In this document: in pieces, positions 1 through 55,096 of the stretch
Layout of the letters: each line of letters begins with the position of its first letter
How positions within the stretch are numbered: position 1 is the stretch's first letter
Virus record (IMG/VR): IMGVR_UViG_3300029267_003206
Location: 1 to 55,096 of that record
DNA: 55,096 nt
Strand: one strand, 5' to 3'
From: a virus
Lineage: Duplodnaviria; Caudoviricetes
The notes under the pieces: model-generated
What the model was told of the DNA's origin: nothing
The model's input: the letters and a program-made list of their open reading frames with translations, nothing else
The model's database searches: none
Made by a program: the position numbers and the translations under genes

Positions 1-48
1 GGATACAATGGAAGAGCAGATTAATAATCTTCTCACGGATGTTACATA
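1..48 (+). repeat. 48-bp terminal overlap, left copy
   Basis: ggatacaatggaagagcagattaataatcttctcacggatgttacata is identical to 55049-55096. Confidence 0.98.
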
Positions 49-649
49 CTACAAGGAAGAGATTCAGAAGTTGAATGAGAAGTCACTCAAATTACAGAAA
101 CAAGATGATCCAAATGAAGGTCTGACTGTGGAAATAGCAGAGACACTTGACACTCTTTCAGAACAGCAGGACACTATCAAGGAGTTATCAGATAAGGTTA
201 AGATTCTGGAGGAGATAAAGAATGAATATCTTACACATGTGCTTCTCCAGAACAGGCATATAGTAAATCTAAAAGCAGAGAATGCTGAACTTTGTGGATT
301 TATTAATCCTAACTATGGGAAACCTGTTGTCTTTGAACTTGCAGAAGATGAAATGTATGAAAAAAATAACAAACTGATAGTTGAAGTTTCTAAACTGGTG
401 GCAGATAAAGGTCTCGAAGATGGGGACAGGATAAGCATCAATCTTAATGAGAAGAAAATAGCTATTGTGAAGAAAGATAATAAAATCAAAGCGAATCCAG
501 AAGATATGCAAGAAGCCATTGAGGTAGAAGCTCTGGAAAATGATATAAAAAAGAGGAAGGAAAATGACAAGAAGGAGAAAACTGAAGATAGTAAAAAACT
601 CATACAAAAAAGAAGCCTTAAGAAAAAGAAGGTCCCCAGGTTGGCTTAG
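8..649 (+). CDS. 3' part of a Zn-ribbon/coiled-coil protein whose start is at 54900/54906, across the circular junction
   Basis: In frame with MKMEVVMTCSACGK...CPAC...KEKDT from the right end; heptad-rich middle; Lys-rich tail. Confidence 0.85.
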   Translation: MEEQINNLLTDVTYYKEEIQKLNEKSLKLQKQDDPNEGLTVEIAETLDTLSEQQDTIKELSDKVKILEEIKNEYLTHVLLQNRHIVNLKAENAELCGFINPNYGKPVVFELAEDEMYEKNNKLIVEVSKLVADKGLEDGDRISINLNEKKIAIVKKDNKIKANPEDMQEAIEVEALENDIKKRKENDKKEKTEDSKKLIQKRSLKKKKVPRLA

Positions 650-944
650 TAGGAAGATAAGCTATTCCAATGGTTCAGGGTGGTTATATATCCTGAAAAG
701 AACTTGGGAAGATTTCAAGGCTAATAGGGTGGCTGCTGAAAATCTTAGAAATGCTAAGGGTAGAGGATTCTGTGTATGGTGTATTGAAATTATCAAACCA
801 AGTCATTCAGCATATCAGGTATGTGAACATTGCATAGTATTCGAACGTGGAGCATACCTTCATGGTAACTGTGTAATACATGGGAAGTGTTGTGAAAATT
901 GCAAACGTCTTCCCTATCTGATAAAAGAACGGAGAGTGCAATAA
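564..944 (+). CDS. Cys/His-rich Zn-finger protein
   Basis: CVWC, CEHC, HGNC and CENC motifs; start uncertain because it overlaps the upstream ORF. Confidence 0.65.
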   Translation: MTRRRKLKIVKNSYKKEALRKRRSPGWLSRKISYSNGSGWLYILKRTWEDFKANRVAAENLRNAKGRGFCVWCIEIIKPSHSAYQVCEHCIVFERGAYLHGNCVIHGKCCENCKRLPYLIKERRVQ

Positions 945-945
945 T

Positions 946-1080
946 ATGACAGAACAAGAGAAACATTCATTCAAAGGAGAATGCCCCTGCTGTGGAAGCA
1001 GGAGTCAAGATCATAGAGGGAACGAAAGCAAAGGAAGCATCTGCTGTAACAACTGCGGAGAGTTGTTAATATCCTGGTGA
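946..1080 (+). CDS. Small Zn-ribbon protein (44 aa, not in ORF track)
   Basis: MTEQEKHSFKGECPCCGS...CNNCGELLISW; fills the gap between flanking ORFs. Confidence 0.65.
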   Translation: MTEQEKHSFKGECPCCGSRSQDHRGNESKGSICCNNCGELLISW

Positions 1081-1442
1081 TGTTAATGGACGATTCAGGG
1101 AAAAGGATGAGATGGTATTGTGAAGAACATAATCAATGGTGTTGCTTGGGATGTGGTGTATGCCCTGAATCCGATGGGTCTATAGATAAAACTGGTGCAG
1201 TTCATTCATCTCCTAACTGCCCATACTTTGACCTATGCCCAGATTGCAAAGAGAGATTGATTCACATACCGGGTGGATGGTTATGCCAACACTGTGAAAG
1301 GAGTTTTGATTGGTATGTTGATGGAAAACGGAAGACAAAAGTGGTGCCCAGTGTGCGGAAGAACAAGCATACACATAAGACAGAAAGACGGTGTAGAAAG
1401 ATGCAAAGTCTGTCTTATTACGGAAGAGGTGATGAAAGATGA
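1077..1442 (+). CDS. Multi-Zn-finger protein
   Basis: CEEH, CLGC, CPDC and CQHC motifs. Confidence 0.7.
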   Translation: MMLMDDSGKRMRWYCEEHNQWCCLGCGVCPESDGSIDKTGAVHSSPNCPYFDLCPDCKERLIHIPGGWLCQHCERSFDWYVDGKRKTKVVPSVRKNKHTHKTERRCRKMQSLSYYGRGDER

Positions 1443-2038
1443 ATGAATTAAAACCTATTACAGATAAAAAAGAAGAAGAGGATGAGGAGGAAGAAGTCAT
1501 CAAAGCAAAGGAGATCGAAGCAGAAGATGAGTGGTATAAAACTGTGTCAGGTAAAGATGCTAAGATGTTGGAAGAGTTTGTGATGAAAGATTATGATAAA
1601 GATAATAAACCAACGATTAGCATCATAGGTGACATAGTATACATCCGCAATGAGGATCATACAATTAACCTCACTTCCAGATGGTTGAAAGTTTATAAGC
1701 AGATAGCAAAGCTAGATAAACTCCCAGATGCGGTTGTTCCATCTCTGCGACAAGTTCTTATATTGATGATTACTAAACCAGAATGGGCGATGAAAGTAGA
1801 AGACGAAGAAGAAAAAAGAAGGAAACCAACCATCAAACATAACCTGGTTAATGAAACAGAAACAGATTATAAAAAGAAACTAAGAGAAGATAAGGAAATA
1901 AAAAAGAAGATGCTAATGCGGAGACAGACAATTCCTCCAACATCAGAAGATATGGCTAAATTAGCAAAGCAGACTCCTACTAAGTGTGAAAAACAGAAAA
2001 AGCAGAAGAAACAACCTAAGCCACTTCCATTGGCTTAG
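1439..2038 (+). CDS. Hypothetical protein, acidic N-terminus and basic C-terminus
   Basis: GAGGTGA RBS; ATGA coupling to upstream ORF. Confidence 0.75.
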   Translation: MNELKPITDKKEEEDEEEEVIKAKEIEAEDEWYKTVSGKDAKMLEEFVMKDYDKDNKPTISIIGDIVYIRNEDHTINLTSRWLKVYKQIAKLDKLPDAVVPSLRQVLILMITKPEWAMKVEDEEEKRRKPTIKHNLVNETETDYKKKLREDKEIKKKMLMRRQTIPPTSEDMAKLAKQTPTKCEKQKKQKKQPKPLPLA

Positions 2039-2057
2039 ACATTAAGAAGGTGAGCAA

Positions 2058-2471
2058 ATGACAGCATTTATGAATTTAATGCGAGGAATATTCTCTGGTG
2101 GGAAAATGGTCAATGGTAAGATCGTTTCATCTGACAGCTCAACGATGGCAATACTCAAGGATGACATATGCCAACCTGTCTTAGATGAAATCCCTCTTGA
2201 ATCACTGGGTGGAAATGCACCTGACATAGATGAGCACTTTGATATAGGGGCATCTGTAAAATTTAATCTGCAGAAGTTTCTCTACATCATAATGGCATGT
2301 GATGCCCAGGGTGAAGAGTTCATTACCATCCAGACCAACCAAAAAGCCAATTATCCTATCAGGGTTGAGATGGAACACATAACTTTCTACCTGGCTCCAC
2401 TTGCACCTAACAAGATGGGAGGTTCAAAGGATGCCACTAAACCTGCTGAATTTACCGCCTCTGGATCCTAA
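2058..2471 (+). CDS. Truncated/single-domain PCNA-like (sliding clamp) protein
   Basis: VKFNLQKFLYII...ITIQ...YPIRVEMEHITFYLAP resembles the PCNA C-terminal signature; AGGTGA RBS; directly upstream of the MCM-like gene. Confidence 0.6.
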   Translation: MTAFMNLMRGIFSGGKMVNGKIVSSDSSTMAILKDDICQPVLDEIPLESLGGNAPDIDEHFDIGASVKFNLQKFLYIIMACDAQGEEFITIQTNQKANYPIRVEMEHITFYLAPLAPNKMGGSKDATKPAEFTASGS

Positions 2472-3855
2472 GCAGAAGCAGAAATCAGTATGGGAAAGTA
2501 TACGAGGAACGAAAGAAGAACAACAAAGGAGGATAACTAATAAGTCAATAAAAGAAATGGAATGTAATGAGGATGTGCTGGATATAAGTATTCCACTTGC
2601 AGACCGAATGCTTATGCATCTTGACAGGCGTATGCTCTTTGCTGGGGACATCTGCCCACCTCTAATCGCATCTATAGGTGGCCATCTCGCAGACTTACAT
2701 CAAGCTGATCCAGATGATATTCCATATGGTCACGACTGCCCATTCTACTTTTTTAAGGGAAGTGTTGAAGTTATGAATGTTCCATGTAATATCATATCCC
2801 CAGCAGGTCTGTCAAAGTCTCATACAATGGCACAGTTCTTTGAAGCCAAGTATGGTATAATACCAATCAGGGCACAGTTTCGAGGAGTTATAACAGAAGC
2901 AGGTTTCGTTGGTAAAGAGAATCCCGGTGAAGATGATAACTCTTATGGAGATGCTTTTGAATTCCGTAATGGGTTTCTGCTATTTAATGAAATTTCTAAT
3001 ATAATGATTGCATCTGCTACAACCCATTCAGGTGCTCTTGTCAATCAGGTGATGGAAGCTTTATCTGAACGGAGGATAAGCAAACGAACCGGGGGAGCAG
3101 AATTTGACTATGCTACAAGAGTTACCATCTGGGGTGGGATTCAACCAAGAAGATTCGAATTCAGCCAGGGATTAGGAAGACGTTTCCTCCACATCACCAA
3201 AGCGTGGACTCCTGAAGATGTTGCGATGTTTAAAGAAGAAAGGGAGAAAGAAAAGATAGGGGGTGGAGAAAGCCTTAAAGTAAATATGAGGGAGATTAAA
3301 CAGATACGAAATGAACTATCTGACCTGCTTCATAATGCAGTTGTAGAAGAAGTTGTTTGGGACAGCAATGTATATAAATATATGAAGAATTTAGCAATAG
3401 GTCATCTTGATCTCCAGATGATGGAAAGGGTTTTAGTGGGAAGGGAATATTTAAATCAAGGGTTAGAGAGAAGAGTTCATATTCGCAATAATGAAACTAA
3501 TAAAATGTTGGTTAAAAGTCTGGTAGAAATGAATCAGATAGTTGCAGAAGGTGGGGATCTTTCCCTTCTGCTGGCAACCATTGGAGCCAAAGAGGTATCA
3601 AGGGATAGTCTCTGGTTATCATTTAGAAGATTCGGTTATCAATATAATCAATTTGTTGAACTTATAGATACAGGCATACGGTTAGGACTTGTATTCAAAC
3701 ATTTTGATAGTTCAAAAGGTGGATATTATTATAGCAAAGCAGGTAAGGGAAAACAATCTGGTCCAAGAGCTATATCTGAAGAAAGGAGAAAAAAGAAAGC
3801 GAAAATATTTGCAAAACTAAAGCAGAGCACGAAATTAGATATGATTGAACCATAA
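2431..3855 (+). CDS. mcm: MCM-like AAA+ replicative helicase (divergent)
   Basis: Walker A SPAGLSKS; ITEAGFVG; Walker B LLFNE; QVMEALSERRISK (MCM pre-sensor-1 motif); sensor-1 WGGIQP; Arg finger GRRF; GGAGGT RBS before ATG 2431. Confidence 0.75.
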   Translation: MPLNLLNLPPLDPKQKQKSVWESIRGTKEEQQRRITNKSIKEMECNEDVLDISIPLADRMLMHLDRRMLFAGDICPPLIASIGGHLADLHQADPDDIPYGHDCPFYFFKGSVEVMNVPCNIISPAGLSKSHTMAQFFEAKYGIIPIRAQFRGVITEAGFVGKENPGEDDNSYGDAFEFRNGFLLFNEISNIMIASATTHSGALVNQVMEALSERRISKRTGGAEFDYATRVTIWGGIQPRRFEFSQGLGRRFLHITKAWTPEDVAMFKEEREKEKIGGGESLKVNMREIKQIRNELSDLLHNAVVEEVVWDSNVYKYMKNLAIGHLDLQMMERVLVGREYLNQGLERRVHIRNNETNKMLVKSLVEMNQIVAEGGDLSLLLATIGAKEVSRDSLWLSFRRFGYQYNQFVELIDTGIRLGLVFKHFDSSKGGYYYSKAGKGKQSGPRAISEERRKKKAKIFAKLKQSTKLDMIEP

Positions 3856-3985
3856 GAAGAAAAATAGTCTAAGTACAAAAAATTGTGTAAAGGTATACAA
3901 CTAACTAACTGGTTGTTTCCTTCTATCGCAAAAAATCACGTAAGAGAAAATAGCATCCAGGTGTAAAAGAAGAGGTGAAAAGCAG

Positions 3986-4423
3986 ATGGAAATAATAGTT
4001 ACATGGTTTCTACCATCAGGTAAGTTTAGAAGAAGTGAGAAGATAGACATCGGTGCTCTTTCTCTGGTTGACCTTAAACAATTTAAACAGGAGATAGTAA
4101 ACAGAGAATCTGTAATGTCTATAGGTTGGCAGGGATATTATTATATCACAACTGACATCGCTAATCAGAAGATGGATTGGTATAGGGGTTTCCATTGTAA
4201 ACTATTCAAACCAGAGGAGTTTGAAGGAATAGGTAAGTATGGTAAGAAGCCCTGGAAGTATTCCAAGAATGCACAGAAAGAGCTCTGCATCAAGATGATG
4301 CAGATGGCCAGGGAGGAAGGGAAGATGGAAATGAAGATGGGTGAACCAAGACCAGATAATAAGGGAAACATAATAGAGTTAAAGAAGAAAGGATATAGGG
4401 GATTGTATGGGAGGTATCCTTGA
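3986..4423 (+). CDS. Hypothetical protein
   Basis: GAGGTGA RBS, 145 aa. Confidence 0.7.
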   Translation: MEIIVTWFLPSGKFRRSEKIDIGALSLVDLKQFKQEIVNRESVMSIGWQGYYYITTDIANQKMDWYRGFHCKLFKPEEFEGIGKYGKKPWKYSKNAQKELCIKMMQMAREEGKMEMKMGEPRPDNKGNIIELKKKGYRGLYGRYP

Positions 4424-4590
4424 TGTGGAAATTTCCTATCTTTCGGGTAATGGTTAGACTTACATTGAGAACTCTTGATACTCTGGAAGATGTAGTTAGG
4501 GCAGAACAAAAAAGGTCTGCCATGCGTTGTGCAATGAGAGATGAAATTAAAGAAGCAGAACGTAATGAAACAAGAGAAATGAGGAGATGA
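4423..4590 (+). CDS. Small hypothetical protein (55 aa, not in track)
   Basis: GGAGGT RBS, TGATG coupling; MWKFPIFRVM... Confidence 0.5.
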   Translation: MWKFPIFRVMVRLTLRTLDTLEDVVRAEQKRSAMRCAMRDEIKEAERNETREMRR

Positions 4591-4649
4591 AAACCAAAAA
4601 TCAGAAAAGTTTATATAGAAGATATGAGGGCTTACGTGATTCAGATAAG

Positions 4650-4700
4650 AAAAAGGAAACACTTATATAGTTATATATATATATAAGTATATAAAAAAAT
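4650..4700. promoter_or_regulatory. AT-rich (TA)n tract with inverted TATA boxes upstream of the RHH gene
   Basis: acttatata (4661-4669) and tatataagt (4680-4688) form an inverted repeat; purine-rich BRE-like sequence upstream. Confidence 0.55.
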
Positions 4701-4752
4701 GGTGTTATAGAGATTAGAGCATCCTCATTAAATTAAATGGCAGGGATTAAAG

Positions 4753-5418
4753 ATGCAGAGTCAAAATTTAAGTCAGCAGAATTACCTAATACCCAGAGAC
4801 ATCATTCAGCAGATTGAACTTGAAGTAGCAGAGAAAAAAGCTAAATCAAAATCTGAAGTTGTTAGACGTGCTCTCGCAGCATACTTTGATGTAGACTCAT
4901 ATGAACGGGAGAAACAGCTCCCGATTAGGTTTAAAAATGCAATGGATATGTTTGAGATTCTTATCATCTTAGCAGATAACGATGAGTATAGGGCTAAAAA
5001 ACTTGATTCATTCTGGCTATCCTGGCCTGATATAATGGAAATCAAATTCAACAGATGGTCTTTTGCTCTGAAGGCAGTATCCATCTTTACAAAGATATGC
5101 CGTTATCTTAAGCATCCACTTCAATATGAGCAAGTCATCTCTGAAGTCCCCATTCCTGGGACAAGACGAAGGAGGATGATGAAAGAGGGATTCACATTAT
5201 ATCTTGAAGTCCCCATCACAGTTGAAATATTGAAAAAGATGCAGAAGGAAGCATTCACATTATTGGAAGAAGATGACTTTGAAAACAAACTGCTTACAAT
5301 GGGATCAGATGAATTAACAAAAACCAATACAGATGTTGCAAGAGATCATCTGATGAACAAATTTGGTCTGGGTGGGGGTGAAGAAGATGGCGAAGGATTT
5401 GACACAAATACAGACTGA
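4753..5418 (+). CDS. Ribbon-helix-helix (CopG/Arc/MetJ-like) DNA-binding protein with C-terminal extension
   Basis: NYLIPRDIIQQIE...KSKSEVVRRALAAYF pattern. Confidence 0.7.
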   Translation: MQSQNLSQQNYLIPRDIIQQIELEVAEKKAKSKSEVVRRALAAYFDVDSYEREKQLPIRFKNAMDMFEILIILADNDEYRAKKLDSFWLSWPDIMEIKFNRWSFALKAVSIFTKICRYLKHPLQYEQVISEVPIPGTRRRRMMKEGFTLYLEVPITVEILKKMQKEAFTLLEEDDFENKLLTMGSDELTKTNTDVARDHLMNKFGLGGGEEDGEGFDTNTD

Positions 5419-5767
5419 GGAAGAGGGTGATAATAAAAGCATCTCTCTTCCCACAACTCCCCTTCTATCTAAGTTAAAGGAAAAGAAGATGCAGAAGGCA
5501 AAAGAAAAATCATCCTCTGTTCTTGAAAATGCACGGAAGAGAAGAAAGAAGTCAGCCAAGATCCAGAATCTTGCTCCACATATAGACTTTCTGCCAATGG
5601 AAAGTGGGATTATCATTTCCAAATTAGATTACATTCTCACTGAGGAGGTGGAGGATGCCTATGTCTTTGAGAAGACGAAGTTAGCTAAACAGAAGAAGGT
5701 GGAGAATGCTAAATATAATATAAAAAATCGCATTAAATCAAAGTTACAGACAAAAATAGGAGAGTAA
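5387..5767 (+). CDS. Basic hypothetical protein
   Basis: GGGGGTGA RBS before ATG 5387; Lys-rich. Confidence 0.65.
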   Translation: MAKDLTQIQTEEEGDNKSISLPTTPLLSKLKEKKMQKAKEKSSSVLENARKRRKKSAKIQNLAPHIDFLPMESGIIISKLDYILTEEVEDAYVFEKTKLAKQKKVENAKYNIKNRIKSKLQTKIGE

Positions 5768-5771
5768 AAGG

Positions 5772-6650
5772 ATGACAAAATGTTTTTACCATATAGATAA
5801 TGATGGGAAGTGTGCAGGTGCGATTGTAAAATCTGTCTATACAGATGCAAAGTGCATCCCTATTGATTATGACATACCTTTCCCTCTGGATAGTATAGAA
5901 CTAAACGAATGGGTATTCATTGTGGATTTTAGCATCGAGCCAGAGAGTATGAAGAAACTGTTGAAAGTTACTTCTCATGTCTGCTGGATAGATCACCATA
6001 TCTCCTCCATCGAGAAGTATGCTGGATTCAAGCAAGAAATTGATGGAATACGGGAAGTAGGTAAATCGGGATGTCTTCTTACCTGGGAATGGTTCTATCC
6101 CCATGAACCACCATCTATAGCTGTTCAACTTATCAATGACTGGGACATTTGGGCTAATAAAATGCAACCTCAGACAGACTGGTTTGGTCTTGGGTTGGGT
6201 ATGTTAGACAATCACCCCAAAAGTAGCATATGGCCTGATCTTCTGCACAACAGAGACCCTCTGCCAGTTGAAAATATATGTGCAGATGGTAAGATTATCA
6301 AGGAGTACCAGGATAAACAAAATGAATCTTTCATGAAAAACTATGGTTATGCTACTGAATTTATGGGTTATACCTGCTTTGTTGCTAACTTACCCAAACC
6401 ATCCAGCAAAGCCTTTACATCAATAGCAGACAAGTATGATGTTTTCATAGGGTATGTTCATAAGGGGGATGTATATGTCTTCTCAATCTACACTGATAAT
6501 CCTGACATTGATGTAAGGAAGATAGCAGAAGCACATAGTGGTGGAGGTCATAAGGGAGCAGCTGGATGGCATAGCCCTACAATCCCGTTCACCCCAATTG
6601 ATGGTGAAGATATAGATTCCAAACTGGAGGAAGCATACAATGTTCAATGA
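5772..6650 (+). CDS. DHH/DHHA1 family phosphoesterase
   Basis: YHIDNDG, IVDFS, WIDHH, DWDIW and GGGHKGAAG motifs. Confidence 0.92.
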   Translation: MTKCFYHIDNDGKCAGAIVKSVYTDAKCIPIDYDIPFPLDSIELNEWVFIVDFSIEPESMKKLLKVTSHVCWIDHHISSIEKYAGFKQEIDGIREVGKSGCLLTWEWFYPHEPPSIAVQLINDWDIWANKMQPQTDWFGLGLGMLDNHPKSSIWPDLLHNRDPLPVENICADGKIIKEYQDKQNESFMKNYGYATEFMGYTCFVANLPKPSSKAFTSIADKYDVFIGYVHKGDVYVFSIYTDNPDIDVRKIAEAHSGGGHKGAAGWHSPTIPFTPIDGEDIDSKLEEAYNVQ

Positions 6651-7326
6651 ATTATCATACCCTAAAGAAATAGATGTAGCACCAGCCTTATTAGAAAGGT
6701 ATTCTCAAATGCCTCTTCGAATGGAGATCGTTCCAGAGCCAGCATGGTATTTTAACCTTCGAAAGATGTTTACTGCCACAACCTGGGGATTAGTTCGGAA
6801 TAGAGCGTATGGGCGATATTGGTATACCTGTCCATTTTGCAGAAAAGAACATTGGAATCTTGAGAAAGAAGAACAAGATATTCTAAAACCTGTTGGGGGT
6901 GGACTTCATGCTCATGAAATATGGTCTTACGATGATGAAACACATACTCAGAGATGTGATGGAATAGTAGCTCTCTGCCCTACTTGTCACTCTATCAAGC
7001 ATATGGTTCTCACACAGAAGAGGGCACAAGAAGGTGCTGTGAAGATGTCAGAAGTTATTTCACACTTCTGCACAGTTAATCAATGCTTACAACAAGACTT
7101 TGAAGATATTCTAGAATTTGAGATGCAAGTTTTTCATTTCAGAGGGAAGTTCAAATGGACTTGTGATATTCAAGATTACATGGAATATGTTGGACCTAAA
7201 GCAGCTCCGTTTATAGCCTCTGAGATGCTTGTTGGTAATCTGGAATTGTTACCGACAAAAGTTCTAAATGAAGTTGCAAAGTGTCTGGAAGAGATCGAAG
7301 CAGGAACATTTAAACTGCCGGAATAA
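6640..7326 (+). CDS. HNH-like nuclease
   Basis: CPFC...LHAHEIW.YD...ALCPTCHSIKH. Confidence 0.8.
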   Translation: MFNELSYPKEIDVAPALLERYSQMPLRMEIVPEPAWYFNLRKMFTATTWGLVRNRAYGRYWYTCPFCRKEHWNLEKEEQDILKPVGGGLHAHEIWSYDDETHTQRCDGIVALCPTCHSIKHMVLTQKRAQEGAVKMSEVISHFCTVNQCLQQDFEDILEFEMQVFHFRGKFKWTCDIQDYMEYVGPKAAPFIASEMLVGNLELLPTKVLNEVAKCLEEIEAGTFKLPE

Positions 7327-7338
7327 GGGGATGATTAA

Positions 7339-7527
7339 ATGGACATATATCAAATTGTAGAAGCAATTATCGACAAAGTTGGGATGGAAGATAGAGAGGT
7401 CAAAGAAGTCTTAGAGGTTATATGTAACAACTACGACGCTGCTTTTCTAAGCTGGATACGGGAAAATGTAACTGTTCAAACATATAATACTATGGGAGAA
7501 TCTATTGAAACTATAGATTGGAAGTGA
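7339..7527 (+). CDS. Hypothetical protein
   Basis: GGGGATGA RBS; operon packing. Confidence 0.6.
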   Translation: MDIYQIVEAIIDKVGMEDREVKEVLEVICNNYDAAFLSWIRENVTVQTYNTMGESIETIDWK

Positions 7528-7539
7528 ACGGTGATTTAG

Positions 7540-7806
7540 ATGACAGCAGATACTATTAGAGAAGAGATAGAAACTGAACTCTCTAAATTCATGGAACAAT
7601 ATGCTATTGCTCCAAATCGCATATTCCTAACTCCAGATGCATATAATGATGTGATTCAACATATATCATATCTAAACCAGCATATATATACACTTATATA
7701 TAATGATAAGGGAGAACCTGTTAAATATGGCGGAATTAAAATACAATTACATGAAAATAGTAGTGTATGTTTGAAAAGGGTGATAGTATGCCTGATAGCA
7801 GAGTGA
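7540..7806 (+). CDS. Hypothetical protein
   Basis: GGTGA RBS; operon packing. Confidence 0.65.
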   Translation: MTADTIREEIETELSKFMEQYAIAPNRIFLTPDAYNDVIQHISYLNQHIYTLIYNDKGEPVKYGGIKIQLHENSSVCLKRVIVCLIAE

Positions 7807-8216
7807 AGAAAGTTAGGTTAAACTTACTTAAACGCATACGCAAGAAAGCGAAGATAAATCAACCATATCCCCCAATTCCAGATGGTCTTTGCTTTATAGA
7901 TGGTGGGCCATGTGTAGATAGGATGGCATATACCAATTGCGAAAACTGTTCCTGTGGAAAGAATTTGCAGAAGATTAAGGAGAAAAGGCAGAAAGTTGTA
8001 TTTCCAAAAGCGATGGGAAAATTAAAGATACCCTATAATTTCTATACCCCTTGCACTGAATTTCCAACAGAAAGGCCAGATGGAGGCAAACTTCAGGAAG
8101 GAGATAGATGTATGATTGTAGATATGGATGATCCTCTAAGTGGGAAGATATATTTCTACACTGGTAAGAGATGGATATTATTTGCATGTAAAAATCCTAA
8201 AGATAACGGTGATTGA
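7767..8216 (+). CDS. Cys-containing hypothetical protein (start probably 7788)
   Basis: GGGTGA RBS before MPDSR; Cys cluster. Confidence 0.6.
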   Translation: MFEKGDSMPDSRVKKVRLNLLKRIRKKAKINQPYPPIPDGLCFIDGGPCVDRMAYTNCENCSCGKNLQKIKEKRQKVVFPKAMGKLKIPYNFYTPCTEFPTERPDGGKLQEGDRCMIVDMDDPLSGKIYFYTGKRWILFACKNPKDNGD

Positions 8217-8217
8217 G

Positions 8218-8445
8218 ATGGATACATATGGGATTGTAACGGATGAAAATGAATTAGAAGCTATCATTAGAAGTATAGAATCTTCAAATCAAATAGTATT
8301 TATTTCCAGTAAACTTATGCCTGGTTATTATTATTGGAATACAACAGGTAGTGAACACTCTCATGATTTCCCAACAATATATTTCAAAAAAGAGCTATAT
8401 GAGAAGATAAAGAAGATTAGAGAGAAGAGGGAAACAGAGGTGTGA
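8218..8445 (+). CDS. Hypothetical protein
   Basis: GGTGA RBS before ATG 8218, in frame with track ORF 8140..8445. Confidence 0.6.
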   Translation: MDTYGIVTDENELEAIIRSIESSNQIVFISSKLMPGYYYWNTTGSEHSHDFPTIYFKKELYEKIKKIREKRETEV

Positions 8446-8566
8446 TTAAGATGAAGCTACAGAAACATGCCGATGAAGATTGTAAGGAATCAGAGTCCCC
8501 ACAGAGCGAAGAGAAAGGAAAAGTGATATTATGGTTAGAAAAGTATCTTCAGGGAAAGGTGAGTGA

Positions 8567-8860
8567 ATGGAAATACTAACATATGCAATGAAAGATGTTC
8601 TGATTATTCTGCATAGATGTGGGATTTCGCTATATGGGGCAAAGTGTCATGTCTGTGGGAAGAAGATATACTGGAGAAAGTTGGGTGGCGTTTGGAAAGG
8701 GAAAGATGGTCCCGTTTTCCTCTGTGATGATGCAAGTTGCATATTACTTGGGCTCTTAGAAAAAGATGAGATGTTAGTCATCATTAATACACCAAAACGG
8801 AAAAATAAGTTTTGGGATGCTTGGAAAGATAGCAGACAGCGGGATGGTGGTTCATCGTGA
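8567..8860 (+). CDS. Zn-finger protein
   Basis: CHVC...CDDASC; AGGTGA RBS. Confidence 0.65.
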   Translation: MEILTYAMKDVLIILHRCGISLYGAKCHVCGKKIYWRKLGGVWKGKDGPVFLCDDASCILLGLLEKDEMLVIINTPKRKNKFWDAWKDSRQRDGGSS

Positions 8861-9028
8861 TCCAGCCATATCCACCCATTAACGGTGTTAAGTCCCTGTA
8901 TAAATGCTGTAGAGGTGTCTACTATTCAATGGGAAAAACGCCTTTCCGTGACCTCCCTACTTTACACACTAAAACACCATTCTATAGCGAAACTTCTCTT
9001 CTACTTCTAAGCATCCTGGGGGTATAAG

Positions 9029-9292
9029 ATGGACGACCAGGTAACAACGGATATTGAACGTCTTCTACGAAAGAAGGGTTATAAACAGGGAAGAGTGAAA
9101 ACATATCTATGGTGGCGGATAGTGTACATAGATGATGAGGAGTTTAGGGTATTCCAGGATCTAAAGAAGATGGATTGTTATATGTATAAGTCTGGGCATC
9201 AAGGCCCTTCCTGTCATCCACCAGATGAAGACATTACATTGATGGGTCAATTTAAAGCACTGACTGATACAAAGCAGATGAGGTTGATATGA
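9029..9292 (+). CDS. Hypothetical protein
   Basis: GGGGGT RBS; coupled to next ORF. Confidence 0.6.
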   Translation: MDDQVTTDIERLLRKKGYKQGRVKTYLWWRIVYIDDEEFRVFQDLKKMDCYMYKSGHQGPSCHPPDEDITLMGQFKALTDTKQMRLI

Positions 9293-9504
9293 TGGAAGAG
9301 TATAAAACAGTGAAAGAGATGGAAGAAAAAAATCCTTTACATGATGGAGATTATGACTTACTGATAAGTCTAATTGATAGGAAGATTGCTTCAAATTCTT
9401 TTATAACAATAACAGAAACCAGATGTGAGCCATTCCATATATACTGGGGTAAAAGCCACATATTAATAAAATACCATTATCGTATTATAATAATATGCTT
9501 GTGA
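9289..9504 (+). CDS. Hypothetical protein
   Basis: GAGGT RBS; ATGA overlap. Confidence 0.45.
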   Translation: MMEEYKTVKEMEEKNPLHDGDYDLLISLIDRKIASNSFITITETRCEPFHIYWGKSHILIKYHYRIIIICL

Positions 9505-9522
9505 TTCGGAAGGGAGATCCTT

Positions 9523-9684
9523 ATGACTCAGAAGAAAATGAATGATGGAACAGAGAAGGTTAAAGAGTGTCTCTGCTGTGGAACTCTGATGATAAAGTCT
9601 GGTATGTGCATTTGGCATTGTCCTAACTGTGGATGGGAAGATAGGGATTGCAGCATAGGAGATGGGGGTCAGGTAGATGGGTAA
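9523..9684 (+). CDS. Small Zn-ribbon protein (53 aa, not in track)
   Basis: CLCCG...WHCPNCG. Confidence 0.6.
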   Translation: MTQKKMNDGTEKVKECLCCGTLMIKSGMCIWHCPNCGWEDRDCSIGDGGQVDG

Positions 9685-10100
9685 TCGGTTGATAGATGTA
9701 ATAGTATATCCACTATTCGTTATCTTCCTAATTCTCATCTGTATACCTATCTACTTGCTATATATGCTTAAAGCCATTCTGGAAAGGATATGGAAGGGTC
9801 ACAAATGAATACATGTCCAGTTTGTGGAAGAAAGTTGCAAGAATGTGATGAGAAGAGTCATAGTTCTGGCCTACAGATGCAAAGATGGGCAGTGGAAAAG
9901 AGAAAAGAAAGAGACTCTTTACTAAATGTCAGAAATGCATTACAACATTCGGGGTGGATAGATGGTTAAGCTACATGGGAAGGAATTCAAGTTAGCAGAC
10001 TTGCCACAGATATGCTCATGCGGTAACTGGAATTGCCCTAATTCATATAAAGGCAAACCAGGTATAATAGAAAAACTGGAGAAGGCAAAGGAGGAAGGGG

Positions 10101-10271
10101 ATGCCAATAATTCGAAGATGTGCTAAATGCAGGAAGATACGAATTAGGGTTGTGCGTATGGGGGGTAAGTGTGGACTACCACCTGAAGCAAAAGCTTTTC
10201 TACGTAAACAATCAAAGATGATAATGAAATATGGAATATGCAATTGTCAAAAGAAGGAGGAAGAGAGATGA
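10101..10271 (+). CDS. Small basic Cys-containing protein (not in track)
   Basis: GGAGG RBS; CAKC...CNC; ATGA overlap with the MazG start. Confidence 0.55.
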   Translation: MPIIRRCAKCRKIRIRVVRMGGKCGLPPEAKAFLRKQSKMIMKYGICNCQKKEEER

Positions 10272-10870
10272 CACTTGACTCACTATTCGTAGAAGTTGAT
10301 GAGTTCCAGGACGCATTCTTTCCAAACTATAAGGATGCTGAGTTAGTATACTATACAAACGCTTTAGCAGGTGAAGTTGGAGAACTATGTAATCTGGCAA
10401 AGAAAAGGGCTGGAGGAGGTTGTTCGAATCCTACAATTGAGATCAGAGAAGAACTGCTGGATGAATTATCTGATATAATGATATATTCCCTGTTATTATA
10501 TCGCTACTTTGACATTAGTCCTTTAGAAGCTACAAATAGAATCAGGGTTAAAATGGAATCCAATGCCCTTCGATTGAAAGAGAAACGTAACCAGGGTATA
10601 GCTTATAGAAACTGGAGGGTTAACCTGCAAAAGAAAGTTCAGAAACAGAATGCGATGAAGGCGAAGAAGAAAAGCAACATAAAAGTTGAACATATAGTAT
10701 GGGAAACTGCAAAACAGAAAAGAAGAAAACAGAAGATTCAGAAAGAAAAGGAGGCAAAAAAATGGGAAACAGATGGAAAGGCCGTTATAAAGGTCGCTCT
10801 TCAGCCAGGTCAGCAAAAAAAGCAGGGTATGATTTCGAAGATGAAACAATCAAAGCATTCTCATGGTTAA
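10268..10870 (+). CDS. MazG-like all-alpha NTP pyrophosphohydrolase with Lys-rich tail
   Basis: ALAGEVGELCNLAKK...ELLDELSDIMIY (ExxE...ExxD). Confidence 0.85.
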   Translation: MTLDSLFVEVDEFQDAFFPNYKDAELVYYTNALAGEVGELCNLAKKRAGGGCSNPTIEIREELLDELSDIMIYSLLLYRYFDISPLEATNRIRVKMESNALRLKEKRNQGIAYRNWRVNLQKKVQKQNAMKAKKKSNIKVEHIVWETAKQKRRKQKIQKEKEAKKWETDGKAVIKVALQPGQQKKQGMISKMKQSKHSHG

Positions 10871-11529
10871 GTCTGCAATACCCTTTATTCTTCCACAAAG
10901 AAGCAGATACACACGCCTTACGGACAGTCATCAGGCAGATCAAAGGAGCATTCTATGACCTTCCTCCATCTATCCAAGATAACTTCCAATATGCACTATA
11001 TGCTTTCAACCGGATGACATTACCAAAACAACCAGGTGACATGTGGCTTGTAGTTAATGGTATTGGTGGGATGTTAGAATTAAAGAGTAAATCAGCATCT
11101 ACTCCTTTAATGTTATCTACGATGATTCAGCCACACCAATTTCAATATGCTACCAAAATAGAAGTAAACGGTGGGGGATTCTACTACTTCCTCATCTGCA
11201 ATCGTCTTAAACCTGATTCACATTATGTTATAGCTCTGACAAGGAGTGAAGTTAGGGATATTTTCATCGCAGAAGCTGAGATGAAAAAGAGAAAAGGATG
11301 GTCAAGAAGCGGATGGAGCTGGGATGAGTTAGCATCCTTTACCCATCTGCCAGTTATGGTTGCCAACAACAGACGCTACTGGAAAGAAGATCATTTCACA
11401 AAATGGGATTATACCCCCCTCATACTTGATATACTGAAGATATATGGAAAGGAGGTGAAAGAATGCCAAGGCCAAGAATCATATGTAAAAGTTCGGAATG
11501 CGTTCATCCAGAACGAAACTTCTGTATAA
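10762..11529 (+). CDS. PD-(D/E)xK nuclease, Holliday-junction resolvase-like (Hjc/RecU type)
   Basis: GYDFE...PGD...LELKS...IQPHQ; GGAGG RBS before ATG 10762. Confidence 0.7.
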   Translation: MGNRWKGRYKGRSSARSAKKAGYDFEDETIKAFSWLSLQYPLFFHKEADTHALRTVIRQIKGAFYDLPPSIQDNFQYALYAFNRMTLPKQPGDMWLVVNGIGGMLELKSKSASTPLMLSTMIQPHQFQYATKIEVNGGGFYYFLICNRLKPDSHYVIALTRSEVRDIFIAEAEMKKRKGWSRSGWSWDELASFTHLPVMVANNRRYWKEDHFTKWDYTPLILDILKIYGKEVKECQGQESYVKVRNAFIQNETSV

Positions 11530-11603
11530 GCCAAGAAGAACACCCAGTTGTATGTGACTGTTTAGTAATCACAAAACCAAGGAATAAAAACAGTTTCTCA
11601 TAG
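11463..11603 (+). CDS. Small Cys/His protein, last gene of the plus arm (not in track)
   Basis: GGAGGTGA RBS; MPRPRIICKSSECVH...C...C. Confidence 0.5.
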   Translation: MPRPRIICKSSECVHPERNFCISQEEHPVVCDCLVITKPRNKNSFS

Positions 11604-12650
11604 AGCTACATCAGGCAGATTACGCAGGAGCAGTTCCGTCCGTATGCTTCCACTTCTATTCACCCTTCGGCCATACACGATGGAATTGCCCTGCAACTCC
11701 TCTTCATCTGAGTTGAAATCTATCAGACTTAATAACGGTATCTGATGTAATCCATGTAAGGTTACTGTTATACTTCTACCTATGTTAGCGAAGCGAATCA
11801 GCTCAGGTGACTTTTCATAAGATGATTTATACCCTCCACCATCTCCATCCTGGATATTCTTCATAACTCTAAAATGCTTATGAACATAATCTGCATTGTC
11901 CACACGTCTGAACCATGTATCAGAATCTCCTATCAGCACAGATGTTAACATTGTATTAGATTTCTCTGAATCAATGTTCAACAATTGACTTCCTTCTATT
12001 GTATAAATAGGGGAATCTGTGATCTTTGGTTCTCTAAGCAGACTCATAAGTGGTTTATAGTTACCTTCTCTGGGTGTTGTGAGTAGATGGAAAAAGCGTG
12101 GATTGAAGGGGTCAAGATTGTCAAACATCTTCTTTCGCATTTTAATGCAAATGCTCTTACACGTGTCATTTGCACTTGACACTTCTGCTAATCCAGATGA
12201 AACATAAAATCCAGCAAAATCCATATACGGAACACCAGACTGTCGCTCAACCTGTTTATTTAAGAGGGACATAGCAGATACTATATTTAAACCATTCAAT
12301 CCCTTATGCTGATTAAATGTGCGATTCCATAAATCATAATACCCTACAACTGGAATCTCCATACCTGATTCAATGCCAATCACAGACCTCTGGAAATCTG
12401 GTGGAACATATCCTTCGAAATCAGGTCTGTTAAAAACCCCTCCATCGGGTGATTTTATATAGATTTTCATCTGCATACCAGGGAAAATTGCCCTCTCTGC
12501 CCATCTACGTGCATTTCCAACTGAGAGTGTAGCCACACCTGCACCATTTACTTGTTCTTCTATGTCAAAGTCAGATACAGAAAGCTTGTCTGTTATATCA
12601 TCCCAACTGTTTTCCCATGGAAAGCGTCTATAGATTATAGCATTAGACAT
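11598..12650 (-). CDS. Tail tip / baseplate hub-like protein
   Basis: Last gene of the tail module; beta-rich hub-like N- and C-terminal patterns. Confidence 0.55.
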   Translation of the reverse strand: MSNAIIYRRFPWENSWDDITDKLSVSDFDIEEQVNGAGVATLSVGNARRWAERAIFPGMQMKIYIKSPDGGVFNRPDFEGYVPPDFQRSVIGIESGMEIPVVGYYDLWNRTFNQHKGLNGLNIVSAMSLLNKQVERQSGVPYMDFAGFYVSSGLAEVSSANDTCKSICIKMRKKMFDNLDPFNPRFFHLLTTPREGNYKPLMSLLREPKITDSPIYTIEGSQLLNIDSEKSNTMLTSVLIGDSDTWFRRVDNADYVHKHFRVMKNIQDGDGGGYKSSYEKSPELIRFANIGRSITVTLHGLHQIPLLSLIDFNSDEEELQGNSIVYGRRVNRSGSIRTELLLRNLPDVAL

Positions 12651-12661
12651 ACATTAACCCC

Positions 12662-15600
12662 CTATTCTACAATAGTGAAATCTGCATTCCAATGTCTCTT
12701 CTCCAAGTCACTCCAATCTCTATCTCGACTGAAGTTTCCCATAAGCATATACTTTTCTTCACCTTCTATCTCAAATTTGAAGGCAGTTTGATGATTTTCA
12801 CCATACAAAAGAGTTACAAGATCATCTGGTAATTCCTGAAATGCTACTGGAAGTGTATTTCTCCATACATTTACCTTAGCGATGGGGTGGGTGGCATGTC
12901 TTGTAGAAGCCAGACCAGATAAGCGTATCTTTCTGACCGATTTAGTAACACTATCAAATGTCTTCTCATCACCTGCTATATTTTCATCCGCTTGAACATC
13001 TCTTCCCCCAATGATTCCCTCTGTAAGAACAAAATTTGAGAAGTCTGTGATGTTTATGATATCAGAGATATAACCTGATACAATTTCATCAACTACTTCG
13101 ATAGTCATACTAACAATTGGGGAATATTGTAAGTTATCATTTCGAACCCGTAATTCTACTAATACTGGTCCTGCTGCTGATACAAATAAATCAATGTATG
13201 GTACATTTTTTAGCCACCATCCACCACCGTTAAACTGAAATTCATATCTGGCATTTCCTTGCCCTAACACTTGTGTCTGGTCAAAGAGATATGATTCCAT
13301 CCCCCATACTCTAAATGTCTCACCTGTTTTCACAAGTAACTTCTCAGCAGAGATTGAGGCAATGGGGGGAATGTCACCGATTGTATGATCATATTCATTG
13401 GCTACCCAATCAGAGATAAAACCATCTTCACTCTCAAATGCCATAGAGAAGGCAACATCCCCCGACTTTGTGTAGAGGTATTCGGGACATTTATATACCT
13501 GGGTTCTGGCAGGGAAATTATGACCTGTGGAAGATGTAAATGTTAACAGATTACCTTCTATGGATGCGATTATCTTTAGGTATGGTTTTAATCCATCCAT
13601 AATCACAACCCTATCTCCTACCTTGAGGAAGGATGTCTCTGAAACCGATAAGATCCCTCCTGGATCATCTTGAAATTCAACATCCATCTCGAAGATTTCA
13701 TCTGTGTAACCTTTACCCTCATCATCAAAGAGGAAGTGAACCCCTGTAATCTGCCTTCTAATCACCCATATGAAGGTATTGAAGTCAAAGAAAGCATCCA
13801 ACCAATCTACATAGATGACATATGCTCCTGTTCCTATTTGCTGGAAATCAACTGAAGATGCCCTTTCACTGTAGTTTCCACGCATGAACACCAGATCCAT
13901 ACCTCCAACATAGTCTACCATATTAGGTGGAACTTTGAAAACAACAATCTTCTTCCAACCTTTAGTATCCAGGGTTAAGTTATTCTGTTTAGCATAATGC
14001 GTAGTGTTTGCTTGATTATACAAACCTGCCCCCACATCAAGATCATAAAATCCCCATGTTGTAGGGCCTACACCAGTCACTTCTGCAACTTTTCCATCCT
14101 GACCTGCCCATGCTCCACCAGATCCAACATTGACATAATAAAAGTCTCCTAAAACTTCTCCCCCAGGTGGTGCAGTTAGATTAACATCCTTACAGCTATA
14201 TTCAACATAGGTCTGACAATTATCGGGTGTCTGAAAACTATCTATACCTGCCCCTACAGGATACAATTTATCATTAATATCATTGTTGATTAGCTTACCT
14301 CCAGACAGAGTTGGACGTAGATTAGTAGTAGCATCTACATATTTATACAATTCAGGCCCAAGATTTCGAACTGCTTCTAAGAATGGCCTATATCCCAAAA
14401 CAGGATTCGAGAAGAGCTTAATCGTTGCTACCTGTCTGGTATCACCACCTATAAGGGTTTGGATTCTAAAGTGAACTCTGTTATATTCTCCAATAGCCAT
14501 ACCTGGATAATACCCCATAGGTATCCAAAGATTAGCTTTGTCTAACCCCTGATTGTCTGATGAAACACCAAGCTGAACAGATAGAGGATTTTCCATGAGG
14601 CATGATCCAAGCCTATATGCCAAAAAATCAGTATCTTCAGATGGTGACCAAGAGAAATTTGCAATCGCTCTATCTTCTGTAGGTTCAAGAGTAAGTTCCC
14701 CTGCCATATCATATGCAGTATTTGCATCTTCTGCAAATTTCCATAGAACTGCAAGAAGTGGGCCTGATTTGTTGGAAGGTGTTACAAAATCTCCCCCTAA
14801 CCCATCTATAGTTACAGGACCACCTTCTGCCCAAAGGGTATCATCAAAATTATCTGTTATATCTCCAGGATTAGGGAAGGTCCCTGTCCGTATATACCCT
14901 GGCCCCCATATCTCTAAAAACAGTGACTCTGCCACACCCCCCATAAGAGTTTCATCTGCCATATCATACATATGCCAAAGAAGGAATTCATGTTCATCTC
15001 CTGCTGCCCAATTGTCAGCATAACACATAGGAGAGAAGTTTAAAGCCCACCATTTATCGCTAGTATTATACCCATTACAGAGAGCGTAATCATATGGGGA
15101 AATCTCTGTTATGGAAGAAACTCCTGTTCCACCCAATGGATATTTAGCATCTACATGAAATGTAGGGAGTGGCTGTTTAACTTTCCATTTGTTAGATGTT
15201 TTACCATCTAAGTTCATACCAAATCCGAGTTCAGAGTAGAATTTATCCAAAGGAATCGAATCTGTTGGAGGGGTTTTCCCTTCTATATCTGTATCATATT
15301 CTGCAAACTTAGCATCATTCCCAAATTTGAATCCAGAATACTTCCCAACCATAATAGATGGATTAAATGCATTGTCTATAACTGCTGTAGAAGAATCATA
15401 TGGTAGAAAAAGAATAACTTGTCGAGGATACATCCCTTTATGTGGGGCATCTGGGATTTTGAATTTTATAGCTATTCGGCTTCTTTGTGGGCCACCCCAA
15501 GGTGAAGATGCAGCAGGGGTCATACCTAATCTATGGATGGGATCGTAAACAGGCTTACCAAACAGATCCCCATTATCATGATAAAGCTGAAATGTTGCCA

Positions 15601-15715
15601 TATGCATCTTAAAGATTTCAGACTTTGTATCCGCATCTGTTGAAGGTCCAATCATTCGCCAATCTTTTGATGCCAGGTAAAATCTAATAACTTCATCATC
15701 TGCTAAATCACTCAT
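12662..15715 (-). CDS. Large tail tip/adhesin protein (1017 aa) with Ig/PKD-like and DUF2793-like segments
   Basis: Follows the tape measure; PPGGEVLGDFYYV...GAWAGQDGKVA..WGF motif; PPIASISA...SY...VELRVRND PKD-like segment. Confidence 0.6.
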   Translation of the reverse strand: MSDLADDEVIRFYLASKDWRMIGPSTDADTKSEIFKMHMATFQLYHDNGDLFGKPVYDPIHRLGMTPAASSPWGGPQRSRIAIKFKIPDAPHKGMYPRQVILFLPYDSSTAVIDNAFNPSIMVGKYSGFKFGNDAKFAEYDTDIEGKTPPTDSIPLDKFYSELGFGMNLDGKTSNKWKVKQPLPTFHVDAKYPLGGTGVSSITEISPYDYALCNGYNTSDKWWALNFSPMCYADNWAAGDEHEFLLWHMYDMADETLMGGVAESLFLEIWGPGYIRTGTFPNPGDITDNFDDTLWAEGGPVTIDGLGGDFVTPSNKSGPLLAVLWKFAEDANTAYDMAGELTLEPTEDRAIANFSWSPSEDTDFLAYRLGSCLMENPLSVQLGVSSDNQGLDKANLWIPMGYYPGMAIGEYNRVHFRIQTLIGGDTRQVATIKLFSNPVLGYRPFLEAVRNLGPELYKYVDATTNLRPTLSGGKLINNDINDKLYPVGAGIDSFQTPDNCQTYVEYSCKDVNLTAPPGGEVLGDFYYVNVGSGGAWAGQDGKVAEVTGVGPTTWGFYDLDVGAGLYNQANTTHYAKQNNLTLDTKGWKKIVVFKVPPNMVDYVGGMDLVFMRGNYSERASSVDFQQIGTGAYVIYVDWLDAFFDFNTFIWVIRRQITGVHFLFDDEGKGYTDEIFEMDVEFQDDPGGILSVSETSFLKVGDRVVIMDGLKPYLKIIASIEGNLLTFTSSTGHNFPARTQVYKCPEYLYTKSGDVAFSMAFESEDGFISDWVANEYDHTIGDIPPIASISAEKLLVKTGETFRVWGMESYLFDQTQVLGQGNARYEFQFNGGGWWLKNVPYIDLFVSAAGPVLVELRVRNDNLQYSPIVSMTIEVVDEIVSGYISDIINITDFSNFVLTEGIIGGRDVQADENIAGDEKTFDSVTKSVRKIRLSGLASTRHATHPIAKVNVWRNTLPVAFQELPDDLVTLLYGENHQTAFKFEIEGEEKYMLMGNFSRDRDWSDLEKRHWNADFTIVE

Positions 15716-16725
15716 ATACCTTCCTCCACAAATACCTGTCTTTTAACTGCTCTATTCGTATTCTTCCATAACGTTGCAGGTCTATCTGCTCCAACGTTGA
15801 AATAAGCATTCTCTATCAGTGCCCCACCTCCACCTCCTCCACCCATTCCCATATACCGCCTTCCAGATGGGGAGCTTAATGGTATAACTGCCTCTGGCCC
15901 TAATTCGCCAATTGTAGTCTGTGTTCTCCCAACCGCTATACCCCCCTTCCAAAGACCATACCCACCACTAAGCATTTGTGCAAGAGAAGCAGCTGCGAAG
16001 AGAGCAACACCAAGACCTATGATGATGGCTGCCCATCCTACTGGCCCTTTCATAGCCAAAAGCAGAGCCTGAGCTTTGGCTGCTATTAATGTCCGAAATG
16101 CGTACACTAACATTGCAGAACCCAATCCAGCCAGGACCGCACGTAAAACAGGCGACTTTGTTATAAATACACCAAAGATAGCAGCCAATGCACCCATAGC
16201 AGCTACTACGGATAATATGCTAATCTGCAATCCATGAAATGATATAGATAAGACTGTATTGGCACTCCCTATTCTGGATGCATTTAGAACAGACTGGGTT
16301 CTTGCAATCTTACTCATCATGATATAAAACTGATATGAAGATGCTGCAAAGTTAACAACAGATGCTACCATCTGCAGAGGTGCAACTATTTTAACAATCT
16401 TTTCGTTAGTCTCATCTGAAAAAATACCTGCTCGCTGAAGATTCCATGACAACCCAAGAAGAGACATATTAATACCCAACACAGCCATATTGGCCATATG
16501 GATGTTACGTGTTAACATCCGTGTAGAGGTAGAATATTGCTCCTGGACAGGCGTAGCATTTTGATATTGTATCTGCTGTTTTTTATCTAAATCAATAGCC
16601 TCTCGTCTGCCATTATTGTAAACATTAATACCTTCGGTTATAGAGCGAACCTTCTGAGTTCCTATTTCTTGAACTTCGAATCTGATTATTTCCCTATGGG
16701 TTACAACATTTCCTTGGCCTGGCAT
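15712..16725 (-). CDS. Tape measure protein (unusually short, 337 aa)
   Basis: Follows the frameshifted chaperone; hydrophobic Ala/Gly helices (GPVGWAAIIIG); C-terminal GGIA...IGELGPEAVIPL motif typical of tape measure proteins. Confidence 0.8.
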   Translation of the reverse strand: MPGQGNVVTHREIIRFEVQEIGTQKVRSITEGINVYNNGRREAIDLDKKQQIQYQNATPVQEQYSTSTRMLTRNIHMANMAVLGINMSLLGLSWNLQRAGIFSDETNEKIVKIVAPLQMVASVVNFAASSYQFYIMMSKIARTQSVLNASRIGSANTVLSISFHGLQISILSVVAAMGALAAIFGVFITKSPVLRAVLAGLGSAMLVYAFRTLIAAKAQALLLAMKGPVGWAAIIIGLGVALFAAASLAQMLSGGYGLWKGGIAVGRTQTTIGELGPEAVIPLSSPSGRRYMGMGGGGGGGALIENAYFNVGADRPATLWKNTNRAVKRQVFVEEGI

Positions 16726-16738
16726 ACTATCACGCTAC

Positions 16739-16984
16739 TTATGATTCTGGAGGATCAGGGATTTTAGATTTCATTAACTTACCAGTCTCAGATGCTATTA
16801 TCGAAAGTAATTTATAATCTCCTACATCCATTTCATATAGTGCATACGGGAGGGGACATAATCCTTTCTCTATCCAGGAATATAAATCAAATATTCCTTG
16901 TATTCGGATGTCAAAGAATCTGCATCCAAAGCAATCTATTTCGGGAGAGTTATCTGCACACCGTATGCACTGGTGGATTTTTTT
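16739..16984 (-). CDS. -1 frameshift extension of the tail assembly chaperone (gpGT-like)
   Basis: Slippery A AAA AAA at 16984-16978; -1 frame is open for 79 codons (IHQCIRC...CFGC...LCPLPYALYEMD...PPES*) and stops 14 nt before the tape measure start. Confidence 0.8.
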   Translation of the reverse strand, partial: KKIHQCIRCADNSPEIDCFGCRFFDIRIQGIFDLYSWIEKGLCPLPYALYEMDVGDYKLLSIIASETGKLMKSKIPDPPES

Positions 16985-17634
16985 CTATGTATCGCCCCCG
17001 AAGCATATTCATCTTTGAAGGTCATTAATCTTGCAATTATTTCATCTGGGTGAATAGGTTCTGTGTCACCTTCAAACAGTCGTGATGCATCTTCCAGAAT
17101 GGAAACTGGTTCATCCAATCCATAGAACTGAAACTCATCTACAATCTGAGCAAGTTTTGTGAAGATAGTATCATCCATATATATCCAGAATCCAATAGAC
17201 ATAAGCTGTTTCTTTATTTGCCCATTCTTTTCCACTATCGGTTCATCATTTTCATCCACTTCTGGAACAAAAACAGTCAGAGAGAGTTTCTCAGCTGCAG
17301 CATAATATGATACAAACAGCTCAATCTCTCTACCATCTATATCATACGTGGCTCGTTTTCTGGATTCTTCTTCCATGCTTAAAACTTCCTGCTCAATCGC
17401 TTTCGATTCTTCAAGAAATTCCTTCCGGTTTATCTTCTTTTCATCAAAAGCAGCCTGTGCTTCTGCTTTCTTTTTCAATAAACCCATCATTCGACTGCTA
17501 TTGAGTATGAAAGAATACTTCCGTTCATACCCATCCCACTCTAATTTTGACATCTTCTTTATCCAGAAGTTATCTGATCCTATTTTAACTCCTGCAAGAT
17601 GTTGCATAGTATAGCTTTCTGGTTTTTTCTCCAT
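16936..17634 (-). CDS. Tail assembly chaperone (gpG-like)
   Basis: Between tail tube and tape measure; slippery site near its 3' end; GGAGGT RBS. Confidence 0.75.
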   Translation of the reverse strand: MEKKPESYTMQHLAGVKIGSDNFWIKKMSKLEWDGYERKYSFILNSSRMMGLLKKKAEAQAAFDEKKINRKEFLEESKAIEQEVLSMEEESRKRATYDIDGREIELFVSYYAAAEKLSLTVFVPEVDENDEPIVEKNGQIKKQLMSIGFWIYMDDTIFTKLAQIVDEFQFYGLDEPVSILEDASRLFEGDTEPIHPDEIIARLMTFKDEYASGAIHRKKSTSAYGVQITLPK

Positions 17635-17668
17635 TTAAATGACCTCCATCTGACGTTGATTTAGATAA

Positions 17669-19171
17669 CTATGGTAAGGATTTAGCAATCTTTGCTTCTG
17701 TTATGTTTTTAATCTGGAATCCAAACGCATCTACCATCCGTTCCATTTCTACCTTTAACTCTTCTGTTAAATTGGATGTATTAAATGCTTCATATTCCAG
17801 AGTAAAGTCTGCCAAAATGTTTGAGTTATATGCCAATTGTAGCTTATGCTTCCACCACAAAAGATCATTTTGGTCATATTGCATATCAAAGGAAACCTGG
17901 TTAGATTCTCTATCCAACGTGATGCTTCCATTATAATCACTTCCATTCGCAACTCCCTGGGTGGGACCAGTCTTCCCAGAGCCTATATGTCCAAAGATTT
18001 CACCCTGATTATTTAAGGTTATGTCCAACTTCCTTATTTTTACTCTCTTGGCAGATGTAGAGGGATCTTGTTCAATGACATCCCCTTCTGTCCAATTTCT
18101 CGCAGCAGGTAATGCAGGAGAAACAAGGAAGGTTTTAGCTGTAACATCTACAGTTGTGATAGTTGTTGGGAATTGATAGCCATCTATTTTGGATGTTATG
18201 ATAATATCATCACCATCTTCATATCCTGTGACAGATCCAACTGTTAACAGAGTATCAGTTGGGCCTGCTGGTAAACCTAACACTGTTCCATGCGTAAAGA
18301 CAGAAGTGCAATGTCCATGACTTCTAAGAAGATATCTTTTATATGGTAGATCTGGGGGTATAGTCTTATCTGGAAGAGTCCTTAACATATACCCATATAG
18401 GACCTCATGATTCTCGGATAAATGACTTGACATGTCATCATCAAAAGAGATAGATGTTTGGGTAGCTATGCATCCAGTCAGAAGGCGAATTTGATTTGGA
18501 CTCTGTCTCATTCTATAACAGAGAGAAAATGATTTGATGGTGGAGGAATTTGGTCTTTCACGGATGTTTAAATCGCCAGACATATCATTCGGTATCTTTC
18601 CATCATATGTCATAACAAATGCTTTTAAAGATGAGTATGCATAAACATTGTCACCATACTTGAAGAAATCTGATCCCGCCTGTGTATCAAAGGTTATCTT
18701 CCCCATACGTGCAGCTTCAATGGGGTGTTCTTTATACAGCCCATCCCCAACTCCACCTTCGGCAGTTCTCCCCATTTCCAGCTCATTTGGTGCTCTGACA
18801 ATCCTACCTTGTATAGTAGAAGGAATGAGATTGATGTCATCCCCAATTGTTATGGCTGTAGCCAGAGGGGGTTCAATCTTAATCTCATCAGGATTAGGCA
18901 TATCAATTATGATATGCTTAGATGTAACTCCACCAACTTGCCTTACAATTTGTATTCTCAAGAATTTGAAATAATCTTCATCCACCGTGTAATCATCATC
19001 CCCTACAGGATGTGTTGTGTTGTAGGTAGGTAAATCTGGAGTTATCTCAATAACATCCACACCTATCCCAGCTGCAGCAGCTACTTCAAATCCAGTTAGT
19101 GGAACTCCATATGCTTTTTCAGGAAGCATTCCTATTGGCTCAATTTCAGCTTGTATATCAAAACTACTCAT
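17669..19171 (-). CDS. Major tail tube protein with inserted beta domains
   Basis: Position; LLTGCIATQTSISF and IRKLDITLNN...YNGSITL tube-like strands; two similar beta inserts ending PPLATAITIGDDI and PALPAARNWTEGDVI. Confidence 0.7.
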   Translation of the reverse strand: MSSFDIQAEIEPIGMLPEKAYGVPLTGFEVAAAAGIGVDVIEITPDLPTYNTTHPVGDDDYTVDEDYFKFLRIQIVRQVGGVTSKHIIIDMPNPDEIKIEPPLATAITIGDDINLIPSTIQGRIVRAPNELEMGRTAEGGVGDGLYKEHPIEAARMGKITFDTQAGSDFFKYGDNVYAYSSLKAFVMTYDGKIPNDMSGDLNIRERPNSSTIKSFSLCYRMRQSPNQIRLLTGCIATQTSISFDDDMSSHLSENHEVLYGYMLRTLPDKTIPPDLPYKRYLLRSHGHCTSVFTHGTVLGLPAGPTDTLLTVGSVTGYEDGDDIIITSKIDGYQFPTTITTVDVTAKTFLVSPALPAARNWTEGDVIEQDPSTSAKRVKIRKLDITLNNQGEIFGHIGSGKTGPTQGVANGSDYNGSITLDRESNQVSFDMQYDQNDLLWWKHKLQLAYNSNILADFTLEYEAFNTSNLTEELKVEMERMVDAFGFQIKNITEAKIAKSLP

Positions 19172-19193
19172 CTTCTCACATCCTTTTCAGATT

Positions 19194-19922
19194 TCATGGA
19201 ATTTGGTCAGCATACAATGGTATAACTTTTGCTGTGCATCTTACTGTAGATTGGTGAAGGTATATGTTTTCTAATCTCTCATCCGGCAGATTAAAACCAG
19301 TCGGATCAATTTCTACCAGCCCAACCCTATTATCTAAGTTAGGATTAGCAGATAACCATGTTTCAAGAATCTGCAGAAACTTCTCATGATTCTCCAGGTC
19401 AGCTTTTTTCCTAATATCAGCAATGTAAATAATCTCAATGGATTCATCCCATTCAGATGCTACGGAACCAATATGCGGTTTATCTATATCACCATCTGCA
19501 CAAGTGGCAAGTATCTGCGGTCTTGTGGTTATATGCTTATATGGTTTTCTTACTAACTTATATACTTTTGAAAAAGACTTCTGCCCCAATATAGGATGGG
19601 TTTTACAGTAGTCCAGAATGTATTCTAAGATTGGTAAGATGGGTGCAGATGGGAGAGTTAAAGTTGCCATAGATGCTTTGGTGTATACATCTCCATTTGT
19701 CCCAACGAGTGTCAGATCAAGATCATTACCATATCCACCCATCCATCCAAACCATCTAATCTTAAACCCATTTGGAACCTGCTTATCTACATACATCTTA
19801 TGACAAAAACCATTGCAGGTTATAAATACATCTGCTGCAACGGCATTCTGAACTTTAATGTCAACATATTCTTCCTGGTGCAGTTCAAATGGAACTAATG
19901 GTGTGAAGTTAGAGAAGGCCAT
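19194..19922 (-). CDS. Tail terminator/completion-like protein
   Basis: Immediately upstream of the tail tube; LSANPNLDNRV motif. Confidence 0.55.
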   Translation of the reverse strand: MAFSNFTPLVPFELHQEEYVDIKVQNAVAADVFITCNGFCHKMYVDKQVPNGFKIRWFGWMGGYGNDLDLTLVGTNGDVYTKASMATLTLPSAPILPILEYILDYCKTHPILGQKSFSKVYKLVRKPYKHITTRPQILATCADGDIDKPHIGSVASEWDESIEIIYIADIRKKADLENHEKFLQILETWLSANPNLDNRVGLVEIDPTGFNLPDERLENIYLHQSTVRCTAKVIPLYADQIP

Positions 19923-20584
19923 TAAGAACCACCCCCAAATGCCATACCAATGGATGCTATATAGTCCCTCCAGAATTTACTTGCCATATTATTCAACATA
20001 GTAAGTTCCTCTGATGACATAGGTCGTGCATCTAAAGAAATTGGTCTTGGCGGTATTCTTGCACCAGAATCTCTTGTTGCATTCTTTGTAGATACTCTGA
20101 ACCCAGGACCAGCTTCCCAAGAAAGTGATCCAAACTGACCAGGATATCGTATTCTCTCTGTCCCCCCTCCACCAGAACCATATGACAAAATGGAGAGCAG
20201 ATCATATGTTCTACCTGCTGTATTCATCGCCATCCTTTTAGTCCCAAATCTGGCAGAACGAGAACCTATATCTCTGATTGAATAACTATTAACACCTGCA
20301 AGAGAACCCATAAGAAGTCCCGTTCTAACCAACGGTATGTTTCCTATCCTTACCATCCGACCAAGGAAAGTATCTCGAACCATAGCCCAGGGTCTCTGCT
20401 TTTGCTCATACCCTTCATTAAATCTTCGAGCAAATATCTGTTCGGTGGCAGTAAACAGATTCATAAAATACTGATTAAGAGGAGCATTTCTTAGCTTCTG
20501 TGGCAGGTTTTCGGTTTTAGCTGTAAACTTCTGTGCCCCATCACCTTCAAATGAAACATTGAATAACTGTCTTCTCCTTACCAA
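19922..20584 (-). CDS. Neck/virion morphogenesis protein (gpS/HK97 gp10-like)
   Basis: PW...PLVRTGLLMGSL...ARFGT...RIPPRP motifs. Confidence 0.7.
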   Translation of the reverse strand: MVRRRQLFNVSFEGDGAQKFTAKTENLPQKLRNAPLNQYFMNLFTATEQIFARRFNEGYEQKQRPWAMVRDTFLGRMVRIGNIPLVRTGLLMGSLAGVNSYSIRDIGSRSARFGTKRMAMNTAGRTYDLLSILSYGSGGGGTERIRYPGQFGSLSWEAGPGFRVSTKNATRDSGARIPPRPISLDARPMSSEELTMLNNMASKFWRDYIASIGMAFGGGS

Positions 20585-21459
20585 TCTATATCACCATCTG
20601 CTTGTATATGCTTTATGATTTCTGTTCCCTCTATCTTCAATTGTGTTATGTTAGCCATAAACTCTTGCCCACCTGAAACACTGTAATCTATAAACCTCTG
20701 ATAACAGTCTTTCTTAACCCGATTGAGCAGAAATCGCCTAACCAGATCATAGTCTGGTATGGTGACTGAATTTAACCGTTTGATTAACCATTCTACAACT
20801 TCAGTGGAACGATTATGTATGAATTCTGTTATAACCGTATCAGATAAAATATCTGCATCTTCTGGGAAAATAATTTCATCTTCTATCAACTGTTCCATAT
20901 TAAGTTCTATATCTGATACAGTGATGATAGGAATAACACCAACAACTTTAAAAGCATCTTGTTCGGCCAATACATCTAAGACAGATTTAGGATACATCTG
21001 AAGCAAAGCAAAACAACATTCTCCTGGTATAAGTGCAGGATCAGCGACTTCTAAAGATCGAGTCAGACTTATCTGAAGCATATGCATCTTATTAGGAGTT
21101 GTTGCTATCTCATCACCATCTACAACAGATACACCATCTATGCTAACTACTATAGTCCAGGCTGTATGCAGCTTACCTTCGTGAATCTTAAGAATCCAGG
21201 TCTCTTCATTAGACGAATCATTGTAAAGGATACCATAGAAAAGAATTTGAGATGGTGTTCCAGCAACAGGCATAGTCATAACTTTAACGGCTGTTTTTGT
21301 ATCATCCAATCTGTCTATATCAACATTCTTCATACCTTCCGTATCTGCTTTGGAAATTAGACGTTGAAAGACATATCTGCCTTTACTTTCTATGACTATA
21401 TTAGGTTGCACCATATACATACCCCATTTACTTTTTTTCCTGACGTAGTATGCTATCAC
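20578..21459 (-). CDS. Head-tail adaptor-like protein with N-terminal beta domain
   Basis: Position; helical C-terminal ITVSDI...LSDTVITEFI...EVVEWL pattern; start may be about 21420. Confidence 0.5.
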   Translation of the reverse strand: MIAYYVRKKSKWGMYMVQPNIVIESKGRYVFQRLISKADTEGMKNVDIDRLDDTKTAVKVMTMPVAGTPSQILFYGILYNDSSNEETWILKIHEGKLHTAWTIVVSIDGVSVVDGDEIATTPNKMHMLQISLTRSLEVADPALIPGECCFALLQMYPKSVLDVLAEQDAFKVVGVIPIITVSDIELNMEQLIEDEIIFPEDADILSDTVITEFIHNRSTEVVEWLIKRLNSVTIPDYDLVRRFLLNRVKKDCYQRFIDYSVSGGQEFMANITQLKIEGTEIIKHIQADGDIDW

Positions 21460-21790
21460 GTATATCTGTTAATAGTGTTGTCTGTGTTGATTGTTCTTTT
21501 GCCATATTATTAAAGCAATTTATAGTCTGCTGTTGATATAAGTTTTGCTTGTTTTTGACTTGATATACAGCAGTTTTTGTTTCATGAATATCTCTGCTGG
21601 TTAGAGCATTTGAGGTAATATCATTTTGACGTGGATCTGGAAGAGTTTCTGTTTTCCCATTCTTAATTCTTGTCTGGAGGAGATTTAAACCCATACCAGA
21701 TACTTTATAAAGAATAAGGACAATCAACATACTTCCAGCTACCATCCCTGCCTCAAATGCTCCTATATCTGCCATCTTTTCACTGTCCAT
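21428..21790 (-). CDS. Single-TM membrane protein (holin/lysis-like candidate)
   Basis: Hydrophobic AGMVAGSMLIVLILYKV followed by a coiled-coil; start reassigned from track ORF 21428..21916. Confidence 0.5.
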   Translation of the reverse strand: MDSEKMADIGAFEAGMVAGSMLIVLILYKVSGMGLNLLQTRIKNGKTETLPDPRQNDITSNALTSRDIHETKTAVYQVKNKQNLYQQQTINCFNNMAKEQSTQTTLLTDIRDSILRQEKK

Positions 21791-22253
21791 CCATCTTTCG
21801 AAATCGTCTCCATGCCCTTCTGCTTCGTCTCCGTGGTTCATCTTCTTTTGGGGAATGTTTCTCTTCAATATGTTGTTGCATCTCCTCATCTGAGTGTGCA
21901 ATATATCCACACCCATCTTCAGTGCAAGTCTGAGCCGAATTTAATTGTTCATTGCATCCATCTACTACCTTGCACTTTTCACAATCAGCATCATCTTTAG
22001 CTGTCCCAAAACACTCTGGAACAGGGGGATCTTCTTCAGGGCCGCCAGAGTCCTCGCTCGATGTTTCTTCGTCCTCTTCCTCTTCCAGCTTTACTTTTAC
22101 TTCTGGCTCTGGCGGATTTAGAGGGTCCATCTTGGAAAAATATGCATCCAATGCGGCTTGGCCTTCCTCTGCTTTGATAGGCCAGTTTAGGCCCAGATGA
22201 TTCTCAGGATCTACCTTCTTGATTTTTTTCCATATTTTACTTTTATTAACCAT
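21780..22253 (-). CDS. Acidic Cys/His (Zn-binding) hypothetical protein
   Basis: CFG...CEKC...C and CTEDGC...H...H motifs; GGAGG RBS. Confidence 0.65.
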   Translation of the reverse strand: MVNKSKIWKKIKKVDPENHLGLNWPIKAEEGQAALDAYFSKMDPLNPPEPEVKVKLEEEEDEETSSEDSGGPEEDPPVPECFGTAKDDADCEKCKVVDGCNEQLNSAQTCTEDGCGYIAHSDEEMQQHIEEKHSPKEDEPRRRSRRAWRRFRKMDGQ

Positions 22254-22255
22254 TT

Positions 22256-22453
22256 TCAGGCCTCCTTTATCTCTGCCTCAAGTTTCTTCTTCCTGGTGGT
22301 AAGTTTCGCATACCCTCTATCACCTTTCTTCTTACCCTTGAGGATAGCTTTGATTGTTTTCAGGGCTTCTTTCTTATCTGTCATCCCCTCAACAATCTTC
22401 TTCACATTTGCCTTTTTCCGTGATGTTTTGTTAGTTGTCTTTCGTCTACCCAT
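22256..22453 (-). CDS. Small, very basic protein (candidate DNA-condensing core protein)
   Basis: GGAGGT RBS; Lys/Arg-rich 65 aa within the virion module. Confidence 0.6.
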   Translation of the reverse strand: MGRRKTTNKTSRKKANVKKIVEGMTDKKEALKTIKAILKGKKKGDRGYAKLTTRKKKLEAEIKEA

Positions 22454-22478
22454 ATTAGACCTCCTTTTTTTGTTATGA

Positions 22479-22622
22479 TTATTCCTCTTCTTCTATGACT
22501 AATCTAAATGTGACAGAATGCCCACCTATCAGATCCACAGTCATCAATCCATATTTAGATATGTTCAGACTCTTTATTTCTTTGGATTCTCCACAATCTG
22601 GGCAGTAACAAGTATCAGACAT
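22479..22622 (-). CDS. Small CxxC protein (47 aa, not in track)
   Basis: AGGTGA RBS; MSDTCYCPDCGESK... Confidence 0.55.
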   Translation of the reverse strand: MSDTCYCPDCGESKEIKSLNISKYGLMTVDLIGGHSVTFRLVIEEEE

Positions 22623-22626
22623 ATAA

Positions 22627-24162
22627 TCACCTTTGTATTAAATCTACACTGACTATCTGTATTCTGTTGGCTGGCGAATTTGTTCTGTAAAGCATTAGCG
22701 TAACAACATCTCCTGGTTCAAACTCTACATCTGTTCCAAGAGTAAATGTCTGCTGATATCTTCTTGACGTTGTAGCAGATGTAAGATCGCCTAATGTAAC
22801 ATTACTTGCTTCATTATAGGAACCATATGCTTCTTCACCAGAATAAGCAGATGCATAATATTTCATACTACTGGCAGTGTATTCTGCAGTAAGGTTTAAA
22901 TAGATGATCTGTAATTTCCAATCTCTACCAGGTTGGGCACGGTTAGGAATCTTAAAACCAACCCTGAGACTACTACCAGAACCCCCTACTCCAGAGGGAT
23001 ATTCACCTAATCTAAATTGTGCAGCAGTTCCAGCTCCATATCCTAAGCAACTTCCACTTGGATATACGCCTAAAAATTGTGCTCTAATTTCATCTGGAGA
23101 ATACCACGTTCCATCTGTATTCCCATTTAAATGAGAAAAAGAAGCAGATAAAGATCCACCAGTCCGTTTTAATGAATTCGTTCCACCAGAGATATAGGGT
23201 GATGTTACATAACAGCTTCCGGCGGAAACATAAACACCATACTCATAACCAATTATGCTTGATGAAGTTACATTGCAGACACCCCCCACAACATATACAC
23301 CTTCATCACCAACTTCTATGTCATTAACAAGGAGTTTGAGGCTGCCATTAGATACAGCAATTCCTCTTCCACTCCCCCCTGCACCACCTTTATCTACTAT
23401 CTGTCCAACTCTACCAGTTATTTCAGATGTAGCAGATGAACATACAATAGCATTTGCATTGACAGATGTGTCTTCTAACCAGATAACATCTATGTTAAGA
23501 ATTATATTTCCACCAGAAGCATAGAATCCTCTACAGGCATCATCAACACCATTAACAATACATCTTTTAGCAGTAACATAGATATATGATCCTTCAGTAT
23601 TAGCCACAACCAGATCACTACCTTCAACTGTTTCAAGTTCATCTGCTGTTACATAGGCAAATCCGGTTACATCCATAGTAATACAATCACTATCATCCCC
23701 TTCAATCCGCCGCATATGCACATGCACCCCATTTTTAAGAGTAATCTTCCCAGTTAATTCCATATTGGGTGCATATATATTTACACCTGCTGTGCAGGTT
23801 ATATCTTCATCATAGGCCCCATTATCAAAGCAGATAACTGTATCCCCATCTGATGCTTGTGAAATTGCATATGTAAGTGTTAGGAAGGCATTTTCATTAT
23901 CCTTCCCATCATTCCCATTATCTCCATGCTTCCCCCAGTAATATGCATTAGAGGCAGGTTTTTGCATATTTCGCCAGTTGCCATTGAAATATCCAATAAA
24001 TACATCTGACGTAGTGTTATAGTAGAACATACCTTCCTGGGGATCTCCACTTCCATTTTGGGTGCTATCCCACTTCTGGCCTTGGATAAATGTTAAGCAT
24101 GCTGCATCATTAGCATACTCACCCATGTAGTTGTTCTGCCCATATGGTATTTTCAATGCCAT
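22627..24162 (-). CDS. Fibre/spike protein with right-handed beta-helix (pectin-lyase-like)
   Basis: YYWGKHGDNGNDG...AFLTLTYAI...GDTV...GAYDEDI beta-helix cap; Gly/Val repeats; N-terminus shared with 24253..25752. Confidence 0.7.
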   Translation of the reverse strand: MALKIPYGQNNYMGEYANDAACLTFIQGQKWDSTQNGSGDPQEGMFYYNTTSDVFIGYFNGNWRNMQKPASNAYYWGKHGDNGNDGKDNENAFLTLTYAISQASDGDTVICFDNGAYDEDITCTAGVNIYAPNMELTGKITLKNGVHVHMRRIEGDDSDCITMDVTGFAYVTADELETVEGSDLVVANTEGSYIYVTAKRCIVNGVDDACRGFYASGGNIILNIDVIWLEDTSVNANAIVCSSATSEITGRVGQIVDKGGAGGSGRGIAVSNGSLKLLVNDIEVGDEGVYVVGGVCNVTSSSIIGYEYGVYVSAGSCYVTSPYISGGTNSLKRTGGSLSASFSHLNGNTDGTWYSPDEIRAQFLGVYPSGSCLGYGAGTAAQFRLGEYPSGVGGSGSSLRVGFKIPNRAQPGRDWKLQIIYLNLTAEYTASSMKYYASAYSGEEAYGSYNEASNVTLGDLTSATTSRRYQQTFTLGTDVEFEPGDVVTLMLYRTNSPANRIQIVSVDLIQR

Positions 24163-24215
24163 TCATCTGCCTCCTATTGTTATACATTGTGATAAGATAA
24201 ACGTAAGAGTGAAAT

Positions 24216-24245
24216 AAAAGGGTAGACAGTTTTATCTGCCTACCC
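24216..24245 (-). terminator. Hairpin plus U-tract terminator
   Basis: Minus strand gggtaggcag-ataaaa-ctgtctaccc-tttt. Confidence 0.6.
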
Positions 24246-24252
24246 CTCATGA

Positions 24253-25752
24253 TCAGGCCACATACCATCCGGTATTACCTGTTCCAGACATCTTCATATA
24301 TGTGATAAAGTTTGTAGTGTCCAGATACTTGTCCCCAACATTTCCAGTAACAGAGCCTTCGGGGGTGTTAGCTCCAGATGAGAATTTGCTCAGATTCCCA
24401 TCAGAGATTTTACTGTTCAGATTAGCAAGCGTATCTGCAGTGTGCGTAGAAGAGCCAAGCAGATGGGCCTTTGCGGGCTGATTATCTGCCAATTCACCTG
24501 ACAATCCAGCAACTGAGATTTCATCCGATCCACCATTTTCATGGCTTGTATGATGACCTTTTGGATCACCCAATGCAGCGATATCTCCAAGCTGACAACG
24601 TTTCTTGGCATAGGTATCTGTTGCATCTTCAATCAGAATCTCATCGGCAGTTGCCGGAGCAACATCATCCACAGCATGGATCTCACCAGACGTATCATCA
24701 TGGATAGCAGATGTATCAATACCATCTTCAGGAACAGCATTCTGATCATCTGCCAGAACACCAGATAACCCTGCTACAGAGATCTCATCTGATCCACCAT
24801 TCTGATGACTTGCTTTGTGAGCAGAAGGGGCAAAAGTACTTGGGATGCTAGCAAGATCAGAGTAGGTTACCTTCTTTGAGTTCGAGCCATCGTGGTCATG
24901 ACCAGTTGTTGTATGGAACAGAGCATCTATCTCTGTTTCTGTGTAATATAGCTGATCATGCTTATGCTCTGAACAGTCATTACCATCTGTCAGATCTGTA
25001 TGCTCCGCAGCGGTTAGATGGTAATACTCATCCGTTGTCCCACCCTGTTTATTAGCGGTGTCATTGTGGTTATAAATAGATGCCATCTTCACCCATGAAG
25101 AAGTGAAAACGTATGATGTATCTTCATCATCTACCCAACAGGCAAATCCTTCATTTGGTGTGGTAAACTCCCAATCAGCAGGATCATCACCTTCTGCAAT
25201 ACATATCGCTATATCATTCACAGCTCCACCAGACCAATCGCCACCTGTTCCGGCGACGATGTATCTATCTCCAATAGTAGGAGATGGAGCAGTTACGAGA
25301 TCCTTATCTTTGACAGAATCCTGCCATTCCAGACCCTGGGCAAGAGCATCCACATATCCCTTTGTAGCAAGATGTGCATCATCCGTAGGTGTTACACCTT
25401 TCACCACATCACTGAAATCTCTGGTTCCAGCTGCGAGAATATACTCTGTATGGTCATCTGATCCATAGGCAGAGAAAGCAGTTGCGTGATTTAACTGTCC
25501 ACCCTCTACTCCTGATGCGGAATGGTCGTGATCGTGAAAACCAGTTCCTCCCGCATCTACCCAAGAACCATTTACATATGCCTTATACGCATTGGCAGAC
25601 GTATCATAAAACGTCATACCATTCTCTGGTGTGCCTGTCCCATTCTTGTTCGAATCCCAGTTTTGGGATTGAATCCAAGTCAGAGCGGCAGCTTCACCTG
25701 CATGCTTGCCGATGAAGTTATGTTGTCCAAATGGTGCATCTAACGCCATCAC
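24253..25752 (-). CDS. His-rich fibre protein with DUF2793-like module
   Basis: ATKGYVD fibre motif; GDRYIVAG...WEFTTPNEGFACWVDDE; HxH motifs; SH(Q/E)NGGSDEISVAGLSG repeated twice. Confidence 0.7.
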   Translation of the reverse strand: MMALDAPFGQHNFIGKHAGEAAALTWIQSQNWDSNKNGTGTPENGMTFYDTSANAYKAYVNGSWVDAGGTGFHDHDHSASGVEGGQLNHATAFSAYGSDDHTEYILAAGTRDFSDVVKGVTPTDDAHLATKGYVDALAQGLEWQDSVKDKDLVTAPSPTIGDRYIVAGTGGDWSGGAVNDIAICIAEGDDPADWEFTTPNEGFACWVDDEDTSYVFTSSWVKMASIYNHNDTANKQGGTTDEYYHLTAAEHTDLTDGNDCSEHKHDQLYYTETEIDALFHTTTGHDHDGSNSKKVTYSDLASIPSTFAPSAHKASHQNGGSDEISVAGLSGVLADDQNAVPEDGIDTSAIHDDTSGEIHAVDDVAPATADEILIEDATDTYAKKRCQLGDIAALGDPKGHHTSHENGGSDEISVAGLSGELADNQPAKAHLLGSSTHTADTLANLNSKISDGNLSKFSSGANTPEGSVTGNVGDKYLDTTNFITYMKMSGTGNTGWYVA

Positions 25753-25779
25753 TTACACCTCTTCTTCTAATGTCTATAA

Positions 25780-26082
25780 TCAGATGACACTCCAAACTGT
25801 GCCAGCTGGATTACTGACGCAAACGTAAATCAGACCAGTTACCAAGTCTTGATACTTCTGACCAAGTGCTCCAGATGTTACCCCATTAGGATTTCCATTT
25901 CCAGTCTTCATTGGCAGAGTAGCACCAAGAAGCTGTAATTCTAAATATCTTAGTCGAGCTATCACAGATGCCACACTGGAATTATCTGCAATGTCTTCTT
26001 TATTCCCAACTACATCTCTGGTGCGGGTATTATGGGTGCTATCCTTGATGGGCACTACTGGGCCTGGTGGGCAATCGGTCAT
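25780..26082 (-). CDS. Small fibre adaptor protein
   Basis: N-terminus shared with 28365..30260; C-terminus shared with 24253..25752. Confidence 0.7.
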   Translation of the reverse strand: MTDCPPGPVVPIKDSTHNTRTRDVVGNKEDIADNSSVASVIARLRYLELQLLGATLPMKTGNGNPNGVTSGALGQKYQDLVTGLIYVCVSNPAGTVWSVI

Positions 26083-26330
26083 TGGAATCCCCCTACTATT
26101 ACATCTAACTTTCCTTTATCATCTACTGATAGTTCTACATCCCACACTAAAGTAAGAAGACCTGGTTCATTTCCTCCATGTGGGAAGAGATCTTGTTCTT
26201 TAAATGGGCCTGCATCATATCTGGCCCATTGTTCATTCTTATTATCCATTTCAGAACAATCAATGGCAGATTCAATATCATTCAGATTAACTTCTTCTCC
26301 ATCGAAGTTCTCATAAGTGTATTCAATCAT
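26079..26330 (-). CDS. Small acidic virion-module protein
   Basis: Translationally coupled on both sides. Confidence 0.6.
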   Translation of the reverse strand: MIEYTYENFDGEEVNLNDIESAIDCSEMDNKNEQWARYDAGPFKEQDLFPHGGNEPGLLTLVWDVELSVDDKGKLDVIVGGFQ

Positions 26331-26713
26331 AGTATCTCCTCTGCACCAGCTATCCCCATACTTATTCCAATACTTCCACCTGCTGTTGAACGAAACAGCA
26401 AGGTTAATGAGAAACTTATTGCAACAGTGATTGTAAAGCAGATATGACCTGTAACCAGTTGTGGTGTATTAATTGCCAATGCCTGCATATAACTCTGGAT
26501 GAAAGGTGAATTATTTATCCCCAACGCTACTTCACCAGTATTCCCACCTGCTGGAGCTAAGAATTGAGCAGAGAAGCGTAGACAATATCTTCCAGGTTTT
26601 AGGGTAAGAGGAAGAGAAGCTTTAGTCTGCCATGATGTAGATGTGGTGTATGAAGGTGGATAGGATTCCACATGTTCGTTAAATGGTTTGATGTATTCAA
26701 CAATATCTGCCAT
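26327..26713 (-). CDS. Beta-sandwich (TNF/C1q-like) fibre-tip candidate
   Basis: TTSTSWQT...LTLKPGRYCLRFSAQF pattern; GGAGG RBS. Confidence 0.55.
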   Translation of the reverse strand: MADIVEYIKPFNEHVESYPPSYTTSTSWQTKASLPLTLKPGRYCLRFSAQFLAPAGGNTGEVALGINNSPFIQSYMQALAINTPQLVTGHICFTITVAISFSLTLLFRSTAGGSIGISMGIAGAEEIL

Positions 26714-27656
26714 ATGTGCTCTCCTCCTGAGTCCAAGCTCTTATCTGCCCAATTTCAAGTGCTGCTACGCCACCAACAGATTTATTATAAAACTGCATTG
26801 TCTGCACATCAATTGGAACCTGAACCTGCGTGGGATTAAATTCTCTAACAAGAGTTTCATCTATCCAAAATCGGAATACTATATGTGTATCTCCTGCATC
26901 ATCCTCAAAATGTGTGCTGATTCGTAGCTTATGTAAATTGGGTGTTCCAGACACTACATAATCATCTTGGTCAACTGTCGCTCCATTTGCTCTTACAAGT
27001 GACCTAACACCCGTTGGGATGGGAACAAATCCAATTAGGTTATCAGAAACAGAAGTTGCAGCATCTAATTTTGACCATCCCCAAAGAGAATCACCTGCTT
27101 GTAGTAATGCCTGAGAACTGAGGATGATATTGAACTCCAAATTCATCTGTTGGAACATATGATTAGCAGATGGTAAATTTGGGGAAGAAAGGTTCAATAA
27201 ACATTGCCACCATTTCTGTCGTGAAATGAATCTTATATTCTCTCCATCATCAAGATCCAGATGCACATAGATCAAACCTGCTGCAGAGTCTTTGTAAATA
27301 ACTCCATCGCCTGATACGATCCAACGATCATCGGTGATTATATTATCTGCATCATCCCATGTCTGCCATCCTTCAAACATACTTGTCCTGGGCAAACCCT
27401 GCTTCTCTATATGTCTAAGCATATCTATAAGTCCCTTGTTATATCTCATCAGGGAGTAAGTATCTGCCTTGGAATACACAGATGTATCTTCTTTGTTTCC
27501 AACAACATCTGTGACATATGAATTGTTAACTGCATCAGAGGGTGGGACATCTAACCTACCCATTATCTCATCTGCTTTTCCATTTATCTCATCTGCCTTC
27601 CCATCAATAACGCCCAAGGCAGCTAAAATATCTCTAAACTTTTTAAGATAATCCAT
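26697..27656 (-). CDS. Fibre protein: coiled-coil, DVVGNKED module, lectin-like C-terminus
   Basis: GKADEI tandem repeat; shared motif; HKLRI...FWIDE ConA-like strand pattern. Confidence 0.6.
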   Translation of the reverse strand: MDYLKKFRDILAALGVIDGKADEINGKADEIMGRLDVPPSDAVNNSYVTDVVGNKEDTSVYSKADTYSLMRYNKGLIDMLRHIEKQGLPRTSMFEGWQTWDDADNIITDDRWIVSGDGVIYKDSAAGLIYVHLDLDDGENIRFISRQKWWQCLLNLSSPNLPSANHMFQQMNLEFNIILSSQALLQAGDSLWGWSKLDAATSVSDNLIGFVPIPTGVRSLVRANGATVDQDDYVVSGTPNLHKLRISTHFEDDAGDTHIVFRFWIDETLVREFNPTQVQVPIDVQTMQFYNKSVGGVAALEIGQIRAWTQEESTYGRYC

Positions 27657-27659
27657 ACA

Positions 27660-28364
27660 TTAAACCCCCAACAGACTCCGTTCTTTGGAATATAATTGCT
27701 TAACTTCCATCTCAGATTTCACAACAGTCCATAGTTTTGGTCTTGCTGTTGCTCCTATGAAATTTCCTCCGCTTCCATATTCTCCCCCCATCTCTGTATA
27801 AATTCCAGGGGTGACAGTTGGGGCAATATGAGATGCTTGGACACCTTTTGCTATCTCTTCCCCATCCACAAAGAAGCGTGCAAGACCACCATCGTTTACT
27901 GTGATAACTACAAGCTGCCAGGAACCAGAAACATTAATAGCCCCTGCTACAGTTTCTGAAACTTGAGATGTAACTCCCTGGATGGTTTCAATGCCCAAGA
28001 TACCAGATGCCTTAAGGTAACATCTATACCCACCAACCGCTGTCTGAAACTTACGAAAGAAATCTGCACTATGATCCAATCCAGGAGCAAGCCAGATAGC
28101 AATTGTAAACTCTCCACCAGGTTCTAATAACTGTTTATCTTTGTCTTCCCCTATCTGAATTACATCTGTATTCCGTAATTGACCATAATGGAATATGACA
28201 TATATTCCAGTAGATCGTGGTCCAGTCCAAACACAGGTATTCACCAACGCATCCATTGAATTTTTACTTCTTCCACGAATAACTGCTTCGTTTAATCCCT
28301 CTGCATATGGAAGGTCAAGCACCAGACCATCATTCAATGCTTCTCCATCATGACTCTGACTCAT
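27660..28364 (-). CDS. LamG/concanavalin-A-like domain protein
   Basis: GLVLDLPYAEG, FTIAIW, WQLVVIT, FFVDG, F.G...KLW..VKSEMEVKQLY. Confidence 0.85.
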   Translation of the reverse strand: MSQSHDGEALNDGLVLDLPYAEGLNEAVIRGRSKNSMDALVNTCVWTGPRSTGIYVIFHYGQLRNTDVIQIGEDKDKQLLEPGGEFTIAIWLAPGLDHSADFFRKFQTAVGGYRCYLKASGILGIETIQGVTSQVSETVAGAINVSGSWQLVVITVNDGGLARFFVDGEEIAKGVQASHIAPTVTPGIYTEMGGEYGSGGNFIGATARPKLWTVVKSEMEVKQLYSKERSLLGV

Positions 28365-30260
28365 TCACTCACCTTCCTTAAATATAGCCTGAGTTTCGAA
28401 GTTAACTGCGGGGTCATAACCAGTTGCAGAAGAAATCTGATTAAAAACTAATTTAATACCCCATCTATTAGGTGTAAGATGCCAGGTTATAACTTCAGAT
28501 CCATCCTCTAACCCACCAACAAGATCATCATATTGTTCCTTTTCTACCTGCTTGTAACTACCATATGCTTCCAGTTGATGTGATTCTGTAAGTGTAATAG
28601 AATCTCCTTCTGCCATATTCTCCACATTTAATCTAACAAGAAGGGGGTTCTTCATACGATGTTCTTCCATCTTCAGGAGAATAATATCACCAGAGTCTTC
28701 AGGAGCAAACAGGAAGTTGTATTCTTTCAACTGTAATTCTCCATTTACCTTCTCAAATATCCCCTCTGTTTTGACAAACTCATCATCAAGAGCATCTTCT
28801 ATATCATGGACAGTATCGTTAGTATCATCAAGTATCAAATCCAACCGTCCACCATCTTCCCAATCCAGCTGTAGTTCATTTGTATCTTCCAGAATAGCAT
28901 CCAAGATTAAATCCAACCGTCCACCATCTACCCACCACACCCTAAGATCATCCACCCAGGAGTATATGGTATCTACATTACCATCTATAACATCAACCTT
29001 TCCATTGATTGTGATAACATCTGCTTGAACACTGTCTATCTTAGATTCTATAGTATTCAACGCTAAAATAACAGTAGCCAGATCAGATACTATATCATCC
29101 AGAATAAGATCCAATCTTCCACCATTTGCTAAATCTTGTAGAATATCATTTAGACCTACTACACAATACATCTCTTGAGCAGGTAATTGAAATGCCTTCC
29201 CGTTAAATGTTATGGTGGCATTGTCAAATGTGATTCTTGCTAAATCTCCCACGGCCCATGCAGATGCTGGGAAATGGTATGGGTAGTATATCCTCCCATT
29301 AGAATCCACTGTTGCACTAGATGTAACGTTAAGCCACGTCACGTCTACACCTTTTCGCCATCTGTCTATGGTGCAAGTTGGTTTGACAGATATAGCTGCT
29401 CCAGCTGGGAATGAAGATAGCAGATCATTTACAGCAAACCCTAAAGCAGTTGAAGGGATGTTAGGTGAAGCCCATATCATTACAGGATTCTCTTTTCCAA
29501 GCATCCCTTTTAACAATTCTGTTGTATCAAGGAGAATCTGGTCAACAATTGGATCAATAACATCTATCTTTCCTTCAATAGAATCACAGGTGCTTTGGAT
29601 ATTCTGCAACATAACATATATCTGCCCAGCAGGTTCCAGATAACCATTTGTCTCTGTTACAATTGTCTCAATGTTATCAATTTGGGTAGATATGTCACCC
29701 AAATCAGTCAGAAGGCATGTCTGTGGAATCTGAACTATATCATATGTAGTTACACCAATCGTGGCAGTAGATTTTGTATTTTCCACTACCTTCACTGCAT
29801 CATCTTCTGCCCAACTTACAGAAGTTAAGTCGATGATATAATACAAGATGCCATCTTTTTTAAGTAACGTGACACCAGCAGAGATTGTAGTTTCAACTCC
29901 ACCTCTGATCCGAATAACATTAATCGTCCCTGCTGTTAAATTAACAGCCGGAACAGGGTTTTCTGTGCTCCTGTTTAACACAGAAACAGCATAAACAATA
30001 GAAGCATTGACATATGAGAATTCTGTCATCTCTGTGTGCATAACTAAAGCAGCAGTTGCAGATGCACCCAACATAACTTCTATGTATCTCAAATGGGCAA
30101 TAACAGACGCAGTTGGAAGACCACTGGCAGAATCCAGCTTGTTTCCAATCACATCCCTTTGCCTGGTGTTACCTATATAATTGGGTATGACAACTTTAGG
30201 CCCCATAGGCCAATCAGACCCATCCCCAGACAGAGTTTCACCCCCTATCTGTATTACCAA
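28365..30260 (-). CDS. 631-aa fibre/whisker protein: Ig-like domains and coiled-coil with GGRLDLILD repeats
   Basis: Heptad IEGKIDVID/IESKIDSV segments; GGRLDLILD three times. Confidence 0.7.
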   Translation of the reverse strand: MVIQIGGETLSGDGSDWPMGPKVVIPNYIGNTRQRDVIGNKLDSASGLPTASVIAHLRYIEVMLGASATAALVMHTEMTEFSYVNASIVYAVSVLNRSTENPVPAVNLTAGTINVIRIRGGVETTISAGVTLLKKDGILYYIIDLTSVSWAEDDAVKVVENTKSTATIGVTTYDIVQIPQTCLLTDLGDISTQIDNIETIVTETNGYLEPAGQIYVMLQNIQSTCDSIEGKIDVIDPIVDQILLDTTELLKGMLGKENPVMIWASPNIPSTALGFAVNDLLSSFPAGAAISVKPTCTIDRWRKGVDVTWLNVTSSATVDSNGRIYYPYHFPASAWAVGDLARITFDNATITFNGKAFQLPAQEMYCVVGLNDILQDLANGGRLDLILDDIVSDLATVILALNTIESKIDSVQADVITINGKVDVIDGNVDTIYSWVDDLRVWWVDGGRLDLILDAILEDTNELQLDWEDGGRLDLILDDTNDTVHDIEDALDDEFVKTEGIFEKVNGELQLKEYNFLFAPEDSGDIILLKMEEHRMKNPLLVRLNVENMAEGDSITLTESHQLEAYGSYKQVEKEQYDDLVGGLEDGSEVITWHLTPNRWGIKLVFNQISSATGYDPAVNFETQAIFKEGE

Positions 30261-30606
30261 TGTAAGGTGGTGCGATGAGCTTTCCAGAGAGGATGGCTGA
30301 CCCAGGAGCTGGAAGAATAGCCCCTATTTGTATCATCTCAACAAACTGACTACCTTCCAAAACAATATGCTTAGATTCCCCAGCAGGAACAAGATTTTCA
30401 ACATCTGCATCAACAGATTTCATAACAGGGTAATCTTCCATCACATCCGCATACCAATAACGCAGTATCGCATCATGTGTTCCAGTATTCTTAACAAGTA
30501 GATGCTTAGGCCCAATATTGTTTCGTGTATCAGTGAAGTCTATTACATTCTTCTCTGTTACATTGCTAACAATATCTTCTGTCTTAAATTCAGCAATCAA
30601 GGTCAT
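30238..30606 (-). CDS. Beta-sandwich virion protein (capsid decoration/vertex candidate)
   Basis: GGAGG RBS; LLVKNTG motif; own upstream TATA box. Confidence 0.6.
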   Translation of the reverse strand: MTLIAEFKTEDIVSNVTEKNVIDFTDTRNNIGPKHLLVKNTGTHDAILRYWYADVMEDYPVMKSVDADVENLVPAGESKHIVLEGSQFVEMIQIGAILPAPGSAILSGKLIAPPYIGNTDRG

Positions 30607-30754
30607 TTAGTTTGCCTCCATAGGTCGGATTTGCCCTGTCCTTCCCCTCTCCACTTTCAAGCAGACAGAGTTTAGGAGTATAAGGCGGATGTTATGATTA
30701 GCGTAGGATTTTCAATTATGCTAAATGATTATACTTGAAGTATATATATAATAG

Positions 30755-30770
30755 TATATAAAGGGATAGG
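30755..30770 (-). promoter_or_regulatory. Archaeal TATA box for the fibre operon
   Basis: Minus strand ccctttatatac, same pattern as the other promoters. Confidence 0.55.
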
Positions 30771-30816
30771 CTCATATCATTTTAAGCAGATATAACATAA
30801 ATAAATCAAACTGAAC

Positions 30817-30851
30817 AAAAAAGGGTAGGGGTTTCCCAGATAGGAAACCCC
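30817..30851 (-). terminator. Terminator after the capsid operon
   Basis: Minus strand ggggtttcc-tatctg-ggaaacccc then ctttttt. Confidence 0.65.
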
Positions 30852-30914
30852 CTGGATATGCCCTGACAAAAAGTAAGAGCAGAGTCAGATGGTTAGAGTT
30901 ACTGTTCGCCCTGA

Positions 30915-31355
30915 CTAAAGCGGTTGTTGTGCATCGAGATCTATCTTCTTCCAAGTGACCTCAGCATGCCATGCCTTGTCCTCATTGACCGCATCTTGGA
31001 AATATACTTTGAGAACTCTGCCATTGAGGATAAGGGGTGCACCATCCAGGATGTTGCTTCCTTTCCCCGCAGTCACAGTGACCTCATATTCCTCCAGACT
31101 GACATCTCCTTCTCCCAAATCCATCTCAAGGAATATAGATAAATTCCCTGTTACGTTTAGGATAGATAAGAGCATCTGATCAATCTGAACTCGTTTTCCA
31201 GCAGGATCAAGAGTAAACACAAGATTCTTTGCGTTATCGACAGTAGTGCCATCTATCTCGACAGGAATCTCTGGCTGGGTCAATTCCTGCACATCTTCCA
31301 ATGATGTCATATTATATACCTCCAATAAATATGGTGGATCTTTAACAGACACCAA
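30915..31355 (-). CDS. Putative capsid decoration protein
   Basis: Immediately downstream of MCP and before the terminator; beta-rich; start probably MTSLED (31310) after GGAGGT. Confidence 0.55.
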   Translation of the reverse strand: MVSVKDPPYLLEVYNMTSLEDVQELTQPEIPVEIDGTTVDNAKNLVFTLDPAGKRVQIDQMLLSILNVTGNLSIFLEMDLGEGDVSLEEYEVTVTAGKGSNILDGAPLILNGRVLKVYFQDAVNEDKAWHAEVTWKKIDLDAQQPL

Positions 31356-31357
31356 GT

Positions 31358-32500
31358 TTAGATGGCTCCACTCTTAATGGCCTTCGCAAATTCATGGCAG
31401 TTGAATATCCCACATCCATAATTCTCATTGACGATGGCAGGGTTGGATTTTTCCCAGGTCTTGATGTTCAAATCACCGGATTTCTTCTCCAGCTCTTCTA
31501 CCTTCACGATGGGCTTCTTCTTCCAGGTATAGAAACCAAGTCTTCGACCTTTCTGGCAGACATAGGCAACACCTTGCCACATCCTTTCGGATACAAGGAA
31601 ATTGATTCCAGCTGTCTTCCCGATCTCTCCATTCAACAGAACAGAGTTATCTCCATATCTGCTTGCGTCTGTGAACCTTTCATCTTTTTCAAGATCATTC
31701 ATCTGGTTCTCATGAGTAACACAAGTGTCTGCTTTCCCATAGGATGTTGAACGCACCTTTGTCTTGGCGTTGACTATATCATCCCTCTGCAAGGATCGCA
31801 CCTGAGTGGCTTCAAGGGCATTGGTTCTGGTGGAATAGACATAATCAATCGCACAGACATATGCATTGGCAACAGGTGTGAAGAACTCTATGACTCCCCT
31901 AAAGAAGTCAAGGTAGTAATCTGTTCCAAGAACAGCTGCTACAGCTCCCGCTCCAAAGTCTGCCGTGAGGCTGGTGACTTCTAAGATTTTGTCATGTGCC
32001 AGATTGAACCGTTTTGCAGCCCCAGTTCCAGCTGTCAGGTTCTCAGCAGCAATAACTGTGGCATCGAAAACTTCGTTCCAGGTGCGGGCATCTGCTTTTC
32101 TTGCCATACCAGCAGCAAGAGCAGTTTCTGTTTCCCTGATAGCATCTATATCCATATCATCAATGGCATCTTCGTAAACTGTTTCAGAGTGACCAAATTT
32201 GGTTGGAGTGGAATCCACTGTGCTAAACACTTCTGGAGTCCCTACAGGCGGGACATCATCACCTGCATTAAAATCTATAGCATCAGACACTGCAGCAGAT
32301 TTCCTATATGTTCTTATTCTGCCTGGGTGTCCAACAAGGGCTGAATCTTCGTGAAGTATCTGCTTCCCTACGAGCATCGGCTCAAGGTCTGCCATGATAT
32401 CCTTCGTGATGAGCTTCTGAATACCAGAATTATCTACATCTGTCTCATCAAATGTGAAGTCTTCGAACCCTATATTTCCATTTTTCTTCCTGACTTTCAT
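31358..32500 (-). CDS. Major capsid protein (HK97 fold) with inserted Ig-like domain
   Basis: Follows protease and scaffold; TPTKFG...LAAGMARKAD; LLNGEIGKTAGINFLVS; insert GTDYYLDFFRGVIEF. Confidence 0.88.
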   Translation of the reverse strand: MKVRKKNGNIGFEDFTFDETDVDNSGIQKLITKDIMADLEPMLVGKQILHEDSALVGHPGRIRTYRKSAAVSDAIDFNAGDDVPPVGTPEVFSTVDSTPTKFGHSETVYEDAIDDMDIDAIRETETALAAGMARKADARTWNEVFDATVIAAENLTAGTGAAKRFNLAHDKILEVTSLTADFGAGAVAAVLGTDYYLDFFRGVIEFFTPVANAYVCAIDYVYSTRTNALEATQVRSLQRDDIVNAKTKVRSTSYGKADTCVTHENQMNDLEKDERFTDASRYGDNSVLLNGEIGKTAGINFLVSERMWQGVAYVCQKGRRLGFYTWKKKPIVKVEELEKKSGDLNIKTWEKSNPAIVNENYGCGIFNCHEFAKAIKSGAI

Positions 32501-32540
32501 TTAAAAACCATCCTGAGTTTTTGATTTTCAATCGTGGAAG

Positions 32541-33161
32541 TTAGAACTTTACTCCGTTCGCTCTGCCATAAATAAGGGCAGCGGCTCCAGCTCCTGGAAC
32601 CCATCCTTCTGTAAAGTTCTCATGATCGCCTTCTCCGGCTCCTGCCTGAGCAGGGGGTTGCTGTCCAGCTTCCTGACTGACAGGTGGTTTAGCTTGAGCA
32701 GGAGGGTCTGAAGAACCTTCTCCATCTGGAGTGAGAGGAGTGGCTGGAGATGCAGGTGGGATAGCAGGCTGAGGAGCAGGCGGGGTAGCTGGATTAGCAG
32801 GAGGAGCACCATCATTGGTCCCATTCTTGAGAGCTGAGATAGCACCATTCTGCTCAGACATCTTCGCTGTCAAAGCAGACAAAACTTCCATCTGCTTGTT
32901 TGAAAGCTCTTCCATCTTCTTGAGCCTTTCTTCAAGACCTTCTGGCATCTTTGGTTTTTTATCATCTTCCTCTGGAGGTTTAGTAGGATCTTCTTCCTCC
33001 TTTGGCTTGACAACATATTGACCATTTTGCAGTTCAACGTGAAACTTAGTAGCATCTATAGCTACAGTTCCTTCCGCAGAGACTGTTTTGGTATCCACTC
33101 CCATTTCCTGTAAAGACTTCAGGATGTCGGAGTAGGAGTCAGATTGAGGTTTGTCTGTCAA
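32541..33161 (-). CDS. Capsid scaffolding protein
   Basis: Between protease and MCP; coiled-coil plus Pro/Ala-rich region; GGAGG RBS with TTG start. Confidence 0.75.
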   Translation of the reverse strand: MTDKPQSDSYSDILKSLQEMGVDTKTVSAEGTVAIDATKFHVELQNGQYVVKPKEEEDPTKPPEEDDKKPKMPEGLEERLKKMEELSNKQMEVLSALTAKMSEQNGAISALKNGTNDGAPPANPATPPAPQPAIPPASPATPLTPDGEGSSDPPAQAKPPVSQEAGQQPPAQAGAGEGDHENFTEGWVPGAGAAALIYGRANGVKF

Positions 33162-33202
33162 ATTAATTCCTCCAACTGAGTGATATAATATATTAGTGAA
33201 TA

Positions 33203-33216
33203 TATATAAAGGTATG
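33203..33216 (-). promoter_or_regulatory. Archaeal TATA box for scaffold-MCP transcript
   Basis: Minus strand cataccTTTATATA about 40 nt upstream of the start. Confidence 0.6.
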
Positions 33217-33267
33217 TGTAGTATAGTATATGGAAGTTAAAAATGGCATATTTTCATAGAATACATC

Positions 33268-36200
33268 TCAATTATTAAGTTGCCTGGGGGTAATACCAGA
33301 TGGGAAAACTTTACAGCTATCTCCCTGGCAGGCTTTTAGAATTTGAGATGATTCAACGGCTGGACTATGACATATAGCAACACCTGTATATGCCATCCAC
33401 ATAGCCATTTGACTGCTGTCTAATTCATGAGCTACCTCTGCTGACGTTTGAAATGTGCCATCTAAGATAGCTTTAATACCATCTTCATCTGTTACAATAC
33501 CTTGAAATTTCGATGCTCCTTTATGCACCTTATTGTCTTCCTTACATGTCCACTCTAAATCATCATCCCATTCTACCTTTGTCATGATTCCTATTCTGCT
33601 TACTTCTTTATTATCATGGAAGTAGTTGATATAAGCCAGATTGGTTCCACGATGCCAAGGTTCCAATTGTGCTTTCTTAACAGATGATCTTGGATATATC
33701 TTCCCTTTAAATCGCCCCTCTCGGAAGAGAAGTCCTTCTACCTCCAAATATCCCTCATTGTTTATGTGTGTCTGAGTGATGCTAAAATCTTCGTGACCTA
33801 CGTCAAAAATCTCCTTCTTTGCTCCCGGAATAATCTTCCAGAAACCAACATCACCTTTCACCCTGAAAACATTTTTCACCCGTTCACCTTCCACCTTAAT
33901 TTCCATATAGTCTCCATCAATATTCTCTATAACAGCGATTCCTTCATCAAGAAGTTCTATCTGAGACAGTAAGGATTTAGACTGATTGAGGGTGTGTCCG
34001 GGAGGCAGATACCCATCAACCTGGGCTAATTTAGGGCTTCTAAGTGCCAACGAAGAGAATGTTTCTCGAAGTAGAGGATTCGATTCACATGTAAATGAGA
34101 ATGTCTGCCCCCCAAACACGAAGTTAAGATGCCATTGTTCTCTATTCTCTGTGCTGATCCCCTTGAAAATCTGATGCTGTAGAGAGAAATAAGAATCATG
34201 TGGGTTCTCAAGATGCTTAGGTAATTCCATCTCTACACCAGGTAATCTTTCATTCAGATCATTTCGGAAAGCAGACCTAATTTCTCGTCTGTTCTTCCCA
34301 GAATCTTTCTTCCAGTATTTATAATAGGAAGGTGTAAAGTTTACAACATGTCGTGGCAGACCCGTATAACCAATTGGAGGCATCCAGCTTTCATTATCTG
34401 CCTGACGAGTTAAGACAAATGGTAATCTGTTGGCTTTATATATATACCAACTGCCATTGTAATTCTTTTCCGAATACATCTTCTTGAGAACTGAACCATG
34501 ATACCAGAATTCTCTATAACCATCCTTAATGGTTAAGCATTCATATTCACCTCTGTCTAAATTTATGACATAAGCATCCCCTACCCACCCTTCTTTATCC
34601 CACCTCTTAAAGTCTCGATGGACAAAAGGTTCTGCTATGAATTTATAAGTTGGATTCTGCAAGTCTTTCTTTAACTCTGGCCAGACCTCTTTTGTGAACA
34701 TCTGCTTTACAGTAGAGAAACCTGTTTTGTTGGTGGAAAGTGTATAACAGGCAGGTTCTGTATATCCATCCATCTTCACACTACCTTTATACAATCGCAT
34801 ACAGGTATCTATTCCTTTTGTCAGTTGGCGGCGTAAGAAAAGAGATACCTTATCACCAGACACATAGGCTTGAAGAAGGAATTTGGCAGTTCCAATCTGA
34901 GGCCATTCAGAATGGTAATCCAGGTTGGTGTATATATCAGAACCTACATCTATAAGTTGAAGGAAGTTACCATCAGTTCTATATTCAACCTTATCTAATC
35001 CTTCATCTTCATTAGTCATCAAGAAGATAAATTCCGCTTCTTGCACTGAATTATCCTTTTTTGGGAAATTAATGTATTTATATGATACTCTGGTAGCCCT
35101 GACATGTGTGAAATACTTTCCAAACATCTCCATCAATTTCTTTTTGGGGAAGAGTTTAGATTCTCGATATGAGAAGAGAACATAGTTAAACTTTGTAGAT
35201 ACTTCTAAAAGCTCATTGATTCTCTGTTCAAATGTTTCCTTCGTCCACTCCCCTCCAAGGTTGAGTCCCTCATATGATCCAAAGAGAGCATGTTCCCAGG
35301 CATTATATTGTTTATAATAAGTCTTCGTGCTTCCTGTCTCAGATATATAAGGCGGATCAAAGTATGCTAAAGATTTAGATGGTAAATTTGATATATGCTT
35401 GAGGAAAGATATAGAATCAGATCGGACAAAATGTGCTTTCCCACCATCCCCACTCACATGACCATTGAATTTCTTAAGGCAGGTGGAAAGCCCCTGCTTT
35501 AAGAGCTTCAGCATTGAGATGCGATCTCTCTTCATCCTTTCCCATACTTTCTTGTGGATGCTATCTCTAAGATACCCAGCATACACCATAGTACCAGCTG
35601 AAGCAAGGAGTGAAGCTTTTGCCAGACTCCTCTTAGGTTCTGGCAATGAATCTGCTCTGCTTCTAAACCCATCCATAAACTTCTTGCAGGCAGTGTCGAA
35701 GTGAATGGCTTTGTCTTTTAAAGTTGTCATATATCCTCTCTGTGGAGGGGATGCAAGAAGCCAGTCAATTTCATCATCACTCAATTGGGTATCTTTATTC
35801 TTTACGATGCTATCATAGATAACCTGACTAATTTTGGAAGTATCCACCCCAACAACATTTAGACCTAACTTCCTCAGTGTGTATGACACTACGCCACAAC
35901 CTGAAAACCCATCCACGATGAATTGGACATCCTTTGGGATCTGTCTGACAATTTGTTCCATCAGTTTTCGTTTGGAACCTATATACGCTATAGGGTATGA
36001 CGTGAAGTCTTCCTGATCTGTTATCTGATAATTGGAATATGGAAAAGGGAAATCCAGGCCAGCCTTCCTCCTCTGCTGAGATATTATAATCGCTTGATGC
36101 ATTTTCTTTGCTTCTGCTTCGGTAGGGAAACATTTTATGATAGTTCCTTCTGGAGCATCTTTTGGGCCACCGGTGTCAGGATGCCCATGAACAACACACC

Positions 36201-37257
36201 ATTTGTCACCACGCTTCTCAACCCGCATGTCTGCCACGTTAACAACCATCCGCCCAACACCAGGTCTATTTATATTTCTCATCTGACTTCCACATTTGGG
36301 ACATGTGTAATCTTCACAATGAACAGGTGATGTCATCTGATACCCACAACTCAGACATTCACAGGTATACTCAATCGATGCAGAAAATTGAGGGTAATCT
36401 GGATTAGTCCTTCGTCTTCCAGGTATAATAGTATCTGGTCTTCCAATTCCAGGTCTTTCTTCTCTTCTCATCTGTCCCCCACATTTAGGGCATTTCAAGT
36501 CTTCACAATGACTTTCGCTTACCATCTGATACCCACATTTGATACATGCACAGGCGATACCAAAATCAATCGTATCTGCGAAGTTCTCATATTCTGAGAA
36601 GAGGTTTTTCTTTTTCAGCTCTGCCAGAACTTTCTCCAAAAATAGTTTCTTCTGGCCAGTGTAGTCTTCCAAGGTCAATGAAATCCCACGCTTTAAAATT
36701 TCTCGTAGAACAATCTGCCCAATACCATTATAATCTTTATCTGGTGATTCTACAGTCTTTTGACATATAATCTTCCAGTCATCCTCAAGTTGTATGTTAT
36801 CAAGAAGACGTGGATCATAATCATCCATAGATGTTACTAACTCGATGGATGGGTGTGGGTCAGAGAAAGACTTGAGGTCAAAAAATTCATCATCTCCCCC
36901 AACCGCATTTATAAACACATTCTGCTTGAAGGATCGGAAACGGAAAACAAGGCCAAAGGCAGGCCACTTATCAAACTCTGACCCTCCAATTTTCTGCTCC
37001 CACTGGCTCAATGTTAGTTTATGCATGTCTGCTAATTCTTCGAACATATACTCATCATCGATGGGCAGGATCTTATAGATATATATGGTCCCAGGAGATG
37101 CTACATGTTGAACATCTTTATAATCTGGATATACGATGAAATCAGTCTGCATAAGTTTATCGAATTCAACGTTATGGCAGATGCGGAGTAACATACCCAA
37201 AGTCTCTTCTTTAACCCCAGCTACTTCCTCAATGGACATCCTAATTGCTCTCATCAT
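33268..37257 (-). CDS. Multidomain prohead protease polyprotein: two Zn-ribbon repeats, D12-class N6-adenine DNA methyltransferase, two degenerate LigD-PE-like domains, C-terminal capsid maturation protease
   Basis: Between portal and scaffold; MTase motifs YIGSKRKL, DGFSGCG and YFDPPY; CPKCG.QMR...RPG.GR twice; protease-like LEVEG...NYFH...RIG...TSAEV...GVAICHSPA. Confidence 0.8.
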   Translation of the reverse strand: MMRAIRMSIEEVAGVKEETLGMLLRICHNVEFDKLMQTDFIVYPDYKDVQHVASPGTIYIYKILPIDDEYMFEELADMHKLTLSQWEQKIGGSEFDKWPAFGLVFRFRSFKQNVFINAVGGDDEFFDLKSFSDPHPSIELVTSMDDYDPRLLDNIQLEDDWKIICQKTVESPDKDYNGIGQIVLREILKRGISLTLEDYTGQKKLFLEKVLAELKKKNLFSEYENFADTIDFGIACACIKCGYQMVSESHCEDLKCPKCGGQMRREERPGIGRPDTIIPGRRRTNPDYPQFSASIEYTCECLSCGYQMTSPVHCEDYTCPKCGSQMRNINRPGVGRMVVNVADMRVEKRGDKWCVVHGHPDTGGPKDAPEGTIIKCFPTEAEAKKMHQAIIISQQRRKAGLDFPFPYSNYQITDQEDFTSYPIAYIGSKRKLMEQIVRQIPKDVQFIVDGFSGCGVVSYTLRKLGLNVVGVDTSKISQVIYDSIVKNKDTQLSDDEIDWLLASPPQRGYMTTLKDKAIHFDTACKKFMDGFRSRADSLPEPKRSLAKASLLASAGTMVYAGYLRDSIHKKVWERMKRDRISMLKLLKQGLSTCLKKFNGHVSGDGGKAHFVRSDSISFLKHISNLPSKSLAYFDPPYISETGSTKTYYKQYNAWEHALFGSYEGLNLGGEWTKETFEQRINELLEVSTKFNYVLFSYRESKLFPKKKLMEMFGKYFTHVRATRVSYKYINFPKKDNSVQEAEFIFLMTNEDEGLDKVEYRTDGNFLQLIDVGSDIYTNLDYHSEWPQIGTAKFLLQAYVSGDKVSLFLRRQLTKGIDTCMRLYKGSVKMDGYTEPACYTLSTNKTGFSTVKQMFTKEVWPELKKDLQNPTYKFIAEPFVHRDFKRWDKEGWVGDAYVINLDRGEYECLTIKDGYREFWYHGSVLKKMYSEKNYNGSWYIYKANRLPFVLTRQADNESWMPPIGYTGLPRHVVNFTPSYYKYWKKDSGKNRREIRSAFRNDLNERLPGVEMELPKHLENPHDSYFSLQHQIFKGISTENREQWHLNFVFGGQTFSFTCESNPLLRETFSSLALRSPKLAQVDGYLPPGHTLNQSKSLLSQIELLDEGIAVIENIDGDYMEIKVEGERVKNVFRVKGDVGFWKIIPGAKKEIFDVGHEDFSITQTHINNEGYLEVEGLLFREGRFKGKIYPRSSVKKAQLEPWHRGTNLAYINYFHDNKEVSRIGIMTKVEWDDDLEWTCKEDNKVHKGASKFQGIVTDEDGIKAILDGTFQTSAEVAHELDSSQMAMWMAYTGVAICHSPAVESSQILKACQGDSCKVFPSGITPRQLNN

Positions 37258-38630
37258 ACCACCTCCTCTAAAGAATCTATCTTCCGCATCATCTCATTCG
37301 CCGCTTCTACTTTATCTATAAAATCTACTTCACTGTCTATGCCAACCATCTTTAGAATAGCTTGTCTGATATTCTTGTTCTCTTCCTCATTATTCCCCAT
37401 CAGAACATCACTTTTAGCTACACGGAATATCTGCATAATCTTCTCTTTCTTTGTAGCTGCTAAGATATGTTCATAGTCAATGTAGAAATGTTCCTTCGAA
37501 TTTCCACCCATCCAGAGATCAACGGCTTTCTCGATGCGGAGATCTTTGGCAAATTTCTTCAGACGAAGTTCAAAGAATTCAGTTAATCCTTCGAGTCCAG
37601 CAGATGGTTGTCCTTCCATCGACATCAGGTAAACAGCAACTGGAATACCAAGTGTGGCTGCCTGGATTTTCCGCATATGCAATTCATCCATCGCCATCTG
37701 TTGGCTGACATTCGATGGAAGTTTATTATCCACAAAATCTACAGACATATAATCTGGTTTCATGTATGCCACCGAGTCAGGGTCTACAAACTGCTTTGCA
37801 ATTTTCTTCGCTTCTTTCTTCTTTGAATTAGATGATGGATTGCGATCATTCCCATATGTTACAATTGGTATGGGATAACCCTGTCGAAAGTTCTTCTGTG
37901 TTCTGGCATCTTGCACAGCATCAATTTGATCTATTATTCGGAACAGCAGTTCTACCCATCCCCATCCCCATTCCAAATTATGCAACTGGTTTATACGTGA
38001 CCAGATAACATCTTTATCTTGCTCAAACGTTGTTTCCCTATCCCTCCTGGATTCAAAACCCCAAGGCATCCCACGAACTGTTTTGATCATAGATGTTGTT
38101 GCACCCACCATCTGATATTCTCTAATATCCATAGTTATAAAATCCACCGCCTTCGCCTTTTTCCTATCCTGCTTTTCATATAAAACTTCAGTCAGACAAT
38201 TCCCATATATACCTAAATGCATAGGGGCCATACTAAAGAAAGCATTTTGGAAATTCGTCTTCTCTGGAGGCCACAGGTTACGTTTGAACTTCTCAAAAGT
38301 TTTCTGCTTCTCAAAGTGGAATCTATCCAACTGCATCAGTTCACAAACACATGCCTGGTATAATGCCACATTGGAAAACAGGAGGGGGTCTTTAACTGCT
38401 TGTCTCTCTAACCTCCAGAAATCTTTCCTGTTTAAAGTGTAATCTTGTAACTCTTCTGACTTAGGCTTAACTTTGTCAGATATAAAATTTAAAAATGACT
38501 TGATGCGGCCATCTCTAAATGACTTAGCAGTCACATTGTAGGATTGTGAATCTGGGTGATACTCCCTAACAGTCTTCCTAAGTTTCCTACTTCTCCCTGT
38601 TCTGTTACGTTTTCCAAATGGCCATACCAT
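37254..38630 (-). CDS. Portal protein
   Basis: Follows terL; HLGIYGNCLTEV, WGWGWVE, QGYPIPIVTYG and AATLGIP portal motifs. Confidence 0.85.
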   Translation of the reverse strand: MVWPFGKRNRTGRSRKLRKTVREYHPDSQSYNVTAKSFRDGRIKSFLNFISDKVKPKSEELQDYTLNRKDFWRLERQAVKDPLLFSNVALYQACVCELMQLDRFHFEKQKTFEKFKRNLWPPEKTNFQNAFFSMAPMHLGIYGNCLTEVLYEKQDRKKAKAVDFITMDIREYQMVGATTSMIKTVRGMPWGFESRRDRETTFEQDKDVIWSRINQLHNLEWGWGWVELLFRIIDQIDAVQDARTQKNFRQGYPIPIVTYGNDRNPSSNSKKKEAKKIAKQFVDPDSVAYMKPDYMSVDFVDNKLPSNVSQQMAMDELHMRKIQAATLGIPVAVYLMSMEGQPSAGLEGLTEFFELRLKKFAKDLRIEKAVDLWMGGNSKEHFYIDYEHILAATKKEKIMQIFRVAKSDVLMGNNEEENKNIRQAILKMVGIDSEVDFIDKVEAANEMMRKIDSLEEVV

Positions 38631-38631
38631 A

Positions 38632-40248
38632 TTACCATCTCTTTTTAGCTTTTAATCCATAAGCGCTATTATCATCATCATCTACTATCTCTCTATTCCC
38701 AACTGTTTTCTTACGAGAACCACCTGACTTCTTTAGGCTATGTGAATTGTTCTTCTTATCTTCTCTTTCTTCCACTTCTCCAGGTTTACCCATATCTATA
38801 AAACCATCTGCAGCGTCAAGTGTCAAACGATGACTATCAGGGAAGTCTGACTTATGTTGCATCCCTCTTTTATTCTGATGATCCACCCGTATCTTGTTAC
38901 CTACTTTTCTTCTAACCAGGGCACACATCTGTTTCTCAAACAGATCAACTTCGTCTTTCTTGACATCTGGATATGAATACTGTTTGTTCTGAGTCTTAAG
39001 TTTCATATCAGCAAATGATTGATCACGCAGAGTATCAAGTGTGTTAACCCTAACCAGATTCTCAATACCTGGAATCACAGTTCCATCTGCCAACTCAGTG
39101 TCAACTTCCAGGAAATCATTTAACACTCCACCTGGGGGATTATTTTCTGCCCGAAATTCAACGAAATTAAATCTGGAAGCTGCTAACCGAATATCAATGC
39201 TTTGAACAACATAATCATCCCCCCGCCAGTATTCCCAATAGATAATCTGCCTATCTCGTAGACGCATAACTTCCATAACAGTGCAGTCATTTGATTTGGC
39301 AACATCTAAACCACCTACACAGGGTTCCTCGCAAGAATCTAACCAGGGACCAGATTTACATTTTCTTAATGTCTTCTTATCCATAAAGTCTTGTCCCTCT
39401 GTCACATCCCAAACATGGAAAAACTGTGATTGCATAGCAGGGTGGTCAATTCCATATCTCTTGAAGCGACCAAGAACAAAACGCCTATAATCTTGCGTTC
39501 CTGGTTCAGAGAAACATCTCTCTAAGTCAATGATATGGAAGTCAGGATTTGGAGGAAGACCATTTTCCCTTCTTTCCATCTCATCTGTAACTTCATAATA
39601 TACCCTCCCATGTTCCTTTTCCTCATGTGAAGCTGTGAAAATATATACCATCGTCCCATTTCTTGCTGCTAACTGAGGATCGATGCTCTTTATTATCTTC
39701 CCCTCTGTTATAGATTGAGCTTCCTCAAGAACAGCCAGATCTAAGTCAGGACCTTCTATACATTTAGAAGTTGGAGATGCTGTATGTGTCAAGATATTAG
39801 AACCAGTAGAAAGCTTAATCCATTTGGAGTTATTAATGTCTGCATGAACTCCCAGGATTCCCGTATAGTAGAATGACTCTAATCTCTCTTTTACTTTGTC
39901 TGTGAAAAGTTTAGCAGGGTCATCAGATGGAGCATAGATGCCTACATTGAAGCCATTACGCATATGGGGGTAAAGTTCAGAAAAGAAGATTGGTATGATA
40001 ACACCTAATTGGGTAACTGTTTCTGCCAGCCCCTGGGACTTCCCAGACTGGCGGGGCATCATAATATAAATTACCTTCCCCTGTCTAAGTAAGACGCTTC
40101 TTATAACCTCCCACATCACTTCTACCTGGTAGCTACGTGGGATGAGTCCTGATACAGCCAGAGCCACACGCTTGAAAAGAGAAGGTGTAAATTCCTTCAT
40201 TTTGTAATGAGCAGCAAGTTCTCTGGCAACAACCATATCTGTCTTCAA
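38632..40248 (-). CDS. terL: Terminase large subunit
   Basis: Walker A PRQSGKS; Walker B AVLEEAQ; coupling motif FTA; nuclease GGLDVAKSND...SDFPDS. Confidence 0.93.
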   Translation of the reverse strand: MKTDMVVARELAAHYKMKEFTPSLFKRVALAVSGLIPRSYQVEVMWEVIRSVLLRQGKVIYIMMPRQSGKSQGLAETVTQLGVIIPIFFSELYPHMRNGFNVGIYAPSDDPAKLFTDKVKERLESFYYTGILGVHADINNSKWIKLSTGSNILTHTASPTSKCIEGPDLDLAVLEEAQSITEGKIIKSIDPQLAARNGTMVYIFTASHEEKEHGRVYYEVTDEMERRENGLPPNPDFHIIDLERCFSEPGTQDYRRFVLGRFKRYGIDHPAMQSQFFHVWDVTEGQDFMDKKTLRKCKSGPWLDSCEEPCVGGLDVAKSNDCTVMEVMRLRDRQIIYWEYWRGDDYVVQSIDIRLAASRFNFVEFRAENNPPGGVLNDFLEVDTELADGTVIPGIENLVRVNTLDTLRDQSFADMKLKTQNKQYSYPDVKKDEVDLFEKQMCALVRRKVGNKIRVDHQNKRGMQHKSDFPDSHRLTLDAADGFIDMGKPGEVEEREDKKNNSHSLKKSGGSRKKTVGNREIVDDDDNSAYGLKAKKRW

Positions 40249-41285
40249 GTTGGTCCCCTCCCCTTTCTGCCTTTTGTGCTACTCTTCTCAACCAAGGCAT
40301 CAGAGGTGGGGGAGGATGTTTGAGAATCAGGAGTCCAGGAGAGGTCATATCTTTTTGCCATCTCCTCTTTTTTCTGCTCGAACTCATCCTTTGCTTTTTC
40401 TAAAGCAAGCATATCATTGTTGAGTTCTGTGTCAGCTATCCGTATCTCTAATTCCTTCTCATCCACAGCATCCGAATCCTTGAGATATGATAAATCTAAA
40501 TCTGGTTCAGGGGCTATCCCTGGATGAGATTTAGCCATTCCCTCAGTTGGAACTGAGATATACAGAGGTGACAGTTCATCATCTGACAGGGATTTCACAT
40601 TTGCATCCTGCCTCATTGATTTCCGTTTGACTCCTCTGCCGAAGACTTTATCAAGTGCTTTCAGACGTAATTTCATTATTTCCATATCTTGTCTGTCAGC
40701 CTGAGTCCACCCTTTGAAGGTGGCGAATATCTTAAGATGCTCCATAAACTCATGCTGCCAAAGTTTTAAGTCTTTGGACATCTGCATGAAATCTTTTCTA
40801 TCAACCGCATTGTTTAAATTGAAAGATGGTAGAATACGAGACAGACGTTCAACTATCTTCTTATCCCGGTGGAGGATGTCCCGCATCTCTTCCTCTATCT
40901 TATCCTTCTGCTTCATCTGGGACTTCTCAATGTTGAGTTCAAATACACATATTCCCCATTTATTCTTCCCTTCAGGGCAAGTCCCACGTGCCATACAATT
41001 CGCACATCTGAGAATCTCTGTGTTCAGATATGGTCCCAGTTTTTTCTCACAGGCAGAACAGAAACCAGATGGCCGATTGGTGACATTTTTACAGGTATCA
41101 TGAGCACATTTACGCATCTCATGCTTCACATCATCCAAGGAGGGATCAATCTTCCCCTTCAAGATGCCTTTCTCCTTTAACCTATCTCTCAGTTTCCCAA
41201 TCCCATCTGCTTCAACCTTATCTTCCTGGGTGCGGGGATTATCAGGCATCTCTGATTCTGTCTGAAATTCTTCACCATTAGGCAT
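40245..41285 (-). CDS. Terminase small subunit candidate with Zn-finger N-terminal region
   Basis: Directly upstream of and coupled to terL; Cys clusters followed by helical/coiled-coil region. Confidence 0.55.
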   Translation of the reverse strand: MPNGEEFQTESEMPDNPRTQEDKVEADGIGKLRDRLKEKGILKGKIDPSLDDVKHEMRKCAHDTCKNVTNRPSGFCSACEKKLGPYLNTEILRCANCMARGTCPEGKNKWGICVFELNIEKSQMKQKDKIEEEMRDILHRDKKIVERLSRILPSFNLNNAVDRKDFMQMSKDLKLWQHEFMEHLKIFATFKGWTQADRQDMEIMKLRLKALDKVFGRGVKRKSMRQDANVKSLSDDELSPLYISVPTEGMAKSHPGIAPEPDLDLSYLKDSDAVDEKELEIRIADTELNNDMLALEKAKDEFEQKKEEMAKRYDLSWTPDSQTSSPTSDALVEKSSTKGRKGRGPT

Positions 41286-41306
41286 TGTTTGAACTATATC
41301 CTTGCC

Positions 41307-41330
41307 CCTATATATACATATTGATATAAG
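41307..41330 (-). promoter_or_regulatory. TATA-like promoter for the packaging operon (probably leaderless transcript)
   Basis: Minus strand tatgtatatatagg about 25 nt before the ATG; no SD sequence. Confidence 0.45.
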
Positions 41331-41847
41331 TCTTTGAAGAATAGTATATGGTGTAGCAGAGGGCGGATCAGGGGGCTATTTTGGGGCACAAAGGTATATA
41401 GTTAGTTATATGTCTGTTTCCTTTTGACCTTCTTAGATACCTCAGCCCCCCTATGTAGTATATATAGTTTTCCCTATATTCCTTCAAATTGGGTCCGATT
41501 TGATTTTTCTCTGGCAGATTGTAGTATTCTTAGAGAGGAATATAAGGTGTTTCAGCATATTCACGTAGATTAACGCCGTTAATATAGATAAGTATATATA
41601 GAAGGAGAGAGATGAAGAGGGGCCTTACGCATCTGAAACAAGGAAAAGGAAACAGATGGTTATACGGTTATATACCTTTGTGCCCTATCTAAACTTTTCC
41701 GATCCATCTGCTCCGAAATTTTTTCCCATTTCTGCTTATTTACGTATCTGTTCTGATAGAAAGTAAACCCAGAATCCTTTGATTTTGCGAGTGTATACAG
41801 GTTGATATATAATAAAGGTGTATGCGTAACATTATCTATTCGTTTAC

Positions 41848-42000
41848 TTAACTCTGCTAACTCTGTAAACATCCTCACGTAACTCTATTTACTCTGTTAA
41901 CTACTATACACCATACAATACTGTAGAGTCTACAATACTTAGTAATACTAAGTGGTTAGCATCTCTAAGGCATTAGCATACCTAAGAGGTTAGCATAACC
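41848..42000. repeat. Iteron-like short repeats and palindromes (candidate origin or pac region)
   Basis: 9-nt-period T(A/T)ACTCT units; palindromes tgtaga-g-tctaca and acttagta-a-tactaagt; ttagcat three times. Confidence 0.5.
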
Positions 42001-42045
42001 AAATTTGTCATACTCATTACAAAAATATGGTCAATTCCACTTGAC

Positions 42046-42062
42046 CACAACATTTATATACT
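42046..42062 (+). promoter_or_regulatory. Archaeal TATA promoter P1
   Basis: TTTATATA at 42053-42060, about 22 nt before the GC-rich structured region. Confidence 0.7.
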
Positions 42063-42081
42063 TAAAACCCCTACTCATATT

Positions 42082-42465
42082 GCCGGTGGCCCATCCGGGC
42101 GGGCGGGCTTCGAGCCTTCCCCCGGAACCCACCTAAGGCCAGACGAAAGTCTCAGCAGAGAAGTCCAAGGCGGACTAAAGCCAAAACCTGAACGGCATAC
42201 CGAAGGTGTGAGAGTTCGAAGGTGCTAAGTGCTAACAAGGCATCTTTTAACCGTAGCATCCAATCGTTCCAGTATGCCAGATGGAGGGAAGCAACCCCAT
42301 TGTAGCGGATGGGTTTACCTTACGCAAGATGTCAGAGGTGGCATAATAAGAATACCTAAGCTCAGCGACAGCAGATATATTGCTCTGTCTGCCAAAGTTG
42401 TTCCTTTCGGGGGAAGTGCTCTGTAATTGAGCATACAATTGAATGGGCATTTCCCCCATTTTTTT
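42082..42465 (+). ncRNA. Large structured non-coding RNA of unknown class (about 380 nt)
   Basis: Own TATA box and 3' U7 tract; GC-rich hairpins with GAAA and UUCG loops; nested long-range helices. Confidence 0.65.
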
Positions 42466-42550
42466 CTATTCAACATTAACAGGCAGATTCAGGCCGGTGC
42501 ATTACACTTGTAAGTCCTGATTCTGTCTGGTGTATGAAAGGAGGAATGAT

Positions 42551-42706
42551 ATGCAAGTGATTGTTAAGATTAGCAGACACGAAGAGATTCATATGACGAA
42601 GGTTAAGTCTATAAGGAATCTTGGCGGATTGTTCAGACTCATAACGAAAGAAGATGAAGAGTTATTTCTCAAGCCTAATACTCTTATGGCCATCGAGGAT
42701 GATTGA
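42551..42706 (+). CDS. Small hypothetical protein (51 aa, not in track)
   Basis: AAGGAGG RBS; MQVIVKISRHEE... Confidence 0.6.
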   Translation: MQVIVKISRHEEIHMTKVKSIRNLGGLFRLITKEDEELFLKPNTLMAIEDD

Positions 42707-42937
42707 TATGACAGATGATCAAATAGCTAACCTGTGTATCAGGGGTGATGTCTACTTAATAAGCATCAAATATCACTCAACCAGAGTCAAGGACTATCTG
42801 TAGGAACACAGCAGATAGTAGATAGGATGTCTAACCATTGATTTTCAGTTCACACCTGCCCCATATAATGCATACTGAGGGCATAATGACCACCTTAACA
42901 CAAAGGTGGATAGGTGTAATTTAAGGAGGACAAGCAG

Positions 42938-43156
42938 ATGAACATACAACAGGCAAAGAGATTGAAGAAAGGCCAGGTTATAGAACACAAAATCTGGAAG
43001 AATGCGGATGGGACACGTCAAAGATGGAAAGTAACATCTATCAAGACCTGGAAGACCAGGGAAGATGTAGAAGTCCATTTGAAGAGAGGGCTTTACGAAT
43101 TCTACATACTTTATGCATCAGATATGGATAACTTCGTAGTTCCACGAAGAGTTTAA
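42938..43156 (+). CDS. Small SH3-like viral protein
   Basis: QAKRLKKG...KNADGTRQRWKV...KTWKT...LKRGLY; TAAGGAGG RBS. Confidence 0.7.
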   Translation: MNIQQAKRLKKGQVIEHKIWKNADGTRQRWKVTSIKTWKTREDVEVHLKRGLYEFYILYASDMDNFVVPRRV

Positions 43157-43192
43157 GCAGATACGGAATAAGCAGAGACAATTGAGGTTGAT

Positions 43193-43208
43193 CGAAACCT
43201 TTATATAC
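43193..43208 (+). promoter_or_regulatory. Archaeal BRE+TATA promoter P2
   Basis: cgaaaccTTTATATAc. Confidence 0.7.
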
Positions 43209-43272
43209 TTATACCTCAATGTCTGTTATGGTCACACACCGTAAAACGTGACATATTAAGGAGGACAAACAG

Positions 43273-43806
43273 ATGCCAACACTTGCAGACAAAATATCGG
43301 CCATTAAGAAGGCTAGAGCAGAGTCAGCCACCACGCCTGGGAAGAGTGGGAAATTACCAAAGAAGCGAAAGGGGAAGAGGTTAATTCCTCTTTTCAAGGA
43401 GTATTCAGACTACGTTCCCTCTGAAGCACCGTCATTAAGAGGGAGTTGCGAAGACTTCTTGAGAACCTTCAGCCCTGAGATGTCGATGACCCAACAGATG
43501 GTCTTCGATGGGAAGGCTAAGCATTTCGAAGGTTCAACTTCACTCATCGTGAAGACCCTAACAGACCTTTATGAATCAGGTCTACTTTTCCCCAACTGGC
43601 CCAAGAAGGCCACGATCCCCCCTATAGCATATTATATGCTAACAGCATCCCTGAAGTGGGATGAGAAGGTTGAGAAAGAGATTCTTCCAGACCTTCTTGA
43701 ACTGGGTATCTCATTTGAGAAGATAGAAAGACCTGTCTTCGAGAAGCCCCCAGTTGCAGGGGAAGCAGAGGAAGCAGAACCAGATGAAGATGAAGATGAA
43801 GAGTAA
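43273..43806 (+). CDS. Early protein A (basic N-terminal helix, acidic tail)
   Basis: TAAGGAGG RBS; first gene after P2; N-terminus resembles 48324..48623. Confidence 0.8.
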   Translation: MPTLADKISAIKKARAESATTPGKSGKLPKKRKGKRLIPLFKEYSDYVPSEAPSLRGSCEDFLRTFSPEMSMTQQMVFDGKAKHFEGSTSLIVKTLTDLYESGLLFPNWPKKATIPPIAYYMLTASLKWDEKVEKEILPDLLELGISFEKIERPVFEKPPVAGEAEEAEPDEDEDEE

Positions 43807-43834
43807 TCTCCATCCGGTTTGGCTCTACTCGAAG

Positions 43835-43931
43835 GTTGTTTAAGCATCCAGAACCGAATCGGTATGGGCTTGTTGAACCACTGGATTTTAAACAACGGGG
43901 CATATCAGTTTAGAGATAAACGGTATGCCCC
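43835..43931 (+). ncRNA. Structured RNA element (three-way junction plus GNRA hairpin)
   Basis: gttgtttaa/ttaaacaac, atccag/ctggat, accg/cggt, ggggcata/tatgcccc, gttta-GAGA-taaac. Confidence 0.5.
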
Positions 43932-44102
43932 CATATGCTTCAATACATCCACATATTACGTTCATTTATCATATAGGTTGGTAATTAGTATTTTTAGGTG
44001 GAAAGGTATACAACTATCTATCCATCTGTTTCCTTTTTTAAGGAATAAAAACAACGGAGGACATATATATGACAGCTAAGGTGATGGGTAAGGAGGGTTG
44101 GC

Positions 44103-44867
44103 TTGTCTGATAGCCAATCCACCTATGCAAAGGCTTTGATAAGAAAAGCAATTGAAAGAAGAGAAGCAAAGAAAGAAGCTAAACGGAGAAAACATAAAGG
44201 GAAGATATCAGAGCCGGAACACTATGTAAAACCAACAGACAAGATAAGATGCCGTAATCCATTATGCCAATTCAAAGAGCATTTTGGATATCCAGCAGAT
44301 TGGCCTGGCATCTTCACGGCCTTCTGTCCATTTTGTGGACAGTTAGGGAGAATCATAGTAGAAGGGGAACCAATTAGAGTTAATTGGGAAGACCCCAAGA
44401 CTCAAGAGCAGATATGGGCATATACAAATAACGGCTTCGTAAGGAGTCCCGATGCTCCAATTGACCCATATAAATATGTAGACAGATTCAGAGAATGGAG
44501 CAGGAAAAGGTCAGAGGAACTTCAACCAGATTATATCTGGTATGCCTATACCGATTCAGAAAAGGCAATTGAGAAAACAGTTGCCAGTATAGATATGGTA
44601 AAGATGGCAGAAGCTGGATTTCCAGAACCGATGAACTGTAATCCACTCATCTGTTCATTCAAGGGGCGTTCCTGCTTTGTAGGATATTCTGAAGGTGGAG
44701 CGAAAGAGGGAAGATGTCGATTAGGGATGATGCTTTGTGGTGTTACCCCAACATCCCAAAGGATGAGGATGAGAAGTGGGGAAGTGCAGAGAGTCAGGAG
44801 AGAAAAGGTTAAGGCCAGATTACGATTAAAGCAGAAGTTGAAAGGAATTGGAGGGGGGATTATATGA
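44103..44867 (+). CDS. Zn-finger hypothetical protein
   Basis: CRNPLC...CPFC plus a second Cys cluster; GGAGG RBS with TTG start. Confidence 0.7.
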   Translation: MSDSQSTYAKALIRKAIERREAKKEAKRRKHKGKISEPEHYVKPTDKIRCRNPLCQFKEHFGYPADWPGIFTAFCPFCGQLGRIIVEGEPIRVNWEDPKTQEQIWAYTNNGFVRSPDAPIDPYKYVDRFREWSRKRSEELQPDYIWYAYTDSEKAIEKTVASIDMVKMAEAGFPEPMNCNPLICSFKGRSCFVGYSEGGAKEGRCRLGMMLCGVTPTSQRMRMRSGEVQRVRREKVKARLRLKQKLKGIGGGII

Positions 44868-45306
44868 AGGAGTGGACGGGATGATAAAAATTCTAACTGC
44901 TATAGCATCCAAAGAATCTTTATCATGTTTAGATGATGAACCCGTAGTATTTGGGCCGGATTGTGGATGTTCAGAATGTGAGTGTGGATGTAGAAATAGG
45001 ATGGTGGGCCTGAAAACATACCACAATTCCACACTATTCAAAGTCCAAGAAGTTGATATCACTTGCTCATACTATGAGAAGCAGATATTTGATTACCTCT
45101 GCTACATAGGAATGAATGAAATAACAACACTAACAGAGATATCATCCTTAGCTCATAAGATGGCAGATGATATATTCTACATCACGAACCAAATGCAAAT
45201 TGGAGACATTGTAGAGAGAGAAGATGAAGTCTTCACAGTCATACGGAATACTAAAGCAGATATTAGAGAGCGATTAAAGTTAAAGCTCTCTGGGGGGAAA
45301 GGATAA
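44848..45306 (+). CDS. Cys-containing hypothetical protein (start probably 44881)
   Basis: CGCSECECGC; operon position. Confidence 0.6.
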   Translation: MEGGLYEGVDGMIKILTAIASKESLSCLDDEPVVFGPDCGCSECECGCRNRMVGLKTYHNSTLFKVQEVDITCSYYEKQIFDYLCYIGMNEITTLTEISSLAHKMADDIFYITNQMQIGDIVEREDEVFTVIRNTKADIRERLKLKLSGGKG

Positions 45307-45324
45307 TGTTAATGATGCTAACCA

Positions 45325-45600
45325 TACTATATCCCATTGAGATGTTTATTTCTATGGGATGTAGTGATCCAAACAACTGTGTAGATGTGAATGAGAAATC
45401 TGTTCAACAAGCAGATGACCCAGGCATATCGTATGGGATTCCGTCTTCCAGACCACCGTAGGATTCCCCCTCTGCCAAATTGGTTAAGTCTAACCGTTAA
45501 AAGGTGGAGGGGGAATACTGAGGGAATCAAGCATACACAGTTGAGAATCAAGGGGGGCATCGCAAATGTCTATAAGAGATTATAGACACCAAAGCCCCCC
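45325..45600 (+). ncRNA. Multibranch structured ncRNA upstream of the tRNA-like gene
   Basis: 13-bp hairpin 45325-45366; 10-bp closing stem caactgtgta/tacacagttg (45374-45543) enclosing a 14-bp stem; ggggggc/gcccccc hairpin with tgtctataa-GAGA-ttatagaca. Confidence 0.65.
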
Positions 45601-45618
45601 ACCATCTTCTTTCACAAT

Positions 45619-45688
45619 AGCCGGATGGTATAATGGCAACGCATCCCCATTGGTGGGGAAGCTGATGGTTCAAATCCATCTCTGGCTA
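45619..45688 (+). tRNA. tRNA-like gene (Gln-like, aberrant anticodon loop; no CCA encoded)
   Basis: Acceptor AGCCGGA/TCTGGCT plus A; D-loop AATGG; T-arm GATGG-TTCAAAT-CCATC; anticodon arm TCCCC-ATTGGT-GGGGA has a 6-nt loop. Confidence 0.7.
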
Positions 45689-45993
45689 CTATAAATAAAA
45701 TGGAGGCAAAACAATATGACGGCAAATGAAGAACAGGCAGAAAGAGAACATAGAGAACGGATGATTAGTGCACTTGGAAGCCTGATCCTCCAGTTGGAGG
45801 TAATACGAATGAATCTGCAGAAAAAGATAGATGCTTCTACAGATGCCCATACCAAAGAGGTAGATATAAATGAAAGCTAAAAAATCTAACTCCGGTAAAT
45901 CTGTTTACATCAATCAGATACACGGCTCACCATCTCCAGAATACATACTGCAAGAGAATATAGATGGTGTTATAGTCAGAGTGAAAGGGCGGT

Positions 45994-46176
45994 ATGGGAC
46001 AACCACATTTCCAGCAGAGGTGTGAACTGCGTATGACTCTTGAAGCGATTCTAAGGGAAGCAGTTATGGAAAGTATTATAACCTGCCCTGAATGCGGAAA
46101 CAGACTTGAACCGGATGCAGAGACATGTGGCGAATGTGGATGGTCGAATCCCCTTATAGCTATGGGGATGATTTAA
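45994..46176 (+). CDS. Small double-CxxC Zn-ribbon protein
   Basis: CPECGNRLEPDAETCGECGW; start probably 46033. Confidence 0.7.
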   Translation: MGQPHFQQRCELRMTLEAILREAVMESIITCPECGNRLEPDAETCGECGWSNPLIAMGMI

Positions 46177-46454
46177 TGCGAGAAGAGAAAGAAGAGAAAC
46201 TGAGGCAGATGGTAAAAGACTTATCTAACATCTGCAACGGAGCATCTTCACAACAGGATAAGATAGCTGACATCTTGTTCAAGCAGTTTATGGTTGAGCA
46301 TAACACACTTGAACAGTGTATGCTTGGAGTCATACAGAAGTTCATCTGCAAGATTGCCAGTCATCCATACTATTCGGTTGATGGTAGGAATGAAGATTCA
46401 TACCACTGGGCAAAGAATGTAGCAGAGATAGATGCAAGGTTTCCCTTCATCTGA
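46176..46454 (+). CDS. Hypothetical protein
   Basis: TAATG coupling; HNTLEQ...DGRNEDS...FPFI. Confidence 0.7.
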   Translation: MREEKEEKLRQMVKDLSNICNGASSQQDKIADILFKQFMVEHNTLEQCMLGVIQKFICKIASHPYYSVDGRNEDSYHWAKNVAEIDARFPFI

Positions 46455-46674
46455 GGCGATTGACATGAGTGTGATAAAGAACAGAGAAAAAAGAGAAATG
46501 AACTCTGTCAATTGGCATACTGGTAAAGGGTTCTATCTATCATCTAAACAGGACTTCATAGATGACATCGATGATTTAATCAGAGAAATGAATCTAAGCA
46601 TCAACAAAACATTGAAGTGGAGATATATACACAAACAGATGATAGACTTAAAAAGAAGTCTGGAGGAATTATAG
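46432..46674 (+). CDS. Hypothetical protein
   Basis: Operon packing; start probably 46465. Confidence 0.55.
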   Translation: MQGFPSSEAIDMSVIKNREKREMNSVNWHTGKGFYLSSKQDFIDDIDDLIREMNLSINKTLKWRYIHKQMIDLKRSLEEL

Positions 46675-46995
46675 ATGACGGAGAAAACATATGTTGCAAT
46701 GATGGTCTGTCCAATCTGCATGAAAGCTACTGGCATCGCATTGGATACCAGATTGAAGGAACGGTTTGAATATGGCAAGAAGATTCTAGACAATTCAGTA
46801 TGCCCAGAATGTGAAGAGAAGTATCTGCGAGAAGGTGTTTTACTCATAGATTTCTCAAATGGGAGTCTGGTTGTTATGAAAGATGAAGCCTTCTTACGTC
46901 TGACAGACAACAAGATGAAGATTCCACCAAATAGAATCATTGAAACACCATATCATATTATCAAATGCATTCAGGATGCGATACAAAATGTTTAG
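46675..46995 (+). CDS. Zn-finger protein
   Basis: CPIC...CPEC; GGAGG RBS. Confidence 0.7.
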   Translation: MTEKTYVAMMVCPICMKATGIALDTRLKERFEYGKKILDNSVCPECEEKYLREGVLLIDFSNGSLVVMKDEAFLRLTDNKMKIPPNRIIETPYHIIKCIQDAIQNV

Positions 46996-47131
46996 AGAAT
47001 CCAGATATATACAACTCGAACACAAATGCGAAAGGGAGATATACACAAGAACCTTTCAGGTTGAGAAGAGCATCGCATCAACGGGCATCAAATTCTACTG
47101 CCCATACTGTGGGGTGACGATAGATGGATGA
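46940..47131 (+). CDS. Small Zn-ribbon protein
   Basis: HKC...YCPYCG; start probably 46988. Confidence 0.55.
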   Translation: MKHHIILSNAFRMRYKMFRESRYIQLEHKCEREIYTRTFQVEKSIASTGIKFYCPYCGVTIDG

Positions 47132-47654
47132 ACAGGAAGCAGATAAAACTATGGAGAAGACAAAACTTGAACTGGCTGAGGTCTTGAGTCAGTTTGGTGA
47201 TGTCGAAGATATACGTGCAATGATAATGACATACTTGCTTTCCAAGCAGACTCCAATGGTAATCTTAGAAGACCATGTTATATTATACTTACGAACACTG
47301 ATGGAATTAACAGCAGATAATCCAGTTATCCTATATAATATGCTAAGTAGGATGGCTGGACTAACTGCTATTGGGATTTATTCCATCCGGTATAATACTA
47401 AATATGGAGAGCATCCATCCAATGCACTCATCTGTGAACTTGCAGAGATGGGGGCTGAAAAGGTTTATATGAAGTTCAAAGAAGAATTTCAACGAGACTT
47501 ATATGACATAACAGACCTCATAAAAGAGAATGAAAAGAAGGCGACTGCGATGTATACAATCGCAACAGAGGAAGAGCTAGAAAAAGGGTTTAGAGATGCT
47601 CTTAAATACAAAGCAGACAAAGAACGTAAAGATGAAAATCCTTATATAAGATAA
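47124..47654 (+). CDS. Helical hypothetical protein
   Basis: GGGGTGA RBS; 176 aa. Confidence 0.7.
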   Translation: MDEQEADKTMEKTKLELAEVLSQFGDVEDIRAMIMTYLLSKQTPMVILEDHVILYLRTLMELTADNPVILYNMLSRMAGLTAIGIYSIRYNTKYGEHPSNALICELAEMGAEKVYMKFKEEFQRDLYDITDLIKENEKKATAMYTIATEEELEKGFRDALKYKADKERKDENPYIR

Positions 47655-47689
47655 GTGTCTATATGATCCTAACATTAAACCAACCTAAC

Positions 47690-47771
47690 GAGAGCCATCC
47701 AGGTATTCTTAATGTGAGTACATCCCATCCCACCACATTCTCAAAATTCCAGATGGCTCTCACCCTTTTTT
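47690..47771 (+). terminator. Long hairpin followed by U-tract
   Basis: gagagccatc/gatggctctc 10-bp stem with inner aatgtg/cacatt, then cccttttttt. Confidence 0.5.
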
Positions 47772-47779
47772 AGAGAGAG

Positions 47780-48211
47780 ATGATATGTATGGATAAGTAT
47801 GTTGTATGCCCTAAGTGCAATCTGAATGGAGACAAGTTAAAGACAGAAGATAATCATTGGAAATGTATTAGATGTAATTATCTTTTTCATATTACAATTC
47901 AGATGTATAGGGAGGCATTGGTTATTTATCTGAAACATGCTTACCCAAATACGATGGACAATTTTCAATCTATCAGAGATACTAAATATGCTTGGCTGGA
48001 TCATCCTGAATACTGGGAAGATGGTATTCCTGCAGATGCTCGATTTGGATGTTATGTTAATCCACATATGAAGTTGAGGATTCGTAAGGATTGTTTCATT
48101 GTAGATAAGAATAACATAGGAGATTCATTTGAACGCAGAGATTTATGTCAGCAGATTAAAGCACGTATCGAAGCAGAGTGGGAAAGATATCATCTACCTA
48201 TATTAAAGTAG
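47780..48211 (+). CDS. Zn-ribbon protein
   Basis: CPKC...WKCIRC. Confidence 0.7.
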   Translation: MICMDKYVVCPKCNLNGDKLKTEDNHWKCIRCNYLFHITIQMYREALVIYLKHAYPNTMDNFQSIRDTKYAWLDHPEYWEDGIPADARFGCYVNPHMKLRIRKDCFIVDKNNIGDSFERRDLCQQIKARIEAEWERYHLPILK

Positions 48212-48234
48212 ATAGCATACAAATGAAGGTTATA

Positions 48235-48251
48235 CCATAACCCTTATATAC
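48235..48251 (+). promoter_or_regulatory. Archaeal TATA promoter P3
   Basis: ataacccTTATATAc, same pattern as P2. Confidence 0.6.
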
Positions 48252-48323
48252 CCCTATATCGTTTATAGATTAACTATAACTCAATATATCAAAGCAGAGT
48301 AAAATCAGATGGAAGGTAATAAT

Positions 48324-48623
48324 ATGCCAGGATTGATGGAACAGATAAAAAATATCAAAAAAGAACGAGCTGAGCAGGGCGAACCCGCCTCTGCCAAAGA
48401 TCAGAAGAAATTCGGAGAGGTTAGAGTAACCTTCTACCGAGAAGGGGCATATAGAACAGATGCCGATGGAAACAAGGTTCCGATGGGTGGAGATTCCAAT
48501 GGGAACTATGACAGGATTTGTAGAGGTCTGGGTATTGATGGAGAAGACTCCGGGATGCTTGCAGATATTCTCGACACCCTGGTTGAAGACTTAGTATCAG
48601 GAAAGTTGAAGTATACTTCCTAA
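48324..48623 (+). CDS. Early protein B (N-terminus similar to protein A)
   Basis: First gene after P3; MPGLMEQIKNIKKERAE. Confidence 0.75.
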   Translation: MPGLMEQIKNIKKERAEQGEPASAKDQKKFGEVRVTFYREGAYRTDADGNKVPMGGDSNGNYDRICRGLGIDGEDSGMLADILDTLVEDLVSGKLKYTS

Positions 48624-48636
48624 GAAGTATGCTGAT

Positions 48637-48843
48637 GGGGTTGGTAATCCACCGACCCCTATTTCATTTTGGGCCTTCCCGATGTGATAAACGATAAGAT
48701 GATTCATTTTACCACCCACATTGGGATGATGACTGAGTATGATTTTCATACACAACATCCCTGGTGTCAAAACCAGATGGCCCACATCCCCCTTATACAT
48801 TCTCTCCCCTAATAGCAACGGGCAGGTGTGATTGCACCTGCCC
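48637..48843 (+). ncRNA. Structured intergenic element (hairpin, four-way junction, hairpin)
   Basis: ggggttggt/accgacccc; tgggcc/ggccca enclosing tcccgatgtg/cacattggga, gtatga/tcatac and ctggt/accag; gggcaggtg/cacctgccc. Confidence 0.5.
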
Positions 48844-48884
48844 ACACTTCACTCAGAACCTTCTTATAAAATGGAGGCATATAT

Positions 48885-49631
48885 ATGGAAACCCTGACGG
48901 TAACTGGCGAAGCCTATCACGCTAAGAAGCGTGAATTTAAAAAACTTCTATCAGAGTTGGGTATCTCATGGTGTGGGACAATAGATGCTGTAGAGTGGAG
49001 ATCATCTGGGGTTAGGGTTAAAGGAGAATTTTTCAGAGATAAAGTTAATAATTTGACCATCAAGGCTACTTTGCATATTGAAGGCGATGATATGCAAAGT
49101 ATCCAGCGACTTGTTAAATGGATACGTTCTAATATGAACGCAGTTGGAGACATACAGAAAGAAATTAAGAACCGTCTGTATGACTTCCAGATGTTTGAGA
49201 ATTTTTACAAACCATCTATAGAGAAGATGAAAAAAGAAAATGCACCAGGTTATATCATAGCAAGAAAAGAAAAAGATTGGGTGTGGCAGAGGAAAAAAAA
49301 GATGCTTGAATTGGGTATAACAGAAGGTATGTTGAAGGGCATCGTTCCTGATAAACTTCCACACCCAATAGATGTTTCTGACATAGAAGAAGAAAAAGAA
49401 ACAGGATTCACATGGACAAAAGAAGATCAGGATTGGTATGATAAATGTGAAGCAAGGAAAGCAGAGCGTAAACAGAAGAAGAGAAAATTAAAATATAATA
49501 CATTGAACGCCGATGCCATAACTGATGACATCCTTAGGAAGACAGGTCATCAAAGTAAGAAAGCTAAAAGAGCAGATGCAAAGCAGAATCTTTTAGCAAA
49601 ATTAAAGAAAATAAAGAAAGGGGTGGAATAG
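48885..49631 (+). CDS. Hypothetical protein with basic C-terminal tail
   Basis: GGAGG RBS; 248 aa. Confidence 0.75.
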   Translation: METLTVTGEAYHAKKREFKKLLSELGISWCGTIDAVEWRSSGVRVKGEFFRDKVNNLTIKATLHIEGDDMQSIQRLVKWIRSNMNAVGDIQKEIKNRLYDFQMFENFYKPSIEKMKKENAPGYIIARKEKDWVWQRKKKMLELGITEGMLKGIVPDKLPHPIDVSDIEEEKETGFTWTKEDQDWYDKCEARKAERKQKKRKLKYNTLNADAITDDILRKTGHQSKKAKRADAKQNLLAKLKKIKKGVE

Positions 49632-49632
49632 T

Positions 49633-49995
49633 ATGGCAGATGATACAGCTTATCATTATAATTACATATGTTCAAAAGAAGATTTCATAAGCTACACTAA
49701 AAAGCTTTTACATATGGCAGATAGTTTCTTTAACCAAACGGATGATGCAAAAAAGAATTGGGAACAGATGTTGAAAGATGTAGAAGATAATGGAATTAAT
49801 CCAATGGAGATTATTATTAATATAGATGGTAAAGAATACGAACTTGGTATTTTGGTTTTAGATGCCATCGAAAATGCTGGAGGGTCTTCTTTTGAGTATA
49901 GGGAATACTGGGAGTGGGATGTTTGGAGAAAAGAAAACCAAGATGAAGAGTTACTTAATCTTATACGGGGGATGGTAGATGCCAAAGAGAGATGA
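49633..49995 (+). CDS. Acidic hypothetical protein
   Basis: GGGGTGG RBS; operon packing. Confidence 0.7.
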   Translation: MADDTAYHYNYICSKEDFISYTKKLLHMADSFFNQTDDAKKNWEQMLKDVEDNGINPMEIIINIDGKEYELGILVLDAIENAGGSSFEYREYWEWDVWRKENQDEELLNLIRGMVDAKER

Positions 49996-50141
49996 CAGTC
50001 AATGTGAAAAATGCGGGAAGATTTTCCCTTATAATGATATATCTTCTTATTGTTCTTCGGTAGAGTATGAACCAAAGAATGGTTGTTTCTATCATATTGG
50101 GTGTGGAGGATGTGTAAGGAAACGAAGAGAGGTGAATTGAA

Positions 50142-50375
50142 ATGACGAAATCTGAATTAGTTGGATATGTGCGTAAATCAAAAGCGGGAAATGCCTTGAA
50201 AGTGAACATTCTTAAGTCGGCTGTTATAGATGCGCCAACAGTTAAAGGTAAGGATGGCACAGAGTATGTCACCTTGATTATGAACCTTACCAAGATACGG
50301 CTGATAATTGGAGATGAACATGAAGTAACATCTGTCTGCCAGTTGGTGGAAGATGCGGAAGAGGATCAGGGATAA
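50142..50375 (+). CDS. Small beta-rich protein resembling a conserved Thermoplasmata hypothetical protein (from memory, unverified)
   Basis: ELVGYVRKSKAGNALK...GKDGTEYVTL...EVTSVCQ; GAGGTGA RBS. Confidence 0.6.
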   Translation: MTKSELVGYVRKSKAGNALKVNILKSAVIDAPTVKGKDGTEYVTLIMNLTKIRLIIGDEHEVTSVCQLVEDAEEDQG

Positions 50376-50376
50376 A

Positions 50377-50847
50377 ATGATATGCGAAGATCTGATAGAT
50401 GGTCGCTACTGTGGCCATCCGGGGATAGGTAAAGAGTCTGGTGGGAAGAGACATCTCTGTAGCTATGTCAGATTACAAAGTGATTCTGGATGTCCAAGAG
50501 GGCATACAAAATCTAACTCTACATCCAGTGGGCAATCCAAATCCAAATGGAAGCAAAGAGAAAGTAAGATTGCAGGACATGTAGCATATAAAAATAAGAA
50601 AAATAAATTGAAGGTTATGGGGCATCAGCAAAAATCAATTGCCAGAGTTCAAAGAAGAGCAAAGCGGGAAGCATTAGAAAAAGCGAATGCAACATCCAAA
50701 GGGTCACTTTCTCCTGGTTCTGATTCCCAAGATTCCACAAGAAGTAAGGCCATAATTAAAACAGATACCGATGGGTATAATGCTAACTCTAAGCAGAAGA
50801 CAAAGAAATTCAAGGAAGAGCATAAAGGGAAGCAGGGTTTTAGATGA
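50377..50847 (+). CDS. Cys/His-containing basic protein
   Basis: C...CGH...C...CP followed by a Lys/Ser-rich tail. Confidence 0.6.
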   Translation: MICEDLIDGRYCGHPGIGKESGGKRHLCSYVRLQSDSGCPRGHTKSNSTSSGQSKSKWKQRESKIAGHVAYKNKKNKLKVMGHQQKSIARVQRRAKREALEKANATSKGSLSPGSDSQDSTRSKAIIKTDTDGYNANSKQKTKKFKEEHKGKQGFR

Positions 50848-51125
50848 ATGACTTTACTCAGCTTGCACTCTTCGAGAAACTGGGATGCACTCTTGAAGTT
50901 AAGATGGACAATCGAGGCAGAGGATATGTTGTCACCAAAGTTTATTTTTTGGAAGACGACAAAGAATCTGCTTTACAGGTTACTAACACTCTTATAGAAG
51001 CTGCCTTAAGGCGTATGGGTGGTAGTGAACACTATGAAGAAGATGGAGAAATACCATTAGGAGATGGTGAGGTGGAGGAAGATGATGTAGAGTTTGGCAT
51101 CAGAAGAGAAAGAAATAGAAGATGA
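50844..51125 (+). CDS. Hypothetical protein
   Basis: ATGA coupling; acidic C-terminal half. Confidence 0.65.
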   Translation: MNDFTQLALFEKLGCTLEVKMDNRGRGYVVTKVYFLEDDKESALQVTNTLIEAALRRMGGSEHYEEDGEIPLGDGEVEEDDVEFGIRRERNRR

Positions 51126-51151
51126 CGTGAACCACATGTGGAGGAAAAAAT

Positions 51152-51727
51152 ATGGCAAATTTGACAGAAGAAGAGAGAGCAGTCCGTGAGACTGCGAGAG
51201 AAGTAGAGAAGCTGGATTCTGATGAGATTCCAATGAGCATGGATGATCTAAAGGGGCAGACTTTTATAGGCCGGGTAGCAGATGTTAAAGTAACATCTGA
51301 ATATGTCCTTAACGAAAATGGTCAACCTCTAAAGGAACAAGGAAAACATCCCTTTGTGACTTGTCTGTTAGAGGTCGATTTCATGGAGGAAGGACATTAC
51401 ACATGGAAGTGGAGAGTTTCAAACAGCAAGAAGGGAACTCATGCCAAAATTCTGGCAGCCATAGGAAATGTGCAGATCTTCTCTGCTGATGGGGGGGATA
51501 CAGGCAAGAGGGGGATTCAGAATCTGACCTCCATCGATCAGCTTGTTGACCAAACCTTCCAGTTTGAGAAGCAGGATCTACAGTTTGGGACAGATCGAGA
51601 TGGTAACCAAATTGTCAAACCTAACTTCCCCATGCCTATAGAATACTTCCTTCCACCAGAGGAAGAGGCAGAAGAGTCAGATGGTGAAGAAGAGTCAGAT
51701 GATGAGACAAAAAAGGAGGAGTCCTAA
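51152..51727 (+). CDS. Putative ssDNA-binding protein (OB-fold-like, acidic tail)
   Basis: Beta-rich core with aromatics; EEEAEESDGEEESDDE tail; adjacent to the Sak4-like ATPase. Confidence 0.55.
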   Translation: MANLTEEERAVRETAREVEKLDSDEIPMSMDDLKGQTFIGRVADVKVTSEYVLNENGQPLKEQGKHPFVTCLLEVDFMEEGHYTWKWRVSNSKKGTHAKILAAIGNVQIFSADGGDTGKRGIQNLTSIDQLVDQTFQFEKQDLQFGTDRDGNQIVKPNFPMPIEYFLPPEEEAEESDGEEESDDETKKEES

Positions 51728-51737
51728 GCATACTCTT

Positions 51738-51765
51738 GGGGGGGAATCTTCCCCCCCTTTTATTT
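51738..51765 (+). terminator. Hairpin plus U-tract
   Basis: ggggggga-atct-tccccccc-tttt. Confidence 0.65.
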
Positions 51766-51796
51766 ATTTCATTTTACATTCTATGGAGGTTAAATT

Positions 51797-52780
51797 ATGT
51801 CCAAAGGGAAGGTTAAAAGTTTATTATCTCTTAATAACAATGATGTTCAATCTGCTCAAACATATATATTTGATGGACTTGAGCCTATGGAAGATGAAAA
51901 AGGAAAAGGTAAAGATGTCTGGACTTTTGCATCAGAAAAGGGAGCAGGAAAAACAACTGCCATCTTAGCATTTCAAGAGCTATATGGTGGAGAGATGTTA
52001 TGTTTCTCTTATGATGGGAAGACCCAGAAGATAAAACATAAGTATCATAAAGGTAATGAGAACATCCATGTTAAAGACATTCGCAAACATTTCGTTAGAA
52101 CCCCTGAGAAGCGGTTAGAATCTGGTAGCAGATGTATAGACATGATTATGTATGAATTGACCAGGATAGATGACAATAGTGTTGACTGGGTATTCCATGA
52201 CTATGTTGATTTACTACCAGTGTTGGTAGAAATGAAATGTAGGAAGATTCACAATAAAATGGCAAAACAGCCAGTCAGTGGTTATGACCAAATGTGGAAA
52301 GATAGAAAAGCTATCATACAAGATATACATTCAACCTCTTTGCGTAAGGCTAAGTATGGTGTATTCTATGCAGGTTATACTGTTAGGGAGAATATAATGA
52401 AAGATGGAGAGGTTCTTACAACTGGTCCCAGGAAACCACACTGGAATGACATCATAGAAGTAGAAACAGATGTGACTGTTATTGTAGAAATAGAAGAAGA
52501 AATCCTCAAAAATGGCAGGGTTCATAGAAGACTATTTTATATAGATAATTCGAAGGTTGATTATCCAGAAGATAGAACTTGGTATTCTGTAAACACCAAT
52601 GCGGAGTTGGATGCATTTGTCAAAGGGAATGGTATTGTGATTAACAGAGCACCACCAAAATCGTTCTCTCTTCCACCCATATCTAAATCTAAAGAAGATG
52701 ATACCATAACAGACCCAGTGAAAGTAAAGGAAAAACAGGCAGAATTGTTGGGGAGGAAAACCCCCAAACGATTAATTTAA
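51797..52780 (+). CDS. RecA-fold P-loop ATPase, Sak4/AAA_24-like (single-strand annealing candidate)
   Basis: Walker A EKGAGKTT; Walker B VFHD; GYDQMW and ETDVTV segments; adjacent SSB candidate. Confidence 0.65.
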   Translation: MSKGKVKSLLSLNNNDVQSAQTYIFDGLEPMEDEKGKGKDVWTFASEKGAGKTTAILAFQELYGGEMLCFSYDGKTQKIKHKYHKGNENIHVKDIRKHFVRTPEKRLESGSRCIDMIMYELTRIDDNSVDWVFHDYVDLLPVLVEMKCRKIHNKMAKQPVSGYDQMWKDRKAIIQDIHSTSLRKAKYGVFYAGYTVRENIMKDGEVLTTGPRKPHWNDIIEVETDVTVIVEIEEEILKNGRVHRRLFYIDNSKVDYPEDRTWYSVNTNAELDAFVKGNGIVINRAPPKSFSLPPISKSKEDDTITDPVKVKEKQAELLGRKTPKRLI

Positions 52781-52893
52781 ATGATACCTATACTGGATGA
52801 ATGGGGAAGCAAGCCTCCGATTTGCCGTCTGGGGCTTCTCTGTTCATCTGGGGGTTAAGTCATTTAAATATGGATGACAAGGAGGCAAATGAA

Positions 52894-53250
52894 ATGAAAT
52901 ATGTATCTATACTATCCAACAAATCTGGATGCCTACTTGAAAGGCATCTACCAATACCAGACGGCGAAGATATTAAATGTGAGCAGAGAGATGAAGGCAT
53001 TCCATTTTGTAGACCCACCCTGACTATAATTGGTCTAAAGAGACAGCCAGGATATATCTATGGCCATTGGGAATGTGTCCATTTCTGGGCAGTTTCATCT
53101 TCAGACCAAGAATTGACAGAGGTTATCAAACCCTTCTTTACCATCCTCAAATCCTGGTATACCCAACAGCTCATGATAGAAGAGATGCCTGATTGTGAAA
53201 ACTGTGATCTAAGGATGGGTGATCCTCCAGATTATAGCTGGCGTGATTGA
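52894..53250 (+). CDS. Cys-containing hypothetical protein
   Basis: GGAGG RBS before MKYVS; in frame with track ORF 52801..53250. Confidence 0.6.
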   Translation: MKYVSILSNKSGCLLERHLPIPDGEDIKCEQRDEGIPFCRPTLTIIGLKRQPGYIYGHWECVHFWAVSSSDQELTEVIKPFFTILKSWYTQQLMIEEMPDCENCDLRMGDPPDYSWRD

Positions 53251-53253
53251 GGG

Positions 53254-53493
53254 ATGGTAATGGGGACAGATATGGAGATAGCAAGACTAAGACAGTTGGT
53301 TAATATAAAATATAACAGATGCCTAATAATTTCACAAAGTTATATGCCGACAAGTGAGTGGGTAAATGGTTTCCAAGAGTGTCTTAAATGGATGCGTAAA
53401 GAACTCGATGAAACAGAGGAGAGAGAGAAACAGGATAAAATTGAAACAGACGATATAACCTATCAGAAATATAAAGAATCTACGGAGATGTGA
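53254..53493 (+). CDS. Hypothetical protein
   Basis: Operon packing. Confidence 0.6.
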   Translation: MVMGTDMEIARLRQLVNIKYNRCLIISQSYMPTSEWVNGFQECLKWMRKELDETEEREKQDKIETDDITYQKYKESTEM

Positions 53494-53711
53494 TGATGAT
53501 GGCAGATAAACATTATACATACATTGCCCTGGCTACTGATGTATTGTTAGTCAAGGCAGAAACAAAGGGAATTGACTGGGCTGCTTACATTGGGGCAGTC
53601 CCAGGGAAGTGCCACGAGGATGAATATATGCTCGTAATAGAACATGGAAATAAGGTAAGTGAGACACTTGCCAGATTATATTTCCACTCAGACCTACCTT
53701 GGAGGAATTGA
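53490..53711 (+). CDS. Small viral protein
   Basis: DWAAYIGAVPG...HGNKVSE..AR..F motif. Confidence 0.7.
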   Translation: MMMMADKHYTYIALATDVLLVKAETKGIDWAAYIGAVPGKCHEDEYMLVIEHGNKVSETLARLYFHSDLPWRN

Positions 53712-53712
53712 A

Positions 53713-53973
53713 ATGGATGATAATTTACCTCCAGGGTGTACTGTCTCTGACATACCGGGTAACAGACCAATTGATGAAGGATGGGATAAATGGTTTGCCA
53801 GTGAGATAGATGGTGTCTGGGAAGAATTTCTAGATGGTATGTCTCATAAATCAGCCTATTATGATTATAAGTATAGGTTTGGGATAGATGGTGAATCAGC
53901 CTATTATGAGTTAAGAGATTTTGAAGAATACGCAGACAAACGCTTTGAAGATGACTGTGAGGAAAGAGGATGA
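53713..53973 (+). CDS. Small acidic viral protein
   Basis: GGAGG RBS; NLPPGCTVSDIPGNRP. Confidence 0.7.
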   Translation: MDDNLPPGCTVSDIPGNRPIDEGWDKWFASEIDGVWEEFLDGMSHKSAYYDYKYRFGIDGESAYYELRDFEEYADKRFEDDCEERG

Positions 53974-54299
53974 AAATCTTTAACCACTTCCCCCAGGGAA
54001 CTGAGTATGTATGCCCAATTTGCAAAACATCAGAAGATAAACCAATTACACTGATTGGTGTTTATGGAACAAAGGATGATAATAAGCAGGAAGCTGTGCC
54101 TGTGCACATTGAATGCATACATCTTGAGTTACATGCGAATCCATCACCAGATAAAAAATGTATCTTTTTGACATTAACGCAAGTGATAGATGTAATGTCT
54201 TTAGAAAATAAGATGGTTACATCGAAGTCTGCAAAAGAAATAAAAGCAGAGAAAAAACAAAGAACCATATTGAAATTTATGAAAAAACATGGAGGCTAA
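53970..54299 (+). CDS. Zn-finger protein with C-terminal PIP box
   Basis: CPIC...HIEC; KQRTILKFM near the C-terminus. Confidence 0.7.
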   Translation: MKIFNHFPQGTEYVCPICKTSEDKPITLIGVYGTKDDNKQEAVPVHIECIHLELHANPSPDKKCIFLTLTQVIDVMSLENKMVTSKSAKEIKAEKKQRTILKFMKKHGG

Positions 54300-54303
54300 A
54301 TAA

Positions 54304-54903
54304 ATGAGCAAAGAAATCCGTAAATATATATCTGCCCAGCATGATCCAGAAAGTGCTCCTATGTATCTAATTAGTTATGCTGGTCTCCATAGTCCAAATG
54401 GAGATAATCAACATATAAATTTTAGCATAGGTAATAAGCATTGTTGTATGTCTTCAGCCCAGTTATTAGATATGATTTCCACCATTACTATGAGACTTAT
54501 GCGGAAAGATATAGAATCCAAGACCATAGACAGAGATGGATGGAGATGTGAAAAGTTTGTCACATTCGAGAAAATGAAATGTCCATATTGTGGCAAAGAG
54601 TCTACTTGTAGAGTTGCACAGCAGATTGGTGCAAAATGGGTCTGCCCAGGATGTTTACGTGTGATTGGTCTATTACAACATGATGAAGAATTTCGTATTG
54701 TAATAACAGACCTTTGTATGCGTTCACCTAAGCTTAACGAAACACTTCTATGTCCAGTGTGTGGATGCGAAGACTACAGAGCAGATAATAAATTTCTTGA
54801 TAAATTTCACAGTATGACATTGGCTCAGCAGATAGATATCTACGACCCAATGATGGATAAATATCTATCATACGATGGATGCGAAGAACACCAGGAGGTA
54901 TGA
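54304..54903 (+). CDS. Multi-Zn-ribbon protein
   Basis: CPYC, CPGC and CPVC; GGAGG RBS. Confidence 0.7.
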   Translation: MSKEIRKYISAQHDPESAPMYLISYAGLHSPNGDNQHINFSIGNKHCCMSSAQLLDMISTITMRLMRKDIESKTIDRDGWRCEKFVTFEKMKCPYCGKESTCRVAQQIGAKWVCPGCLRVIGLLQHDEEFRIVITDLCMRSPKLNETLLCPVCGCEDYRADNKFLDKFHSMTLAQQIDIYDPMMDKYLSYDGCEEHQEV

Positions 54904-55096
54904 AGATGGAAGTTGTTATGACATGTTCTGCTTGTGGGAAAGATGTATCTATCCAAGATGATGGGTGGTTATGTCCAGCCTGTTATGGTAGAGATTCGTC
55001 TGATGTCGAGAAATTAAGATTCCTAATGTCTCGAATGCAGAAAGAGAAGGATACAATGGAAGAGCAGATTAATAATCTTCTCACGGATGTTACATA
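54900..55096 (+). CDS. 5' part of the Zn-ribbon/coiled-coil protein that continues into 8..649
   Basis: GGAGGT RBS; CSAC...CPAC; open through the terminal overlap. Confidence 0.8.
   Translation, partial: MKMEVVMTCSACGKDVSIQDDGWLCPACYGRDSSDVEKLRFLMSRMQKEKDTMEEQINNLLTDVT
55049..55096 (+). repeat. 48-bp terminal overlap, right copy
   Basis: Identical to 1-48. Confidence 0.98.

Follow-up and report, generated by a model that had tools for sequence, protein, structure and literature searches.

Why should the gene in the prohead protease position of a virus genome also encode a DNA methyltransferase? The window, as we call the whole 55,096-nucleotide stretch of DNA analysed here, is the complete 55-kb genome of a marine virus. 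One of its open reading frames (33268–37257; this and every feature below lie on the minus strand) runs from an ATG start through 1,329 amino acids with no internal stop. The initial annotation took the encoded polyprotein (hereafter P0001) to be a prohead protease fused to a methyltransferase that is taken into the head and then freed by proteolytic cleavage.

The long gene and its neighbours

Along the minus strand, the terminase gene TerL (38632–40248; phrog_2, E 1.6e-17) is followed by a portal gene, the polyprotein gene, a 206-residue ORF and the gene for the major capsid protein (MCP, 380 aa, 31358–32500; PF25209, E 7.3e-8; phrog_1650, E 7.1e-13). The portal protein, upstream neighbour of the polyprotein (458 aa, 37254–38630), has no match in Pfam or PHROG and was assigned from an atlas feature score of 0.98 to PF06381 clusters and a structure TM of 0.63–0.66 to Portal_Mu clusters. 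The 206-residue ORF downstream (32541–33161) occupies the scaffold slot by position; family searches gave it no recognisable family. Between portal and MCP the polyprotein is the only protease candidate, and gene order and ORF coordinates both agree with the initial placing of the long ORF in the protease slot. The motifs and repeats listed for it are likewise all present, at the stated positions or a few tens of bases away.

Metagenome-derived sequence raises a general doubt: so long an ORF could be an artefact, produced by chimeric assembly or by a pseudo-fusion through a lost stop codon or frameshift. We found nothing specific in favour of this. The gene has the same sequence in four independent contigs: a 4.1-kb stretch lies on one contig, with no differences, in each of four public runs from three studies (one run may be the source), and the exact 1,329-residue protein is on record from four contigs. 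P0002, a homologue of 1,308 residues and 65% identity, has the same architecture; P0003 and P0005, each 36% identical to P0001, keep the layout from methyltransferase to protease; and 55 IMG/VR loci carry the same C-terminal chassis. Chimeric assembly was rejected on the identical single contigs and the homologues of like layout. The artefact reading, a worry voiced with the initial annotation, is effectively refuted, and we rate its chances as close to nil: the fusion is real.

Nine structural units in one polypeptide

From N to C terminus, P0001 comprises an ASCH/PUA-like domain, a helical bundle, two zinc ribbons, a small β–α module, a D12 methyltransferase, three segments that we call R1, MID and R2, and a protease.

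The N-terminal region is given an identity here for the first time. Residues 1–132 (36862–37257) have no Pfam match, and their AF2 model, built from a nine-sequence alignment (pLDDT 71), indicates an ASCH/PUA-like domain: Foldseek pairs the predicted model with ZmASCH (5y6b_B, E 5.4e-5), and VIA-wide retrieves 5guq_A (Z 11.3, rmsd 3.0, 123 aligned) and YqfB (9kyf_A, Z 9.9). Together with the modelled helical bundle that follows (aa 133–230, 36568–36861), it forms an N-terminal unit common to P0001, P0002, P0003, P0005, P0006 and P0022. Two Cys4 zinc ribbons (aa 234–328, 36274–36558), seen in the model with a disordered linker between them, match PF23455 (DUF7129) in two stretches (E 1.7e-8; 34.5 bits against a cutoff of 30). 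Their CxxC motifs at residues 238/256 and 301/319 are the two Cys repeats (CxxC...CPKC) of the initial annotation. The KRGDKW...TEAEAKK module noted there is present too (36103–36216), within a unit modelled as three strands plus a helix (aa 345–398, 36064–36225; pLDDT about 73–83) that matches no family and is common only to P0001, P0002 and P0005.

The methyltransferase is a D12-class (Dam-type) N6-adenine enzyme with intact motifs, and adenine methylation is its predicted activity. Residues 419–749 (35011–36003) match phrog_27806 (E 4.5e-29), and residues 425–656 match PF02086 (61.4 bits against a cutoff of 22, E 1.4e-16). Each of the motifs on which the original assignment to the alpha class rested was located: YIGSK at residue 425 (35971–35985), DGFSGCG at 35893–35913 and DPPY at residues 634–637 (35347–35358). 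We take FxGxG, here FSGCG (aa 451–455), to be the SAM-binding motif and DPPY the catalytic one; the former precedes the latter, which is the alpha-type order.

Behind the methyltransferase lie two barrels resembling the phosphoesterase (PE) of LigD. The fold is clearest in R2 (aa 1021–1147, 33817–34197): VIA matches it to the archaeal PE 3p43 (Z 16.0, rmsd 2.2, 115 aligned of 124), 3p4h (Z 15.6) and 3n9b_B (Z 14.4), Foldseek finds 3n9d (E 2.2e-5), and the family profile A3 finds 3p43_A among PDB sequences (E 1.3e-8). For R1 (aa 792–942, 34432–34884; model pLDDT mostly 88–97), which carries a helix insertion, the evidence for a PE barrel is indirect, through profile alignment with R2 (hhalign probability 96.5%, E 9.9e-10, 63 columns). 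The initial proposal of two LigD-phosphoesterase-like repeats therefore holds for the fold and fails for the catalytic residues, which are degenerate in both copies. In MbaPE, the Mn-binding residues H36, H42 and D44 and the phosphate-binding R46 are reported as essential (PMC3082917). The R2 of P0001 has Q/Q/H/N in the H/H/D/R columns, where HHDR survives in only 4 of the family's 96 R2 sequences, and it carries a loop particular to the family (N-P-T-K), which reads LNQSK in P0001. Of 150 relatives, 104 show an H-x(4-7)-H-x-D-x-R motif at the corresponding place in R1; P0001 does not. PF13298 (LigD_N) does not match residues 792–1147 even at E≤1; it matches R1 in 6 of 12 relatives tested, the best (P0135) scoring 31.1 bits, which is the cutoff itself. 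With the catalytic His/His/Asp/Arg residues lost, neither barrel is a phosphoesterase in P0001.

Between the barrels, MID (aa 943–1020, 34198–34431; pLDDT 91–97) is the most conserved segment of the family (PYVL..A...W.PP.G.SALP...P....YW....R..L, with P946 and W982 invariant). It is present in 134 of 150 relatives and in 54 of the 55 IMG/VR loci, and has no Pfam family. In the P0001 lineage, R1, R2 and MID probably serve as a docking and structural module linking cargo to protease.

The C-terminal domain (aa 1161–1326, 33280–33777) is modelled as a serine protease of the assemblin/HK97 fold. Its best herpesvirus match in VIA is the pseudorabies protease (4v07_B, Z 8.6, rmsd 4.0, 136 aligned), a middling fold match; herpesvirus proteases fill ranks 7–30 (24 entries, Z 5.9–8.6), after which Z drops to 4.4. 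Foldseek against the PDB gives a probability of 1.00. BFVD yields 93 matches with E no greater than 1e-3; among the best 50, 13 carry the names prohead protease, XkdF or scaffold, the prohead-protease matches having E values of 4e-6 to 1e-4 and probability 1.00. His1214, Ser1272 and Glu1274 are invariant in all 32 sequences with this protease type, and His1214 and Ser1272, in that order, are the putative catalytic pair. The Pfam peptidases (S78, S78_2, S77, S21) match none of 15 members at E≤5, and alignment to the XkdF profile by hhalign is weak (E 0.023). The domain belongs to an assemblin/HK97-fold family absent from Pfam, and the His/Ser protease-like end first read from the sequence does adopt a herpes/HK97 protease fold in the model. 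A disordered linker joins R2 to the protease (aa 1150–1165, 33763–33810; pLDDT <50 at model residues 391–406) and is a candidate region for self-cleavage.

Variable cargo and its possible routes

Relatives of P0001 number 268 proteins, and across the 55 IMG/VR loci the chassis order R1-MID-R2-protease is invariable. In the survey of relatives proposed with the initial annotation, what lies ahead of the chassis varies: ATP-dependent DNA ligase, D12 or C5 methylases, 2H, MBL, UDG and NUDIX domains all occur. Among 37 complete host ORFs, 22 carry a ligase, 9 a D12 domain, 6 an MBL domain, 2 a 2H domain, 2 UDG plus NUDIX and 1 a C5 methyltransferase; 6 have no Pfam family, and Peptidase_S78_2 stands at the extreme C terminus of 16. 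The R1 of most relatives retains the PE catalytic motif, giving a LigD-like pair of ligase and PE. Head genes are frequent neighbours. In a Pfam scan of up to three neighbours per locus, 22 of the 37 loci had at least one match to a portal, MuF, terminase, MCP, scaffold, protease or neck family (MCP lies downstream in 11), and 15 had no head-module match among the scanned neighbours.

Not every chassis has a protease fused to it. No recognisable protease domain is found in 73 of 151 family proteins, many of which are fragments or products of split genes. In loci L020, L022, L025, L037 and L040, a P0001-type protease is a separate gene directly 3′ of the cargo gene, and in L037 and L040 its ORF also has the phage scaffold domain PF06810, the classic protease-scaffold arrangement. 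Where the locus is split, the cargo ORF stops at MID and the next ORF begins with R2, which stands alone (L025, L037, L040), is joined to the protease (L051, L052/53) or heads a longer ORF (L050). This division fits a docking pair.

We infer from gene position and family comparison that capsid loading followed by proteolytic release of the methyltransferase is the best-supported mechanism. The protease has to work inside the procapsid, so the chassis would bring the entire polyprotein into the head during assembly. Once inside, the protease (His1214/Ser1272) would become active, digest the scaffold and cut the polyprotein at its disordered linkers, freeing a fragment of ASCH domain, zinc ribbons and methyltransferase. 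That fragment might methylate the genome during packaging; alternatively it might stay in the head and be ejected with the DNA, protecting it from restriction in cis by analogy with P1 DarB. In favour of loading are the domain architecture and the lack of another protease candidate between portal and MCP, the joining of the same protease type with a PF06810 scaffold domain (L037, L040), the 22 loci with head-module neighbours, and the precedent of C-terminal assemblin-like peptidases in polyvalent proteins that Iyer et al. (2017, PMC5512222) predict to be packaged. Against it, no motif for cleavage was recognised, the presumed scaffold position holds an ORF of no recognisable family, and the protease evidence includes a middling fold match, no Pfam peptidase match and a weak XkdF alignment. 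Moreover, a 150-kDa passenger on every protease copy would take up much room in a 55-kb capsid, a methyltransferase inside the head needs SAM, many family proteins have no recognisable protease domain, and 15 loci had no head-module match among the scanned neighbours. On balance, we give an even chance to the proposal that this gene encodes a prohead protease as the C-terminal domain of a polyprotein with head-loaded, protease-released methyltransferase cargo.

The disordered linker lies exactly between R2 and protease, which would suit a polyprotein made only for co-expression. Here fusion would ensure late, stoichiometric synthesis; the protease, with or without R2, would cut itself free in the cytoplasm and enter the prohead alone, and the methyltransferase would act there on replicated genomes not yet packaged, in the manner of ordinary phage Dam methylases. 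Phage D12 methyltransferases are usually soluble and cytoplasmic, and covalent linkage is not essential, since cargo and protease are separate genes in some relatives. Proteases of the HK97/assemblin type, however, generally become active only once co-assembled. A split cargo gene still ends in R1-MID and adjoins the protease gene within the head module, which suggests retained physical coupling rather than mere co-expression, and the fused enzymes (ligase, PE, UDG, methyltransferases) are of the kinds that act on incoming DNA. We consider co-expression alone rather unlikely.

The polyprotein gene directly follows the portal gene, and the zinc ribbons and ASCH domain are nucleic-acid-binding folds. 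A prohead-anchored polyprotein might act on DNA as it enters, methylating it in P0001 and sealing nicks or healing ends in relatives, while the PE-like barrels and zinc ribbons hold the DNA; it would then be degraded rather than ejected. The LigD PE is described as a fold that binds DNA 3′ ends (PMC3082917, PMC3300020), but both barrels of P0001 have lost the catalytic and phosphate-binding residues, which makes DNA-end binding by R1 and R2 uncertain. A portal contact, and a supply of SAM or ATP inside the prohead, would be further demands of this explanation, which strikes us as improbable.

The family as a whole may bring DNA-modifying and DNA-repair enzymes into virus particles. We tentatively propose, while thinking it more probably wrong than right, that R1-MID-R2 is a capsid-loading device derived from a LigD phosphoesterase, coupling changeable DNA enzymes to the prohead protease or scaffold. 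The coupling would be covalent or, where the locus is split, would come from MID docking onto R2. Its kit would include LigD-like ligase and PE, UDG, NUDIX, MBL nuclease, 2H/PNK end-healing enzymes and Dam/Dcm methylases. If so, many of the uncultured tailed viruses that infect bacteria and archaea eject a virion-carried toolkit for repair, circularisation and anti-restriction with the genome, and P0001 is a methylase-only derivative whose PE barrels survive purely as a loading module.

Comparison with known systems

The C terminus of P0001 shares its predicted fold with HK97 gp4 (Peptidase_S78), PBSX XkdF (Peptidase_S78_2) and herpesvirus assemblin. Like prohead proteases it has the putative catalytic His before the Ser, a pair invariant among P0001-type proteases, and its gene lies between portal and MCP. 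It differs in that none of the 15 members compared matches a Pfam peptidase model. Protease-scaffold fusions are known from herpesvirus pUL26 and lambda C/Nu3; in contrast to these, the protease of P0001 does not lead a scaffold and stands at the extreme C terminus behind a passenger of about 1,150 residues.

R2 shares the eight-stranded barrel of LigD and archaeal PEs (3N9B/3N9D, 3P43, 3P4H, 5DMP; Z 13–16), and the family profile recovers such chains by sequence. The LigD pairing of ligase and PE recurs in the family: of 78 relatives that carry a ligase, 69 combine an ATP-dependent ligase with an R1 bearing H..H.D.R. Unlike LigD, P0001 has neither ligase nor POL domain, and in its barrels the Mn-binding His/His/Asp set and the phosphate-binding Arg are gone; R2 has a family-specific insertion, and MID has no LigD counterpart. 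The archaeal virus ANMV-1 (KP703175) provides a ligase-bearing example. Its AJP62006 (866 aa), annotated only as 'ATP-dependent DNA ligase' and encoded directly after the portal gene (PF06381), has a ligase (PF01068) instead of a methyltransferase ahead of R1-MID-R2. Residues 530–826 align to residues 840–1110 of P0001 (E 2e-15); no protease domain was found in this ORF.

The general class is already known. Polyvalent proteins, as described by Iyer, Burroughs, Anand, de Souza and Aravind (2017, PMC5512222), combine many effector domains with a portal, terminase or head gene setting and a C-terminal assemblin-like peptidase, and are predicted to be packaged and to reach the host along with the DNA. 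P0001 resembles them in domain richness, gene setting and C-terminal peptidase: its ORF beside the portal gene holds nine structural units, where at least two effector-type domains in a head-gene setting define the class. Their methyltransferases, according to the main text of that paper, are for the most part of the EcoKI/TaqI-like kind, with an SF2 helicase as partner, whereas that of P0001 is a D12 Dam-type enzyme without a helicase. The main text makes no mention of XkdF, DNA ligase, LigD, ASCH or PUA; its supplementary architecture list may hold similar forms. We found neither the domain composition of P0001 nor its PE-derived module in print, and the large family of such protease fusions is apparently undescribed.

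For the cargo itself, P1 DarB offers a functional model by analogy: an adenine methylase that forms part of the virion head and shields the injected DNA in cis (summarised in PMC5512222). DarB belongs to a different methyltransferase family, has a helicase partner, is not fused to a maturation protease and takes a different route into the head. That route depends on DarA and Hdf.

The polyprotein gene and its surroundings

The gene at 33268-37257 on the minus strand is a stop-free ORF encoding 1329 residues. The initial annotation took it for a single fusion, and indeed the 4.1-kb stretch that covers it (33200-37300) occurs on one contig with 0 differences in each of four public runs from three studies. 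These runs are sediment and seawater metagenomes, one of which is possibly the source of the window; the sequencing-run search found no RNA data set carrying the stretch. All of the motifs named in that annotation lie where it placed them.

The position of the gene in a head module is established. TerL (minus strand; phrog_2, E 1.6e-17) is encoded upstream, and just before the polyprotein gene lies a 458-residue portal (minus strand), assigned from protein atlas portal clusters: it matches neither Pfam nor PHROG, and in the protein atlas it has a feature score of 0.98 to PF06381 and a structure TM of 0.63-0.66 to Portal_Mu. Downstream follow a 206-residue ORF in the scaffold slot (32541-33161, minus strand), for which Pfam and PHROG searches return no family, and the major capsid protein (minus strand; PF25209, E 7.3e-8; phrog_1650, E 7.1e-13). 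With its 55,096 bp and an exact terminal repeat of 48 bp, the window represents a complete virus record; its genes diverge from ~42 kb, and the structural genes form a minus-strand block at 11.6-41.3 kb.

The virus is very poorly charted, because 42 of the 46 further ORFs scanned, all outside the head-module genes discussed here, have no Pfam family. Its closest TerL matches are in Bacillus and Streptomyces phages at 25% identity, and a genome-contig scan for a host returned just five short MAG contigs (Planctomycetota, an unclassified bacterium, a deltaproteobacterium and an Aenigmatarchaeota archaeon). The four Pfam-matching ORFs include one of 152 residues with DUF7715 (44848-45306, plus strand; E 1.6e-10). 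DUF2793 occurs in two large ORFs (12662-15715, minus strand, 1017 residues, E 5e-5; 24253-25752, minus strand, 499 residues, E 1.4e-10) and a Laminin_G_3/ConA-like domain in the ORF at 27660-28364 (E 1.5e-11); these ORFs probably encode tail fibres or proteins that bind the receptor. At 45619-45689 (plus strand) ARAGORN reports a tRNA-like gene, to which it gives no amino-acid identity and an 'anticodon (tg)' of two bases; this may be either an atypical tRNA or a spurious call.

Domains of the polyprotein

The N-terminal half was modelled with AlphaFold (aa 1-425, 9-sequence alignment, pLDDT 71). Residues 1-132 are predicted to form an ASCH/PUA-like domain: the model matches ZmASCH (5y6b_B) at Foldseek E 5.4e-5 and, VIA-wide, 5guq_A at Z 11.3 (rmsd 3.0, 123 aligned) and YqfB at Z 9.9. 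A homologue search with aa 1-232 returned the polyprotein itself and one relative, P0002, and nothing else. The model continues with a helical bundle (aa 133-230), two Cys4 zinc ribbons (CxxC at aa 238, 256, 301 and 319; DUF7129 in two stretches, 34.5 bits with the cutoff at 30) and a small three-strand-plus-helix module (aa 345-398). The methyltransferase (aa 419-749) is clearly a D12/Dam-type enzyme by its sequence, in agreement with the class first assigned: PF02086 scores 61.4 bits (cutoff 22), phrog_27806 covers aa 419-749 at E 4.5e-29, and FSGCG precedes DPPY.

A second model, of aa 760-1329, was built from a 49-sequence alignment (pLDDT 85.4). Its C-terminal domain (model residues 402-570, aa 1161-1329) has the fold of herpesvirus and prohead proteases, so that the protease-like end proposed earlier is borne out. 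The best structure match is the pseudorabies protein 4v07_B (Z 8.6, 136 aligned), and 24 herpesvirus protease entries stand at ranks 7-30 with Z 5.9-8.6; the following row has Z 4.4. The viral structure library BFVD holds 93 matches to the C-terminal model at E<=1e-3, and 13 of the best 50 are named as prohead or maturation protease, XkdF or scaffold (24 are nameless, 11 'uncharacterized' and two have other names). All 32 sequences of this protease type share His1214, Ser1272, Glu1274 and the residues at four Gly/Pro positions. Not one of 15 members of the type has a Pfam peptidase match at E<=5, and we therefore regard it as a branch of the assemblin/HK97 fold that is not yet catalogued. A profile comparison by hhalign with XkdF, another prohead protease type (Peptidase_S78_2), is too weak to use (E 0.023, prob 2%). 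Two tail cysteines after the protease core, at aa 1310 and 1315 (C-x4-C; ~33313-33330), are kept in 27/32 and 22/23 sequences. Another BFVD match, the 679-residue A0A6J5N5R9 of an uncultured phage ('Ferritin/DPS protein domain containing protein', E 2.9e-4), may be a further cargo-protease fusion with a different passenger.

Between the methyltransferase and the protease lie two LigD-phosphoesterase (PE)-like barrels, R1 (aa 792-942) and R2 (aa 1021-1147), separated by a conserved motif of ~70 residues, MID. R2 (model residues 262-388) superposes on 3p43 with Z 16.0 (rmsd 2.2, 115/124 residues), on 3p4h with Z 15.6 and on the Pseudomonas LigD PE with Z 14.4 (Foldseek E 2e-5); 3p43 and 3p4h are archaeal LigD-type phosphoesterases. 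By sequence alone, a profile built from 10 family members picks out these two entries among PDB sequences (3p43_A, E 1.3e-8; 3p4h_A, E 8e-6). All PE-chain matches in the 570-residue model fall on R2, and R1 was placed through its alignment to R2 (profile-to-profile prob 96.5%, E 1e-9, 63 columns); in the model its strand pattern is that of R2 plus an inserted helix. As a single sequence the C-terminal 570 residues match 0 Pfam families at E<=10. Searched by phmmer against PDB sequences they give p53 entries at E>=0.033, which are chance matches; the relative P0054 gives no match, and P0041, another relative, gives 3p4h at E 0.38 only, colinear and spanning the catalytic motif.

The fold is right, yet the enzyme appears to have been lost in this lineage, because the catalytic residues are gone. 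In MbaPE, His36, His42, Asp44, Arg46 and His78 are described as essential (PMC3082917); in the HMMER alignment the His42/Asp44/Arg46 columns read Q1041/H1043/N1045 in R2 of the polyprotein, and column 1029, which co-varies with the catalytic columns, is Q. Of 96 R2 sequences in the family, just 4 retain H/H/D/R. R1 carries H-x(4-7)-H-x-D-x-R in 104 of the best 150 of 268 relatives, ~150-220 residues before MID and farther in a few (typically H-x-R-G-[KR]-S-x-H-x-D-x-R); R1 of the polyprotein is without it. PF13298 (LigD_N) matches R1 in 6 of 12 relatives tested, the top score of 31.1 bits (P0135) equalling the cutoff, and has no match in the polyprotein. Both domains thus look enzymatically dead with the fold retained, as if the fold of a repair enzyme had been co-opted for a structural role and had then lost its activity. 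The domain reading of the initial annotation holds overall, and the architecture is established, with two corrections: its LigD-PE-like repeats stand as folds and not as enzymes, and the N-terminal region that it left unnamed is, on the model, ASCH-like.

A conserved chassis with changing enzymes

The survey of homologues for variable cargo, proposed at the outset, found it: ligases, D12 and C5 methyltransferases, 2H, MBL, UDG and NUDIX enzymes stand ahead of one chassis, R1-MID-R2-protease. Searched exhaustively by HMMER, aa 760-1329 yielded 268 proteins at E<=1e-3 (73 of them at E<=1e-10 and 12 at E<=1e-30), of which the best 150 were examined. Pfam assigns the top 47 an ATP-dependent DNA ligase (23), a D12 methyltransferase (18), a C-terminal Peptidase_S78_2, XkdF (11), a 2H phosphoesterase (4), a C5 methyltransferase (2) and MBL, PNK3P and intein domains (one each); 15 have no family. 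Local HMMs applied to 151 proteins detect the ligase in 78, D12 in 39 and MID in 135, and the protease is XkdF-type in 42, of the polyprotein's own type in 36 and neither in 73. The R1 catalytic motif occurs in 69/78 ligase-bearing as against 35/73 ligase-less proteins, a co-occurrence that is the ligase+PE pairing of LigD. The motif is missing from all four full-length proteins with D12, the polyprotein's protease type and no ligase (the polyprotein itself, P0001, with P0002, P0005 and P0020), whereas P0003, of the same layout, has kept it. A tblastn search with the whole polyprotein against 50,697 phage records found only the archaeal virus ANMV-1 and one Erysipelothrix phage methylase; in ANMV-1 the same chassis stands behind a ligase, directly after the portal gene. 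Inteins or LAGLIDADG homing endonucleases sit inside the cargo, beside the ligase domain, in P0023 (2049 residues) and in two IMG/VR loci (L015:3900-9104, L055:2340-9062).

Scanning IMG/VR with the MID+R2 alignment gave 55 loci, in which local HMMs detect MID in 54, R1 in 49 and R2 in 46, and the order R1-MID-R2-protease is without exception. The 37 complete host ORFs carry ligase (22), S78_2 (16), D12 (9), MBL (6), 2H (2), UDG+NUDIX (2) and C5 methyltransferase (1); six are family-less. In a scan of 107 neighbouring ORFs (at most three per locus), 22 of the 37 loci have a head, packaging or neck family in at least one neighbour: upstream a portal (5), MuF (5) or terminase (3), and downstream the major capsid protein (11) or a separate protease (6); a scaffold occurs in two. 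Neighbours in the remaining 15 are cargo-type enzymes, unrelated families or nothing. By jackhmmer the window's portal, scaffold-slot, MCP, TerL and 346-residue ORFs have 0 matches among all ORFs of the 55 loci, and so the window virus is not close to these viruses outside the polyprotein gene. ORFs upstream of the chassis gene in two loci encode a PF07737 zincin-type metallopeptidase (L032:4535-5887; L033:3600-5432, the latter also with MuF), a MuF and metallopeptidase pairing typical of polyvalent proteins already described.

Some loci divide or shorten the chassis. The polyprotein's protease type is a separate gene just downstream in five (L020, L022, L025, L037, L040), joined in L037 and L040 by a PF06810 scaffold domain. 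In split loci the cargo ORF stops a few residues past MID and R2 begins the following ORF, alone in L025, L037 and L040, as a fusion with the protease in L051 and L052/53, and at the head of a longer ORF in L050. L037:6078-10586 and L040:4152-10424 thus have three genes, for cargo-R1-MID, a 203-215-residue protein that is roughly R2 alone, and the protease with PF06810. In five others (L038, L039, L043, L044, L048) R2 is missing and MID runs straight to XkdF. The cargo of L051:4815-9020 and L052:4980-8210, NUDIX + ATP-dependent ligase + uracil-DNA glycosylase (+ D12 methyltransferase) and then R1-MID, looks like a base-excision-repair-like kit within a head module; in both, the R2-XkdF protease sits in a following ORF. 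Because split loci part cargo-R1-MID from R2, we suggest that MID on the cargo side and R2 on the protease side are a docking pair.

Proposed capsid loading and known systems

Loading of the polyprotein into the capsid is plausible and is the likeliest reading. A maturation protease has to be inside the prohead, and a passenger fused to it would enter too. The main rival, less likely but credible, is that the polyprotein serves co-expression and the methyltransferase never enters the head. A complex prediction of aa 936-1329 with the 206-residue scaffold-slot ORF scored 0.00 and is uninformative either way. If the passenger is loaded, the protease would then free it by cutting at disordered linkers; the models have such linkers (pLDDT <50) at aa 221-232, 268-295, 331-342, 400-425 and 1150-1165, among which no shared cleavage motif is seen by eye. 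The freed ASCH-zinc ribbon-methyltransferase fragment could methylate the genome while it is being packaged or afterwards, or leave with it on ejection.

Head loading of this kind would amount to a simple, genetically encoded rule for tailed viruses: fuse enzymes upstream of R1-MID-R2-protease. It would be a widespread, unannotated strategy by which virions bring their own methylase or, in relatives, a LigD-like ligase/phosphoesterase, glycosylase or NUDIX enzyme, to meet host restriction or to repair or circularise DNA damaged in a long extracellular life in sediments. Three sequence families missing from Pfam are now defined: MID, the R2 barrel in its degenerate form, and the protease type of the polyprotein. 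With them, genes in the 'protease slot' of environmental viruses would be better annotated.

Fusions of this general kind are already known. Phage polyvalent proteins were defined by Iyer et al. 2017 (PMC5512222), who noted that their assemblin-like peptidases are 'always at the C termini' and suggested that these peptidases do processing work as the virion assembles. The methyltransferases described there are EcoKI/TaqI-like and accompany SF2 helicases (DarB type); the words XkdF, DNA ligase, LigD, ASCH and PUA do not occur in the article text, whose full architecture lists are external supplements. Our literature search found nothing relevant on ligase/PE/methyltransferase-protease fusions, on XkdF with ligase or on LigD phosphoesterase in bacteriophage virions. 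The wider family-level picture, with R1-MID-R2 as a loading chassis for enzymes of repair and modification, is possibly new. NHEJ components are reported absent from about 3,000 actinobacteriophages (Sharda et al. 2020, PMC7719229), and certain mycobacteriophages are reported to use the LigD of their host (Pitcher et al. 2006, as cited in PMC7719229); against that background it stands out that viruses encode LigD-like ligase+PE units within head modules.

Follow-up and report, generated by a model that had tools for sequence, protein, structure and literature searches.

The "6S" transcript of phage lambda, a late-operon RNA of about 194 nt, starts at the promoter PR' and ends at tR', which is read through upon Q antitermination. 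The put RNA of phage HK022 (~70 nt, two stem-loops) and EAR both mediate processive antitermination. The immunity RNAs of P4 (CI), P1 and P7 (C4), and N15 (CB), with C4 represented as an Rfam family, are 70 to 80 nt in length and pair with repeated target sites, and GOLLD, ROOL, and OLE are large RNAs of roughly 580 to 800 nt. Early-gene cassettes of archaeal viruses contain a TTTAWATA box with conserved surroundings and, in some viruses, inverted repeats taken as repressor sites; the cassettes precede fast-evolving early genes that the authors of the study in question regard as anti-defence (PMC11065993).

The locus compared with these systems lies in a window of 55,096 bases, i.e., the whole stretch of DNA analyzed, in which a structured non-coding RNA of ~384 to 385 nt was annotated at positions 42082 to 42465 (plus strand) based on its fold, covariation, and stop codons. 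Like the lambda "6S" RNA, it would be a short terminated transcript whose promoter also drives the downstream operon, with a strong intrinsic terminator near the promoter. It differs from the lambda RNA in length and in not belonging to a late operon; the lambda RNA is not known as a covarying multi-domain fold, and no Q-like protein or site was identified here. The likeness to put and EAR is that of a promoter-proximal structured RNA on an early transcript, ahead of a terminator, whereas the virus RNA measures 385 to 479 nt, contains many helices, has no sequence or model match to them, and is absent from a sister lineage with the same promoter. Similar to the P4, P1/P7, and N15 RNAs, it comes first in an early operon, on the strand that would also carry its targets, and would be linked to premature termination, but its complementarity to the leader and to the genome was at chance level and there was no Rfam match. 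With GOLLD, ROOL, and OLE (10.1101/2024.12.08.627333), it shares the character of a large, multi-domain, virus-linked RNA with whole helical domains inserted between variants; those RNAs are larger, however, and have Rfam models, none of which matched. The window shares the TTTAWATA box, conserved surrounding sequence, and an inverted repeat with the archaeal-virus cassettes (PMC11065993). In contrast to those cassettes, the product here is an RNA rather than a small protein, the terminators elsewhere in the early arm (G-rich hairpins followed by T-runs) look bacterial, and the host may be either bacterial or archaeal.

Virus, related copies, and non-coding status

The window spans an entire virus record, has terminal repeats of 48 bases and a G+C content of 40%, and corresponds to a complete tailed virus of 55 kb that derives from metagenomes of marine sediment or seawater. 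Four DNA runs labeled as sediment and seawater metagenomes contained the entire stretch, and none of the six runs listed for it was an RNA run. In four of these runs, DNA contigs identical to the window were found, as well as one 151-nt piece from upstream of the RNA. Genes for the large terminase, the major head protein, and tail-like proteins are among those in the minus-strand arm (11.6 to 41.3 kb), and the plus-strand arm from 42.5 kb onward contains mostly small genes without known function. The RNA element sits within a 1.2-kb divergent region that separates these two arms, next to the terminase operon. The structural arm also encodes a 1329-aa protein (33268 to 37257, minus strand) with a D12-class N6-adenine DNA methyltransferase domain and a DUF7129 zinc-ribbon-like match. 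Neither tblastn with the terminase and capsid nor the protein atlas, Pfam family controls, or genome contigs yielded a host assignment; a bacterial and an archaeal host are considered about equally probable.

Viral contigs were searched with the terminase protein and with a terminase alignment, each of which returned the same five loci. DNA-pattern searches of viral contigs recovered contigs that were already known and no further homologs, and genome-contig searches for more homologs recovered none. A single metagenome scan returned three stretches, namely, one already known, one from the L005 lineage (see below), and one chance match (L010). Only three distinct copies of the RNA were present in the collections searched: that in the window, one on contig L003 that is truncated by the contig end just before the 3' half of the terminator, and one of 479 nt on contig L004. 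Contigs excluded from the RNA comparison were L002, which stops before the RNA, L005 to L009, which contain no homolog, L010, and L011, which is the same contig as L004. Identities among the three copies were 72 to 79% over alignable columns, and L003 and L004 were identical to each other at both ends and 58 to 72% identical in the middle.

A first-pass annotation, made from the sequence alone, had described an abrupt GC-rich start at 42082 and no ORF with a credible ribosome-binding site; the rise in G+C content and the lack of a conserved ORF were confirmed. The G+C content was 0.34 to 0.39 upstream versus 0.49 to 0.55 over 42000 to 42299. The 65-aa (plus strand) and 70-aa (minus strand) frames of the window copy had no Pfam match, stops were present in all six frames of both L003 and L004, and no ORF was common to the variants; i.e., no reading frame was conserved. 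Gaps in the window-to-L003 alignment measured 1, 23, 1, 4, 3, 43, 16, and 20 nt. Coding under another genetic code was considered and rejected: one window frame contains only two stops, both TAA, but L003 and L004 contain many in every frame.

Membership in a known RNA family was defined as a score at or above the gathering threshold of an Rfam 15 family, including RNase P, tmRNA, SRP, 6S, group I and II introns, riboswitches, T-box, C4, GOLLD, ROOL, OLE, and HEARO. No family reached its threshold in a focused scan of 41850 to 42650, in which permissive filters returned four matches (E values of 2.8 to 6.6; 11 to 17 bits, versus thresholds of 38 to 75), in agreement with the first-pass remark that the element lacks the RNase P, SRP, and group I consensus. 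A whole-window scan at gathering thresholds also returned nothing, a result that is weak alone because the same scan overlooked a tRNA scoring 41 bits locally. Rfam searches of the whole of L003 and L004 returned only a tRNA and a weak MS2 hairpin, both elsewhere on the contigs. Neither the window copy nor the L004 copy had a blastn match among 50,697 phage records, and no description of the element was found in full-text literature searches. We regard it as a genuine structured RNA element, not catalogued before, that belongs to a rare lineage of marine viruses. It possibly represents a new RNA class, a designation based on three variants from one narrow viral lineage.

The tRNA gene noted above (45619 to 45689, plus strand) has an odd anticodon loop, for which ARAGORN gave no amino acid and a two-base anticodon; its score with the Rfam tRNA model was 41.1 bits, with three rather than four unshown loop positions. 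The tRNA of L004 (1544 to 1614) scored 61.5 bits. A second structured stretch, at 45300 to 45700 (plus strand), is located just upstream of this tRNA and had a minimum free energy (MFE) of -148 kcal/mol (z = -6.46; 0/100 shuffles), with several near-perfect long hairpins; only the tRNA part could be aligned with L004. This stretch may be palindromic at the DNA level, because both strands fold well in a window-wide scan. It showed no similarity to the RNA at 42082 to 42465.

Fold and covariation of the RNA

The plus strand of the element had an MFE of -139.1 kcal/mol (z = -4.21), and none of 100 shuffles folded as well, which was the comparison with shuffled controls proposed by the first-pass annotation. 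The minus strand of the same stretch had a z-score of -1.97 (2/100 shuffles). A separate shuffle set gave z-scores of -3.5 (window copy), -5.4 (L004), and -2.0 (L003, truncated at its 3' end), and plus-strand z-scores were better than those of the minus strand in all three variants.

Per-sequence partition functions and sub-domain folds revealed a common plan, which consists of a variable 5' hairpin, a pair of small hairpins (P2 and P3), the long hairpin formed by P5, P5b, P6, and P8, a multi-branch domain on the 3' side, and a long terminator hairpin. The variable 5' hairpin, P1 (42082 to 42139, plus strand), is 58 nt in length in the window, with pair probabilities of 0.85 to 0.99. It had been proposed in the first-pass annotation and was again predicted, but alone it folded with a z-score of -1.4 (15/200 shuffles), and L003 and L004 have a 15-nt hairpin in its place, with one compensatory column. 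The P3 hairpin (42162 to 42176, plus strand; 42162 to 42166 with 42172 to 42176), also proposed previously, is supported by covariation: its five pairs are present in all three variants, and three of the five columns have changed on both sides.

The long irregular hairpin (42194 to 42278, plus strand; z = -4.20, 0/200 shuffles) is composed of P5 (42194 to 42200 with 42272 to 42278), P5b (42201 to 42203 with 42264 to 42266), P6 (42205 to 42209 with 42256 to 42260), and P8 (42218 to 42226 with 42239 to 42247). Its basal part (P5-P5b-P6) has six strands, and the intervening unpaired stretches measure 0, 1, about 46, 3, and 5 nt in each of the three variants. Of the seven P5 pairs, a single one keeps its letters and the other six differ on both sides, as do two of the three pairs in P5b; the changes in P6 are one sided (G-U to A-U and U-G to C-G). 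The dot-bracket layouts of the long hairpin agree between the window and L004. In L003, the MFE structure folds this region differently, and P5 has a C-A mismatch. The 3' multi-branch domain (42283 to 42408, plus strand) is predicted to consist of Pa (42283 to 42295 with 42397 to 42408), which closes Pb (42296 to 42301 with 42308 to 42313), Pc (42317 to 42321 with 42335 to 42339), and Pd (42371 to 42377 with 42386 to 42392). Three of the six Pb columns are compensatory relative to L003, Pd is invariant, and Pa and Pc have competing alternatives. An additional three-way domain of ~100 nt is present in the 3' region of L003 and L004, and in L003 its minus strand (z = -3.08) folded better than its plus strand (z = -1.06).

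Compensatory substitutions keep the helices among homologs, as judged from three variants in an alignment fitted to the structure. When 14 helices comprising 75 pair columns were read by coordinates, 29 columns had changed on both sides and still paired, 5 had changed on one side, and 41 were invariant; the C-A in P5 of L003 was the single unpaired cell. Because the helices and registers were selected by eye and from the folds predicted for each sequence, the share of paired columns is to some extent built in. The weight of the covariation case lies in different letters that pair at equivalent places between conserved blocks. It rests on few independent events, because there are three variants in two clades and the ends of L003 and L004 are identical. 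The homolog and covariation analysis recommended in the first-pass annotation yielded compensatory changes in 29 of 75 columns, from three variants.

For the 15 pairs of the basal long hairpin, 44 of 45 cells were paired, with eight pairs changed on both sides and two on one side, a count that leans toward structure because the alignment was fitted to structure; in slid controls, with partners moved by one to three columns, 20 to 42% of cells were paired and zero or one pair had changed on both sides. A covariance model with these 15 pairs was built from the window and L003 only. With default filters, the model did not find L004; with filters off, its top match in L004 was at the expected place (5586 to 5682, minus strand; 16.9 bits, E = 0.0052) with 15 of 15 pairs, and the same match had an E value of 0.032 over 71 kb, the E values of this model being rough. 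A scan based on geometry only (15 canonical pairs, fixed basal loop sizes, and an interior of 30 to 60 nt) identified one site in L004 (22.9 kb, both strands), which was the same as the covariance-model match. Across ~184 kb of both strands from four sources, the geometry scan found three other sites, which are chance sites, and the odds of a chance site within the 479-nt element on the right strand were about 0.01. RNAalifold on sequence-only MAFFT alignments reported compensatory pairs at 2/10, 4/13, and 1/4, in different helices and out of register. One helix from the first-pass annotation, between 42252 to 42256 and 42320 to 42324, can form in all three variants, with its 5' strand placed differently in L004 (by eye); judging from the sequences, it may be a tertiary contact.

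Roughly half of the helices listed in the first-pass annotation, along with its pseudoknot, are contradicted by the covarying pairings. Bases of the two-part helix set around 42186 to 42223 and of the nested set around 42239 to 42333 pair otherwise in P5, P5b, P6, and P8, and the segment proposed to pair with 42339 in the pseudoknot (42273 to 42279) forms the 3' side of P5; in L004, this strand and the one it pairs with are both fully replaced. These earlier pairings are unsupported because covariation-supported helices use the same bases.

Absence of function, with the element being a G+C-rich remnant (such as a gene in decay or an inserted sequence) that folds as a consequence of its base composition, is very unlikely. 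Regression of a window-wide MFE scan on G+C content placed the RNA stretch only 1.3 standard deviations below the trend, with other places more extreme, and such a remnant would also be consistent with the narrow distribution, the middle parts that are mosaic between L003 and L004, and the window-copy frame with only two stops. However, dinucleotide shuffles already control for composition, 74 of the 75 pair columns are intact in every variant (the remaining column has a single unpaired cell), and the loop geometry is identical although the letters of P5 are replaced save for one pair.

It is similarly improbable, and in our view highly unlikely, that the hairpins act as DNA, for instance, as a replication origin, packaging site, or recombination hot spot. 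The position in the divergent region next to the terminase operon, with repeated motifs, is what would be expected of such a site, and the other strongly folding stretches in the window-wide scan fold equally well on both strands. By contrast, the supported helices of the RNA hold four to five G-U pairs per variant, and the one-sided G-U and U-G changes in P6 would be mismatches on the other strand. These pairs and changes, together with the better plus-strand z-scores in all three variants, point to the plus strand as the RNA. The stretch also starts behind a promoter and finishes in a terminator, each oriented along the plus strand, which likewise argues against a DNA-level element.

Promoter, terminator, and the sister lineage

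Upstream of the RNA, three copies of a short motif with 17-nt spacing (at 41956, 41973, and 41990, within 41956 to 42006) form a block that can be aligned with L003 and L004; these are possibly regulator sites. The adjacent block (42005 to 42047) is nearly invariant in the window, L003, L004, and L005 and contains a perfect palindrome (42028 to 42047; 7 nt, a 6-nt spacer, and 7 nt), which is likely an operator. A 23-nt pattern with 21 specified bases from this block matched only these lineages and one chance site. The triple motif and palindrome lie between a 72-aa minus-strand ORF (41660 to 41878), which is weakly conserved in L002 to L004, and the early promoter, a layout like that of a genetic switch with operators.

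The promoter core (42051 to 42064, plus strand) contains TTTATATA at 42053 to 42060, as the first-pass annotation had noted, and L005 has TTTAAATA at the same place. The 14-nt promoter motif occurs six times in the window at ≤2 mismatches (0.76 expected; 0 of 100 shuffles reached six), and the sites stand ahead of genes. One copy is at 43198, ahead of a conserved gene at 43273; further copies of the core are at 41589 to 41602 (minus strand), pointing toward the terminase operon, and at 41307 to 41320 (plus strand). A conserved TATTG (42078 to 42082, plus strand) follows the TATA-like box by 18 to 22 nt; its spacing is constant among the window, L003, L004, and L005, and it is kept across lineages despite differing downstream sequence. 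The 5' end of the RNA is presumed to be at or near 42082. No consistent -35 element was found in the contexts of the promoter motif, and sigma-70-like sites were not enriched (67 versus 65.6 and 48 versus 53.5). An archaeal-type promoter (BRE/TATA/Inr) was defined by a TTTAWATA box that precedes the start by ~23 nt and is itself preceded by a purine-rich element. Both the window and L005 contain an exact match to the box, with an unvarying 22 to 23 nt to TATTG. By analogy, the exact box, this fixed distance, and the near-leaderless first ORF of L005 would fit an archaeal-type promoter of the kind described for archaeal viruses (PMC11065993), whereas the G-rich hairpin and T-run terminators of the early arm look bacterial.

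The terminator (42409 to 42465, plus strand) is predicted to be intrinsic, with a G+C-rich 13-bp stem (42409 to 42421 with 42445 to 42457) enclosing an inner hairpin and directly followed by at least five U's, in this case the U7 at 42459 to 42465. The T-run after a hairpin agrees with the 3' end described in the first-pass annotation. Its three small 3' hairpins stand as elements of the terminator but are alternatives to one long terminator hairpin. This long hairpin (-28 kcal/mol; z = -4.97, 0/200 shuffles) has one compensatory stem column and a conserved 72-nt counterpart in L004 (z = -3.04, 2/200 shuffles). Within the early arm, further G-rich hairpins with T-runs directly follow genes at 48637 to 48659 and 51738 to 51757 (plus strand), which suggests several separate transcription units.

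A sister lineage (L005, L006, and L009), whose terminase is 59% identical, keeps the upstream block, the palindrome, the TTTAAATA box, and TATTG. In place of the RNA, an ORF of 76 aa without a Shine-Dalgarno sequence starts ~12 nt further on; in L005, this first early gene is at 6848 to 7075 (minus strand), and its product has no homolog in the window. The L005 protein is seemingly rich in charged residues and helix forming, and it may be a small regulator. L005 was rejected as a fourth variant of the RNA, given its 76-aa ORF, a folding z-score of +0.17, and no blast similarity past the promoter. All lineages share the genes from 43273 onward but not the ORFs that separate those genes from the promoter, so the locus consists of a conserved early promoter with a hypervariable slot behind it. 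Because L005 has the same promoter with the 76-aa ORF, the RNA is an accessory occupant of this variable first early slot.

Behind the terminator, a further hairpin (42469 to 42538, plus strand; z = -3.85, 1/200 shuffles) lies ahead of the first ribosome-binding site and may or may not be part of the RNA; its L004 counterpart differs in sequence (z = -1.48, 17/200 shuffles). ORFs with strong ribosome-binding sites begin 86 nt past the terminator, the first at 42551 to 42706 (plus strand; 51 aa, strong Shine-Dalgarno sequence). Among 5.8 billion proteins, the 51-aa ORF had no homolog but itself; it also had none in the related loci and no Pfam match. Pairing of the RNA with the downstream leader was at chance level (25/200 and 145/200 shuffles as good), and for antisense targets in the rest of the genome, the longest match was 12 nt, which was the mode of the shuffles.

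The main alternative, serious though somewhat unlikely, is that the RNA acts in cis on the early operon, as a leader or attenuator. It would sense a factor or modify polymerase in a put-like manner and so set whether transcription continues beyond the terminator into the early ORFs, and the terminated RNA would be a by-product. The same promoter drives ORFs directly in L005 and is thus an early-operon promoter. This alternative stays strong because the interval from 42466 to 42550 contains no recurrent promoter-motif copy and no sigma-70-like site ahead of the first ORF, structure extends to its ribosome-binding site, and the 5' strand of the terminator stem (42409 to 42421), along with the segment just upstream, has competing partners in Pa, a local hairpin, and the long terminator, as judged from predictions and sequence. 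A riboswitch or attenuator was defined by conserved, mutually exclusive terminator and antiterminator pairings with a regulated downstream gene; candidate alternative pairings were present in the predictions for the three variants, and the ORFs behind the element lack conservation. The Rfam scan gave no match to a riboswitch, T-box, or any other leader family. A core regulatory leader would also be expected in L005, yet the RNA is absent there, and a separate copy of the promoter (43198) lies ahead of the first conserved gene (43273).

Proposed role and significance

A discrete early RNA that acts as RNA, with a terminator that also limits read-through, is favored because the sister lineage lacks the RNA, the ORFs behind it are not conserved, and the next conserved gene has its own promoter; we hold this reading tentatively, at a little short of an even chance. 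RNA polymerase would start at the conserved early promoter, with its TATA-like box, TATTG, and palindromic operator, and would mostly halt at the 13-bp hairpin and U7, which would free a discrete RNA of ~385 nt among the first products of infection. The RNA would most likely bind a host or viral factor in trans through conserved unpaired segments; candidates are the long hairpin's asymmetric loops and, on the 3' side, the invariant block around 42371 to 42405. The terminator would also restrict transcription into the small ORFs behind it, and the discrete-RNA and leader readings are not mutually exclusive.

Viruses usually place anti-host tools among the first transcripts of infection, and roles are known for few viral RNAs of this size. 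A broader proposal, which we consider doubtful, is that the element founds a new family of large (385 to 480 nt), modular, early viral RNAs, located where relatives encode small early proteins, that would serve as effectors of host takeover or counter-defence, as a decoy or scaffold for a host factor, and maybe, in view of the TTTAWATA-type promoter, in an archaeal virus. So far, the element is one more unassigned structured RNA of a rare lineage, well supported as a fold. Viruses that are closely related, and that place either this RNA or a gene for a small early protein under one shared, regulated promoter, offer a natural comparison for the role of such RNAs. To our knowledge, few structured RNAs from archaeal viruses have been described, and if the host is an archaeon, the element would add to them.

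Follow-up and report, generated by a model that had tools for sequence, protein, structure and literature searches.

The folded stretch at positions 45325-45600 of this viral genome is a real and exceptional RNA-type structure, and the strongest fold of the genome. It folds better on the transcribed strand than on the opposite one, carries neither a coding signal nor the signal of a known family, and stands directly upstream of a tRNA-like fold. The stretch is probably a new non-coding RNA, since no other part of the genome folds as strongly, no RNA or protein family matches it, and it is absent from the relatives of the virus. That it exists as a discrete virus-encoded non-coding RNA of ~280 nt, cut from an early operon transcript, is possible and is the reading we tentatively adopt. 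Throughout, the window is the whole of the DNA that was analysed (55,096 nucleotides), and positions are counted from its first nucleotide.

Virus genome and relatives

The 55,096 bp genome has direct terminal repeats and is rated 100% complete; the repeats are the genome ends and lie away from the folded stretch. Head, packaging and tail-type genes, including those for the large terminase and the major capsid protein (Table 1), occupy the minus strand from ~11.6 to 41.3 kb. Many small genes, mostly orphans, run along the plus strand, beginning at 42.5 kb and continuing past the end of the record to 11.5 kb, and the genes around the folded stretch are all on this strand. A search with the terminase revealed no close cultured phage among 50,697 phage records, the best matches having 25-32% identity. 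In IMG/VR, the terminase led to five related contigs only, namely L002-L004, whose terminases are 66% identical to that of this virus, and L005 and L006 (records G001 and G002), at 59%. G001 is a complete genome of 53.4 kb. Searches for further relatives with the DUF7715 protein and the terminase as anchors led to the same five contigs only, while a 254-aa protein searched for in metagenome contigs was found in the L004 contig only. In the ESM Atlas, the protein neighbouring the folded stretch gave nothing usable. The identical virus is present in four public sequencing runs, all of DNA, and a fifth run contains fragments of it. The sequence of the folded stretch is the same in three independently assembled contigs, with zero variants across the contigs of the DNA runs.

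The slot that holds the folded stretch differs among the relatives. In the closest syntenic relative, L004, the DUF7715 gene follows a 282-aa gene and is itself followed by ORFs of 60 and 94 codons, a standard tRNA-Gln(UUG) and a zinc-ribbon gene, with the two small ORFs lying where the window has the folded stretch. No DNA similarity was detected between this two-ORF slot and the folded stretch, and the sequence that follows the tRNA of L004 shows no significant folding (z -0.9). The corresponding interval of G001 is packed with ORFs; the one locally folded stretch there lies inside an ORF, and no comparable intergenic fold was found in the interval. Neither BLAST nor a covariance model gave a match in the complete G001 genome and three partial relatives.

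Structure of the folded stretch

The stretch, about 276-294 nt in size, comprises a multibranch core with two branch points and a hairpin on either side of it (Table 1). Its plus-strand fold contains 93 pairs and three 1x1 mismatches. The initial annotation, which was made from the sequence alone, spoke of many G-U pairs; such pairs exist, but they number only 9 of the 93. It also described a perfect 10-bp stem closing a domain of ~170 nt, and this stem is present where it was placed, at 45374-45383/45534-45543, with a pair probability of 0.97. Three smaller arms had been listed inside the domain. The atctg/cagat arm was found as part of a 7-bp arm and the gattcc/ggaatc arm is in the fold at its lower pair probability, whereas the ccca/tggg arm is missing from both the minimum-energy and the centroid fold. 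The proposed 14-bp stem at 45463-45516 is there together with its ggtta/taacc cap, but it extends over 13 bp in the fold unless the pair A45463-U45516 is added.

Table 1. Positions of the folded stretch, its parts and neighbouring or reference features in the window.
Feature	Positions	Strand	Description
Large terminase gene	38632-40248	minus	
Major capsid protein gene	31358-32500	minus	
Promoter-like motif	43188-43211	plus	nearest upstream; twin at 42041-42064; 2 matches against 0.01 expected
51-codon ORF	45306-45461	plus	overlaps 5' third of folded stretch; codon score 0.045
64-codon ORF	45391-45585	plus	without Shine-Dalgarno-like motif; codon score 0.012
5' hairpin	45325-45366	plus	45325-45337/45354-45366, 13 bp with 2 G-U; 1x1 loop; 5-bp stem on top
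Multibranch core	45374-45543	plus	two main arms, 45384-45430 and 45437-45528
Core arm extension	45384-45389/45425-45430	plus	6 bp
Core arm atctg/cagat	45398-45404/45410-45416	plus	7 bp
Core arm gattcc/ggaatc	45437-45442/45523-45528	plus	pair probability only 0.52
Small core hairpin	45443-45453	plus	4 bp
Long arm	45464-45476/45503-45515	plus	13 bp in the fold, 14 with A45463-U45516; inside second main arm
Long-arm cap	45481-45486/45491-45496	plus	contains ggtta/taacc
3' hairpin	45552-45600	plus	7-bp G/C clamp 45552-45558/45594-45600 (ggggggc/gcccccc), internal loop, 9-bp stem
Linker	45601-45618	plus	18 nt, pyrimidine-rich, unpaired in the fold; joins 3' hairpin to tRNA-like element
tRNA-like element	45619-45689	plus	complete cloverleaf with 6-nt anticodon loop; 18 nt past last helix

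Both flanking hairpins of the earlier description were recovered. The 13-bp hairpin on the 5' side is evident in the sequence as well as in the fold, with pair probabilities of 0.91-0.94, and starts 19 nt past the stop codon of the DUF7715 gene. The ggggggc/gcccccc hairpin on the 3' side likewise has the 9-bp stem with a GAGA tetraloop that had been reported (45567-45575/45580-45588). Its outer stem is not the sole option, however, because an upstream G6 run at 45292-45297 is an alternative partner: when 45200-45760 was folded whole, the C6 run at 45595-45600 paired with this G6 run and not with its local partner.

Several other readings of the region were set aside. A long-range pairing between 45216-45226 and 45603-45613 is likely due to chance, according to a rough estimate that takes the purine-rich coding strand into account. 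H/ACA, C/D-box and bulge-helix-bulge readings of the hairpins were dropped by eye, as no fitting box or bulge geometry was seen.

Fold strength and strand preference

The plus strand of 45325-45618 folds at -116.6 kcal/mol, compared to -73.1 +/- 5.4 kcal/mol for 200 dinucleotide shuffles of the 294-nt stretch (z -8.0), none of which did as well. Because shuffles flatter real sequence, a ranking against the genome's own windows was added, for which window energy was regressed on base composition. Among 1,119 windows of 294 nt on the transcribed strand, 45326-45619 came first with a residual z of -5.8, followed by its overlapping neighbours and then by the best unrelated window at -3.9. Scanning the genome in 200-nt windows gave the same picture. 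As a control, the equivalent gap of L004, with its two ORFs, was folded and reached a z of only -1.55, a fold that 5 of 100 shuffles equalled or bettered.

On the minus strand the whole stretch folds at -101.9 kcal/mol (z -4.6), which is 14.7 kcal/mol worse than the plus strand. The core loses 14 kcal/mol (from -68.9, z -6.5, to -54.8, z -3.6) and the 5' hairpin 8 kcal/mol (from -20.7, z -6.5, to -12.8, z -5.0). The 3' hairpin is equally good on the minus strand (-27.6 kcal/mol, against -23.6 and z -5.8 on the plus strand); the long arm has a z of -5.8. All 9 G-U pairs of the plus-strand fold turn into C-A mismatches on the minus strand, as opposed to a single A-C 1x1 mismatch in the plus-strand fold itself, so the plus-strand bias that had been suggested from the G-U pairs holds. 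The poorer minus-strand fold, the G-U asymmetry and the plus-strand orientation of all neighbouring genes thus favour a structure at the RNA level, on the transcribed plus strand, with a single sequence behind the case for RNA-level selection.

Searches for known families and further copies

The RNA had been described as unannotated, and a cmscan-type search agrees that no known family covers it. None was returned over the stretch by Rfam 15 at the gathering score, a run that through a filter effect overlooked even the neighbouring tRNA-like element. Searching 1201 and 321 bases under lax filters, at E-values up to 10, gave none over it either, nor did the whole window at E-values up to 1. The sole Rfam rows over the stretch were snoR143 (15.4 bits) and Xist_exon1 (12.4 bits), both with a gathering score of 50. 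Inside 45325-45600 the tRNA model (RF00005) gave no match at E-values up to 10, and no self-cleaving ribozyme or group I intron model of Rfam matched the stretch. Large phage non-coding RNAs and ribozymes, which the initial annotation had mentioned as frequent neighbours of tRNAs, likewise gave no Rfam match either at the gathering score or at E-values up to 10.

Searches for copies were similarly negative. With a word size of 11, blastn found no match to the stretch in 50,697 phage records, and blastn against the five related contigs and their whole records revealed a second copy in none (0/5). An exact 25-mer of the long arm was absent from viral contigs and prokaryotic genome contigs, as was an exact 23-mer of the tRNA-like T arm from viral contigs. 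A single-sequence covariance model of the core, run over 177,098 bases of the window and its relatives, recovered only the stretch itself and a 16.9-bit antisense overlap. As BLAST, covariance-model and exact-word searches all gave no second copy, we treat the stretch as a singleton.

Three candidate resemblances were considered and rejected. A copy of the repeat GTTAGCAT at 45315 is probably there by chance. A 9-mer in common with RNA1, a second structured region of the operon described below, has 4 occurrences against 0.87 expected, but 3 of 100 shuffles also reach 4 and the signal is too weak. Kinship with the other folded stretches of the genome was dismissed, there being no significant similarity to them.

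Coding potential

Two open reading frames overlap each other across the stretch in different frames (Table 1). The start codon (ATG) of the 51-codon ORF shares bases with the upstream stop codon and is preceded by a G-rich stretch; in the protein index, this ORF is represented only by the virus's own called protein, from 4 contigs. For the 64-codon ORF, Pfam and PHROGs gave no family, and no relative was found in viral contigs (back-translated search) or in a 5.8-billion-protein index. HMMER against 1.84 billion representatives returned a single match, a 1116-aa protein, which we regard as spurious: the protein consists of a 63-residue tandem repeat over which weak alignments were summed, and the best single alignment reaches just 25.8 bits at 28% identity. 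Conservation of this ORF as a protein, with stem-breaking synonymous changes, had been named in the initial annotation as one finding that would speak against an RNA; it was not observed, and no credible homologue was found.

True in-frame windows of the genome have a mean codon score of 0.244 and a 5th percentile of 0.098, and both ORFs fall below the latter. Two genuine small genes nearby are also low in this test (0.041 and 0.053). Purine content over 45400-45499 is 0.45, compared with 0.51-0.72 in flanking coding windows. Overall, the codon-usage test leans against coding without being decisive, and a coding role for the stretch is not supported.

The tRNA-like neighbour and similar folds

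ARAGORN reports the element that follows the linker as tRNA-??? with a 2-base anticodon, and it is the one real Rfam hit, matching the tRNA model over 45619-45688 at 41.1 bits (E 5e-7). It possesses a 7-bp acceptor stem, GG in the D-loop, a 5-bp anticodon stem, a 5-bp T stem and a standard T loop, and is without an encoded CCA. Relative to the tRNA-Gln of L004, it is short of one U in the anticodon loop and has paired changes at 4 of the 7 acceptor-stem pairs (by our own count). Given these paired changes, the cloverleaf has been maintained despite the shortened anticodon loop. Decoding by the element is unlikely, and it is most simply explained as a processing handle for the RNA upstream. RNase P reads the acceptor/T-arm stack and the elbow of its substrates, the anticodon arm being dispensable, which is why the element should still be cut at its 5' end. 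With its acceptor stem and T arm intact, the element makes it plausible that RNase P would release the upstream RNA, as suggested in the initial annotation.

Further folds of this kind occur in the genome and in G001. The region 48610-48890 is strongly folded (z -6.7), and on our own reading its core, 48670-48785, is cloverleaf-like, with a 7-bp acceptor-like stem abutting a 5-bp T-like stem and the other arms oversized. The matching intergenic slot of G001 scores 40.6 bits with the Rfam tRNA model and has 158 nt inserted in the anticodon loop; ARAGORN makes no call in its standard mode and reports a 149-nt intron in intron mode. No Rfam intron model matched this insert, nor did it show similarity to the folded stretch. 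G001 additionally has a 47-nt acceptor/T-arm mini-element, whose best Rfam match is a sub-threshold one to the mascRNA model (E 0.22).

On the basis of these cases, tRNA-like folds tied to structured RNA recur in the group. The recurrence fits t-element-like punctuation and a 'handle plus cargo' strategy equally. It is conceivable, if rather unlikely, that tRNA-like modules serve as general handles for excising and stabilising unrelated folded cargo RNAs in this possibly archaeal virus group. Such a conjecture, to which we give little weight as yet, would unite the cargo 5' of the tRNA-like element, the 48670-48785 core and the folded 149-158-nt insert in the anticodon loop of the otherwise standard G001 tRNA, and the 47-nt mini-element may be a fourth case. 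The handle strategy would be a natural counterpart of the 'tRNA scaffold' used in the laboratory.

Transcription context and host

A scan of 45146-46266 revealed neither a promoter-like nor a terminator-like site in plus-strand orientation. Transcription of the operon, including the stretch, probably starts at the nearest upstream promoter-like motif (Table 1). The motif includes TTTATATA, with CC or AC before it, at four intergenic sites in the right orientation, and we take this arrangement to resemble an archaeal TATA box. RNA1, at 42065-42470, lies behind a promoter-like motif and has a terminator-like hairpin at its end; it is well folded, non-coding and conserved in L004 and L003. Another intergenic stretch of the same operon as the folded stretch, 43790-44110, has a z of -3.5.

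Several hints make an archaeal host somewhat more likely than a bacterial one. The tRNA insert of G001 is a hint in this direction because, at 149-158 nt, it is too short for a group I intron, these being longer, and because no intron model matched it. In addition, a 1329-aa protein matches an archaeal rubrerythrin-like domain model above the cut-off (39 vs 32 bits), and in the ESM Atlas a 484-aa protein leads to a family that takes its name from a Methanothermobacter plasmid protein and accounts for 18% of one cluster's members. The genome also has strong Shine-Dalgarno motifs and hairpin-plus-U terminators, which are not decisive on the host domain. An archaeal host would leave the mechanism proposed below unchanged, as RNase P and tRNase Z operate in bacteria and archaea alike.

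Proposed origin of the RNA and alternative explanations

The transcription, cleavage, trimming, stability and function of a discrete RNA are what we infer from the arrangement described above. The plus strand would be transcribed within a long early operon transcript, probably starting near 43211. RNase P would recognise the acceptor/T-arm stack of the tRNA-like element and cut between 45618 and 45619, making the linker the expected RNase P leader. After cleavage, 3' exonucleases would trim this 18-nt pyrimidine-rich tail back to the G/C-clamped hairpin, while the 13-bp hairpin at 45325 would guard the 5' side and also cap the 3' end of the DUF7715 message. The product would be a stable three-domain particle, with the 170-nt core locked by its 10-bp stem between two protective hairpins. 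Our committed guess is that the released RNA may bind a host factor early in infection and titrate or redirect it. Against a discrete RNA speak the occurrence of the stretch as a singleton, the different content of its slot in the relatives, the lack of a promoter or terminator of its own in 45146-46266, the prediction of the 51-codon ORF by gene callers, and the strong folding both of other intergenic stretches and of this one as DNA.

The main rival is a cis-acting processing and stability cassette, a reading that is suggested by the strong folds of two further intergenic stretches of the operon (43790-44110 and 48610-48890, with the z values given above) but that we consider somewhat unlikely. 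The hairpins and the tRNA-like fold would then punctuate the early transcript and the folded middle would be a by-product; the 5' hairpin would shield the DUF7715 message at its 3' end, the tRNA-like element would bring in RNase P and RNase Z to part the messages on its two sides, and a double-strand-specific RNase may act on the long irregular stems as well. Consistent with this, the 5' hairpin begins shortly past a stop codon, the 48610-48890 core looks tRNA-like on our own reading and sits at the position of the G001 tRNA, and no promoter or terminator of the stretch's own was found between 45146 and 46266 on the plus strand. Plant mitochondrial t-elements work likewise (PMC1920247). A 170-nt multibranch core with a perfect 10-bp lock, however, far exceeds the needs of punctuation, the fold is the most extreme in the genome, and the relatives manage the same gene junction without a folded stretch. 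It is for the size and closure of the core, and for its being part of the most extreme fold of the genome, that we lean, if only slightly, towards a discrete RNA.

The remaining explanations appear much less probable. It is improbable that the slot encodes small orphan proteins, i.e., the 51-codon ORF and perhaps the 64-codon ORF, with an RNA structure that is incidental or tunes translation. The 51-codon ORF has been called by gene callers and is in the protein collection, its ATG overlaps the previous stop as in coupled genes with a G-rich stretch upstream, and L004 has two small ORFs in the same place. Low codon scores alone do not set the two ORFs apart from the genuine small genes nearby, which score equally low. 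On the other hand, those scores rank under the 5th percentile of true frames, credible homologues were found for neither ORF, the two overlap in different frames, and the longer one lacks a ribosome-binding motif. Open frames of ~50-60 codons are, by our estimate, not rare by chance in 312 nt, and a z of -8 is unexpected for coding sequence, as the coding gap of L004 illustrates. We are equally doubtful that the stretch is a relic or selfish insertion, such as a decayed intron or former tRNA-gene cargo left beside the tRNA-like element. Its restriction to this virus, in a slot that varies among relatives, and the damaged anticodon loop of the adjacent element would be expected of such a relic, and the G001 tRNA insertion implies that cargo of this sort is linked to tRNA genes in the group. 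Decay should nonetheless have cost helices, whereas each of the 93 pairs is preserved and no more than three 1x1 mismatches occur; the stretch resembles neither the G001 insertion nor other folded stretches, no terminal-repeat or target-duplication signature is visible at the 10-bp stem (own reading), and no group I intron or ribozyme in Rfam matches it. A DNA-level site, be it a replication origin, a recombination site or a cluster of protein-binding palindromes, is very improbable. Folded with DNA parameters, the stretch is also non-random (z -6.5), and the 3' hairpin is indifferent to strand; yet the core and the 5' hairpin are not, the G-U pairs become C-A mismatches, and there are no iterons or direct repeats at the stretch, the repeats of the genome ends lying elsewhere.

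Comparison with known systems

Folded RNAs beside viral tRNA genes, such as T4 RNAC and RNAD, GOLLD and ROOL, are a long-standing loose end. Each new example that is unrelated to the others strengthens the idea that proximity to tRNAs is functional, by way of shared processing, and not an accident. As the neighbouring tRNA here seems to be non-decoding and yet has kept its cloverleaf, the idea of a 'processing handle' becomes directly testable. If the wider pattern were true, it would mean that viruses exploit the tRNA maturation machinery to make arbitrary stable RNAs. For now the value of the example is limited to that of a singleton in an uncultivated virus. Judged by sequence, it is an orphan structured RNA in a viral tRNA region and belongs to no described RNA family.

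T4 RNAC and RNAD sit in a tRNA cluster and are matured together with the tRNAs. The stretch is like them in being virus-encoded, apparently non-coding and adjacent to a viral tRNA gene or its likeness. It differs in having no sequence match among the 50,697 phage records, in its larger size and closed multibranch core, and in that its neighbour is a single tRNA-like element, probably non-decoding. The function of RNAC and RNAD is still unknown according to the passage on these RNAs in PMC9697503.

The part of PMC5737381 that deals with GOLLD and ROOL places GOLLD RNAs often near tRNAs and in prophages, and gives an average of 581 nt for ROOL. The stretch is likewise a complex folded RNA near a tRNA in phage-like DNA, here 18 nt upstream. 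Unlike GOLLD and ROOL, which are several hundred nucleotides long with many multistem junctions, it has two branch points within about 276-294 nt, it matches neither Rfam model at E-values up to 10, and it has no family around it.

Phage T7 provides another precedent, with RNase III-type processing hairpins between its genes. The operon described here similarly has several strong irregular hairpins of ~20 bp between the genes of one long transcript. The stretch departs from this pattern as a closed three-domain unit, not a single hairpin, and has no sequence in common with the other folds of the operon.

Parallels to the proposed 3'-end processing are found outside viruses. MALAT1 RNA owes its 3' end to RNase P cleavage at mascRNA, a tRNA-like fold that follows it. 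In plant mitochondria, tRNA-like t-elements guide RNase P so that it forms the 3' ends of the RNAs that precede them (PMC1920247). These systems are organellar or nuclear, whereas the one considered here is viral, its cleavage is putative and the 3' protection would come from an ordinary G/C hairpin. In common with them, the stretch has a tRNA-like cloverleaf, in all probability non-decoding, directly on its 3' side, and the model proposed here also involves cleavage followed by trimming to a protective structure. The tRNA-like fold expected downstream of an RNase P-defined 3' end is present in this virus, with an intact acceptor stem of 7 bp, a T arm made up of a 5-bp stem and a standard loop, and a spacer of 18 nt.

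The tRNA-like element and the fold upstream of it

The tRNA-like element at window positions 45619-45689 (+) has an anticodon loop of 6 nt, one U shorter than that of the tRNA-Gln(UUG) of L004, a contig from a related virus. Three independent assemblies gave an identical sequence for the element, and the substitutions in its acceptor stem are paired, indicating that the cloverleaf has been maintained. The Rfam run at gathering threshold overlooked it, although its score of 41.1 bits exceeds the threshold of 29.

The folded stretch immediately upstream (45325-45600) contains a C6 run (45595-45600) that is contested by two G6 runs, one at 45552-45557 and the other at 45292-45297, within the final codons of the DUF7715 gene and ahead of the 51-codon ORF. 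In a 561-nt fold, the upstream G6 run prevailed for pairing with the C6 run, with a probability of 0.90. This predicted competition could amount to a switch, or equilibrium folding could have produced it as an artefact.

tRNA-like elements in a complete relative genome

The 53.4 kb genome of a relative, G001, also carries tRNA-like elements. A 47-nt mini-element combines an acceptor stem with a perfect T arm, without an anticodon arm; its top Rfam match was the mascRNA/menRNA model, at a sub-threshold score (19.5 bits, E 0.22). In the slot matching the third folded stretch of the window (L009 630-853, part of G001) lies a tRNA, scored at 40.6 bits by Rfam, whose anticodon loop holds a folded insert of 149-158 nt. 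There are two different ways to read a 7-nt anticodon loop there: ARAGORN reported the anticodon as Thr AGU, while by manual reading of the sequence it can alternatively be read as Lys UUU, with the insert at 37/38. In the window itself, the core of the third folded stretch (48670-48785) comprises an acceptor-like 7-bp stem adjoining a 5-bp T-like stem.

Features of the window and its relatives, with coordinates
Feature	Location	Strand	Remarks
TTTATATA sites	window 42053, 43200	+	intergenic
TTTATATA sites	window 33203, 30755	-	intergenic
36-49-nt repeat copies	window 41377-41425, 41644-41679, 43989-44037		
RNA1, 400-nt non-coding stretch	window about 42065-42470	+	between promoter-like motif and terminator-like hairpin
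RNA1 counterparts	L004 about 5790-5290; L003 1-460	-	sequence blocks at both ends conserved
Folded intergenic stretch	window 43790-44110	+	fold z -3.5
Third strongly folded intergenic stretch	window 48624-48884	+	fold z -6.7
9-mer TCTGCCAAA	window 17808, 42388, 45471, 48390	+	
Mini tRNA-like element, 47 nt	L005 5898-5944 (= G001 about 47459-47505)	-	Rfam, below threshold

Other folded stretches and shared short sequences

RNA1, which probably corresponds to the 'first' RNA of the initial sequence reading, is bounded by a conserved promoter-like motif at 42041-42064 and by a terminator-like hairpin with a U run at 42441-42469, and its fold z is -2.9. Two relatives, L004 and L003, conserve sequence blocks at either end of it; it is absent from L005/G001. 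The folded stretch at 43790-44110 holds one copy of a 36-49-nt repeat, of which further copies, both direct and inverted, occupy the divergent region between 41.3 and 41.7 kb. This repeat set may be operator- or origin-like.

The 9-mer TCTGCCAAA is marginally enriched in the window, with four occurrences against 0.87 expected, a count reached in 3 of 100 shuffles. Of these copies, one falls within RNA1's invariant block, another is part of the long arm of the 45325-45600 stretch, and a further one precedes the third folded stretch by 240 nt. By eye, two similar stretches were also seen at 45690-45718 and 48858-48887 (+), the former after the tRNA-like element and the latter after the third folded stretch; each contains TATAAA, AATGGAGGCA and then an ATG, an arrangement that may represent a common translation or promoter signal.

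Host of the window virus

Four intergenic sites carry the TTTATATA motif with a preceding CC or AC, each facing downstream genes, and an archaeal rubrerythrin-like domain was matched among the window proteins. An archaeal host is suggested, if not established, by these features in combination with the relative's intron-bearing tRNA and with an Atlas lead that connects to a methanogen plasmid family.
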